A stretch of DNA of 46,270 bases, from NCBI GenBank assembly GCA_050298835.1, contig JBNKUW010000002.1:1-46270 (forward strand), given 5' to 3'. The DNA is from Marivivens sp. (GTDB lineage: Bacteria > Pseudomonadota > Alphaproteobacteria > Rhodobacterales > Rhodobacteraceae). A model generated the notes under the pieces. That model did not search any database. It had not been told where the DNA came from and saw only the letters and a list, made by a program, of their open reading frames with translations. A program made the translations under genes and the position numbers. Shown here piece by piece: positions 1 to 46,270 of this stretch. Numbering within the stretch: the stretch's first letter is position 1; every line of letters starts with the position of its first letter.

Positions 1-1
1 C

Positions 2-463
2 TATCGCAGCTATCGTACCGAACTGGCCCCGACATCGGGTTCGATGGGCTATGGCCTGCCGGCATCGGTATCGGCAAAATTGCACCACCCGGACCGCCCG
101 GTAGTATGCCTGGCAGGCGACGGCTGCTTTTTGATGCACGGCCAGGAATTTGCCACTGCCGTGCAATATGGCGCCAATATCATTGTTGTGGTGGTCAATA
201 ATGGCATGTTCGGCACCATCCGCATGCATCAGGAACGCAATTATCCCGCCCGCGTGTCTGGCACCCAATTGCACAACCCGGATTTCGCCGGCTATGCCCG
301 CGTCTTTGGCGGTCACGGCGAAACCGTCACCCAAACCGAGGATTTCGGCCCGGCTCTGGAACGCGCAATCACCGCCAACAAACCGGCAATCATCGAAGTG
401 CAGGTTGATCCGCAGGCCCTCACACCGGTAAAGACATTGGATGAGATACGGAATGGCAATTGA
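2..463 (+). CDS. Thiamine pyrophosphate-binding protein (acetolactate synthase large subunit-like), 5'-partial
   Basis: Frame is open from the window edge (YRSYRTELAPTSGSMGYG). TPP-binding motif GDGCFLM...VNNGMFGTIR and C-terminal PAIIEV. Confidence 0.9.
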   Translation, partial: YRSYRTELAPTSGSMGYGLPASVSAKLHHPDRPVVCLAGDGCFLMHGQEFATAVQYGANIIVVVVNNGMFGTIRMHQERNYPARVSGTQLHNPDFAGYARVFGGHGETVTQTEDFGPALERAITANKPAIIEVQVDPQALTPVKTLDEIRNGN

Positions 464-500
464 TCCTTGCTGATCTTTCATTCAGGATATAGATGATACC

Positions 501-541
501 ATCTTCTTCGGAGCTCTTATTTCTAAAGCTCCGAAGAAGAT
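501..541. terminator. Perfect 15-bp inverted repeat, probable terminator
   Basis: ATCTTCTTCGGAGCT (501-515) and AGCTCCGAAGAAGAT (527-541) with an 11-nt loop, 37 nt after the stop of the TPP gene. No strong U-tract. Confidence 0.6.
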
Positions 542-649
542 ATCCATTGAACCGTTGCAAGAACCAACATAACGGTTAATTTGACTCTTCGAAACATACA
601 ACCAGATTTAATTAATTTTTTTACTTCACATCAAAATTTACCGAGAAAC

Positions 650-2440
650 ATGCTAAAAACATTAATCAAAATTTTAAAAATTCTTGGAAGAGAAGAAAAG
701 AAGACCGCGATCCTCTTAACAATACTTATTATATTAACAGCATTTTTGGATATGCTAGGCGTAGCATCGATAATGCCGTTCATGTCCGTTTTATCGGATC
801 AATCCGCAATCCATCAAAATAAATATTTAACATACATATACCAAGCGATGAATTTTGAATCAAATCAGGATTTTTTGTTTTTTCTAGGAATATCTCTATT
901 CGCTATTATCATATTATCAATGATAATAAAAACATTGACCACATATATTCAGATAAGATTTACCACTCTTTCTGAGTACACGCTTGGCAGAAAGTTAATA
1001 ATAGGCTACCTCAACCAACCTTATGAATGGTTCCTAAACCAAAACAGTTCAAATCTAGGGAAAACGATCCTCTCTGAAGTACAACAAGCAATTGATAATA
1101 CAATCACACCCTTTATGGTTTGTATAGCTCAGGGGATGATTATTTTAGCGATCCTTAGCTTATTAATCTTTACGAATCCTATTTTAGCAGCAACAGCAGG
1201 AGGCGCTCTGGCAACTACGTACGGTATAATTTATGCCATACTCAGGCGTTTTCTCTCGCGAATTGGCAATGAGCGAGTAGTGGCAAACAAAGAAAGGTTT
1301 GAGGCAGTTTCTGAGGCTTTTGGTGGCTTTAAAGAGATAAAAATTATAGGCCATGAAGAAAATTTCATAGAAAAATTCTCCAATCCTGCAAAACGATACT
1401 CGGTTTACCAAAGCCTCTCGAAATCCTGCTCTCAGTTACCTAGATTCACCTTAGAAGCAATTGCTTTCGGAGGAATGATTATACTCGTATTAACCCTCAT
1501 TAAGTCTGGAAGTAGCCTTAGAGACACCCTACCGATATTGACCCTTTATGCGTTCGCCGGATATCGTCTTTTACCGGCGGTTCAAAATTTTTACCAAAAC
1601 CTATCCACCCTTCGATTTGGCAGTGGAACCCTCAACTCTCTATTTAAAAACTTGTCAAAACTACAGTCAAACGACATCTTTTTCCCCAAACAACCTAAAA
1701 TAAAAATTAAAGAAGGAATAAATATAGAAAATTTATCATATTCCTATCCGAACTCAAATCGTCCAGCTTTATCAAATATTACTCTAAAAATCCCTGCAAA
1801 AACTACGATCGGTTTGGTTGGCAGTACCGGAAGCGGAAAGAGTACGACTCTGGACATCATACTTGGGTTACTCCCGGCTCACGAAGGTTGTTTGAAAGTC
1901 GATGGTATCCCGATTGACAAACACAATCTTCGTGCCTGGCAACAGACTATAGGTTACGTTCCTCAGACGATTTATCTATCAGATTCAACTGTCATTGAAA
2001 ATATTGCTTTTGGCGAAACCTCTGATGAAATTGACGTGGAAGCGGCGCAAAATGCGTCCAAGATTGCAAACTTACATGACTTCGTTGTCGAACAACTTCC
2101 ACAGGGTTATAATACGAAAATTGGAGAACGTGGTCTCCGTCTGTCCGGCGGACAGCGGCAGCGTATCGGTATAGCAAGAGCCCTCTACCATAAGCCAAAG
2201 ATTCTTGTACTTGACGAAGCAACTAGCGCTCTGGACAATCTGACGGAGCGTGCCGTAATGGGAGCAATATCGGAACTGGGCAAGGAGCTTACAATTATCA
2301 TGATTGCGCACCGACTTTCTACAGTTGAAAATTGCGACCAAATCTATCTACTTGAGCGTGGGTCAATAATAGCGAGTGGGACATATAATGAACTAATTCA
2401 TTTAAGTGATAAGTTCAGAGAAATGACAAAGACTACGTAA
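650..2440 (+). CDS. ABC transporter permease/ATP-binding protein (PglK/HetA-like glycan exporter)
   Basis: N-terminal TM helices, Walker A GSTGSGKST, signature LSGGQRQR, Walker B ILVLDEAT. ATG at 650 preferred over the TTG at 581. First gene of the glycan cluster. Confidence 0.85.
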   Translation: MLKTLIKILKILGREEKKTAILLTILIILTAFLDMLGVASIMPFMSVLSDQSAIHQNKYLTYIYQAMNFESNQDFLFFLGISLFAIIILSMIIKTLTTYIQIRFTTLSEYTLGRKLIIGYLNQPYEWFLNQNSSNLGKTILSEVQQAIDNTITPFMVCIAQGMIILAILSLLIFTNPILAATAGGALATTYGIIYAILRRFLSRIGNERVVANKERFEAVSEAFGGFKEIKIIGHEENFIEKFSNPAKRYSVYQSLSKSCSQLPRFTLEAIAFGGMIILVLTLIKSGSSLRDTLPILTLYAFAGYRLLPAVQNFYQNLSTLRFGSGTLNSLFKNLSKLQSNDIFFPKQPKIKIKEGINIENLSYSYPNSNRPALSNITLKIPAKTTIGLVGSTGSGKSTTLDIILGLLPAHEGCLKVDGIPIDKHNLRAWQQTIGYVPQTIYLSDSTVIENIAFGETSDEIDVEAAQNASKIANLHDFVVEQLPQGYNTKIGERGLRLSGGQRQRIGIARALYHKPKILVLDEATSALDNLTERAVMGAISELGKELTIIMIAHRLSTVENCDQIYLLERGSIIASGTYNELIHLSDKFREMTKTT

Positions 2441-2461
2441 AAAAGTTTTATATTTTTTTAA

Positions 2462-3493
2462 ATGGACATTAACGTGAACGCTAAAAACTTAGAAAATAAA
2501 AGCTTGTTAATTACAGGTGGAACCGGATCGTTTGGACGCGCATTCGTCAAGAGAATACTCGAAATTGCCCCCAACATACGCCGACTAGTTATTTTTAGCC
2601 GAGATGAACTAAAACAATTTGAAATGAGCCAACAATTTTCACCGAATGACTATGAAGGGCTACGGTATTTTATCGGCGATGTTCGCGATGTTTCTAGACT
2701 AAAGCGTGCGTTTGAGGACATTGATATAGTAATCCATGCAGCGGCCTTAAAGCAGGTACCAGCAGCAGAATACAATCCCATGGAAGCGATCAATACAAAT
2801 ATTATTGGCGCACAGAACGTCATTGACGCAGCACTCGATACAAAGGTCAAACGAGTAATAGCTCTTTCAACAGATAAAGCTGCCGCCCCCATTAACTTGT
2901 ACGGTGCAACCAAGCTATGCTCTGACAAACTGTTCATTGCGACTAACAACATCCGCGGTCACCGGGACCTCCGCTTTTCAGTCGTACGATATGGCAATGT
3001 GATGGGTAGCCGTGGTTCTGTAATACCTTTTTTCCAGAACCACAAGCAACTCGGTTACTTACCAATTACCGACCCAGCGATGACAAGATTCAATATCAGC
3101 CTACGAGAAGGTATTGATATGGTTCTATGGGCTATCGAATCTGCGACGGGTGGTGAGATTTTTGTACCTAAAATTCCGAGCTACCGAATAACGGATGTAG
3201 CCTCGGCAATCGCACCTGGTTGTGAACAGAGGATTATCGGTATTCGCCCTGGCGAAAAAATACATGAAGAAATGATCACAGAAAGCGACAGCCTGAACAC
3301 AGTCGATTTGGGGAACTATTACGCAATACTTCCTCAAAGCGGTGAATACAGCATTGAAGACTACTGTAAAACCCATCACGCAACTCCTGTTCCTAAAGGT
3401 TTCTCATATAATAGCGGGACAAACCCGGATTTTCTAAGTGTAGAACAGTTAGAGAATTTAATTTCCCAAACACTTGCAAATTACGTGAGTTGA
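2462..3493 (+). CDS. pseB: UDP-N-acetylglucosamine 4,6-dehydratase (inverting)
   Basis: ITGGTGSFG, SRDELKQ, HAAALKQVPAAEYNP, STDKA, YGATK, RYGNVMGSRGSVIP. Confidence 0.95.
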   Translation: MDINVNAKNLENKSLLITGGTGSFGRAFVKRILEIAPNIRRLVIFSRDELKQFEMSQQFSPNDYEGLRYFIGDVRDVSRLKRAFEDIDIVIHAAALKQVPAAEYNPMEAINTNIIGAQNVIDAALDTKVKRVIALSTDKAAAPINLYGATKLCSDKLFIATNNIRGHRDLRFSVVRYGNVMGSRGSVIPFFQNHKQLGYLPITDPAMTRFNISLREGIDMVLWAIESATGGEIFVPKIPSYRITDVASAIAPGCEQRIIGIRPGEKIHEEMITESDSLNTVDLGNYYAILPQSGEYSIEDYCKTHHATPVPKGFSYNSGTNPDFLSVEQLENLISQTLANYVS

Positions 3494-4647
3494 AGCACAT
3501 GATTCCGTACGGACGTCAGGAAATTAAACAACAGGATATAGATAGCGTTATCGAGGTTCTTCAGTCAGACTTTTTAACGCAGGGACCGGTAGTACCAGAG
3601 TTTGAAAAAAGATTATCTAAATATTGCAATGTCAAACATGTACTTGCCGTCAACAGTGCAACCAGTGCATTGCATCTTTCTTGTCTAGCCCTAGATTTAG
3701 GGCCAGGAGATATGTTGTGGACATCCCCAATTTCATTTGTTGCCTCGTCCAATTGTGCATTATATTGCAGTGCTAAAGTTGATTTTGTGGATATTGACGA
3801 AAACACTTTTAATATTTCCACAACAAAACTAGAAGAAAAGCTGGAGTTGGCTAAACTAACCAGTAGCCTACCTAAAGTTTTAGTCGTTGTTCACATGGCA
3901 GGACAGCCCTGTGATATGAGAAAAATTCGCGCTCTATCGCAACAATTTGAATTTTCAATTATAGAGGATGCTTCTCACGCTATTGGAGCAAAATATCAAA
4001 ATAACCCGGTAGGGCAATGTAACTACTCAGACATTACGGTATTCAGCTTTCATCCAGTGAAAATTATTACAACAGGTGAAGGTGGCGCAATAACTACCAA
4101 CTCATCCAAAATCGCTGAAAAAATCGAATTATTAAGATCTCATGGCATAACCCGTAATCCTGAATTAATGACACAAGAACCAGATGGCCAATGGTACTAT
4201 CAACAGATAGAACTTGGCTTTAATTATAGAATGACAGATATTCATGCTGCTTTAGGACTTAGTCAGTTAGAGAGACTAGACGAATACACAGCAAAACGAA
4301 ATATCATCTCTAACACATACAAGAGCCGGTTAGATAGGAAAAAATTCTTACATCAAACAAATCAAGAAAATACATTTAGCTCTTATCATTTATATATATT
4401 AAAAATGAAAAGCAAAATTCAAAGAGACGCATTGTTTAAAAAAATGCGCGATGCTGACATCGGCGTTAACATTCACTATATCCCGATTCATCTACAACCT
4501 TATTATAAAAACCTTGGCTTTTTCGAAGGACAATTCCCAAACGCAGAAGAATATTACTCGAAAGCTATTAGCATACCTATATTCCCAACGATGACGGCAG
4601 AACAAACCGATTACGTTATAGATTCATTAGAAAAAAACACGCAATGA
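3490..4647 (+). CDS. pseC: UDP-4-amino-4,6-dideoxy-N-acetyl-beta-L-altrosamine transaminase
   Basis: MIPYGRQ...SDFLTQGP, NSATSALH, EDASHA, SFHPVKIITTGEGG (PLP lysine). Alternative ATG at 3499. Confidence 0.93.
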   Translation: MKHMIPYGRQEIKQQDIDSVIEVLQSDFLTQGPVVPEFEKRLSKYCNVKHVLAVNSATSALHLSCLALDLGPGDMLWTSPISFVASSNCALYCSAKVDFVDIDENTFNISTTKLEEKLELAKLTSSLPKVLVVVHMAGQPCDMRKIRALSQQFEFSIIEDASHAIGAKYQNNPVGQCNYSDITVFSFHPVKIITTGEGGAITTNSSKIAEKIELLRSHGITRNPELMTQEPDGQWYYQQIELGFNYRMTDIHAALGLSQLERLDEYTAKRNIISNTYKSRLDRKKFLHQTNQENTFSSYHLYILKMKSKIQRDALFKKMRDADIGVNIHYIPIHLQPYYKNLGFFEGQFPNAEEYYSKAISIPIFPTMTAEQTDYVIDSLEKNTQ

Positions 4648-5339
4648 ACATAGCAATCATTCCTGCAAGAGGCGGCAGCAAAAGAATACCTCACAAGAAC
4701 ATTAAAATCTTTCGCGGCCAACCAATAATATCTCGTGCAATTGAAACAGCGAAAAGATCCAAGATATTTTCAGAAATAATCGTATCTACAGATGATCAAA
4801 AGATATCAGAAATCGCATCAAAATCAGGGGCCATCGTACCTTTTCTCCGAAACACATCTCTGGCAGATGATTACACCCCGACTTTACCGGTTATTCAAGA
4901 TGTCATAGAGCGCTATATTAAACACAAAAATATCAATCCCAACATTTGTTGCATATACCCAACAACACCGCTAATGAAAGAAGAATATTTAGCAGAAGGA
5001 AGGCGAAAATTAGAAAGTCATAAAGACAGTTTCGTTTTCTCGGTAACCGAATATCAATACCCTATTCAACGTGCACTAGTCCAAACACCGTTCACAACTA
5101 TGAAATTAAGAGAGCCACATTATGCTGAGACGCGTTCTCAAGATTTAGAACAAACTTATCATGATGCTGGACAGTTTTACTGGGCAACGATGAAAACCTG
5201 GCTAACATCTTCAAATATAATTGGACAAAACTCAGTAGGCGTTGTCATACCGCGGATCCTTGCTCAGGATATAGACACAGCTGAAGACTGGCAACTTTCA
5301 GAGTTTTTATTTGATTATTTGAATAAAAAGGATAATTAA
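4644..5339 (+). CDS. pseF: Pseudaminic acid cytidylyltransferase
   Basis: IAIIPARGGSKRIPHKNIK, RSQDL, HDAGQFYW, DIDT. ATGA overlap with pseC. Confidence 0.92.
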   Translation: MNIAIIPARGGSKRIPHKNIKIFRGQPIISRAIETAKRSKIFSEIIVSTDDQKISEIASKSGAIVPFLRNTSLADDYTPTLPVIQDVIERYIKHKNINPNICCIYPTTPLMKEEYLAEGRRKLESHKDSFVFSVTEYQYPIQRALVQTPFTTMKLREPHYAETRSQDLEQTYHDAGQFYWATMKTWLTSSNIIGQNSVGVVIPRILAQDIDTAEDWQLSEFLFDYLNKKDN

Positions 5340-5340
5340 A

Positions 5341-6492
5341 ATGATCACATATTGTAAAAAATGCGTCATGCCAGACACTAAACCAGATCTCTTCATAGAC
5401 GAAGAAGGTGTATGCAACGCTTGTCGAAACTATGAGAAACGGAAATCTGTAAACTGGGAAAATCGTCTAGATGAGTTAAAAGAAATACTTGAAAAATATA
5501 AAGTAAAAGATCAATCAAATTGGGATTGCATCGTACCAGTAAGCGGTGGAAAAGATAGTACATTCCAAGTCATTAAAATTTTACAATTAGGATTAAACCC
5601 GCTTTGTGTCACATCGACAACTTGCGATTTATCCGAGATCGGCCGAAAAAATATCCAAAATATTAAATCACTAGGTGTTGACTATATAGAGGTATCACCT
5701 AACCCGATAGTACGTAGAAAATTAAACCGCATCGGCCTCACCGAAGTAGGTGATATCGCCTGGCCTGAACACGTCGGTATATTCACTGTGCCAGTAAGAT
5801 CAGCCGTCCAATTCAACGTTCCGCTGATTATCTGGGGAGAAAATCCTCAAAATGAATATGGTGGCCCAGCAGCCTCTGGCGAAAACAGTACGCTTAATCG
5901 ACGTTGGTTGGAAGAATTTGGCGGCCTACTTGGCCTCCGTGTTAGCGATTTACCAGAATTTTCAGGAATTAAGAAAAAACACCTCATCAACTATCAGTAT
6001 CCGACCGATGAAGAACTAAAACGCGTCGGCGTAACCGGCCTCTTTCTTGGCCATTATATTCCGTGGGACGGAATGACAAATACGCTTTTGGCTCAGGCCA
6101 ATGGATTTACAACTCCGCCAAACCCTGTTGAAGGATCATTTGTTAACTACGAAAACCTGGATAACCATCAACATGGTATACATGATTACTTTAAGTTTTT
6201 AAAATTCGGCTTTGGAAGAGCTAGCGACCAAGTCTCGCTTCACATTCGCCGAAACCGACTTACTCGTGAGGACGGAATGGCAGCAGTCCAGAAAATGGAA
6301 GGAAAATTTCCCTGGAGTTATTTAGGAAAACCTCTTGAAGAAATACTTTCCCCATTGAATATGACAGTAGAAGAGTTTCAAGTTGTTTGCGACAAATTTA
6401 CAAACAAAAAAATCTTCAGGCGTGACAACTCTGGGAAGCTTATAAAAGACCGTTTTGGAAACCTGCAAAAAATCAATAGTGATAACATATGA
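5341..6492 (+). CDS. N-acetyl sugar amidotransferase (PseA/WbuX family)
   Basis: CxxC...CxxC N-terminus, PP-loop VSGGKDS, WGEN, HDYFKFLKFGFGRA. Confidence 0.88.
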   Translation: MITYCKKCVMPDTKPDLFIDEEGVCNACRNYEKRKSVNWENRLDELKEILEKYKVKDQSNWDCIVPVSGGKDSTFQVIKILQLGLNPLCVTSTTCDLSEIGRKNIQNIKSLGVDYIEVSPNPIVRRKLNRIGLTEVGDIAWPEHVGIFTVPVRSAVQFNVPLIIWGENPQNEYGGPAASGENSTLNRRWLEEFGGLLGLRVSDLPEFSGIKKKHLINYQYPTDEELKRVGVTGLFLGHYIPWDGMTNTLLAQANGFTTPPNPVEGSFVNYENLDNHQHGIHDYFKFLKFGFGRASDQVSLHIRRNRLTREDGMAAVQKMEGKFPWSYLGKPLEEILSPLNMTVEEFQVVCDKFTNKKIFRRDNSGKLIKDRFGNLQKINSDNI

Positions 6493-7136
6493 CAACAACC
6501 ATTATAGATTATGGCGTCGGAAATATTGGGTCTCTGTCTGGCGCTTTAGAAAAAATAGATGAAAGCTATTGTGTAGCGGTCTCTCCAAGTGAGTTATCTA
6601 ATGCTCATAGGATTTTGCTACCTGGAGTCGGAAACTTCAAGGAATGCAAACAAAAGCTAGATAATGATGGCTGGACTCACGAAATCACTTCCCACGTAAT
6701 GAAACATCAGAGACCAATACTTGGGATTTGTTTGGGAATGCAATTACTTGCAACTGCGAGTGAAGAGACAGATAGCGCAGCATCACAATTAAACGATAAA
6801 GAATTAACAAGTGGTTTTGATTTTATATCCGGTACAATCCGCCATTTAAAGAACATCGGCTGCACTTACCGAGTTCCTCACATAGGTTGGAATTCAATTG
6901 AAATTTCAGCACACACCAGTAAATCCTTACAAGGTATTCCTCCGGAAACAGATTTCTATTTTGTTCATAGTTATGCATTTTGTCCGAGAGATATCACAAA
7001 CATTGTGGCTACAACCAATTACGATATAAACGTTGCCGCCGTTATTGAGAAAGACAACATCTGGGGCACCCAATTTCATCCCGAAAAAAGCTCACAAGCC
7101 GGACTAGAAATTTTAAAAAACTTTTCGAAGACATAA
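6489..7136 (+). CDS. hisH: Glutamine amidotransferase, HisH paralogue (WbuY-type)
   Basis: IDYGVGN, LPGVG, GICLGMQ, VPHIGWN, YFVHSY, QFHPEKS. Lies in a glycan cluster, not a his operon. Confidence 0.9.
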   Translation: MTTTIIDYGVGNIGSLSGALEKIDESYCVAVSPSELSNAHRILLPGVGNFKECKQKLDNDGWTHEITSHVMKHQRPILGICLGMQLLATASEETDSAASQLNDKELTSGFDFISGTIRHLKNIGCTYRVPHIGWNSIEISAHTSKSLQGIPPETDFYFVHSYAFCPRDITNIVATTNYDINVAAVIEKDNIWGTQFHPEKSSQAGLEILKNFSKT

Positions 7137-7137
7137 A

Positions 7138-7917
7138 ATGCTAAAAACAAGAATAATTCCCACTCTGCTATGGAAAAATGTCGGGCTTGTAAAAGGAGTA
7201 TCTTTTGACAGTTGGCGACGTGTCGGACCAGTTTTACCCGCAGTTAAAGTATACAATAGACGGGATGTTGATGAATTAATTCTAGTAGACATAACTGCAA
7301 CACAGGATCAAAACTTACCAGACTTTGAATCTATCGAAGACTTTGCACACGACTGCTTTGTACCCTTTACTGTTGGCGGTGGTATAAGAAATCATGAAGA
7401 TGTCCAACACCTTTTGCGAGCTGGCGCAGACAAAGTTTCAATTAATTCAGCCGCATATGACAATCCGAAACTGATAAGCCGTATTGCTTCGAAACATGGC
7501 GTTCAATGTGTAGTATCGAGCATTGATGTACGGAATGAAGACAAGTCGTGGCAATGCTATAGTCATTCGGGTACTGTCAGGACAGGAAGGTCTGTTATCG
7601 AATGGGCTAAAGAGCTAGAAGCACTAGGTGCCGGCGAGATTCTTTTGACTTCCATTGACAGAGACGGAACTATGGTTGGCTATGACCTTGCCTTAATTGA
7701 AGCAGTCGCTGCGGCCGTAAATATCCCAGTAATTGCATCAGGTGGCGCAGGAAACTATCAGCACATGATAGAAGCGATTCTTCAGGCTGGTGCGTCAGCT
7801 GTGGCAGCGGCGAGCATCTTTCATTTTACCGAACAAACTCCTGCGGGAGCAAAAAAAGCTCTTGAAGCTGCAGGCATAAATACGCGTTCCCCATTCAAGT
7901 CAAATTCTGACATTTAA
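7138..7917 (+). CDS. hisF: HisF-like cyclase paralogue (WbuZ/AglZ-type)
   Basis: RIIPTLL, PFTVGGGI, GADKVSINS, GAGEILLTSIDRDGTMVGYD, PVIASGGAG. Confidence 0.9.
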   Translation: MLKTRIIPTLLWKNVGLVKGVSFDSWRRVGPVLPAVKVYNRRDVDELILVDITATQDQNLPDFESIEDFAHDCFVPFTVGGGIRNHEDVQHLLRAGADKVSINSAAYDNPKLISRIASKHGVQCVVSSIDVRNEDKSWQCYSHSGTVRTGRSVIEWAKELEALGAGEILLTSIDRDGTMVGYDLALIEAVAAAVNIPVIASGGAGNYQHMIEAILQAGASAVAAASIFHFTEQTPAGAKKALEAAGINTRSPFKSNSDI

Positions 7918-7919
7918 AA

Positions 7920-9404
7920 ATGAACATATTAATTAGAACGGATTGTTCTCCTCAGGCAGGTTACGGTCATTTTATGCGTTGTCTAACGTTAGCAGACCAA
8001 ATTTCAAAAGATGGCGCGAAAATAGAATTCCTCATCGAGAATAATTCAAAAAAGTTCATCCCAGAAAAAATCGAAGCACATGGCCACAGATACAGATATG
8101 TAGACGAAAAATCTCCTACTGAAGACACAATAGCCAAAATAAAGAAAATTTCCGGAGACTCTGAAATCAATTGGTTTATATTAGATCATTATGAAATAAA
8201 CAGCCATCTAGAGAAGCTTGCCCACCAATACTGCAAAAATATATTAACCTTAGACGATGCACCAAAACGAAAATATTTTTCCTCGGTACTTCTGGATCAA
8301 AATGCAGGTAGAACCTACGATGACTATGTTGACCGCATAGGAGAAAATTGCACACTATTAATTGGCCCCACGTACGCTCTAATTCGTGACGAATTCAGAA
8401 AAAAAATAAATATAAAAAACATTCCAACTTCTAAAATAAAAATTTCAATCTCGCTGGGCGGAGGAAATTTCCCCGTTATAGTCGAAAAATTGTTAAAACA
8501 ATTATGTTTTTTTAGCAATAACACAAAAATTGAGATCCATTTAATCACCCCCGAACGCTTTGAAAAGATAAGAAAAACCGATACAGTATTAAATCACAAA
8601 AATATATCATTTTTCACACATGTAAACCCCCCAAGCATGGCGTTATTATATAGACATAGTGACATACTTATTGGCGCCGGCGGAATCTCCGCCCTAGAAA
8701 GATGCATAACAGGCACACCTAGCATCACTCTGATTATTGCAGATAATCAAAGGGACGGAAGCAAATACCTTCATAAAAAAAAGGCAACCATTGCGATTGA
8801 TACAATTAAGTCTGAAGACTGGGAGAAAGATCTTTACAAAGCAATAAACGAATTATCGAGTCGATACTGCAGGCTACAGATGTCAAAAGCTGCTAAAGAA
8901 ATTTGTGATGGGCACGGTGCATCAAGAGTAGCAAACGCACTTATAAGAGAGTCAATAGACTGTCGCTTTGCATCTGAATCCGATGCAGAGAACATCTGGA
9001 AGTGGCGATATAACGAAAAAAACCATCAATTTTATATAAAATCACAAGTTCCTGATTTCTCGTCACATTTACACTGGATACGTCAAAAATTAAAATATCC
9101 CAACACAGACCTCTTAATTATAAAATCTGGAAAAATCGACATTGCACACACTCGGTTAGACTATGATGTAAAAAATCCCAAAGCAGCCGAAGTGAGTATC
9201 TGCATGAATCCAAGGTTCAAGGGACGAGGATTGTCATTATCGGCACTTAACAGTACAATCAACTTCGCACGCTCGAAAGAATGTAAAATACTATTAGCTA
9301 CGATTCATCAAGACAATCACGCGTCACTAAAAACATTTCAATCTGCTAATTTTTTTGAAACCAGTCGACTAGAAACATACATATTTATGAGATTAGAAAC
9401 ATGA
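7920..9404 (+). CDS. pseG: Bifunctional PseG hydrolase / PseH-like GNAT acetyltransferase fusion
   Basis: N-terminal IRTD...GYGHFMRCLTLA, LIGPTYALIR, GAGG, IADNQ, DGHGASRV, then about 150 aa of GNAT-like sequence (RFASESDAENIWKWR, GRGL, NHASLKTF). Confidence 0.85.
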   Translation: MNILIRTDCSPQAGYGHFMRCLTLADQISKDGAKIEFLIENNSKKFIPEKIEAHGHRYRYVDEKSPTEDTIAKIKKISGDSEINWFILDHYEINSHLEKLAHQYCKNILTLDDAPKRKYFSSVLLDQNAGRTYDDYVDRIGENCTLLIGPTYALIRDEFRKKINIKNIPTSKIKISISLGGGNFPVIVEKLLKQLCFFSNNTKIEIHLITPERFEKIRKTDTVLNHKNISFFTHVNPPSMALLYRHSDILIGAGGISALERCITGTPSITLIIADNQRDGSKYLHKKKATIAIDTIKSEDWEKDLYKAINELSSRYCRLQMSKAAKEICDGHGASRVANALIRESIDCRFASESDAENIWKWRYNEKNHQFYIKSQVPDFSSHLHWIRQKLKYPNTDLLIIKSGKIDIAHTRLDYDVKNPKAAEVSICMNPRFKGRGLSLSALNSTINFARSKECKILLATIHQDNHASLKTFQSANFFETSRLETYIFMRLET

Positions 9405-10444
9405 TAATAAAAGATAGAAAGATAGGCAAAACACACAAACCCTATTTCATAGCAGAAATATCAGCTAACCATAATGGTAGCATTAAAAATGCGATGAATT
9501 TAATTGAAATAGCGAAGTCTTGTGGTGCAGATGCCGTAAAAATGCAAACCTACACTCCAGATACGATTACCTTAAATTCTGAGAAAAGCGACTTTAAAAT
9601 CCTGGATGGAATTTGGAGCGGTAGGACTTTATACGACTTATATGCAGAGGCATATACGCCTTGGGAATGGCATGAACCGTTGTTCAACCACGCGAAGAAA
9701 CTGGGAATTACAATTTTTTCCTCCCCCTTCGACTCTACAGCAATTGATCTCTTAGAATCACTTGATACACCCGCTTATAAAATAGCATCTTTCGAAGCCA
9801 TTGACCTACCTCTTATACGTTATGCTGCGTCAACCGGAAAGCCACTAATAATTTCAACAGGAATGGCTGATGCTATTGAAATTCAGGAGGCCGTGGACAC
9901 AGCTCGAGATGCCGGATGTAAAGAATTAGCAGTATTGCATTGTGTTAGTGGATATCCTGCACCTGCGGCAGATTATAATCTTAGAACACTACCTGATATG
10001 CGTCAGCGCTTTAACTGTGAGACAGGACTGTCAGATCATACGTTATCAGATGTTACTGCAATCAGTAGTATTGCATTGGGAGCAAGTATTATCGAAAAAC
10101 ATTTCACTCTGAGCCGTTCAAACGGAGGCCCTGATGCATCATTTTCACTGGAACCGCAAGAACTTGAACTTCTCATAAAAAATGTCAATGAAGCTTGGGA
10201 AAGCTTAGGTGAAGTTAATTATGGCCGAAAGAGTAGTGAACTAGGAAATGTTAAATTTCGCCGTTCTTTGTATTTTGTACGTGATAAAAAAAAGGGAGAC
10301 GTTGTGACAGAAAGTGACATACGCAGCATTAGACCGGGTTACGGATTGCCTCCAAAAGAAAAAGATTCCGTGATTGGATCAACAATAAAGGAAGATGTCG
10401 AACGCGGAACACCAGTTAACAAACAAAATGTCATAATAAAATGA
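9401..10444 (+). CDS. pseI: Pseudaminic acid synthase
   Basis: IAEISANHNG, KMQTYTPDT, YKIASFE, HCVSGYP, GLSDHT, IEKHFTL, C-terminal SAF domain RRSLY...IRPGYGL. Confidence 0.95.
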   Translation: MIIKDRKIGKTHKPYFIAEISANHNGSIKNAMNLIEIAKSCGADAVKMQTYTPDTITLNSEKSDFKILDGIWSGRTLYDLYAEAYTPWEWHEPLFNHAKKLGITIFSSPFDSTAIDLLESLDTPAYKIASFEAIDLPLIRYAASTGKPLIISTGMADAIEIQEAVDTARDAGCKELAVLHCVSGYPAPAADYNLRTLPDMRQRFNCETGLSDHTLSDVTAISSIALGASIIEKHFTLSRSNGGPDASFSLEPQELELLIKNVNEAWESLGEVNYGRKSSELGNVKFRRSLYFVRDKKKGDVVTESDIRSIRPGYGLPPKEKDSVIGSTIKEDVERGTPVNKQNVIIK

Positions 10445-11541
10445 ACTCAAAGAATATAATATATAACGCCGTTAGCTATATCGCTTTTATCGAGAGATAT
10501 CACTCTGGCACTGATCTTTATCAACGAAGATTGAAACAGGTGTTTGGTCATGGCATTATAGGAAAAATTAGACATCTCGCTTGGAAGCTATCTAACAAAA
10601 CAAACTTTCTGCCATTAATTTGTGCATTGTCAATCCCGTACGTATCATTCGAAAAAATTGGAAAAACCGTAATTAGCGACCACTCTAACGAATTCATAAA
10701 GAATTCCATTATAAAAAAGAAACACATATTAAAAAAAGAAATTAGATTAAGAAAAATAAAAAGTGAATACTTGAAAATAACCAGAGGACTAATCGAAAGC
10801 GGTTTGCTTGTAGATGAAATTAAAATTTTTCAAACGATTAGATTTTTTAAATACCTGACTTACTTTGAAAACTACTTATCAAAGCACAGAATTGAGTATG
10901 TATATTGCGTTGACGATGTAACTCCGTTAAGAGCTGCATTATTGGTAGCTGCCAATAACGACCAAACCGTAAAAGAAATCCACTTATGTCGCCTAGCGAA
11001 ACAAACTGACAGATTTGACGCGTTGCCACGCACACATGATCACATTTGGGATAATTCTCAAATATCTGTTAATTCAACTACCTACGAATTAATAAAACTG
11101 CCAAACAAGAAAATTTCTTTTGAAGTTTTGAGAAACCAAAACCTGAAATTTGCAATCGCTGGCCCTAAAAACATGACTCCCGAAAAGGTGCTGCCATTAT
11201 TGAGAGAACTATCAAGGCTGACTTCTTCTACTATAAAAGTAAGACTTCATCCTCTCGCCTCGTCAAAAAAATGGCACAGTCTTAAAGAAAAAGTTGAAAT
11301 AACATCGGGAAAACAAGATATTGAAGAGTTCTCAAACCAGGTTGATCTTGTGTTTTGTGGAAATACTTCACTAATTGAAATTCTCTTATCTTATGGGGTT
11401 CCAGTCGTATATGTTTCAAACTTAGATGAAGAGGTTGATGACATATACAAATATGTTAAAACTGGAGAGATTCCCAAAGCTCATTTTCCAATAATTACGT
11501 CACAAATTTCGGAATTTTATGAAAAAAAATATCAAAAATAG
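10441..11541 (+). CDS. Hypothetical protein, candidate CMP-nonulosonate (pseudaminyl) transferase
   Basis: Translationally coupled between pseI and the GT4 genes. C-terminal half has KVRLHP and DLVFCGNTSLIEILLSYGVPVV, which resemble GT-B transferases that use CMP-sugars. Confidence 0.5.
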   Translation: MNSKNIIYNAVSYIAFIERYHSGTDLYQRRLKQVFGHGIIGKIRHLAWKLSNKTNFLPLICALSIPYVSFEKIGKTVISDHSNEFIKNSIIKKKHILKKEIRLRKIKSEYLKITRGLIESGLLVDEIKIFQTIRFFKYLTYFENYLSKHRIEYVYCVDDVTPLRAALLVAANNDQTVKEIHLCRLAKQTDRFDALPRTHDHIWDNSQISVNSTTYELIKLPNKKISFEVLRNQNLKFAIAGPKNMTPEKVLPLLRELSRLTSSTIKVRLHPLASSKKWHSLKEKVEITSGKQDIEEFSNQVDLVFCGNTSLIEILLSYGVPVVYVSNLDEEVDDIYKYVKTGEIPKAHFPIITSQISEFYEKKYQK

Positions 11542-12622
11542 AAAAATAACGCTATTGATAGACGGATTTGTCGCAGGCGGCGCTCAGCGGGTTGCGATTC
11601 AGTTAATCGATTATTTATCCTCAAATAATTATGACGTTAAACTGATAACAATGAAAAGCAAAGAGCATGACTTCTTCAAAATAAATGAAGAAATTGAACG
11701 AATTTCCATCGACGGGAACATAAATTCAAAGAACATAATTCACGCATTTTATAACAACATCGTGAGAGTTGCAAAAGTAAGATCTGCATTAAAAAAACAA
11801 AGAACTGAAGTTTTTATTTCATTCTTAACGAGCAACAATATAATATTAATTATTGCTTCGGCATTCCTGCGAAAAACTGTCATTATATCAGAAAGGAACG
11901 ATCCCTCGCGCCAAAAGCATAACACATGCTGGAATTTTTTGCGTAAGTCCCTATATAAATATGCAGACCAAATAACTACAAACTCTGCAATATCAGTGGA
12001 GACCATAAAAAAATATGCGCCATTCGAAAAAATAATTTTGATTGAAAATCCAATAAAAATCCCCAAACATAACTCTTCCGAACCTTCGAAAGATAATCGA
12101 AGAATTTTAACCGTTGGTCGGCTTGTCGAACAAAAGAATCACATAGAACTTCTGCATGCATTTGACCTTCTTCTGAAAAGAAACCGGGATTGGAAATTGA
12201 GAATAATAGGTGAGGGTCCGGAGCGCAAAAAAATCGAAGACGAGGTTTGTAAAAGGAACCTAACCGAACAAGTATCCTTGCCAGGCTTACAGAAAAATGT
12301 TGAGCTAGAATACAAGAAGGCATCGATATTTGTGCTTACCTCAAAATTTGAGGGTACTCCAAACACACTTTTAGAAGCAATAGCTAACCACGTTCCATGT
12401 ATCGTAGCCGATTGCCTTCCCGGGGCGCTAAATTATATAGAGCATGGAGTTAGTGGATTTGTATATTCTTCCGGAAAGCCACAAGAACTTGCACATTTTA
12501 TCGAAAAATTAGCAAATTCAGATGAATTGAAACGCACTTTCTCAAAAAATGCATTAGAAAAAATAGATAATTTGTCAATCAACAATATTGGGGAAAAATG
12601 GGAGTCGATAATAAACAAATGA
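11519..12622 (+). CDS. Glycosyltransferase family 4
   Basis: GGAQRV, ISERNDP, TVGRLVEQKN, SKFEGTPNTLLEA. Confidence 0.9.
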   Translation: MKKNIKNRKITLLIDGFVAGGAQRVAIQLIDYLSSNNYDVKLITMKSKEHDFFKINEEIERISIDGNINSKNIIHAFYNNIVRVAKVRSALKKQRTEVFISFLTSNNIILIIASAFLRKTVIISERNDPSRQKHNTCWNFLRKSLYKYADQITTNSAISVETIKKYAPFEKIILIENPIKIPKHNSSEPSKDNRRILTVGRLVEQKNHIELLHAFDLLLKRNRDWKLRIIGEGPERKKIEDEVCKRNLTEQVSLPGLQKNVELEYKKASIFVLTSKFEGTPNTLLEAIANHVPCIVADCLPGALNYIEHGVSGFVYSSGKPQELAHFIEKLANSDELKRTFSKNALEKIDNLSINNIGEKWESIINK

Positions 12623-13728
12623 TCACACTGCATGTCATCACATCTCTAGGTTCAGGCGGAGCCGAGGGTATGTTGAAAAGACTGGTTCTCCATTCTTATA
12701 AACATAAACATGTCGTTGTATCATTAATAGACCGTGGAACGCACGGAGATACTATGACGGAAAAAGGGATAGATGTACATGAACTAAATCTCCAAAATCC
12801 CAAAAACTGGATCTCTGGAATAATCAAACTAAACAAGATAATAAAAAAAGAAAAACCAAATATCATAATGTCTTGGCTATACCATGCCGACTTCATATCC
12901 TTCATACTAGTTAAAATATTTCACAAAAAAATTAAGTTAATATGGAATATCCGTTGTTCCAACATTGACCTATCACAATACTCACCTATGACAAGGTTTA
13001 TTCTGTATTCAAATAAATTTTTTTCTAGATTTGTAGATCTAATCATTACCAATTCTCACTCAGGTCGAATTTTCCACCAACAAATCGGTTACAAAAACAG
13101 CAACTGGATGTACATTCCTAACGGAATTGATACTTGTTCGTGGAGTTATGAACCAGAGAAAAAAGCAAGAGCACTTGAAAATTTGCTTATACAACCATCA
13201 TGTTTCGTAATATTTTGTATTGCGCGATTTGATCCTCAAAAAGATCATGAAACTCTGATAAAATCTTTTCAATATTTAAAAAAAGAATATAAAAGAACGA
13301 AACTCATTCTGATAGGAAAAAATACAGATAAAATTCCCATCCCAAATGAAATTATAAACGATGTTATATCACTAGGTGAACGCTCTGATATTCCATTATT
13401 GATGCAGGCGGCTAATTTAGTGGTTTTAACTTCTGCATATGGAGAAGGTTTTCCCAATGTGCTCGGAGAAGCACTAGCTACAGGAACACACTGTATAGCA
13501 ACAGATGTTGGTGATACACGTATGCTCCTCAGCGAGGTTGGAACCGTTATCCCACCCAAAAATCCAGAAATTTTATTTGAGGAAATAAGGAATTGTATAG
13601 AGAATGAAAAAATATCATCTGAAAGCGAGAAACACAAAAGACGGAAATTTATAATTGACAACTTTAGCATCGAAAAAATAGTTAATCAATATGATGACCT
13701 TATAGGTAAGGCCTCAATTCATGATTAA
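12619..13728 (+). CDS. Glycosyltransferase family 4
   Basis: HVITSLGSGGAE, IPNGID, ARFDPQKDH, GEGFPNVLGEA. ATG at 12619 overlaps the upstream stop (ORF track starts at 12598). Confidence 0.9.
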   Translation: MITLHVITSLGSGGAEGMLKRLVLHSYKHKHVVVSLIDRGTHGDTMTEKGIDVHELNLQNPKNWISGIIKLNKIIKKEKPNIIMSWLYHADFISFILVKIFHKKIKLIWNIRCSNIDLSQYSPMTRFILYSNKFFSRFVDLIITNSHSGRIFHQQIGYKNSNWMYIPNGIDTCSWSYEPEKKARALENLLIQPSCFVIFCIARFDPQKDHETLIKSFQYLKKEYKRTKLILIGKNTDKIPIPNEIINDVISLGERSDIPLLMQAANLVVLTSAYGEGFPNVLGEALATGTHCIATDVGDTRMLLSEVGTVIPPKNPEILFEEIRNCIENEKISSESEKHKRRKFIIDNFSIEKIVNQYDDLIGKASIHD

Positions 13729-14845
13729 AAAAATTTTATTTCCACATTCAAGTTCTTCACTAGGAGGTAGCAAAAACTCATCCTTCCTATTGTGCGAAGA
13801 TTTGATAAATCTTGGCTACACGCCAATTCAACTTTTCCCTTATCCAGGCGACGCAGTAGAAAAATCCAAATCCCACAATTTAAAAACAATATTATATCGT
13901 GGCAAAATATCAAAAAACAAACTTGAAAACACACAGGGAATAGTCCGAAAAGTTCTTGGCAGTTTTTATGCCTTGAATGAAATCATAAGAGCAAGGAAGG
14001 TGATACAAAAACTAAAACCAGACTTAGTACACATAAATGATGATGTATCAATGCTCACGTGGGGATTCGCAGCAAAGTCATTAAAAGTTCCTGTAATCTG
14101 GCACATAAGGCAAGAAATTGGCAATTCTTTTCTTGATGTCATTAGAGATAAAATATCATCGCACAATTTATACGTCGCAAAAAAAATAAAATCCCGAACA
14201 AAAAATATTAACTCAAAGACACCAAAATCAATTTTGTATAACGGAGTCGACGTTGATTTATTCTACCCCACAAGAGATACGATTAATATTCCCTTAAAAA
14301 TATGCTTCATTGGAAACCTAGTTCAACGAAAAAGACCTGAATGGGTAGCACAAGCAGTTGCCGATCTTATAAACCAAGGACTGGATGTTTCTGTAAATTT
14401 TGTAGGAAAAGACTATTCTGGCGGAAAATACCTAGAATCTTTAAAAAAGATCTCTCAATCCTGCACAAACCCCGAAAAGTTCCATTTTCTCGGTTTCCGC
14501 ACAGATATACCAGAGATATTACGAAATTCGGACATTTTGGTTTTACCATCTGTTATGTATGGAGAAGCCTTCCCAAGAGTAATTTTGGAGGCCATGGCCT
14601 CTGGAGCATGTGTGATTTCTACAAATGTTGCGGGAGTTCCGGAAATAATTACATCGGGAGAAAATGGATATTTGATTGATCATGACAGATATGATGAACT
14701 AGTTAGCACATTATCTGACCTGATTGCCAGTCCGCAAAAAATCGAGAAAATTAAAATAAATTCGAGAAAAACAATCATGGAGAAATTTCAAAAAAATATA
14801 ACATATAATCAAATAAAAGAAATTTACGAAGGAATACTTTATTGA
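13721..14845 (+). CDS. Glycosyltransferase family 4
   Basis: YNGVD, FIGNLVQRK, LGFRTDI, EAFPRVILEAMA. Confidence 0.9.
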   Translation: MIKKILFPHSSSSLGGSKNSSFLLCEDLINLGYTPIQLFPYPGDAVEKSKSHNLKTILYRGKISKNKLENTQGIVRKVLGSFYALNEIIRARKVIQKLKPDLVHINDDVSMLTWGFAAKSLKVPVIWHIRQEIGNSFLDVIRDKISSHNLYVAKKIKSRTKNINSKTPKSILYNGVDVDLFYPTRDTINIPLKICFIGNLVQRKRPEWVAQAVADLINQGLDVSVNFVGKDYSGGKYLESLKKISQSCTNPEKFHFLGFRTDIPEILRNSDILVLPSVMYGEAFPRVILEAMASGACVISTNVAGVPEIITSGENGYLIDHDRYDELVSTLSDLIASPQKIEKIKINSRKTIMEKFQKNITYNQIKEIYEGILY

Positions 14846-15207
14846 TTCATTAAGCCCATAATTCCAAATCAAATAAACCACATCTTATTTATGGTAAAAT
14901 TCCCCTATTGGAAAAAAATTTCAGCTATTTCCACTCTCATATCAGTTACAGAATGCTTGCCATAGCACTACACTTCTTCCCTCAGTCCAAATCAACAATA
15001 TTTTTGGAAACTTGACGTTTCAAAGACGGTTCGCGCTACAAAGTATGAAGTATACATAGCCCTATCATGACATTGAATATCCATTTTTTAAAACCCCAAT
15101 TGCCGAGTTTCCTTTATAAAAATTACCATTACAACAACTGAAAAAAGAAAAAGATTACAGGCTATACAGGATCTTTTGCACCACCCACATTTATCAAGAA
15201 TATATCC

Positions 15208-15405
15208 TCAATAACCACCAAGCCGGGCGGTGATCGAGCTTGCAAGCTTTCGGGCGATTTTTTCAGATCGTGTTCGCAGCGTCATGACGATACGCGGGGC
15301 ACGATATTTTGCCTGAAGATCGGTGGGAACACGTCGTGAGAAATAAAAGATTCCGCGTTTTTGGAAAGTATAGCTCGGGGATTGGTCTACAAACTGGTCT
15401 ACCAT
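15208..15405 (-). pseudogene. Truncated integrase N-terminus (DUF6538-like)
   Basis: MVDQFVDQSPSYTFQKRGIFYFSRRVPTDL...RIVMTLRTRS...A is typical of DUF6538 integrase N-termini. It stops after 65 aa where the sequence turns AT-rich, and lies just downstream of the tRNA 3' end. Confidence 0.7.
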
Positions 15406-15483
15406 GCGTCGCACCAACATCGCTGTTTGGGCGATTTTCGTCAATGAAATCAGTTGGTTTTTAGGAGATGTGCATGGGGAAAA

Positions 15484-15528
15484 TGGCGCACCCGACAGGA
15501 TTCGAACCTGTGGCCTTTGCCTTCGGAG
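15484..15528 (-). tRNA. 3' half of tRNA-Arg(CCG), anticodon loop to CCA; att-site fragment, not an intact tRNA
   Basis: Minus strand CTCCGAAGGCAAAGGCCACAGGTTCGAATCCTGTCGGGTGCGCCA contains the anticodon CCG, T-loop GGTTCGAATCC and CCA. The D arm and 5' acceptor strand are absent upstream. Confidence 0.85.
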
Positions 15529-15541
15529 CTGGTTTAAGGGC

Positions 15542-15633
15542 CTATCCGAATTGCACGATAGGGCGCGCCAGAGCACGATAGCCTACTGAAAACAATTGAT
15601 TTTCATAATTAGCTCTCCGAAGTCTCTATCCGA
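15542..15633. repeat. Short direct repeats inside the att end, candidate integrase arm sites
   Basis: GCACGATAG at 15553-15561 and 15573-15581; CTATCCGA at 15542-15549 and 15626-15633. Confidence 0.45.
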
Positions 15634-15706
15634 GAATACGCCTTGATTTCTGCCCGCCTGCTTGCGTGGTGCTTACTTGAAATCCGGGTTTCCGAGGGAC
15701 GGGAGC

Positions 15707-17044
15707 ATGACCAAACTGACCAAACGGTTTGTAGAGGCCGTCGAGCCGCAGAGCAAAGGTCATGTCGTCTGGGACGACGAATTGCCGGGCTTCGGTCTTC
15801 GCGTCTATCTCTCGGGCAAGCGCAGCTACATCGTCCAGTACCGCTCTCGTGGCCGTTCACGTCGCTACACGATCGGCCTTCATGGCATCTGGACGCCCGA
15901 AACCGCGCGTCGCGAAGCCAAGGCCCTGCTCGGACAGGTCGCTCAAGGCGGCGATCCTGCCGAAGAGCGCGAGGAAGACCGCAAGGCGCTGACCATCAAG
16001 CAGCTCTGCGAACAATACATCTCCGACATGGAAGCTGGCCTCATCCTGGGAAAAGGCGGCCGGCCAAAGAAGGACACCACCATCGCCACCGATGTCGGCC
16101 GTATCCGCAGGCACATCATTCCTCTTCTCGGGACGCGACGTGTGCGAGACATCACCAAGCCGGATATGAACAATCTGATGAAGGACATCATCTCCGGCAA
16201 GACACGCGTGACCATGAAAACTGAAAAGCTCCGCGGAAAGGCCATCGTTCGCGGTGGCCGTGGCACCGCGATCCGGACGATGGGTCTGCTTGGCGGAATC
16301 TTCTCTTATGCCGTCGAAGCTGGCGTGATCGAGCACAACCCAACGCATGGTCTCCGCAAACCGAAATATCAGGTCCGCGACCGCCGGCTCAGCGAAGCCG
16401 AATACCGGGTTCTGGGTGGTATTCTTCGCGAGGCGCAGGGAAGCGACCGCTACAAGATACATGCCGATATCCTCCGGCTGATCGCGGTGACAGGCTGCCG
16501 GCGCGGCGAAATCGTCAATCTCAAATGGAGCGAGGCGGACCTCGAAGGGAGCTGCTTGCGGTTGATCGACAGTAAGGAAGGTTCATCGGTACGCCCGGTC
16601 GGGCTCCCCGTAGTGGAGTTTCTTGAGAAGGAACGGCCGCAGAGAACCGGCACCTATGTCTTTCCCGGCCAGGACATCGACAACGCGGTCGGAAACTTCC
16701 CGCAGAGCTGGAAGAAGCTGTTCAAGGACACGCCGCTCTGGGACGTAACGCCTCACGTGCTCCGGCACAGTTTCGCGAGCATCGCGAACGATCTGGGATT
16801 CACGGAGATCACTATTGCCGCACTGATCGGTCATGCCAAGGGATCAGTCACGAGCAAGTACGTCCACACGCTCGATTCCACACTGATCATGGCCGCAGAC
16901 ACTGTGTCCGGTTACGTGGAGGCCTTGCTGGAAGGCGTCGAGTTCAGGCGGAACACCTACACGCTGGATCGTCAGTCCCGGAAAAGCGCTATCGATCAAA
17001 TGCTCACGGAATCTAGGCCGACACTTAAGTTGAGTCAGGCTTAA
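15707..17044 (+). CDS. Tyrosine recombinase/integrase with N-terminal arm-binding domain
   Basis: KLTKRFVE...WDDELPGFGLRV arm-binding domain; catalytic TGCRRGEI, K (DSKEG), HVLRHSF, IGH, SKY. GGGAG RBS before ATG 15707. Confidence 0.93.
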   Translation: MTKLTKRFVEAVEPQSKGHVVWDDELPGFGLRVYLSGKRSYIVQYRSRGRSRRYTIGLHGIWTPETARREAKALLGQVAQGGDPAEEREEDRKALTIKQLCEQYISDMEAGLILGKGGRPKKDTTIATDVGRIRRHIIPLLGTRRVRDITKPDMNNLMKDIISGKTRVTMKTEKLRGKAIVRGGRGTAIRTMGLLGGIFSYAVEAGVIEHNPTHGLRKPKYQVRDRRLSEAEYRVLGGILREAQGSDRYKIHADILRLIAVTGCRRGEIVNLKWSEADLEGSCLRLIDSKEGSSVRPVGLPVVEFLEKERPQRTGTYVFPGQDIDNAVGNFPQSWKKLFKDTPLWDVTPHVLRHSFASIANDLGFTEITIAALIGHAKGSVTSKYVHTLDSTLIMAADTVSGYVEALLEGVEFRRNTYTLDRQSRKSAIDQMLTESRPTLKLSQA

Positions 17045-17113
17045 GCGGCTCAGCCGCCATTCACCCAAACCGATGTCAGCCATCGGCATTAACTAAGACG
17101 CGTCCGATTTCAC

Positions 17114-17151
17114 ATGCGCAGAAATGTGCATAACTGTTGATTTCTGCTCAT
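17114..17151. promoter_or_regulatory. Inverted repeat upstream of the defence operon, candidate operator
   Basis: ATGCGCAGAAAT (17114-17125) and ATTTCTGCTCAT (17140-17151), 11/12 complementary, about 40 bp before the small regulator gene. Confidence 0.4.
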
Positions 17152-17190
17152 CGTACAGGATACGATGCCCAAAAAGGGGAACCCGCACAA

Positions 17191-17385
17191 ATGACTGATC
17201 TGGTTCGCGTGCAGATGCTGATGCCGAGAGCGGAAGCTGATCGGTTTGGCGACTATTGCCGCGAGAAGGGCTATAAAAAGTCACCGTTGATCGCACGGCT
17301 TGTCCGAGAGCACCTGGACAGAGAGCACTTCAACCCGCAGCCGGATTTGTTCGGCAGAGAAGAACGGGGGTTGAAGGAGACGTGA
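17191..17385 (+). CDS. Small ribbon-helix-helix (CopG-like) regulator
   Basis: 64 aa with beta strand VRVQMLM, helix RAEADRFGDYCREKG and KSPLIARLVREHL. AGGGGA RBS. Stop overlaps the MTase start (GTGA). Confidence 0.65.
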   Translation: MTDLVRVQMLMPRAEADRFGDYCREKGYKKSPLIARLVREHLDREHFNPQPDLFGREERGLKET

Positions 17386-18956
17386 CGGACAGTGTCATCC
17401 AGAAAAAGATCTTGAGGCTTCAAACCGGGGCAAAACCGCGAGTTCTTGATCTTTTCGCCGGGTGCGGCGGTCTCTCTCTCGGCTTCAGCGCTGCTGGATT
17501 CGAGATCGCAGCTGCGGTCGAGAACAATCCGACGGCAGCAGCCTCCTACGGTGCCAATTTCCATCCTGATGATCCCCGGCACGCGGTAGCTCGCGATATT
17601 ACCGCAACCGCACCAAGCGAACTCGTCCGTGAATTGAATCTTGGACGGGTGGCAGACGCCTTCGACGTTGTCGTCGGTGGTCCACCATGCCAAGCTTTTG
17701 CACGCGTCGGCAGATCGAAGCTGCGCGAAATCGAGGCGCATCCCGACGCGTTCCGCCAGGACCCGCGTGCAAAGCTGTATGCGCCCTATCTCAAATACGT
17801 GAAATCTTGCCGGCCGGTCGTGATTCTCATGGAGAACGTTCCGGACGTGATGAATTTCGGCGGACATAACGTGCCTGAAGAGGTCTGCGAAGTTCTCGAA
17901 GAGCTTGGATATATCTGCACTTACACCTTGCTGAATGCCGCGTTCTACGGCGTACCGCAAACGCGCGAGCGCATGTTCCTGATCGCATATCATCGCGAGA
18001 TGGCCGCAACCGTCACCTTCCCTGAACCGACCCACTGGATCGATCTTCCTCCCGGCTACGAAGGATCGCGTCAGGTCGCGTTGAAACTGTTGTCAAAAGG
18101 CGGGCTGTTTGAGGATGCGCATAATTATGTGTCTCCTCCTGATGCGACTGAGGCTCTCTGTCCAGCCATCACGGCGGAGGAAGCGATCGGCGACCTCCCG
18201 AAAATTGATGCGCGCGAGCTGGTGCGTAAGGGCGAACTTAAACGCGGCGCACGAAGGTTCGATCGACTGTCCAGATATGATGGAAGACGCACGGAGTCGG
18301 CATACGCGGGGGCGATGAAGAACTGGCCCGGCTTTGAGGCCAGTGACGGCATCTATGATCATGTCATCAGGTATCTGCCTCGCGACTACCAGCTGTTTGC
18401 CCGCATGAAGGAAGGTGATCAGTATCCGGAAGCGCACGCGCTCGCCCTGAAAATGTTCGAAGAGAAGCTGTCGGCGCTTGCGAAGAAGAGGCCGCGCATC
18501 AGGCAGGGATCTGAGGAATACGAAGAACTGAAAAACTCTATCGTGCCGCCCTACGATGCGGGCAAGTTTCCGAACAAATGGCGGAAGATATCCCGGGATC
18601 AGCCGGTGCGCACGATCATGGCGCATCTCAGCAAGGACGGGTACAGCCATATCCACTACGACGATGCTCAGGCCCGGACGATTTCCGTCCGCGAAGCGGC
18701 ACGTTTCCAGTCCTTCCCAGACGGCTTCGTGTTTTCGGGCGCAATGAACGAGGCATTCCGCCAGATCGGAAATGCTGTCCCGCCGCTGATGGCGAAAGCG
18801 ATCGCCACCGAAATCATGAAGACGATCGAGATATCGGCCGGAGCGCATTTGATACGACCGACGTTCATTCCGCTTGCAGCGGCTGCGGCATCCGAAGCCG
18901 GATCACCAGTCCTAGCGCGCGATCCCGTCGGGATGGAGAAGGTGATTGAACCCTGA
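17382..18956 (+). CDS. DNA (cytosine-5) methyltransferase, DrmMII-like
   Basis: Motif I DLFAGCGG, IV GGPPCQ, VI ENV, VIII PQTRER, IX RTISVREAARFQSFPD, X QIGNAVPP. Confidence 0.95.
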   Translation: MTDSVIQKKILRLQTGAKPRVLDLFAGCGGLSLGFSAAGFEIAAAVENNPTAAASYGANFHPDDPRHAVARDITATAPSELVRELNLGRVADAFDVVVGGPPCQAFARVGRSKLREIEAHPDAFRQDPRAKLYAPYLKYVKSCRPVVILMENVPDVMNFGGHNVPEEVCEVLEELGYICTYTLLNAAFYGVPQTRERMFLIAYHREMAATVTFPEPTHWIDLPPGYEGSRQVALKLLSKGGLFEDAHNYVSPPDATEALCPAITAEEAIGDLPKIDARELVRKGELKRGARRFDRLSRYDGRRTESAYAGAMKNWPGFEASDGIYDHVIRYLPRDYQLFARMKEGDQYPEAHALALKMFEEKLSALAKKRPRIRQGSEEYEELKNSIVPPYDAGKFPNKWRKISRDQPVRTIMAHLSKDGYSHIHYDDAQARTISVREAARFQSFPDGFVFSGAMNEAFRQIGNAVPPLMAKAIATEIMKTIEISAGAHLIRPTFIPLAAAAASEAGSPVLARDPVGMEKVIEP

Positions 18957-19467
18957 TGTCCACGATACGACCGCCACGAAGGGCGAAACCACCGACGTAT
19001 TGACGCCGGAACAGCGCCGGCTGGTGATGAGCCGGATCAGGGGCAAGAACACGAAGCCGGAAATGCTCATACGGCGCGGACTGCACGGACGCGGCCTGCG
19101 CTACAGGCTGCACAAAAAGGGCCTGCCCGGCAAACCCGACATGGTGTTTGCGAAGTATCGCGCAGTGGTCCTCGTCCACGGATGCTTCTGGCACGGCCAC
19201 GACTGCTCGCTGTTTAAATGGCCGAAGACGCGCGCGGCGTTCTGGAAGGGCAAGATCAACGGAAACATGGAACGAGACCGCCAAGCGCTGACCGCGCTGA
19301 CCACAGACGGATGGCGTGTACTGGTGGTCTGGGAATGCGCCCTGAAAGGTAAACAGAAAAGAAAGCTGGCGGATTTACTGGACGTGGCGGAGACCTTCGT
19401 TCGCGACAGCGAAAAGACATTTGCCGAGATCGCAGAATACGCGAGTATAGAGAAACGGGTGTCCTGA
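18946..19467 (+). CDS. vsr: Very short patch repair endonuclease
   Basis: DVLTPEQRRLVMSRIRGKNTKPE, LPGKPD, HGCFWHGH, GWRVLVVWEC. Confidence 0.95.
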   Translation: MNPDVHDTTATKGETTDVLTPEQRRLVMSRIRGKNTKPEMLIRRGLHGRGLRYRLHKKGLPGKPDMVFAKYRAVVLVHGCFWHGHDCSLFKWPKTRAAFWKGKINGNMERDRQALTALTTDGWRVLVVWECALKGKQKRKLADLLDVAETFVRDSEKTFAEIAEYASIEKRVS

Positions 19468-19525
19468 ATGCGCCACGCAACCATGAGGTTTACGGCCGGG
19501 CGGAAAAGAATTCGGAAACGGAACC

Positions 19526-21625
19526 ATGGCGCAGGTCGAGGTAACCATATACAGGCAGGGACGGGAGATCGCTCGGGTGACGCGTCCCTTGCGGCATGTC
19601 GACGGAAAACCTGTCGTCAAATACAAGAAGCAGTTCCGGCCGCTGGTCAACGGCGGCGAGGTCTGGCTCGACGGCATCGCGCCCGCCACCGACACTGGGA
19701 CAGTGGGCATGAATGAAAGCGAAGCCACCCCTGAATTCCAGGTCGTTCCCCCGGCTCTGATAGAGTGGGACGAGTCGCAGCGGGCGGTGATCGACATGCC
19801 GCCCGAGGATCGTTTGCTGGTCGGGGCCGGTCCGGGCACGGGCAAGACAGCCGTCGCCTGCGCGCGGGTTTCGCACTTGATCGATCGGGGCGGCCTGGAG
19901 CCGAGCCACATCTGGCTGATCAGTTTCACGCGCACCGCCGTGCGTGAAATCCGCGACCGGATCGCCGCCTATCTCGAAGACGCGGCGGCGGCTTATGCGG
20001 TCAAGATCGCAACGCTGGATTCGCACGCCTGGACACTGCATTCAGGATTTGATGAAGAGGCCAAAATCCTCGGCACCTACGAGGAAAACATCGAACGCGT
20101 GCGCGAACTCGTCCGGCGCGACGAGAATGTCGCAGAATATCTGGAGAGCGTCGAACACCTGGTCGTTGACGAGGCGCAGGATATCGTCGGCATACGCGCC
20201 GATTTGGTTGTCGAGTTGATTGGCAAAGTGTCGTCGTCCTGCGGAGTGACCGTCTTCGCGGACGAGGCGCAGGCCATCTATGGTTTCGCGGACGACCACG
20301 AGGTTCGGCCGGGCGAAGCCGGCGAACTGCCTTTGCCCGAGAAGATCCGTCGCGGCGCGGCCGGCGCGTTCCGGGAATGCGAGTTGACGCAGGTACATCG
20401 CACCGGCTCTCCGCAACTTCTGACAATCTTCTCGGACACACGCCGCAAGGTGCTGACAGGGGCGAGCGAGACCAACGACAAGCTCGCTGACATCAAGGAC
20501 GAGGTTATCAGTCTCGCGCATGGCGAAGCGCCGCGCGTTGACGATGCGGCGCTCGCCGAGCTTGAGGATGCTTTCATTCTCTATCGCAGGCGCTGCGACG
20601 TATTGCTGACCACCTCTATGCTGACTCAGAACGGCATCCCGCACCGGGTGCGGATGTCGGGTCTGCCCGTGTGTCTTGCGCCATGGATCGGCGCGGCGCT
20701 TTCCGAATACACGGGCGCCGATCTGAGTTGGGACGTGTTCATGACGCTGTGGACGGACAAGGTATACGGCACGTCGCTGGCCACATGCGACGCCGATGAC
20801 GCATGGGCAAATCTGGTGCGCATCGCGGGCCGCACGCAGACGGTCGTGGAGATGCGGCTATTGCGGCAGCGGCTCGGACGCAAACAGCCGCCCGCGGAAC
20901 TTTGTCATGCCGAGCTAGGGCTGCACGGCCCCATCGTCGGCACCATACATGCGTCCAAGGGGCGCGAAGCGGATACCGTGCATCTGATGCTGTCTGACAC
21001 GCAGGGCCGCAATGTGGATCAGGACGAAGAAGCGCGGGTCGTGTTCGTCGGCGCGACGCGCGGACGCTCGCGGCTGCTGATCGGCCGCGGCTGGCGACAG
21101 TTCGCAAGTCGGGTCGAGGCCTCCGGCAGGACATATTGCCTTCAGACGAAGGACAACAAGCCGCGCGCCCAGGTGGAAATAGGCCATGACGGCGACATCA
21201 GCGCCGAAGGCTTGGCCGGGCGAAGGTTCTTCGCAAACGCCGGTGCAGTGCGCGCTGCGCAAAGCCGGATACGCAGCTTCGCGGACGAGACCGTCTCACT
21301 CGTCGCCGAAAGCGACCGCGACTCCGATTTCGTCTATCGGCTTAAGGAAGACGGACAGGGAGACTGTCTCGCAGTCCTATCCCAGGCGGTCAATTACGAT
21401 CTGTTCACAGTCGCCGATGCCGTGCAGAAGAAACTCGGCGGCGACAGGAGACGACCGCCCGACAGGATCCGGCATCTCCATGTGCGCGGGGTGCGCACGA
21501 TCGTCCTGCCGCCGGATGCGCAAGAAGGCGAGACGCTGTTTGAGCCGTGGCGCAGCAGCGGGATCATGCTGGCTCCGCTGGTGCTGGGCTACAGCACAGC
21601 GTTTTTCGGACGAAGGAGGCAGTGA
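19526..21625 (+). CDS. UvrD/SF1-like helicase with unknown N- and C-terminal extensions
   Basis: AGPGTGKT, SFTRTA, VVDEAQD, ADEAQAIYGF, TIHASKGREAD, FVGATRGR. Confidence 0.88.
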   Translation: MAQVEVTIYRQGREIARVTRPLRHVDGKPVVKYKKQFRPLVNGGEVWLDGIAPATDTGTVGMNESEATPEFQVVPPALIEWDESQRAVIDMPPEDRLLVGAGPGTGKTAVACARVSHLIDRGGLEPSHIWLISFTRTAVREIRDRIAAYLEDAAAAYAVKIATLDSHAWTLHSGFDEEAKILGTYEENIERVRELVRRDENVAEYLESVEHLVVDEAQDIVGIRADLVVELIGKVSSSCGVTVFADEAQAIYGFADDHEVRPGEAGELPLPEKIRRGAAGAFRECELTQVHRTGSPQLLTIFSDTRRKVLTGASETNDKLADIKDEVISLAHGEAPRVDDAALAELEDAFILYRRRCDVLLTTSMLTQNGIPHRVRMSGLPVCLAPWIGAALSEYTGADLSWDVFMTLWTDKVYGTSLATCDADDAWANLVRIAGRTQTVVEMRLLRQRLGRKQPPAELCHAELGLHGPIVGTIHASKGREADTVHLMLSDTQGRNVDQDEEARVVFVGATRGRSRLLIGRGWRQFASRVEASGRTYCLQTKDNKPRAQVEIGHDGDISAEGLAGRRFFANAGAVRAAQSRIRSFADETVSLVAESDRDSDFVYRLKEDGQGDCLAVLSQAVNYDLFTVADAVQKKLGGDRRRPPDRIRHLHVRGVRTIVLPPDAQEGETLFEPWRSSGIMLAPLVLGYSTAFFGRRRQ

Positions 21626-21626
21626 C

Positions 21627-24600
21627 ATGCGCGATAGTCTTCTAGACAGGCTCAGATGCGATCTGATGGGGCCGTATACTGAGAATGAGATCCTGACCTC
21701 ACGTCCTTCGGACGTCTATCTTACCGGCATCTTGTGGCCGCGTGAAACTCGCATGGGTGCGGAGGAAGATGAACGTCTCGGCCTGTCCGGCGGGGAGGAC
21801 AATGAAGCTGACGGCGGCGGCGAAGAAGAGGAAGTCTCGCTGGCCGGCCTCGTACGGCCGTGTTCGGCGGGCGTATCCTTCGCCGCGCGCGCGGTGGACA
21901 GCAGGTCTCCCAGACTCGACGTGAGAGTCCGTTTCGCAACCTACGAACCCGTCGTTCCCGAAGAGGCTGACGCAAATGAGCAGGAAAACGGGGGCGGTGC
22001 CCGGCGGCGCATAGATTGGCTACGCCGGGCGCACGACATACCGGTGGACGACGTCACGCTGGACGATACCTCGCGCTTCGTCGATCTCGAACCGCATGGC
22101 GCGCCAACGGGCGTGCGATTGCACATACGCACTGCCTCATGGTCGGGCGGTACGCTCTCCACGGTCACACTGCTGAACCAAGCCGAACCCGACGAAGACG
22201 AAGGCCGTAATGGTATCGAACGGCTGACGCTGTTCCAGACCCGCGTCGAGATTCGCCCACGGCCGGGCACAGTGCTGGTGGCGCGACCGTCGCGGCGGGC
22301 AGTGCTCGATGACGACGATCGCGGCGCGGCGCTTCTGTACCGCAACGCCCATGAATTCGCGACCGGTCACACCTGCTCAGTCGAATGGGAGACAGGGACA
22401 GATCCGACGACAGCCGAGATGGTTGCCACTAGCTGGATTCCCACCGCCACTGTGCCCGCGACCAGCGCGGCCGGTCACGAGGTGTTCGACACGCTGCGCA
22501 AGGACGGGCCGCTCAAACCGCTTTCGGTGCGTTGGCTGGCGATAGCTGCGCCGGACGAACTCGGCCACGCCCTGCAACAGCTTCCCGCCGCCTATGCGCG
22601 TTGGCTCAAAGACAGGGAAGCGGAAGTGCCTTCACTTCCCGCAGAGTTCCGGGACCAAGCCGCAAAGAACATCGCGATCTGCCGCGAAGTCCACGACCGA
22701 ATGTCACGTGGTGCTGCGCGCATCGCCGAAGACTCCGCGATGTCGCGCGCCTTCCGCCTAGCCAATCTTGCAATGGACATGCAGCACGGTTGGGACCCCG
22801 AGAAAAGCGCGCGGGGCCCCCTTGCGTGGCGGCCGTTCCAGCTCGGCTTCATCCTGCTAGCGGCCGCATCCGTCGCCGACCGCGAGCATCCGGAACGCCG
22901 GATCATGGACCTGCTCTGGTTCCCGACCGGCGGCGGCAAGACGGAAGCCTATCTCTCGCTCATCGCCTTCCTCGCTTTCTACAGAAGGCTGTCCGCCGGC
23001 GACGATCCGGACGCTGGCGACGGTGTCGCTGCGATCATGCGCTACACGCTGCGCCTATTGACCACGCAGCAATTTACGCGCGCCGCCTCGGTCCTGCTCG
23101 CCTGTGAGGCGATCCGTCGCGGACGCATCCGCGAAGCGGGCGTGTCGCGCCGGGAACTGGGAAACACGCCGTTCTCGATCGGTCTCTGGGTCGGGGGCGA
23201 TGCCGTACCGAACCGCGTAAGCGACGCCGCAGCGGCGCTCGGCGGCGCGCCGGACCAGCCGACACCAAAGCAACTCGTGCATTGCCCGGCCTGTCGCGAG
23301 GCGCTGACCTGGGAACACGACGAACAAGCAAATGCCATTCACGTCCGCTGCGAGAACGAAGACTGCCTCCTGTTTAATCCAGATACCCCACTCCCGGTGT
23401 GGACCGTGGACGAAGATGTTTACAGGATACGTCCGACGCTGCTGATTGGCACGATCGACAAGTTTGCGCAGATCGTCCGGCGCAAGGAAGTCAACGGCCT
23501 GTTCGGGCTGAACGCCGGTACGCCGCCCGATTTGATCCTTCAGGATGAGCTGCATCTGATTTCCGGACCGCTCGGCACGGTCGCCGGTCTCTATGAGGTC
23601 GCGATTGACCGTATGTTCGCCGCGCGCGGCGCGCGCCCGAAAATCATTGGCTCCACGGCGACGATCCGGCGCGCTTCCGAACAGGTGGCCGCACTGTTCG
23701 ACCGCAAGACGGAGCAATTCCCGCCGTCGTGTCTGGACGCCTCAGATTCCGCATTCGCCATCGTGGATCGCGACGCGCCCGGTCGCGTCTATGCGGGCGT
23801 TACCACGGCGGGCCGGTCCGCGAAATTCACGCTACAGGGTGTGGCCGCGTCCGTTCTCCAATCCGCTTGGGGCAGCACATCGGATGAGGCCGCGCGCGAT
23901 CCGTACTGGACGCTGGTGTCGTATTTCAACTCGCTGCGCGAGCTGGGTGGCGCGCTTGTCCTGATGCAGGACGACGTAAACGACAGTCTCGCACTACTTG
24001 CGCAGCGACGGGGCGAGACGGTGCGTCACCCCGAGTTCATTGAAGAGCTGACCTCCAGGCGCACGCAGGCCGAAGTCCGGGACATGCTGGATCGGCTCGC
24101 GATCCGCGCCGCCGATCAGGGCGCGCTCGATGTCGTCCTCGCGACGAACATGCTCAGCGTCGGCGTTGATATTCCACGTCTGGGCCTGATGCTGGTCAAC
24201 GGCCAGCCGAAAGGCATCGCCGAGTACATACAGGCGACTAGCCGCGTCGGACGCGGCGACGTGCCGGGGCTCGTCGTCGCCGTGCTCAACAATGCCAAGG
24301 CCCGCGACAGATCACACTATGAAAGCTTCCCGACCTGGCACGAAACTCTGTACCGAGATGTCGAACCGACCAGCGTGACACCCTTTGCCTCTCGGGCGCG
24401 CGACCGCGCGCTACACGCTGTGTTCGTGGCGTTGGTGCGTCACTTGGCGCCCGGCATGATCGACCTGCCGGCACTCGACGACGATGCGATCAATGTCGCG
24501 AAAGGCCTTATAGACGACATCGTCAGACGCGCCGCGGCGATCGATCCGCAGGAAGCGGCTGTGAGGATGGAGCTGGAGCGTTGCCTCGATACCTGGGAGT

Positions 24601-24812
24601 TCCGCGCGCCGCGAAGCTACTGGAGCCGACAGGTCCGCAACTCACTGCTTCAGGATGCAGAACGCGCCGCAACCTTGAGGGCGATGGGACGCATGCCGGG
24701 GGAAGCCTGGCCGACGCCGAACAACATGCGCAGCGTCGAAGCCGCAACAAGATTCAGGCTCGCCGAATGGCTGCGCGAACGGACATCCGGGGGGAATGGT
24801 AATGGCGAATAA
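21627..24812 (+). CDS. drmA: DISARM-type SF2 helicase DrmA
   Basis: WRPFQL, LLWFPTGGGKTEAY, RYTLRLLTTQQF, QDELHLISGPLG, ELTSR, ATNMLSVGVDIPRL, EYIQATSRVGR, RDRSHYE. AGGAGG RBS supports the start at 21627. Confidence 0.85.
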   Translation: MRDSLLDRLRCDLMGPYTENEILTSRPSDVYLTGILWPRETRMGAEEDERLGLSGGEDNEADGGGEEEEVSLAGLVRPCSAGVSFAARAVDSRSPRLDVRVRFATYEPVVPEEADANEQENGGGARRRIDWLRRAHDIPVDDVTLDDTSRFVDLEPHGAPTGVRLHIRTASWSGGTLSTVTLLNQAEPDEDEGRNGIERLTLFQTRVEIRPRPGTVLVARPSRRAVLDDDDRGAALLYRNAHEFATGHTCSVEWETGTDPTTAEMVATSWIPTATVPATSAAGHEVFDTLRKDGPLKPLSVRWLAIAAPDELGHALQQLPAAYARWLKDREAEVPSLPAEFRDQAAKNIAICREVHDRMSRGAARIAEDSAMSRAFRLANLAMDMQHGWDPEKSARGPLAWRPFQLGFILLAAASVADREHPERRIMDLLWFPTGGGKTEAYLSLIAFLAFYRRLSAGDDPDAGDGVAAIMRYTLRLLTTQQFTRAASVLLACEAIRRGRIREAGVSRRELGNTPFSIGLWVGGDAVPNRVSDAAAALGGAPDQPTPKQLVHCPACREALTWEHDEQANAIHVRCENEDCLLFNPDTPLPVWTVDEDVYRIRPTLLIGTIDKFAQIVRRKEVNGLFGLNAGTPPDLILQDELHLISGPLGTVAGLYEVAIDRMFAARGARPKIIGSTATIRRASEQVAALFDRKTEQFPPSCLDASDSAFAIVDRDAPGRVYAGVTTAGRSAKFTLQGVAASVLQSAWGSTSDEAARDPYWTLVSYFNSLRELGGALVLMQDDVNDSLALLAQRRGETVRHPEFIEELTSRRTQAEVRDMLDRLAIRAADQGALDVVLATNMLSVGVDIPRLGLMLVNGQPKGIAEYIQATSRVGRGDVPGLVVAVLNNAKARDRSHYESFPTWHETLYRDVEPTSVTPFASRARDRALHAVFVALVRHLAPGMIDLPALDDDAINVAKGLIDDIVRRAAAIDPQEAAVRMELERCLDTWEFRAPRSYWSRQVRNSLLQDAERAATLRAMGRMPGEAWPTPNNMRSVEAATRFRLAEWLRERTSGGNGNGE

Positions 24813-26643
24813 CCGGCTGGGAGAATTGCGTAGAAGCGCTGCCGTTATGACCTTTGGACCGGGTTCCGTCGTAGACTTCCGCGCGGATGGCGCGCCCGTA
24901 TCGGCCGTCGCGGCGGGGCTTGAGGAATGGGACAGGTCTTTTCCGCCGGCGGGGTTGGCTAATCCACAAAGGATTACGGAACCGCGTTTACAGCGAAAGC
25001 TCTCCGTCGGCGGATTTCGTCTGCCGCCGGTCGTCGATGAAAACTGGCGGGACGATCAGGGAAATCCGGACCGTCGCACCCTCGTCGCGGCGCGATTCCC
25101 GGAATGGCTGCAATGCCCGCAATGCGACCGTCTTGCACCGGCGGGTCGTTGGTCGCAGGACCCCGGTCGAGCCGGTCGTTATTGCGCGGGTTGCACCCGC
25201 AAGGCACCGGGGCAGCGAAAAGTGTTCGCGGTGCCTGTCCGCTTCGTCATGGCTTGTACCAAAGGGCACCTGGACGATTTCCCGTGGCATATCTGGGTCG
25301 GGCACAAGACCGATTGCAAGAAGAAGGACCGCGCCGATCTCTATCTCAGATCGGAACGGCCCGGCCTCGCCGGGCTGGTTCTGAGCTGCCGCGACTGCGG
25401 AGCACGGCGCTCGATGGATGGGGTGTTTAGTGCTCAGACTTGGCGCGGTTTCCGTTGCCGCGGTCGGCGCCCCTGGCTTGCCGCAGCGAACGAGACATGC
25501 GATTGTGAACCGCGGGCACTGCAACGCGGTGCATCGAACCTGTATTTTCCGGTGATCGAGTCGGCGCTCAGCATTCCACCATGGTCAGACGCAATACAGG
25601 AAGCGCTTGGCGTGTACTGGAACCCGATTGTCACGACCAAGTCTGAAGACCGCGCGACCTTCATCCGCATTCTCGCCCAAGGCGATCTTGAACCCGTCTT
25701 GCGGGAACTCGGCCTTAGCCCTGCTGAGTTGGCGCGTCAGATCGAGGATCGCCTAACCCAATACAACGACGACGCCATCCTGAATATCCGCCAGGAGGAA
25801 TACAGGCAATTCGTGTCGGGCATAGACACGCGGGATAGAGACGCGCGCGAATTCGAGGTACGCAACGTGCGCGTGCCCGACAGTCTGCTCCCGTTCTTCA
25901 GCCGCGTCGTTCGTGTTGTCCGGCTGCGTGAAGTGCGTGCCCTGAAGGGTTTCACGCGGATCAATCCGCCGGGTGACGAGGACAGCCCGGACATTGCGGC
26001 AATCGCCGTTGGCGATCCCGGTTGGCTTCCAGCGGTGGAGGTCCGTGGCGAAGGCATCTTCCTCGCCTTCAACTCTGACACGCTCCGCGTCTGGGAAACG
26101 CGAGACGATGTGGTGTCGCGCGCGCAAAGCGTCGATGAAGCGTGGCGGATCGAATGGCACCGGCGGTACGGCGAAGGGGAGCCCGCTTGGCCAATAACGC
26201 CGCGCTACCTTCTGGCGCACAGCTTCGCACATGCGCTCATGCGCCAGCTCACGCTGGAATGCGGCTACTCGACCGCAGCCCTGCGAGAACGACTCTATGT
26301 GAGCGACGGAAGTGACGGTATGGCGGGGCTTCTAATCTATACCGCCACCTCCGATTCCGACGGCACGCTCGGCGGTTTGCAGCGTCAGGGCGAAGCCCTG
26401 CGCATCGAACGGGCGGTAGGCGCAGCGATCGCGGCAATGGAATGGTGTTCCTCCGATCCACTATGCATCGAGGGTATGATCTCCGGCGCCGACGGCCTGT
26501 CCCTCGCCGCATGTCATGCCTGTGTCCTAGCGCCGGAGACTGCTTGCGAGGAATACAACCGCTTCCTGGATCGGGCCTCGCTCGTCGGCCTGCCGGGCAC
26601 GCCCGAGGTCGGATTCTTCTCACCGCTTGTTTCGGGGACGTGA
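24796..26643 (+). CDS. drmB: DUF1998 protein DrmB
   Basis: RRSAAVMTFGPGSVVD, ACTKGHLDDFPW, GASNLYFP, GEGIF, HSFAHALMRQL..ECGY...LRERLY, WCSSDPLC...AACHAC...ETACE. Alternative ATG at 24802. Confidence 0.88.
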   Translation: MVMANNRLGELRRSAAVMTFGPGSVVDFRADGAPVSAVAAGLEEWDRSFPPAGLANPQRITEPRLQRKLSVGGFRLPPVVDENWRDDQGNPDRRTLVAARFPEWLQCPQCDRLAPAGRWSQDPGRAGRYCAGCTRKAPGQRKVFAVPVRFVMACTKGHLDDFPWHIWVGHKTDCKKKDRADLYLRSERPGLAGLVLSCRDCGARRSMDGVFSAQTWRGFRCRGRRPWLAAANETCDCEPRALQRGASNLYFPVIESALSIPPWSDAIQEALGVYWNPIVTTKSEDRATFIRILAQGDLEPVLRELGLSPAELARQIEDRLTQYNDDAILNIRQEEYRQFVSGIDTRDRDAREFEVRNVRVPDSLLPFFSRVVRVVRLREVRALKGFTRINPPGDEDSPDIAAIAVGDPGWLPAVEVRGEGIFLAFNSDTLRVWETRDDVVSRAQSVDEAWRIEWHRRYGEGEPAWPITPRYLLAHSFAHALMRQLTLECGYSTAALRERLYVSDGSDGMAGLLIYTATSDSDGTLGGLQRQGEALRIERAVGAAIAAMEWCSSDPLCIEGMISGADGLSLAACHACVLAPETACEEYNRFLDRASLVGLPGTPEVGFFSPLVSGT

Positions 26644-26644
26644 C

Positions 26645-28342
26645 ATGGCGGTGATGTGGCCAAGAACGCTCCCATCCGACGTTACGGGCAATATGCTGCG
26701 AAGCACGGAATGCGAGGTCTTCAGACGACTGGAGGCCGTACTGGATGACTCCTTCGTCGTCTTCTATTCGAGGCCATGGCTCGGGTTGAAGGCCGATGGT
26801 GAGGAAATCGACGGCGAGTGCGATTTCATCGTCGCGCATCCCGAACTCGGGATGCTGACGCTGGAAGTGAAAGGCGGCGCGGTCGCCTATGATCCGCGCA
26901 CCGATCGATGGACGAGCCGCGATCGCTGGAAAGTCACGCACAACATCAAGAACCCGGTGCAGCAGGCCAGAAGCGCGAAACACGAGCTCTTAAGAAGACT
27001 GAATGCCTCACCGCACTGGAAGTCCCGGCGAATCCGCGCGCGGCACGGTGTCGTGCTGCCGCATTCGTCTATACCACCCGGCGATCTTGGCGCGGATATG
27101 CCGCACCGCATATTCTGTTTTGCCGAACGGTTCGAGGAGGGTTTCCGGGACTGGATTCTTGAGCGCTTTGGCGAGGTGTCCCCGGATGAAGGACGGACCA
27201 AAGAGCTGGGCCGGGATGGCCTTCGGGCGCTCGAAAAAATCCTCGCAAAACCGTTCCAGCTACGCACGCCCCTCAGCACGGTGCTGTCCCGCGACGATGC
27301 CGCGCTTCAGGTGCTGACGCAGCAGCAGTTTCATATCCTGCGCGCGATAGAGGCCGTGCCGCGGGCGGGCGTCAGCGGCGGAGCCGGAACTGGTAAGACC
27401 GTGCTGGCGATGGAGGAAGCTCGACGTTGCGCGGAAAGCGGCATGCGCACCCTTTTCGTCTGCTACAACCGCGGTTTGGCGAACGAATCCCGCCTTCGGC
27501 TCAAGGACGGCCCGCCGGTAACGGTGATGACGTTCCATGAGCTGTGCGCGGATATGGTCCGGCGCGCGGGCATCCCGCAACCGGAGGCTGTTTCGGACGC
27601 GCGCCTCTTCGAAGAAACCTGGCCCGACCTCCTGATGCAGGCATTCGAGCGACTTCCGGATGAGAGATACGATGCCATTATCGTCGATGAGGGGCAGGAT
27701 TTTCTGCCGCTATGGTGGATGGCGGTCGAGTCGGGTCTGAATCCCGAGAGCAGAGGCCTGCTCCGTATATTCTACGACAACAACCAGCGCGTATACGCGA
27801 GCGCGATCAAACTCCCGGAAGACGTTGACTTGGTCCCGATCCGCCTCACGCTGAACCTGCGCAACACGCGGCGCATCCACGAGCTGGTGCGCCAGCATTA
27901 CACCGGCCATGAAATCGAGGCCGTTGGTCCCGAAGGCGTCGAGGTTCACTGGATCAAGATGGACGCGCCGAACGCGCTCGCGAAGCAAATCTCTGACTGC
28001 GTAGGGAAGCTGAATTCACTCGAACGCGTGTCACCGGATGACATCGCGGTCCTGGTCGCCACAGAGGCGGCAATCGACAAGATTGCACCGGACGACCGCC
28101 TGGGCGAATTTCATACCGCGCGATGCGATAACCAATCCGAAGGCCGGATCGTCGTCGACAGCATCAGGCGTTTCAAAGGGCTTGAACGTCCGGTCGTCGT
28201 GATAGCAGCGACGCCGGATACTGTGATAGATACGGAGCTTCCCTATGTCGCTCTGTCGCGGGCGCGAACGCATCTGGTGATTGTCGGAAGCGACAAGGTC
28301 CTTAACCGGATGCGCGGCATGATCGGCGCAACGATCACGTGA
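26645..28342 (+). CDS. NERD nuclease domain fused to an SF1 helicase/ATPase
   Basis: PD-(D/E)xK-type GECDFIVAHPELGMLTLEVKGG and NPVQQA; then GGAGTGKT, IVDEGQD, NLRN, RFKGLE, YVALSRAR. Confidence 0.87.
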   Translation: MAVMWPRTLPSDVTGNMLRSTECEVFRRLEAVLDDSFVVFYSRPWLGLKADGEEIDGECDFIVAHPELGMLTLEVKGGAVAYDPRTDRWTSRDRWKVTHNIKNPVQQARSAKHELLRRLNASPHWKSRRIRARHGVVLPHSSIPPGDLGADMPHRIFCFAERFEEGFRDWILERFGEVSPDEGRTKELGRDGLRALEKILAKPFQLRTPLSTVLSRDDAALQVLTQQQFHILRAIEAVPRAGVSGGAGTGKTVLAMEEARRCAESGMRTLFVCYNRGLANESRLRLKDGPPVTVMTFHELCADMVRRAGIPQPEAVSDARLFEETWPDLLMQAFERLPDERYDAIIVDEGQDFLPLWWMAVESGLNPESRGLLRIFYDNNQRVYASAIKLPEDVDLVPIRLTLNLRNTRRIHELVRQHYTGHEIEAVGPEGVEVHWIKMDAPNALAKQISDCVGKLNSLERVSPDDIAVLVATEAAIDKIAPDDRLGEFHTARCDNQSEGRIVVDSIRRFKGLERPVVVIAATPDTVIDTELPYVALSRARTHLVIVGSDKVLNRMRGMIGATIT

Positions 28343-28475
28343 CGGCCAGCTCTGGCCCGCACTGCCGGAAAACACATAAACCCAACCGGAGGATTCTGGA
28401 TCATCTAAGCCCTGGCAGCGGGGAAAGGCCAGCAGGGACTTGAACGTGAGTTTCCCAACAACCAGTGCCTGACTG

Positions 28476-31181
28476 CTATATTGAGCCGTCACCGAACGCC
28501 GCATTCATTTCCTGCAGGCGCCGCAAGATTTGAATATCGGTGGCATCAGCAGGTAGATTGTAAGCCTGCAATACAAGCTCATTCAGAGAACGTAGTGCCG
28601 GTAGATTGTCATCCAACCTATGTGCTTCTTTCCAGCGGCCTAAAGGCTGGCTTGCAAGAGTTCGCTCAATGTATTGACCAAGCTCTTCTACAATCTCGCC
28701 CAGCTGCGACCGAGCGTCGTTTGCAATAAGCGCCGCCAGACTACCGTCTTGTCCAACTATGCGGAAGCTGTCCGCGATCGGAAAGCCACCGAACGTATTG
28801 GCGACTGAGAATCGCGCCATCCAGCTACTTGCTGCAGGTAAGGTTGCTCTGGCCCATACGGCAAATACACGGGACCGGAACAAAGCCGGCACCGCATAGT
28901 CGCCATCAATCACGAACAGGTCTTGAAGGGGAACTTCCTCGGAATCTAGTTCGAGTACAATACCGGGCACGGCACCGTCGACGAGCGCATACCGCCGAAA
29001 TCCTGATGATGGCGGTGTCCAACACTTCATCAAGTCCGCCGACCGCTTCATTGGGCGAAAGGACGGTGGTTTACCTTGTGAAGAGATCAAGGAGAAGAGT
29101 TTCTGTGCAGCCGGGTCCGAGCTGAGCACAAAGTCCCTAAGTAGAAGATGATCACCTTCTGGGTCGCTGTAAGGACGTGTCGCCGATCGGACCGGTCGTG
29201 CATTACTACGCGCAGCAATTCGTTGCGTGGCAGGAACTTCATCCAACCATTCGGAAAGAAGGTTATAGCTGACGCGGACGACATCTCGCTGGTCAACGCC
29301 ACGCGTTGCAACGCTCCTGTTGATCTCGTTTGACTTTATGGAGCCGATCTGAATTTCGTCGGGAAATGTCCCGTCGGAGGCCGCCGATTGAGGCAAGCGT
29401 CGCAGAGTCGCGGTGTCGGTATATCGGACAATCTTCCAGCCCAAATGGTCAGCTTGCTCGACAGTATCGAGCAATGGCGTCTCTGCGGTAACAGCGAGAT
29501 GGAATCGATGAGATTCGTTGTCGATTATAAAGGCACCAGCGTAGTCAGGCGCCCCCATAGTCGCGCGGATTTCGCCTGGTAGATTAGAGAGTTGTTCAAT
29601 GCGCCCCTCTGGACCAGTAGATCGCCGGGTACTGCGGCCAAGCAACGGCGAGATCACGGTATTTGCAAACTCCGGAAACCTGTTCTCGCGCCGCCTCCCT
29701 TCAACGATGACCTGGGTCGCATTGCCATATCCACCGATCTCTTCCGGACTGATGCGAAGAGAAAACAGGACAGCTGGATCGCCTCGCTTAGGATCGCCTG
29801 CCACACAGCTCGCCTCCGAACCGAGTAGAAAGCCGTTCGGTGCATCTTTCCCCAAGGCTCGATCACCCGGATATGAGACCATACCTACTGATAAGATCGG
29901 GAGCGCCTCTGCCTGATGACGTTCCAACAGCTCGCGGCGTACCACTGGCGCTCGTGCGGCGCTGACCGCAAGCTGAATGACATCCGAAATTCGTCTGTCG
30001 AACGAGCGCTTGGGATTGCCCCACCAGAAGGGAGATCGCGCGATTGCTGTATCCAGAATTGCATGTGCAAAATGAGGTTCCCTGACGTCATCTGAAGCGA
30101 AAAGCGTAGAGGGCCGAGTTATGGGGAGTGCAGGAATCACAAGAATGAGCGCCCCGTCGTCGGCCTGCCTTTCAAGAAATTGTTCCAGTTCCAACGTCAG
30201 ATGAGCAGGCACTTTCTGGCCTTCGCTCAGAACGAGCGCAATAACCGACCGTGTGCGAGCTTGACTGAAGTCCGACAATTCCACCAATCCGTCCGAAAAT
30301 ATCTCCCAGTCCGGCGCACCCAGATCCAGATCACGTTTACTTCCTGATTTCAGATGACGAACCACTTCTCTGGCACGCTTGCCATCAGCGAAAATAAGAA
30401 CAGAGGCATCTTCGGTTCTGGTCGTAAGCCGACTCTCCGACGGTTCTGGCTGAGCAACTTCTCGATGGTCAATCTCAGACCCCGCCATCTCAACAGGAAA
30501 TGGCCTTAACGAAGCTCCTAGGAGCGCAGCCAAATTTGAAACGCGTTCCATCGAAGCTTCGACCTCAGCTCCCGCGCAAAGCGAAGCCAACTTTTCTGGA
30601 ACATCGAATGTTATTTCGTTCGGGGTTTGCTCCCTAAGGCAGATCGCCTGGAACAGGCCATCGTCCAGTTGCTCGTCCTTGAGCGCCTTCCGGAGATCAA
30701 CTTCGCACTGTTGCCGTAGAAACTGCCTTCGCCAGTCTCGCGCCTTCGTCCCGCCAAATCTGTCACGCATAAACGCGAAGGCGACACCCGCCAATGTAGA
30801 TACTTCATCTCGCTTGGCATGTACGGCTAAATCGAGCAAGCTTAGCGGCGCTCGGGCTTCGACGTCCGGGTGGTAGGGCGTAAGTTCATCCCAGATGTGC
30901 TCCGGCGTTCCCACATAGGCTGCATCGTTCCATAGAAATACGTCCCGCCAGGGCTGGCCGACCTCGACCGCGAACGATTCACCCGATGGAAGGCGACGCT
31001 GATCGTCTACATCAATCGGATCGAAGGCTAATATCCGTGAGTTATGATCGCCTGACATTGCAGGTCGCGCGACATACAGCGTATTTGCCCCTTCGCTTTG
31101 ACCATACAACGGCATGGCAAAGCCATGATCCGCACAGCGATAATACCCGATCAGGCGGAGGCTGATCTCCACGTCGCTCAT
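28476..31181 (-). CDS. Large multidomain protein with C-terminal MmeI/type IIL-like target-recognition region; no MTase motifs
   Basis: 901-aa ORF. C-terminal LFRSRVFAVWAR...RFSVANTFGGFP and LNELVLQAYNLPADATDIQILRRLQEMN resemble the ends of MmeI-like enzymes. No NPP(F/Y) or SAM-binding motif found. Confidence 0.6.
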   Translation of the reverse strand: MSDVEISLRLIGYYRCADHGFAMPLYGQSEGANTLYVARPAMSGDHNSRILAFDPIDVDDQRRLPSGESFAVEVGQPWRDVFLWNDAAYVGTPEHIWDELTPYHPDVEARAPLSLLDLAVHAKRDEVSTLAGVAFAFMRDRFGGTKARDWRRQFLRQQCEVDLRKALKDEQLDDGLFQAICLREQTPNEITFDVPEKLASLCAGAEVEASMERVSNLAALLGASLRPFPVEMAGSEIDHREVAQPEPSESRLTTRTEDASVLIFADGKRAREVVRHLKSGSKRDLDLGAPDWEIFSDGLVELSDFSQARTRSVIALVLSEGQKVPAHLTLELEQFLERQADDGALILVIPALPITRPSTLFASDDVREPHFAHAILDTAIARSPFWWGNPKRSFDRRISDVIQLAVSAARAPVVRRELLERHQAEALPILSVGMVSYPGDRALGKDAPNGFLLGSEASCVAGDPKRGDPAVLFSLRISPEEIGGYGNATQVIVEGRRRENRFPEFANTVISPLLGRSTRRSTGPEGRIEQLSNLPGEIRATMGAPDYAGAFIIDNESHRFHLAVTAETPLLDTVEQADHLGWKIVRYTDTATLRRLPQSAASDGTFPDEIQIGSIKSNEINRSVATRGVDQRDVVRVSYNLLSEWLDEVPATQRIAARSNARPVRSATRPYSDPEGDHLLLRDFVLSSDPAAQKLFSLISSQGKPPSFRPMKRSADLMKCWTPPSSGFRRYALVDGAVPGIVLELDSEEVPLQDLFVIDGDYAVPALFRSRVFAVWARATLPAASSWMARFSVANTFGGFPIADSFRIVGQDGSLAALIANDARSQLGEIVEELGQYIERTLASQPLGRWKEAHRLDDNLPALRSLNELVLQAYNLPADATDIQILRRLQEMNAAFGDGSI

Positions 31182-31990
31182 AACTGGCCACTCGTAGCGA
31201 GGTGCTCACGGACCAGCCTGTTTATCTCGCTGTGGAAGTCAGCAGGTGCGCGGTTAGGTCGCCACTGATAAGTTTCCCACGCGATCCCTGCAGCAGTGAG
31301 TCTGTCGATCATGTCGTTGTTGGGTCCGTGGGGATCCTCAAGAAACTGATATGGCAAAACCGCGAATTTTACGTCAGTCAGTGGTACGTGCCGAGCATAT
31401 GCCACCTCGATCGCAGAAGCGCGCCGATCCGGGCGATTGCTGCCGACAGAAGCCAATCTTGCAATCTTGGCGAATGTTTTTGGACCGGAATCCCAGTCAG
31501 GAATATCTTTTCCAAACTCTGGCCTCAATTTGCCGTCGTAGTATTCGGCCGGAGTCCCGAAAACCCATGCTATGTGATCATTGACAGCTTGCAGCGTCTC
31601 TTCGAGCGCATAGTCTTCCAGATATATTGCGGGACTGGCTCCCTCATCGAAGGCGCCCTCGAGGGCGCCCCCCGTGTCGAACGGGTATACATGATAAGGA
31701 GCGCCAAGATTTTCTGTGCTGACAAGAAATACAAACGGAAAGAAATCGAGGATGTCGTTCTTCTGATCTTCGCCCCGCAACTTGTATGCTGGGCGCATTG
31801 CAAAGAAGTACACGAGGTCTGCACCCAGTGCTTTGCAGAGACGGGTTTCGATCTGCTCTGCCCGAATGATTTCGCGGGCTAACCCAACCGCTGTCACGTG
31901 AATGAGGTAGAAGTCGGTACGCGCCGTAGTCGCACGGCCTCGCAGAGTACAGTTTGCGACTCCACTTGTTCGTCTCTTCAATATTGCCAC
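31178..31990 (-). CDS. Hypothetical protein with a DarT-like ADP-ribosyltransferase-fold pattern
   Basis: LIHVT..LAREII, DLVYFFAMRPAY, RRASAIEVAYARHVPLTDVKFAVL. GTG start with AGGA RBS. ATGA overlap with the 901-aa gene. Confidence 0.5.
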   Translation of the reverse strand: MAILKRRTSGVANCTLRGRATTARTDFYLIHVTAVGLAREIIRAEQIETRLCKALGADLVYFFAMRPAYKLRGEDQKNDILDFFPFVFLVSTENLGAPYHVYPFDTGGALEGAFDEGASPAIYLEDYALEETLQAVNDHIAWVFGTPAEYYDGKLRPEFGKDIPDWDSGPKTFAKIARLASVGSNRPDRRASAIEVAYARHVPLTDVKFAVLPYQFLEDPHGPNNDMIDRLTAAGIAWETYQWRPNRAPADFHSEINRLVREHLATSGQL

Positions 31991-32132
31991 ACAATGCTTT
32001 CCTGCTTCTCAAGCGATCCTATTAACATACGGCTTCCCTGCCACCTTCGCCAAGGCAAGACGATATCAACGGTGTCTCACAGCGCTGTAGACTGGACTTT
32101 TTTATCGGTTTCAAAAACCTCAAGCCAGCATT

Positions 32133-33356
32133 TCAGATTGCCAGCGCTCGCTTGCTCTCATCGTGCTCGTAGGCATCGGCATAGCTTTGCACATCCGTTG
32201 TGAAACAGCCTTCATCGCGCAAGGCTCGTTTCCAGTTGTTCGTGATCGTCTCGGCCATCTGAAATGCCTGCTGCCTAGCGTCGGCGAGTGTGAGGTCAAA
32301 GAACTCGCATGCCTCCAGCGCGATATCGAGTGACGCGTCGAACGAGCCACCCTGCATGATGCCTGTCTCCAGAACTCTGTGACGTGACGGTGAGGGGTTG
32401 ATATCGAAGGCCGGTGACAGCCGCCACCGATCCCCACCGGCATAGATAAAGCCATGGTTCTTCAGGTGATCGTCCTTGTTGGAGACGAGGATCGTAAAGA
32501 CGATCCGCCGCCAGAGTTCATGCAGATCGTCGGAGGGCTTGCTCGAAATCTGGCGGATCACATCAGCGATGTCCGTATAGAACCCGCCTTCGTCGCTGTC
32601 CCAGTCGAGCGCAGTCCGCGCCGAAATAAACGGGATCCGCGTATTGCCGCGGCGATCGAACCGTCGGATCAACGCGATCGGGCTGTCGCTGTCCCGCATC
32701 TCGAGTTTTGCTTCGGCGACCCGTAAGCCGCATTTGGCCGCAAGCTTAAGCGTGGCGACCTCAACGCGCTCGACCGGCTTGGTGTCCTGGGCTGAGGTGA
32801 ACTTGGCGATCCACAGATGCCCGTCGCCTTCGACATTGGCCTTCGGACGAGCGCCGCCGAGCGATCCGGCGACGCCGGCCAGATCGCGGGCTTCTTCCTC
32901 CGCGCCGCCGGGATCGCGCTCGAAGCGGTGCGCGAGCGCCCGCAGGCGGTCGAGCTCGACCAGTCGCGGGATTGGCGGTGTCAGGTCCGACAACGGCTCC
33001 ATGTCGTCTCCGAGAAAGCGTAATGCGCCCTGCCGGGTGCGATCGTCCGACAGCACCAGATAGTCGAACTCGCTGAGACCGCCGCCCAGGGCCTTGGTCA
33101 TCAGTGCACGCCCCCAGGAATCCGGCGCAGCATCGGAAAAACATCCCGGCAGCGCCGAACGGCGATCGCCGCGACCTGCGCTGAAATGGCCGCCCTCACG
33201 CAGAGGCAGGCCGGGAGAGAGCGCGAAGCGGTCGGGCGCCGCCAACCACTCGGCCGCATACTCAAATTGCGAATGCTGTCGCCGGCCGTCGGTCTCGAAC
33301 CGCAACCGCCCGACAATCCGCTTACCTTCGCCAAGGGCGACGATCGCTTCGGGCAT
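32133..33356 (-). CDS. hipA: HipA-family kinase toxin
   Basis: N-terminal FEYAAEWL...FALSPGLPL, DAAPDSWGR, GSLGGARPKA, RRFDR, NKDDHLKNHGF, LSPAFDINP. Confidence 0.92.
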   Translation of the reverse strand: MPEAIVALGEGKRIVGRLRFETDGRRQHSQFEYAAEWLAAPDRFALSPGLPLREGGHFSAGRGDRRSALPGCFSDAAPDSWGRALMTKALGGGLSEFDYLVLSDDRTRQGALRFLGDDMEPLSDLTPPIPRLVELDRLRALAHRFERDPGGAEEEARDLAGVAGSLGGARPKANVEGDGHLWIAKFTSAQDTKPVERVEVATLKLAAKCGLRVAEAKLEMRDSDSPIALIRRFDRRGNTRIPFISARTALDWDSDEGGFYTDIADVIRQISSKPSDDLHELWRRIVFTILVSNKDDHLKNHGFIYAGGDRWRLSPAFDINPSPSRHRVLETGIMQGGSFDASLDIALEACEFFDLTLADARQQAFQMAETITNNWKRALRDEGCFTTDVQSYADAYEHDESKRALAI

Positions 33357-33739
33357 CAGAAACCAACCCCTTCATCATCATCGCTGTCTGGAAGAGTGGT
33401 TTCTCCCTTGCCCGATCCAGCGGGCTTGGCCCCTCGCTTCCGGTCGATCCGCTTCGGCAACGCCTCTCTATCAAGCAGCAGTCCGGTATCGTCAGAGCCC
33501 GGTTCGAGGAAGTCCGAAATCCGGTCGATCTCGCCGAGCACCAGGCAAGCCATGGCCAGCGTGCCGATGCTGACGCCGTCATCGCCCTTTTCCAGTCGGA
33601 TGACGGTTCTCTCGGACACACCGATCCGTTCGGCGAATCCCTTCACGGAGATCCGCCGCTTCAAACGAGCCGTCTTGATATTTGCCCCCAGCGCCTCCAA
33701 AGCTCGGCGCGCATTGAGAGAGCTTACCTTAACTGCCAT
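33356..33739 (-). CDS. XRE HTH antitoxin (HipB-like)
   Basis: LGANIKTARLKRRISVKGFAERIGVSERTVIRLEKG. TGATG coupling to hipA. Confidence 0.85.
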   Translation of the reverse strand: MAVKVSSLNARRALEALGANIKTARLKRRISVKGFAERIGVSERTVIRLEKGDDGVSIGTLAMACLVLGEIDRISDFLEPGSDDTGLLLDREALPKRIDRKRGAKPAGSGKGETTLPDSDDDEGVGF

Positions 33740-33777
33740 ATTCGACCGTCAATTCCATATAAACTGCCATATATGGC
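33731..33777. promoter_or_regulatory. Candidate autoregulatory operator of the hipBA pair
   Basis: Palindrome GCCATATATGGC (33766-33777) and direct repeat AACTGCCATAT (33731-33741, 33762-33772) at the antitoxin start. Confidence 0.45.
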
Positions 33778-34316
33778 GTTTAGCATATCCATGGTGGCGT
33801 TGCAATGGTTGGTCAGTGGCACGCCCGGCGCTTTATCCGAAGAGACTCTTGTCCGAAATCTGTAGGCAGATTTCGGACGGGCTTTGGCTTCGGCAAGCAT
33901 GCCCGTATCTTGAGATCCGCCGGCTGCGGAATTTCCTGTGCCGTGAGGAGTTCGCAGGTTCCTCCGCGCCTGGACCGCGACGGCGCAATGATACAAACCC
34001 TCACACTTCCGCATCCAGAGTGTGAGGTTTCGTATCGCGCCGGCAGTGTGACGAATCCTCTGCATCAGGCGGCAAAAGCATGGGAAATCTCACAGGCCGG
34101 ACGAAACACCAGCCCGGCCGCTCCGATCACTCCATGGCGAGGCTTTCAACCCTGGCTGATTGGGAGCCAATGGGCCGCTTATGGGAAGGGTGGGTGCAAT
34201 CCAGGTGATGGGGTGGGGAAGCCCTTCCCCTGCGGCCGAGCCTGGGTCTCGGCCTACCCCTTCCGCGGGGAGACCCCGCAACGCCCCCAAAAGAGTAAGA
34301 GTTCGGCGGCTTTCGC

Positions 34317-34347
34317 CGTGACGGGTTTGGAGGTCGAGAGAGAGGCT
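34317..34347 (+). repeat. Conserved upstream repeat A, copy 1
   Basis: CGTGACGGGTTTGGAGGTCGAGAGAGAGGCT, identical to 35641-35671, about 30 nt before the DUF932 ATG. Confidence 0.9.
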
Positions 34348-34377
34348 CCCGGCTGGCCCGCCCACGGAGATTGACCC

Positions 34378-35574
34378 ATGACCAACCTTGAAACCCTGGA
34401 CGGCCGACGCGACGCGAGCGGCGGCTACAAAGTTGATATCTCGCGCGGAGAGCGGATCGGCCGCGTCTCCTCGGAATGGTTTTCCCGGCCGAATGACGAG
34501 CGCTATCTGTCCCTGTCGGAGCTCTACGCGTCGGTGAAGGGCCGCGCCGAGCGCAGCCGCACGCGGACGGTCGAGAGCGCGGCGATCCGCATCGAAGCCC
34601 ATCGCGACGATCCGGAAAACCTCGCGCTCATCCTGCCCGAATCCGACGCGCCGGTCGCGCCGACCCATTGGAGCTTCGGCCAGCTTGCAAGGCTCGTCAG
34701 CGCGCCGGCCGCCTATCTGCGCCAGCTCCCGGCGCCACTTGCGGGCATCAACCTGCAATACGGGCTCACCTCGCACCGAGCCGAGCAGATCAAGACGCTG
34801 GAAACCGAAGACGGGCGCACGGAACTGCGCGCAGTCACCGGCCCGGACTATGGCCGCATCTACGACCATGAACTCGTCGCCGCCGTGCAGAGGATCGCAG
34901 GCAACGGCATCGGCGATACGCGCTGGAAAGTGCCCGGCACGCTCGACTGGTCGAGCGGCGTCTACAACCCGATGGTCGACATCACCAAGGATACGACCAC
35001 ACTCTACGCCTCCGACCGAGACGTCTTCCTCTTCCTGGTCGACGACATGAACCCGATCGAGGCGGGCAAGCTGCCGGATGGATCGCCTGATCTCTACTTC
35101 CGGGGGTTCTATTGCTGGAACTCGGAGGTGGGCGCGAAGACGCTCGGCATCGCCAGCTTCTACCTCCGCGCCGTCTGCCAGAACCGTAATCTCTGGGGCG
35201 TTGAGGACTTCCAGGAAATCAGCATCCGGCATTCCAAATACGCCGCCAACCGCTTCGCGCACGAGGCGGCGCCGGCTCTGACCCGCTTCGCAAATTCCTC
35301 GCCACGACCCTTCGTCGAAGGCATTCGAGCAGCGCGCGAGCGGATCGTCGCGCGCAACGATGACGATCGCACCGACTTCCTCCGCAAGCGGGGCTTCTCC
35401 AAGGCGGAGACGGCCAGGATCGTCGAGACAGTCCTCGCAGAGGAAGGCCGCCCGCCCGAGTCCGTTTTCGACTTCGTGCAGGGCATCACCGCCGTCGCCC
35501 GGTCGAAGCCGCAGCAGGACGCCCGGCTCGAAATGGAGGGCAAGGCGAAGAAGCTGTTGGAGCGCGCAGCGTAG
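34378..35574 (+). CDS. DUF932 domain protein (ICE/plasmid backbone)
   Basis: GYKVDISRGERIGRVSSEWFSRP.DERYLSL, PTHWSFGQL, WNSEVG, RAVCQNRNLWG. Confidence 0.82.
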   Translation: MTNLETLDGRRDASGGYKVDISRGERIGRVSSEWFSRPNDERYLSLSELYASVKGRAERSRTRTVESAAIRIEAHRDDPENLALILPESDAPVAPTHWSFGQLARLVSAPAAYLRQLPAPLAGINLQYGLTSHRAEQIKTLETEDGRTELRAVTGPDYGRIYDHELVAAVQRIAGNGIGDTRWKVPGTLDWSSGVYNPMVDITKDTTTLYASDRDVFLFLVDDMNPIEAGKLPDGSPDLYFRGFYCWNSEVGAKTLGIASFYLRAVCQNRNLWGVEDFQEISIRHSKYAANRFAHEAAPALTRFANSSPRPFVEGIRAARERIVARNDDDRTDFLRKRGFSKAETARIVETVLAEEGRPPESVFDFVQGITAVARSKPQQDARLEMEGKAKKLLERAA

Positions 35575-35640
35575 CTTCAACCAGCGCTCCGCCTTTCCGG
35601 TCCGTCGCTTCCTCAAGAGGAAGAGGCGGGCCGGGTTCTT

Positions 35641-35671
35641 CGTGACGGGTTTGGAGGTCGAGAGAGAGGCT
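35641..35671 (+). repeat. Conserved upstream repeat A, copy 2
   Basis: Identical 31-mer before the ParB-like ATG, preceded by a GC hairpin at about 35597-35634. Confidence 0.9.
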
Positions 35672-35699
35672 TTCGGCCAGCCCGTCGCGGAGAACTGAT

Positions 35700-37757
35700 A
35701 TGACCAAGTCTCAGAAAATCACCCTCAGCGCCTCGCGCGACATCCCTTTCAACAAGCTGGTGCTGAGCCAGTCGAATGTCCGGCGCATCAAGGCCGGCGT
35801 CTCGATCGAGGAGCTCGCCGAGGATATCGCCCGGCGCACGCTTCTGTCCTCGATCACCGTCCGGCCGGTGCTGGACGAGGCCGGCGCGGAAACCGGCATG
35901 TTCGAGATCCCGGCCGGCGGACGCCGCTACCGGGCGCTCGAATTGCTGGTCAAGCAAAAGCGCCTGAACCGTACAGCGCCCGTGCCCTGCATCGTGCGCA
36001 CGGACGGTCTCGCCGAAGAGGACAGTCTCGCCGAGAATATTCAGCGTGCGCCGCTTCATCCGCTCGACCAGTTCCGCGCCTTCCAGGCGATGCGCGAGAA
36101 AGGCAAGAGCGAGGAAGAGATCGCGGCGGCCTTCTTCGTCTCGGCGAATGTCGTCAAGCAGCGGCTCAAGCTCGCCGCCATCGCGCCGTCGCTCCTCGAC
36201 GCCTATGCCGAGGAGGAAATGACCCTCGACCAGCTCATGGCCTTCACGGTCAATCCCGACCATGAGCGGCAGGAGCAGGTCTGGGAGTCGATCAAGCGGA
36301 CTTATGCGAAGCAGCCCTATGAAATCCGCCGTATGCTGACCGAAGGCGCCGTACGCGCCTCCGACCGGCGGGCGCGATTCGTTGGTCTCGACGCCTATGA
36401 GGCTGCCGGCGGCGCCATCCTTCGCGATCTGTTCCAGTCCGATGATGGCGGCTGGCTGCAGGACGCCGGTCTGCTTGCGAAACTCGTTGATGAAAAGCTC
36501 GAAACCGACGCACAAGCGATCCGCGTCGAGGGCTGGAAATGGATCGAGATCGGCACGGACTTCCCCTACGGCCATACCTCCGGTCTGCGCCGGATCATCG
36601 GCGAGACCGAGCCGATGAGCGAGGACGAGATCGCGAGCTTCCACGCGCTGAAGGCCGAATACGATCAGCTCGAAGATGAGTACGCCGACGCCGAGGAGTT
36701 CCCGGAAGAGATCGACAGTCGGCTCGGCGAGATCGAAACGGCGATGGAAGCCTTGCAGGAGCGGCCCGTCCGGTTCGAGCCGGATGAAATCGCGATTGCC
36801 GGCGTCTTCGTCAGCATCGGCCATGACGGCCGCCTGCGCGCCGAACGTGGCTATGTCCGCCCCGAGGATGAACCTTCGGTCGAATCCGATGGGCAGGATG
36901 AGGTCGACGGGATGGACGCCTCCACCGAGGAGGACGTCGACGAAGTTACGACCCCCGACGCCAGCGAAGAGGCGGAAGAGGAAGACGATGGCCTGAAGCC
37001 GCTCTCCGACCGTCTCATCATGGAGTTGACGGCGCATCGCACGCTCGCCCTTCGCGACGCGCTCGCCAACGATCCGCAGACGGCGTTCCTCGCCGCCCTG
37101 CACGCAATGACGCTCCAGCTCTTCTATCACTATCCGCTGGATAGCTGCGTCGAGATCACCCCGCACAGCGCCGGTTTTGGCGCCCAGGTGCCGGGCCTTG
37201 GCGACACGGCTTACGCGCTCAGCATCGACGATCGCACGACGAGCTGGCTAGGGGCGCTGCCGAAAGCGCCTGAGGATCTGTGGGACGCACTGGTCGGTTT
37301 CGATAGCGACAGCCGTGAGACACTGTTCGCGCATTGCGTCGCCATGACCGTCAACGCCGTTCAGGAACCGTACAACCGCCGTCCGCGGGCGCGCGTCCAT
37401 GCCGATGTGCTGGCGGCGACGCTCGGGCTCGACATGGCGGCGGCGGGCTGGGCGCCGACGGGCGAGAGCTATCTCGCTCGCGTCACCAAGGCCCGCATTC
37501 TGGAGGCCGTGCGCGAAGCGAAGGGCGAGAATGCAGCCGACCGCATCGCTGGTCTCAAGAAGCCGGAGATGGTCGCAGCAGCCGAAGAGCTTCTCGAAGG
37601 AACCGGTTGGCTGCCCGGAGTCCTGCGCATGCCGGCTCTTCCTGACAGAGAAGCACAATCGGCGGATAACGGCGGTGAAACGGCCATGGGCGATTCCGCT
37701 GTCATCGCCGATGATGAACCTGTCACCGGCAACGCCTTTGCTACTGCGGCCGAGTGA
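35700..37757 (+). CDS. ParB/RepB/Spo0J family protein (long ICE type)
   Basis: IPFNKLVLSQSNVR, AGGRRYRAL, SLAENIQRAPLHPLDQ, HTH, acidic middle region. Confidence 0.88.
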   Translation: MTKSQKITLSASRDIPFNKLVLSQSNVRRIKAGVSIEELAEDIARRTLLSSITVRPVLDEAGAETGMFEIPAGGRRYRALELLVKQKRLNRTAPVPCIVRTDGLAEEDSLAENIQRAPLHPLDQFRAFQAMREKGKSEEEIAAAFFVSANVVKQRLKLAAIAPSLLDAYAEEEMTLDQLMAFTVNPDHERQEQVWESIKRTYAKQPYEIRRMLTEGAVRASDRRARFVGLDAYEAAGGAILRDLFQSDDGGWLQDAGLLAKLVDEKLETDAQAIRVEGWKWIEIGTDFPYGHTSGLRRIIGETEPMSEDEIASFHALKAEYDQLEDEYADAEEFPEEIDSRLGEIETAMEALQERPVRFEPDEIAIAGVFVSIGHDGRLRAERGYVRPEDEPSVESDGQDEVDGMDASTEEDVDEVTTPDASEEAEEEDDGLKPLSDRLIMELTAHRTLALRDALANDPQTAFLAALHAMTLQLFYHYPLDSCVEITPHSAGFGAQVPGLGDTAYALSIDDRTTSWLGALPKAPEDLWDALVGFDSDSRETLFAHCVAMTVNAVQEPYNRRPRARVHADVLAATLGLDMAAAGWAPTGESYLARVTKARILEAVREAKGENAADRIAGLKKPEMVAAAEELLEGTGWLPGVLRMPALPDREAQSADNGGETAMGDSAVIADDEPVTGNAFATAAE

Positions 37758-37795
37758 CCGGAAGCCATTCCCCCGTGGCTCCCGCAGCCGCCCCT

Positions 37796-37830
37796 GGAGC
37801 CCGCCCGCTGTGGCGGGCTCCTTCTTTTTT
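37796..37830 (+). terminator. Rho-independent terminator
   Basis: GGAGCCCGCC-cgctgt-GGCGGGCTCC followed by TTCTTTTTT. Confidence 0.8.
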
Positions 37831-37851
37831 GCTCTGAGCATGGAGGCGCAA

Positions 37852-38892
37852 ATGAACAGCGCTGCATCCGAAATCGCACGACGGCTCGGCCGCGAGGCGG
37901 AGGCCGTATGCCGCCATTACCTCTCTAGCGGCCGAAAGCAGGGCCGATACTGGATCGTCGGCGACATCGAGAACACGCCCGGGCGCAGTCTTTATGTTCG
38001 CCTGACGGGACCAGCCCACGGTCCTGGCGCCGCCGGGAAATGGACCGACGCCGCCACGGGCCAACATGGCGACCTGCTAGATCTCATTGCCGGCGCCCGG
38101 CAGCTTCGCACCTTCGGCGAGACGCTTGATGAGGCGCGGATCTTCCTGAGCCTCCCACGACCTGAACCGCCAACTCGCGAACGAGTGGTCGCACCCACTG
38201 GATCGCCGGAGGCCACACGGCGCCTCTTCGCCATGGGAAGACCTGTCGGTGGAACGCTTGCAGAGCGCTATCTTTATCGGCGCGGTCTTTCCGGGCTTGA
38301 TGATGCGCCAGCGCTGCGGTTTCATCCGCATTGCCACTATTGGCGCGACGGTCAGCCGAAAGAGACATCACCGAAGAGCTGGCCCGCATTGCTCGCGAAG
38401 GTCACAGACGGACAAGGCAATCTCACCGGTATCCATCGCACCTGGCTCGACCCGGTGACGGCTCGCAAAGCTCCGCTCGACCCGCCGCGCAAGGCGATGG
38501 GAAATCTGCTCGGCCATGGCGTGCGGATCGGAACCGTGACCGACATTCTCGCTGCCGGCGAAGGGTTGGAAAGCACGCTGTCCGTTCGGATGGCGTTACC
38601 CAACCTGCCCATTATCGCCGCGCTCTCGGCCAATCATCTTGCCGCGCTGATCCTGCCGACTGGGCTTCGACGTCTCTATATCGCTGCCGACGCCGACGAA
38701 GCAGGCGCCATGGCGGCCGCCAATCTCGCCGAACGTGCATCTGCAGTCGGTGTCGAGACGATCCGGCTTTCTCCCCTCGGCAGCGACTTCAACGACGACC
38801 TCCGCAAGATCGGGCGGAACGACCTGCGGGCGCATTTGGGGCAGCAACTGGCCACGGCCGATATATCACGGCTGCTTTCCGCCGAACGCTGA
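37852..38892 (+). CDS. Toprim-domain primase-like protein
   Basis: EAVCRHYL...GKWTDAATGQHGDLLDLI, LRFHP, IHRTWL, GEGLES, ADAD, DFNDDL. GGAGG RBS. Confidence 0.85.
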   Translation: MNSAASEIARRLGREAEAVCRHYLSSGRKQGRYWIVGDIENTPGRSLYVRLTGPAHGPGAAGKWTDAATGQHGDLLDLIAGARQLRTFGETLDEARIFLSLPRPEPPTRERVVAPTGSPEATRRLFAMGRPVGGTLAERYLYRRGLSGLDDAPALRFHPHCHYWRDGQPKETSPKSWPALLAKVTDGQGNLTGIHRTWLDPVTARKAPLDPPRKAMGNLLGHGVRIGTVTDILAAGEGLESTLSVRMALPNLPIIAALSANHLAALILPTGLRRLYIAADADEAGAMAAANLAERASAVGVETIRLSPLGSDFNDDLRKIGRNDLRAHLGQQLATADISRLLSAER

Positions 38893-39212
38893 GCGACCGA
38901 GCAGGCCCGCCATTGGTCTGGCCTCCATTGTCAGAGCGCCTCCTAATTTGAGAGCCACGCCTTCGGCCTTCCGAGAGGAGCAAGACGGAGCGGAGACTGG
39001 CCGGGCCGGCAACGGCTACGGCGACACTCTTTTCCGCCGCCAGGCGTAAAGGCCCGGCTTTGCATCGCGAAACAAAAGAGCGCCGACTCCGCCGTCCTCC
39101 GCCTCTGGCTCCGGCCGCCGTGACCGGCGGTGCAGTCCCGGCCAGCCCCCGCTTTCCCGTCGCTCGGGAAGGCCGCGAGAGGCGCGGCCCATGCCGAACA
39201 GGAGACGATCCC

Positions 39213-40151
39213 ATGACCGCCGAGACCACCGAACCAATGGCCAGCTCCGCAACCGCGGCCGTACTCGAAGAGCTACAGCTCTATGGCTATCGGGCTTTCG
39301 CCGACGAACCAGACCCGAGACCCTTGCCCGAAACCGGCGCCCTCCAGGGAGCAATCGCCGACATCTTCGACGCGCTGGCCGCCACGCTGCAAGACACGCG
39401 TCTCGAACCGGACCTCGAAGACCTGCTCTGGTCTGTAACGAACCTGTTCCATCGCACAGCAGCCCGCGTCGACCGCGACCTCGACGATAACGAGCAAGCC
39501 CAGAAGCGCTCACAGCGCGAACAGGACGGCTCGGAAGTGCGCTCCGTCGAACTTGAAGCCCTGACGGCTCAGGGCGTCACGCTGATCGAACGGCGCAACG
39601 CTTACGAGCTCATGCGCAATATCGCCGCCGATCACTTCGAGACCCATATCGGCCAGACCTGGCGACCGCACTCGGGATCACGGATCAGTCACCGTACGCT
39701 GACAGCGGCCATGATCGACAGCCGCGACTATCTGTCGGCGAAACGACGCGCCGAGATCGAACCGCTCCTGCCGACCGGGCCACGGGTCGCTTTCTCCGGC
39801 GGACTGGACGTCACCGACCATCGGGCGATCTGGGATGCGCTGGACCGTGTGAAGGCCAAGCACGCCGACATGGTGCTCCTGCATGGCGGCTCGCCCAAAG
39901 GCGCCGAGAAGATCGCCGCCTGCTGGGCCGATAATCGCAAATGCCAGCAGATCGTCTTCAAGCCGGACTGGAAACGCCACGGCAAGGCGGCGCCGTTCAA
40001 GCGCAACGACGCACTCTTGGAGGCAATGCCCATCGGGCTCATCCTTTTCCCGGGCTCGGGGATCACCGATAATCTGGCGGACAAGGCTCGCAAGATCGGT
40101 GTCCCGCTTTTCGATTTCCGGTCTCCGAGCAGTACAACGCAGATAGCGTGA
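39213..40151 (+). CDS. DUF2493 (SLOG/YspA-related) domain protein
   Basis: ELQLYGYR...PDPRPLP, RVAFSGG, VLLHGGSPKGAE, AAPFKRND, FPGSG. AGGAG RBS. Confidence 0.82.
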   Translation: MTAETTEPMASSATAAVLEELQLYGYRAFADEPDPRPLPETGALQGAIADIFDALAATLQDTRLEPDLEDLLWSVTNLFHRTAARVDRDLDDNEQAQKRSQREQDGSEVRSVELEALTAQGVTLIERRNAYELMRNIAADHFETHIGQTWRPHSGSRISHRTLTAAMIDSRDYLSAKRRAEIEPLLPTGPRVAFSGGLDVTDHRAIWDALDRVKAKHADMVLLHGGSPKGAEKIAACWADNRKCQQIVFKPDWKRHGKAAPFKRNDALLEAMPIGLILFPGSGITDNLADKARKIGVPLFDFRSPSSTTQIA

Positions 40152-40267
40152 TGTTCAGGATGCATCACCCGATGCGCGCGCTGGGAGGTTCCGGCGCGCT
40201 GCTTCCCGCTATACTAAAACCGTCATAGCTCCTCTTCTCAGATAGGTGGCGTTTGCAAAATATCCGC

Positions 40268-41584
40268 TCACCAATCGCCTGTCTTGTGCCCTGTGCTAGT
40301 ATGTTTTTTCCAAAGGTATTCGCTGGCCGAGCTTTCGATGCCGCTGAGGTTAAGCTTATCTAGTAGCAGGCGGCCATCAATGGGATCGATTACTGGTGCC
40401 ACGTAGACTCCTTTGATTTCAAGGTTTCGCTTACTCATAAGGTTCACGCTATTCGCGTCACGCATCGAGTGACCGATGACGATCGGCCGAGAGGTTTTCA
40501 GTACGTTTTCAACCTTAGCCCAGAATGATCCATCGTTTCGCGCACGATCCGCGTCTGCAGGGCTCAGTACAAGTGTCTCTGGACGGTCAATTGACCCATC
40601 AATCTTGAAGATTGTTACCGCACGCGTCGCGTCATCTTTCACGTCATCGCCAGGCGTCCGCACTATGTAAGCGATATCAAGCATATCGCAGGCAAGTTCG
40701 AAAAGTCGGTCATAGTTCGTGGTTAGGATAACAGGAAATCGCTGCACCGCTGCCACATGGGCCGGCGTCGGCTCGATAGGTAGTGGCGGATTGAGGAGTT
40801 CATTGACGATGCTGATGCTTCGAGTCCGTCCAAGCGTTGTCTCGGCCACATCAAACAACTGAGCTAAGGTATGATGTGACGTCTGGTCTGGATCAAGGCC
40901 CAGAGCCTGACCGATGACACCCGCCAACGCATTGGCACTTGGGTACCCAGCGCTAAGCGACAATCCCGCGCCAGCGAACAGTACCTCAGGCGGAGTGGAG
41001 ACATCCGTAGAAGGCTTTGGCGGCGGGGTTTCGATAGCGTAGTTGGTTGGTGGTGCAGTTGCGGTCTTCGAGACACGGGTTTCTACTGCGGTACGCAAGT
41101 ATGTGCCGGTTAGCACGTCGAGCAGCGACCGGAACACCTTGTCCTTAAGATCTGATGCGAGATTAAACTCACTGCGAAACACACCATCTTTCCAATCCGC
41201 GATTTCTTTGCGAAACTTATCCCTGAGTAGGGCATCAGCGCTGGTTGAATCTGCCCCATACTTGAGCTTCTTGAAGAAGGGCAGTATCGGCATACCCTCA
41301 TCACGGGCAATGTCGATTTCAAGATGGGTGACAGATTTGCCTTGGTCGGCGCCGTAACCCTCCTGCGGGATCCAACCATATCGTTCACCCTGAATCAGGA
41401 TGCAGATCAGGGAAGTACGAATTTCCGGCTCTAAGACATCCCAACTCTTTCCGCCATTCGGAAGGATGCCCTCCGCATTCACTGGCTCAAAGTTCAGGCT
41501 GTTAATTGCCTCAACTACGGCTTCTCGCTCGTTGGCAAGATCATCCATTGTACTACTTATGAATACTCGAATTTTTGCAGGCAT
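40268..41584 (-). CDS. DUF4062-SIR2 fusion protein, candidate defence effector
   Basis: N-terminal RVFISSTMDDLANERE, GERYG, SVTHLE; C-terminal FAGAGLS..AGYP, TTNYD, KIDGS, IGHSMRD. Confidence 0.8.
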   Translation of the reverse strand: MPAKIRVFISSTMDDLANEREAVVEAINSLNFEPVNAEGILPNGGKSWDVLEPEIRTSLICILIQGERYGWIPQEGYGADQGKSVTHLEIDIARDEGMPILPFFKKLKYGADSTSADALLRDKFRKEIADWKDGVFRSEFNLASDLKDKVFRSLLDVLTGTYLRTAVETRVSKTATAPPTNYAIETPPPKPSTDVSTPPEVLFAGAGLSLSAGYPSANALAGVIGQALGLDPDQTSHHTLAQLFDVAETTLGRTRSISIVNELLNPPLPIEPTPAHVAAVQRFPVILTTNYDRLFELACDMLDIAYIVRTPGDDVKDDATRAVTIFKIDGSIDRPETLVLSPADADRARNDGSFWAKVENVLKTSRPIVIGHSMRDANSVNLMSKRNLEIKGVYVAPVIDPIDGRLLLDKLNLSGIESSASEYLWKKHTSTGHKTGDW

Positions 41585-41806
41585 ATAGGTCCCCCATCCA
41601 TTTTCTATAACATATCTTTGAAACTACCCGTCTTTGAAGTTGTGTGCAGCTAGGAGTTGGCGTGCTGGGCAACTGTCAATGAGAATTGAGCTGGATTCAC
41701 GAGCGCTGCAATAGCCGCCTGCTTTGCGTTGACAGAGAGTGTGACCTGCTCCCCTGAAAGTTCCGCGTTTTGAGGTTAGTCTGTTCCCAATTGAAGGATA
41801 CAGACG

Positions 41807-42073
41807 ATGAAGCGATCCAGGTTCTCCGAAGAACAGATCATTGGCATTTTGAAAGAACATCAGGCGGGCCTGTCGGCGGCCGAGCTTTGCCGTAAATACG
41901 GCGTCAGCGACGCGACATTCTACAAGTGGCGGTCGAAGTATGGTGGCATGGAGGTGTCTGAGGCCAAACGGCTGAAGGCTCTTGAAGAAGAGAACGCCAA
42001 ACTGAAGAAGCTGCTCGCGGAGTCGATGATGGATGTGTCGACACTTCGTGAGATGCTCGGAAAAAACTTCTGA
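41807..42073 (+). CDS. IS3 transposase OrfA
   Basis: [12 protein letters not shown]...[16 protein letters not shown] and leucine zipper. Ends in GGAAAAAAC, a -1 frameshift site. Confidence 0.92.
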
Positions 42074-42096
42074 CGCCTGGCTCAAGGAGGAATGCT

Positions 42097-42921
42097 GTGA
42101 GCTGGGCAATTGAGACCGAGGGATATTCGCAGCGACACGCCTGTGGGCTGGTCGGCATAGATCCGCGTGTGTACCGCTATCGGTCCACGAGATCCGATGA
42201 TGCTGATCTACGACAGAGGCTCAGGGAACTGGCCTCGGAGCGCAGAAGGTTCGGTTACCGCCGGCTGCACATCCTGCTGAAGCGCGAAGGCATCGAGGCC
42301 AACTGGAAGAAAGTCTACCGGATCTACCGGGAAGAGCGCCTCACGGTGCGCAAGCGCGGCGGCCGGAGACGAGCCCTGGGAACGCGAGCACCGATGGCTG
42401 TGCCGCAAGCCGCCAATCAGCGTTGGTCCCTCGACTTTGTCTCAGATGCCCTGATTGATGGGCGCAGGTTCCGTATCCTGTGTGTCATTGACGACTTCAG
42501 CCGCGAATGTCTGGCAACTGTCGTAGACAACTCGATCTCTGGAGCCCGGGTCGCACGGGAGCTGGACGGGATCGCTGAGCGCCGCGGACGCTATCCCTTG
42601 ATGGTGGTCAGCGACAACGGTACCGAGCTGACGTCAAACGCCATGCTCAAATGGCAACAGGACCGCAGCGTTGAATGGCACTACATCGCCCCAGGCAAAC
42701 CGATGCAAAACGGCTTTGTCGAGAGCTTCAATGGACGTCTGAGAGACGAGTGCCTCAACGAACACCTGTTCCGCAGCTACCGCCATGCCCGTGAGGTCAT
42801 TGAAGACTGGAGGATTGACTACAATCTGAACCGACCACATACGAGCCTTGATGGGCTCACCCCATACGAATTTGCAACCAAGTCCAACAAAGATCACACC
42901 GTGAACAGAACTAACTTATGA
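42097..42921 (+). CDS. IS3 transposase OrfB (DDE), expressed via -1 frameshift
   Basis: [41 protein letters not shown]. Confidence 0.92.
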
Positions 42922-43427
42922 ATGCGGACAATCAGGGGAGCAGGTCAAGTGCACTGAGTTCGCTAGATAGTACGATGCGGCTGAATTCGTGAGCTGACAG
43001 TAGTGAACCGATTGTGTCCCTTTCGTAGGGCGGTTGATCTTAGTCTTGTCATTCGTTCCTCTCGTATTTTTTCCTTCTTCTCCCGACCCGATGCGAGAGA
43101 CCATCGCTCAACAAATGTCGCCGACGTCTAATGGTGCTCACTGGCGGTTTTCGGCATTCTCCACCCTCATCACCCACGCCCGACACGGCCTCTCATGGAC
43201 TGATCTGGCCGGGATCGGCTGACGCCTCGACCGCCTTGGCCGCAACGGCGGAGCCGAACTTTCTTCCCTTGGGCTGCGCCCATTCCTCGCGGACCAAGAA
43301 ACTCCGTCTCCGCCGTCCTTCGCATGCGCTGCGGGTTCTTCGGACTGCGTCGGCGGTCGTCCCGGCCTCGTCGATCTCCATCGAGGCCGCGACGGGCGCG
43401 GGCTCGAAAGCCAAAAGGAGAACTGAC

Positions 43428-43760
43428 ATGGCCACCATCGGAACCTTCAAGAAGTCCGCCAACGAGTACGTCGGCGAAATCGTCACCCTCAGCGTTCAGG
43501 CGAAGAATGTACGGATCATCCCGGAAGAGGAACGCGCGAACGACAAGGCCCCCTCCCACCGCGTCGTCGTCGGGAGCGCAGAGATCGGAGCCGCCTGGTC
43601 CAAGCGCTCGAACGAAGGCCGCGATTATATGGGCCTCAAGCTGGACGATCCCAGTTTTACTGCACCGATCTACGCCAACCTCTTTGACGACACCGTCATC
43701 GAAGGCGAAGAGAGTTACAGCCTCATTTGGTCGCGGTCCCGTCGCCAAAACGGCGACTGA
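43428..43760 (+). CDS. DUF736 domain protein
   Basis: MATIGTFKK...GEIVTLSVQ, PSHRV, EIGAAW, KLDDPSFTAPIYANL, LIWSR. AGGAG RBS. Confidence 0.88.
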   Translation: MATIGTFKKSANEYVGEIVTLSVQAKNVRIIPEEERANDKAPSHRVVVGSAEIGAAWSKRSNEGRDYMGLKLDDPSFTAPIYANLFDDTVIEGEESYSLIWSRSRRQNGD

Positions 43761-43803
43761 CGCCCCTGGCGGCCCGCCCGGCAAGACCGGGCGGGGCGTC
43801 TTT
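43759..43803. terminator. GC hairpin between convergent genes
   Basis: CCCGCCCGG-caaga-CCGGGCGGG (43773-43795) followed by GCGTCTTT. Confidence 0.6.
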
Positions 43804-44030
43804 CATGCCTTTCGGCTTTTCCGTTGATCGTCCAGAAGCGCCGCCGGTTTGACGTCGAGCGCTTCGGCCACATGCCAGAGCGTGATGATGGTCACGTTCT
43901 GCTGGCCGCGCTCCATCGCGCTTATATGCGCGCGGTCAACGCCCATCCTGTCCGCCAGAGCGGCTTGGCTGAGGCCAGCATTCTCTCGAAAAAACTGCAG
44001 GTTCGCGCCGAAAATTTCCCGAATATCCAT
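43803..44030 (-). CDS. XRE/controller-like regulator, QseC (ICEMlSym-type) homologue
   Basis: FGANLQFFRENAGLSQAALADRMGVDRAHISAMERGQQN is a C-protein-like HTH. Divergent from the qseM homologue. Confidence 0.8.
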   Translation of the reverse strand: MDIREIFGANLQFFRENAGLSQAALADRMGVDRAHISAMERGQQNVTIITLWHVAEALDVKPAALLDDQRKSRKA

Positions 44031-44051
44031 CCGCCAGTAGAATGCGGATCG

Positions 44052-44080
44052 CGTATTTTAATGCGACGTATTATAATACG
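44052..44080. promoter_or_regulatory. Tandem operators (OL/OR-type) for the controller-like protein
   Basis: CGTATTTTAATGCG (44052-44065) and perfect palindrome CGTATTATAATACG (44067-44080), 15-bp periodicity. Confidence 0.75.
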
Positions 44081-44202
44081 CGGAACTGAGCTCGACTCGT
44101 CTGTGCCGACGCGGTCGACTTTGCCGATTTCAACCGACCGGCGCTTGCGCATTTCATGGTTTCCGGTTCATTAATAACTCGCGCCAGACCGCAAGGACAC
44201 CT

Positions 44203-44478
44203 ATGCCCGCCACCCAAGTCACGATCGCTGACTCCCCGCCGAACGACGCGGCCGTGACCGTCTACGACCGTGAACACTTCAAGCTTTACATGCGTCTCCT
44301 CGACGCGAATGACGCTGGCGCCTCGCTAGAAGAGGTATCGTCGATGCTGCTGGGCATCGACGCCAGGGTCGAACCGAAACGTGCTCGTCAGATTCATGAC
44401 AGCCATCTGTCCCGTGCGCGTTGGATGACCGAACAGGGCTACCGTGACCTTCTGAAGAACGGGCTTCCCACAGGCTAG
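44203..44478 (+). CDS. qseM: QseM-like antiactivator (stand-alone DUF2285)
   Basis: TVYDREHFKLYMRLLDA...GID...EP.RAR....SHL.RA.WM...GY closely follows the QseM pattern. Confidence 0.8.
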   Translation: MPATQVTIADSPPNDAAVTVYDREHFKLYMRLLDANDAGASLEEVSSMLLGIDARVEPKRARQIHDSHLSRARWMTEQGYRDLLKNGLPTG

Positions 44479-44608
44479 ACGTATACCGATGCGTGGCGCG
44501 CATCACACGATGTCTGCGGCCATACTATGCAATCTATGATTTACAGCGAAACATCCCAATCAACTGACGCCGCCTCACATTTCGGCGCGCGATTGGGAGG
44601 AGTTCGCC

Positions 44609-45323
44609 ATGCCGACCGACTGGCGCGACGATAACCAATACGATCATTTCGATGATCTCGGTATCTCCGGGCTTGCCTGGGAATGCCTTCGGCGGAACAC
44701 GCACTACCGCAGGGATTATGATCAGATGCGGGAGGGCGGCGGCGCTCCAGCCGACTGGGGGTTGCGATTTCCTTGCAGACCCACAGCTCAATGCTCCTAG
44801 AGCGCCGATCTTCTGGCTTCCGACCGCGGCGCCTGCCGTGGTCCATCTCATCGCCGTTCTGCCGGACATCGGCCTGACCGGCACCATTCCTGCCAGCAGC
44901 ATCACGGACCGCAAGATCGACGCCGATGAACTGTCGTGGGTGCGGCTCGAAGATGGCGTCAATCTCGTCGGAGAGCAGGTTGGAGATCGGCCCGTTGGCG
45001 TCCTGCTTCCGCTTGATGGAGACTGGCCCATTCGCCTAGCGGCTGCCGATCGGCTGTATCACCAACTCGTCGATGGCAATGCTGATTCGCCGATCACGCG
45101 ACAGCGACGTGAACGCCTGAAACGCGCCCTACGGACAATCGACGGCCGCCAAAGTGGCGCCAGCTATCGTACCCTGGCCACGGTTTTCTTTGGCGCCGAC
45201 CGCGTCGCCGCCGAACCCTGGAAGACCAGTTCGCTCAAGGCGCAGGTGGCGCGGTTGGCATCCTATGGCCGAATGATGATCGACCACGGCTATCGACAGC
45301 TTCTTCAGGGCAAATACCGCTGA
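44609..45323 (+). CDS. fseA: FseA-like excision/transfer activator (DUF6499 + DUF2285), joined by a +1 programmed frameshift at about 44770
   Basis: ORF1 has AWECLRRN..Y..DY and WGLRF. ORF2 is in the +1 frame (ADP...PIFW...LRTIDG...GASYR..A..FFG). Slippery motif GAC TGG GGG TTG CGA TTT CCT at 44753-44773. Confidence 0.82.
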
Positions 45324-45426
45324 AACTACCGTTACCTCACAGCGCCTGTGTCATTCGAGAAGTATCCGTTAAGTTCATCGGATGACGCAACCTTCGCCAA
45401 CACTCGACTCAAGCCTTCCGAGGATC

Positions 45427-45698
45427 ATGGGACGCACGCGCCGGCTGCCATCCCAGCAACGGGCCGTCTTCGACCAGATTTTTCACAGCGGCGGCGGTTA
45501 TGTCCTCGACTTCTCCGACCGAACCATGGCCGAGTGGTTTGAGGAGAATTTCGACATTCAAATTTTCCAACAGCGTTTCCAGGTGGAAGGGGCGAGCAAG
45601 GGTAAGACGCTCAGAGGCTTCGTCGAGGTCGCCGAACCGCGTCTCGTTGCACAGGTTCTTCGCGTTTTGTGGGCGTATCGCTGCAGTCTCGATGGTTA
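45427..45698 (+). pseudogene. N-terminus of an Abi/restriction-endonuclease-type protein interrupted by IS630
   Basis: GGGYVLDFSDRTMAEWFEENFDI...SKGKTLRGF...VLRVLWAYR is an N-terminal domain seen on Abi/REase effectors. The IS end follows at TATACCAA. Confidence 0.55.
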
Positions 45699-46270
45699 TA
45701 CCAACCTGCAGAGGCTCAGACTCACAATAAAGATTCCCAAACGGTTGAAACTCTGAATCAATGGAAGCCTTGTTATGGAGGGTTTTGCCATGGGAACAGC
45801 AATTAGCCTGCGAGAAGATTATGACGGCGCGAGATTGCGGTTATTAGCGCGGAGGTCAAAGAGCGCCAACCAAACACGTCGATTGTTGGTTTTGGCCGAG
45901 ATTTACGACGGCCAAAGCCGGAGCGCAGCGGCGCGTATTGGCGGTGTGGGCTTGCAGGTTGTGCGGACTGGGTGTTGCGGTTCAATACAAGAAGTCCTGA
46001 GGGCTTGCTTGATCGCAAAGCTCCAGGTCCTCGTTCCCGTCTCAACGATGCCCAGCGAAAAGCGCTGATCGAAATTGTTGAGCGGGGCCCGATCCCTGCG
46101 ATCCATGGGGTTGTCCGCTGGCGGTTAAGCGATCTTGTGCAGTGGCTTCATGAGGAATTTGAGGTTTCTCTTGATGAAACGACAGTTGGGCGTGAGTTGA
46201 AAAAGCGGGGCTATGTCAAGCTCACGGCACGCCCTCGCCATCACGCTCAAAACGAGTTTGCCCTGGACGC
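45699..46270 (+). mobile_element. IS630-family element, partial; transposase from 45790 with a frameshift near 45966
   Basis: TA target then TACCAA end. Protein ISLREDYD...RRLLVLAEIYDG.SR..AA.IGGVGLQVVR, then in another frame DWVLRFN...GPIPAIHGVVRWR...LTARPRH. Confidence 0.82.

Follow-up and report, generated by a model that had tools for sequence, protein, structure and literature searches.

What does a coupled gene pair do that lies between a DISARM-like operon and hipBA and matches no catalogued system? The question arises in a 46,270-nucleotide stretch of DNA from Marivivens sp. (the window), in which an earlier note had pointed out two open reading frames joined by an ATGA overlap. Both reading frames and the overlap were recovered, and the annotation of the neighbours agrees with the position ascribed to them (Table 1). 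The same overlap distance, -3, is found in most related loci. The pair and the DISARM-like operon are housed in an integrase-headed mobile element, and the junction between hipBA and the ART gene recurs in two related loci, L004 and L027. The pair had also been described as less GC-rich than the backbone. This is true in comparison with the genes of the mobile element (GC and GC3 are both 0.54-0.55 in the pair, versus 0.60-0.64 and 0.67-0.74, respectively, in drmA, drmB, the NERD-helicase, and hipBA), but the GC of the pair equals the genome mean of 0.557, and is therefore low solely relative to the surrounding element. The window contains no tRNA genes, a promoter and terminator scan gave signals at or below chance, and no RNA data set is listed among the sequencing runs.

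Table 1. Coordinates of the gene pair, the domains of its products, and the neighbouring operons in the window
Feature	Position	Strand	Remarks
270-aa ART-fold gene	31178..31990	-	GTG start; DarT/Tpt1-like, predicted effector
901-aa partner gene	28476..31181	-	Directly downstream of the ART gene
ATGA stop/start overlap of the two genes	31178..31181	-	
N-domain, partner residues 1-225 (core ~5-165)	30507..31181	-	Constant; predicted ART-controlling module
Linker, residues 226-257	30411..30506	-	Disordered, fast-evolving; cargo junction
FtsZ/tubulin-superfamily fold, residues 258-496	29694..30410	-	Fold level only, no GTP-binding signature
Small alpha/beta domain, residues 497-600	29382..29693	-	Mrr-like by eye only
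MmeI/type IIL-like TRD and C-terminal helical bundle, residues 601-901	28476..29381	-	No methyltransferase or nuclease
DISARM-like operon: Dcm/DrmMII-like, Vsr, UvrD, DrmA, DrmB, NERD-helicase	17382..28342	+	Convergent with the pair
hipBA	32133..33739	-	Upstream of the ART gene

Neither protein of the pair has a match in Pfam or NCBIfam, PADLOC returned a single weak type IIG match (partner residues 745-894, E 0.0095), and sequence searches of the PDB gave nothing meaningful. No description of the pair was found in the searched literature, although its proteins may already figure in large published lists of predicted defence genes; passages of PMC13434031 and PMC12803255 do not mention it.

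What kind of enzyme is the 270-aa protein? Its predicted model (pLDDT 93.6) retrieves DarT in all of the top 7 Foldseek rows (best E 1.6e-3), and in the VIA comparison it resembles Tpt1 (7yw4; Z 9.6, rmsd 2.6, 105 aligned) and DarT (7omw; Z 9.6, rmsd 4.0, 169 aligned) with tied scores. The model thus supports the DarT-like ART fold proposed at first, with Tpt1 equally close. H31, C52, Y61, F63, R66, D188, R190, and E195 are conserved, and H31, Y61, and E195 are invariant in the alignments, down to about 20% identity. These three residues may correspond to the His/Tyr/Glu active-site residues of DarT, which occur in the same order. The protein is strongly conserved (dN/dS 0.04-0.06). It has no match to the DarT family PF14487 in Pfam, NCBIfam, or PADLOC, and a 106-sequence profile had no match among the PDB sequences; in the ESM Atlas a DarT cluster reaches just 0.87, which we treat as a lead. 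The searched viral contigs and phage genomes contain no relative of the ART. This protein is the predicted effector of the module.

DarT, which ADP-ribosylates ssDNA in a reaction that its antitoxin reverses, normally pairs with a macrodomain or NADAR DarG. Here, Pfam and PADLOC detect neither domain in the partner, nor in a set of 52 N-domains, which bears out, at the level of sequence, the earlier remark that no such partner is recognisable; the fold searches with the partner returned no macrodomain or NADAR row either, with residues 1-140 barely covered. Instead, the partner begins with an N-domain that is common to all cargo classes (253 representatives at 50% identity) and has no credible match among Pfam families or PDB sequences. 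Its homology extends to remote partners (hhalign P 97.7, E 1.4e-12). A search for longer relatives with the N-domain profile gave 36 proteins near 900 aa in length, and 35 had been collected before. Of 21 genomes, 20 have exactly one copy of the domain, and none of the 21 has an extra copy.

The ART and the N-domain are kept together in other genomes. The N-domain gene directly follows the ART gene in 20/21 GTDB loci and in 88 of the 92 assessable loci overall; many of these loci are near-duplicates or kin, and the counts therefore overstate their independence. Among 400 genomes drawn evenly from the class, all four ART matches are overlapped at their downstream end by a gene encoding a diverged N-domain. 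Moreover, the ART and N-domain identities correlate (Spearman 0.70, 59 rows), and the four loci that lack an N-domain partner all have a frameshifted or prematurely ending ART. Three loci count against a strict antitoxin, each of them a single metagenome contig: in L055 the ART is intact although foreign, IS-like DNA (judged by eye) interrupts the partner near residue 65, and L048 and L092 carry frameshifts within the N-domain. The genomes searched place the pair in alphaproteobacteria and in a single betaproteobacterium. It lies on integrative elements and plasmids beside hipBA, integrases, and conjugation genes, and it often adjoins restriction-like systems.

The earlier note had described the partner as ending in an orphan MmeI-like recognition module. 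The TRD stands, but the N-domain and a tubulin-fold domain precede it; the note had overlooked both. The TRD with its helical tail is recovered by Foldseek (E 1.2e-6) and VIA (Z 17.3, rmsd 3.6, 254 aligned), and the MmeI_TRD family of Pfam weakly matches the relatives L006 and L009. The motif scan agrees with the first description in that the NPP(Y/F) and SAM-binding motifs are absent from the window's partner protein. The likeness to the MmeI type IIL enzymes (PMC4833311) at Z 17.3 covers the TRD and the C-terminal helical bundle, while the partner lacks the endonuclease, spacer, and methyltransferase; the Pfam MmeI_Mtase has no match in it, and the tubulin-like fold occupies the region before the TRD. 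No other part of the partner is as conserved as the TRD (dN/dS 0.07-0.12). The residue pair at positions 806/808 of MmeI (E-R or K-D) reads bases, and the methylase domain also contacts DNA (PMC4833311). These specificity positions vary in MmeI, whereas their equivalents in the partner, in a weak alignment (hhalign probability 3.5), are nearly fixed as Ser (43/46) and Met (35/46); in this alignment the Arg corresponding to MmeI Arg810 is kept in 45 of 46 sequences. One fold relative of the TRD part has a PDB title naming Ocr bound to BrxX.

Residues 258-496 are closest in the wide VIA comparison to CetZ (Z 10.5, rmsd 4.1, 211 aligned) and FtsZ (Z 10.2, rmsd 4.4, 211 aligned), and the tubulin/FtsZ family accounts for 16 of the 22 best rows; the assignment comes from one predicted model, at 8-13% identity. 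A motif scan finds no glycine-rich GTP-binding signature in this domain, whose dN/dS is about 0.26. FtsZ ancestry of residues 255-545 was sought by hhalign and HMM comparison with 29 alphaproteobacterial FtsZ sequences, and nothing was found; the ESM Atlas gave no usable match for residues 255-600. The small domain that follows (residues 497-600) has no Pfam match, and its likeness to Mrr was not significant when aligned by hhalign to an Mrr protein. The linker in front of these domains has pLDDT values below 50 at 230-258 and a dN/dS of 0.6-0.8.

How is the partner built in other loci? The N-domain is constant, while the C-terminal cargo is exchanged between loci. Among the loci with genomic context, the cargo is RelA/SpoT (Rel) in L005 and L034, MreB in six loci, FtsZ with GNAT in L039, CarD in L031, Ppx in L052, PglX in L182, and a UvrD-type helicase in L181. 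The relatives without context add FtsA, HPF, LRR, TPR, and most other rare cargos, and DnaA-N, a response regulator, and GGDEF-EAL also occur. An Mrr_N-like cargo gives sub-threshold Pfam matches (E 0.002-0.01), and its hhalign comparison with a real Mrr was not significant; an FtsZ reading by eye of the L008, L169/L179, and P0253 cargos has no sequence support and is not claimed. The phytoene synthase, decarboxylase, and flavoprotein cargos have no obvious phage antagonist, and a 300-aa class is nearly cargo-free (L065, L074). On the ART tree, the cargo changed at least 13 times among 12 classes. The Rel fusions, two in number, and the tubulin-TRD class lie on separate branches, and all of the MreB loci fall within one clade. 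The cargo can also be related to the neighbouring genes. In the 370-aa class it corresponds to the C-terminal domain, minus the nuclease, of the PLD/NgoFVII-type restriction enzyme encoded next to it (L019: 46% over 123 aa; HMM matches in 7/8 loci), and mzaE lies beside the tubulin-TRD class in 16/24 loci, compared with 0/24 loci with other cargos.

Several cargos are decayed copies. The catalytic Glu of MreB is kept in 2/15 cargos and in 30/30 housekeeping MreBs, and the same numbers apply to the phosphate-2 Asp. The HD Asp is lost in all three Rel cargos, and the Ppx cargo has lost the Ppx motifs, while the FtsZ cargo of L039 and the PglX, helicase, and GGDEF-EAL cargos retain theirs. The reading frames are open, with dN/dS values of 0.07-0.4 in the pairs tested, and the single MreB pair tested (0.12) is under purifying selection. 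A normal mreB is kept in both of the carrier genomes checked, and a normal rel in the one checked. A partner that carries a host-protein copy in a genome that retains the working host gene is seen in the relatives, and in the window at the level of fold only.

The folds, the fixed pairing, the swapping, the loss of catalytic residues in the MreB, Rel, and Ppx cargos, the purifying selection in the pairs tested, and the kept host gene together favour a decoy. We consider it probable that the pair is a defence module of the integrated-decoy type, in which the ART is the effector, the N-domain the controller, and the cargo the bait. The N-domain would bind the ART and is predicted to hold it in check; it may be an inhibitor or a conditional activator. 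The cargo, a copy of a host protein, would attract phage proteins directed against the genuine protein, and their binding would free or activate the ART. By its likeness to DarT and Tpt1, the ART may then use NAD+ to modify nucleic acid, and the infection would be stopped. In the window, the lone MmeI-type TRD may lure anti-restriction proteins that mimic DNA and target the restriction-like systems nearby, and the FtsZ-like fold, devoid of its motif, may lure division inhibitors. Phage inhibitors of FtsZ and MreB, namely T7 Gp0.4, Gp0.6, and lambda Kil, are known (PMC5624674). Of the two options in the earlier note, a decoy that releases the toxin is favoured, in a form broader than DNA mimics, with the TRD as one of many cargos.

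Could the cargo lead the ART to its substrate instead? On this reading the ART would ride on the N-domain and the cargo would serve as an address, so that the TRD would direct DNA ADP-ribosylation in the window, while elsewhere the enzyme would be led to MreB polymers or, by Rel, to the ribosome. The conservation of the TRD and its Arg810-equivalent, the DNA-binding nature of some cargos (Mrr_N-like, restriction-enzyme C-domain, CarD), and the activity of DarT as a DNA ART (PMC11825919) agree with this, and the state of L055 is compatible with an ART that does no harm by itself. However, one conserved ART would have to act on a different, unrelated substrate with each cargo, the Ser and Met aligned weakly to positions 806/808 are neither E-R nor K-D, and the DNA-contacting methylase domain of MmeI is missing here. 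Members of this one ART family are paired with MreB, Rel, CarD, or Ppx cargos that have no TRD, and this disfavours the other option of the earlier note, sequence-specific DNA ADP-ribosylation directed by the TRD. We regard an addressing role for the cargo as quite unlikely.

The cargo may also be the weapon, in that dead MreB, FtsZ, or Rel would act as sponges or dominant-negative poisons, with the ART toggling them through modification of the N-domain. Kaur et al. 2020 propose such a role for inactive variable-region domains, as in the EACC1 and vWA-MoxR systems (PMC7159879), full-length host copies are maintained under selection, and active-site motifs survive in some cargos. Against this, the ART is broken in all four partner-less loci, the 21 genomes contain no extra N-domain copy, and the LRR and TPR cargos suit sensing better than poisoning; we find this explanation unlikely. 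Alternatively, the pair may be an addiction module of mobile elements, with an ART toxin, an N-domain antitoxin, and a recombined, mostly irrelevant cargo. Its residence in mobile elements near hipBA, the odd metabolic cargos, and the nearly cargo-free class are consistent with this possibility. We judge it very unlikely, as the cargo frames are open and under purifying selection, the catalytic positions are lost while the remainder of the cargo is kept, and the cargo type tracks the adjoining defence system.

How does the proposed decoy module compare with known systems? It resembles the anti-phage toxin-antitoxin systems DarTG1 and DarTG2 (PMC11825919) in the DarT/Tpt1-type ART fold, the two coupled genes, and the defence-island setting, and its conserved His, Tyr, and Glu may be those of the DarT active site. 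It differs in that the ART has no DarT family match and the partner has an N-domain with interchangeable cargo and no macrodomain or NADAR match. A constant core with a variable dead-enzyme cargo is not a new layout, since Kaur et al. 2020 described it computationally with other cores. Like the pair, the EACC1-caspase and vWA-MoxR systems of that work (PMC7159879) have a constant 5′ gene and a 3′ gene whose N-terminus is constant and whose C-terminus is highly variable. Decoys are proposed there in the form of inactive enzyme copies, and the variable parts include FGE-sulfatase, TPR, and rare FtsZ/tubulin domains. The cores differ: the pair consists of an ART and a new N-domain in place of caspase, EACC1, MoxR, or vWA (PMC7159879), and Pfam finds no EACC1 membrane domain or caspase/cyclase N-domain in it. 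Those systems are reported there mainly from multicellular bacteria, with the variable part read as the effector (PMC7159879), whereas in our pair the constant enzyme is the likely effector.

A further analogy in design is the fusion of a sensor to a copy of a host protein that the pathogen targets, with a paired executor, as in the integrated decoys of the plant paired NLRs RRS1/RPS4 and in the hypothesis for bacterial bNACHT11 (PMC11702601). The mimicry by bNACHT11 is hypothetical and involves no recognisable host-protein copy (PMC11702601). The pair differs in lacking a STAND/NLR ATPase and in having a predicted ART as the executor. Guard systems such as PrrC/EcoprrI, retron Ec48/RecBCD, PARIS/Ocr, and CapRel likewise free a toxin when a phage protein disturbs a host or defence function, and they monitor the genuine host complex or rely on a dedicated sensor. 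We know of no guard-type system with exchangeable whole copies of housekeeping proteins.

We see roughly even odds that the pair is a bacterial counterpart of the plant integrated decoys, in which one ART executor and one new adaptor have repeatedly captured copies of phage-attacked proteins (MreB, FtsZ, FtsA, Rel, Ppx, CarD, HPF, DnaA-N, a response regulator, PglX, and restriction-enzyme DNA-binding domains). In the searched literature, integrated decoys in bacteria appear as a hypothesis only (PMC7159879, PMC11702601). Since T7 Gp0.6, Gp0.4, lambda Kil, and Ocr match cargo classes and the cargos are swappable, the idea is directly testable. To our knowledge, no phage antagonist of Rel, Ppx, or HPF has been described. 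With this family, both an ART family and an adaptor domain are new. If the proposal is true, the N-domain would be a programmable trip-wire. The cargos, taken together, would catalogue what phages target in alphaproteobacteria, revealing the host proteins that phages attack, including Rel, Ppx, and HPF, and providing baits for finding their antagonists.

The two minus-strand ORFs described in the earlier note are confirmed in position, length and ATGA overlap. They encode a 270-aa ADP-ribosyltransferase-fold protein (ART) and its 901-aa partner. As had been reported, the pair lies between a DISARM-like operon, with which it is convergent, and hipBA, which is upstream of it; all are part of a mobile element headed by an integrase. 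Their GC content (0.54-0.55) is indeed lower than that of drmA, drmB, the NERD-helicase gene and hipBA (0.60-0.64), but it equals the genome mean of 0.557. Neither protein matches Pfam or NCBIfam, and PADLOC, where no hit had been expected, gives as its sole match a type IIG model over the last 150 residues of the partner (E 0.0095). Among the genes of the DISARM-like operon (window 17382-28342), no DrmC-type match is found. The DUF4062 + SIR2-like gene matches PADLOC ThsA (E 1e-15), has a GC content of 0.52, adjoins an insertion-sequence integrase and is probably a second defence gene of the same element.

Coordinates of the features in the window and in related loci
Feature	Record	Positions	Strand
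~13 co-oriented ORFs, GC 34-43%, far under the genome mean	window	581-14845	+
DISARM-like operon: DrmA, DrmB, DrmMII-like methylase, plus Vsr, UvrD helicase, NERD-helicase	window	17382-28342	+
Partner, 901 aa	window	28476-31181	-
ART, 270 aa	window	31178-31990	-
DUF4062 + SIR2-like protein, 438 aa	window	40268-41584	-
Insertion-sequence integrase	window	42097-42921	
hipBA-ART junction as in the window, ART frameshifted, insertion sequence at the partner's place	L004 (Ahrensia)	6225-9943	
Double cargo: motif-intact FtsZ, then GNAT acyltransferase domain	L039	5693-8296	
N-domain fused to BREX PglX methyltransferase, motifs intact; two frames jointly cover the PglX model	L182	3100-7727	

The ART model (pLDDT 93.6, built on 106 sequences) bears out the proposed ART fold. 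In the VIA fold comparison, Tpt1 (rmsd 2.6 over 105 aligned) and DarT (rmsd 4.0 over 169 aligned) reach the same Z score of 9.6, and the top seven Foldseek rows are all DarT structures, the best E of 1.6e-3 being weaker than the 1e-3 mark. On this model, the protein is of the DarT/Tpt1 type, and it lies outside the DarT sequence family. Eight residues (H31, C52, Y61, F63, R66, D188, R190, E195) do not vary across a 12-sequence alignment reaching down to 20% identity, and H31/Y61/E195 presumably form the catalytic triad, judging from the DarT motifs. The protein is very probably active. Compared with three close relatives, its dN/dS is 0.04-0.06.

The partner model (47 sequences, pLDDT 81.7) comprises an N-domain (residues 1-225), a disordered linker, a middle domain, a small domain without assignment (497-600) and a C-terminal part. 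This last part is an MmeI-type TRD with a helical bundle, as recognized earlier (E 1.2e-6; Z 17.3), and a motif search likewise confirms that the partner has no methyltransferase motif. Fold comparison places the middle domain with the tubulin/FtsZ superfamily (CetZ Z 10.5, FtsZ Z 10.2; 16 of the top 22 rows). Since it lacks a GTP-binding signature, and a profile comparison with 29 FtsZ sequences finds nothing, this assignment, made from one predicted model, is at the fold level only. Purifying selection acts on every folded part (dN/dS 0.07-0.39, as compared to 0.6-0.8 for the linker).

How constant is the pairing? An ART relative is present in 21 GTDB loci, and in 20 of them the next gene downstream encodes this N-domain; the pair is kept together in other genomes. 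The N-domain is single-copy in these 20 genomes and was not found in the 21st. From 99 loci (21 GTDB, 76 metagenome, 2 from an order-wide search), four with the ART off the contig end and three with <80 bases downstream were dropped; the N-domain directly follows the ART in 88 of the remaining 92, many of which are near-duplicates. Identity between ARTs rises with identity between their N-domains (Spearman 0.70; 59 loci, kin not independent). The cargo, the C-terminal part behind the linker, has switched class 13 times or more along the ART tree (minimum for 12 classes, 11).

The 20 GTDB partners have the window's architecture (9), ~370 aa (7), MreB (2), Rel (1) or 799 aa (1). Cargos seen with genomic context include Rel (2), MreB (6), FtsZ with a GNAT domain, CarD, Ppx, a winged-helix domain with sub-threshold Mrr_N matches (14 loci, few distinct) and further classes without assignment. 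Searching 1.84 billion representatives with a profile yields 253 N-domain proteins. The best 150, all without genomic context (59 scanned with Pfam, the others placed by BLAST clustering), comprise 65 with the window's architecture, 10 MreB, 8 LRR, 7 of the 370-aa class, 6 TPR-like, 3 HPF, 2 CarD, 2 GGDEF-EAL, 2 of the 388-aa class and 1 FtsA; single cases of FtsZ, Rel, Ppx, Roc, DnaA-N, response regulator, FGE-sulfatase, phytoene synthase, decarboxylase and flavoprotein; 22 proteins <270 aa; and a remainder without cargo assignment. Five of the 65 window-type partners (P0240, P0246, P0257, P0290, P0307) carry POTRA domains between the N-domain and the tubulin-like fold; therefore, cargos can be stacked.

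ART relatives also occur in nine plasmid records, and in all seven opened, the downstream gene overlaps the ART stop. Four further ART matches, each with an overlapping partner, come from 400 evenly drawn genomes of the class. Aligned jointly, the N-termini of nine distant partners match the N-domain profile (probability 97.7, E 1.4e-12); taken singly, three are clear (L173, L179, L181) and three are at the shuffled level (L171, L172, L180). The cargos of the distant partners include a UvrD-type helicase and a PglX interrupted by a frameshift. A 140-aa cargo without assignment (388-aa class) is common to L043/L044, L173, P0203 and P0209 at an ART identity of only ~20%, which suggests cargo exchange between distant members. 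L043 is flanked by a DUF4365 gene and a type II methylase.

The cargos resemble baits and are often disabled copies of host proteins. Of 15 distinct MreB cargos, 2 retain the residue that we take to be the catalytic Glu and 2 the one that we take to be the phosphate-2 Asp, as compared to 30/30 housekeeping MreBs for either residue (30 of 32 loci passed the ORF filter); mean mutual identity is 43% versus 74%, and dN/dS is 0.12 in the single cargo pair tested. The HD Asp is gone in 3/3 Rel cargos, with eroded synthetase motifs, and the Ppx cargo has lost its first two motifs. The normal gene is still present in both MreB-cargo genomes and in the Rel-cargo genome. The 370-aa class adjoins a methylase pair in 8/8 loci. 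As cargo it carries the C-terminal domain of the adjoining PLD/NgoFVII-type nuclease, with the nuclease part missing (L019, 46% over 123 residues; six other loci, E 7e-5 to 0.015; L042, no match). The mzaE gene is a neighbour in 16/24 loci of the window's class versus 0/24 of other classes, the window itself lying beside the DISARM-like operon instead. In L006, L009, L014, L018, L051, L057, L070, L071, L078 and L168, the pair comes right after mzaCDE in the same orientation, operon-like; another six loci have it convergent with mzaE.

We consider it probable that the ART is an executor, the N-domain its controller and the cargo a sensor of phage attack. The cargo would bind phage proteins aimed at the host original; for the window, the predicted triggers are DNA mimics (via the TRD) and division inhibitors (via the tubulin-like fold). 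FtsZ and MreB are targets of the phage inhibitors Gp0.4 and Gp0.6 of T7 and Kil of lambda (PMC5624674, in excerpt), and Ocr binds BrxX, per a PDB title; BrxX shares the TRD fold. Against cargos acting as bait, motifs are retained in the FtsZ of L039 and in the PglX, helicase and GGDEF-EAL cargos, and for some metabolic cargos no phage antagonist is evident. It is unlikely that the cargo itself is the weapon. About as unlikely is the earlier note's option of TRD-directed DNA ADP-ribosylation, which fits poorly with swappable cargos and with the near-fixed Ser/Met where, in a weak alignment, the MmeI 806/808 pair falls, the base-reading pair of that enzyme (PMC4833311, in excerpt). An addiction module carrying neutral cargo is likewise unlikely.

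As to the direction of control in the favored executor-controller-sensor arrangement, the ART is broken in 4/4 loci without a partner, lying in four frame pieces in L004 and ending early in L079, L089 and L095 (model positions 184, 181 and 210 of 272). This fits an antitoxin N-domain, but also ART decay after loss of an activator. The ART is intact in L055, where the partner is cut near residue 65, and the N-domain is frameshifted in L048 and L092; the N-domain may therefore be either an antitoxin or an activator.

The enzyme of the pair works in a DarTG-like way and its layout is that of plant integrated-decoy pairs, yet the pair belongs to neither group. In DarTG, the antitoxin is a NADAR or a macrodomain protein (PMC11825919, in excerpt), and neither domain is detected in the partner, in agreement with the earlier note. 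The two-gene EACC1-caspase system described by Kaur et al. 2020 combines a constant core with a variable tail, and these authors put forward inactive enzyme copies as decoys (PMC7159879, in excerpt); the core of the ART pair differs. A preprint on bacterial NLRs raises the integrated-decoy model as a hypothesis (PMC11702601, in excerpt). Literature searches turned up no account of the ART + N-domain pair in the passages and listings covered. The family is real and conserved, and apparently undescribed so far; since the Atlas holds unnamed look-alike clusters of the ART with 73, 869 and 69 members, it is probably larger than our sample. Comparative evidence argues strongly for a constant ART with an adaptor bearing exchangeable, often dead, copies of host proteins, and we infer that such pairs would act against phages when their cargo is engaged.
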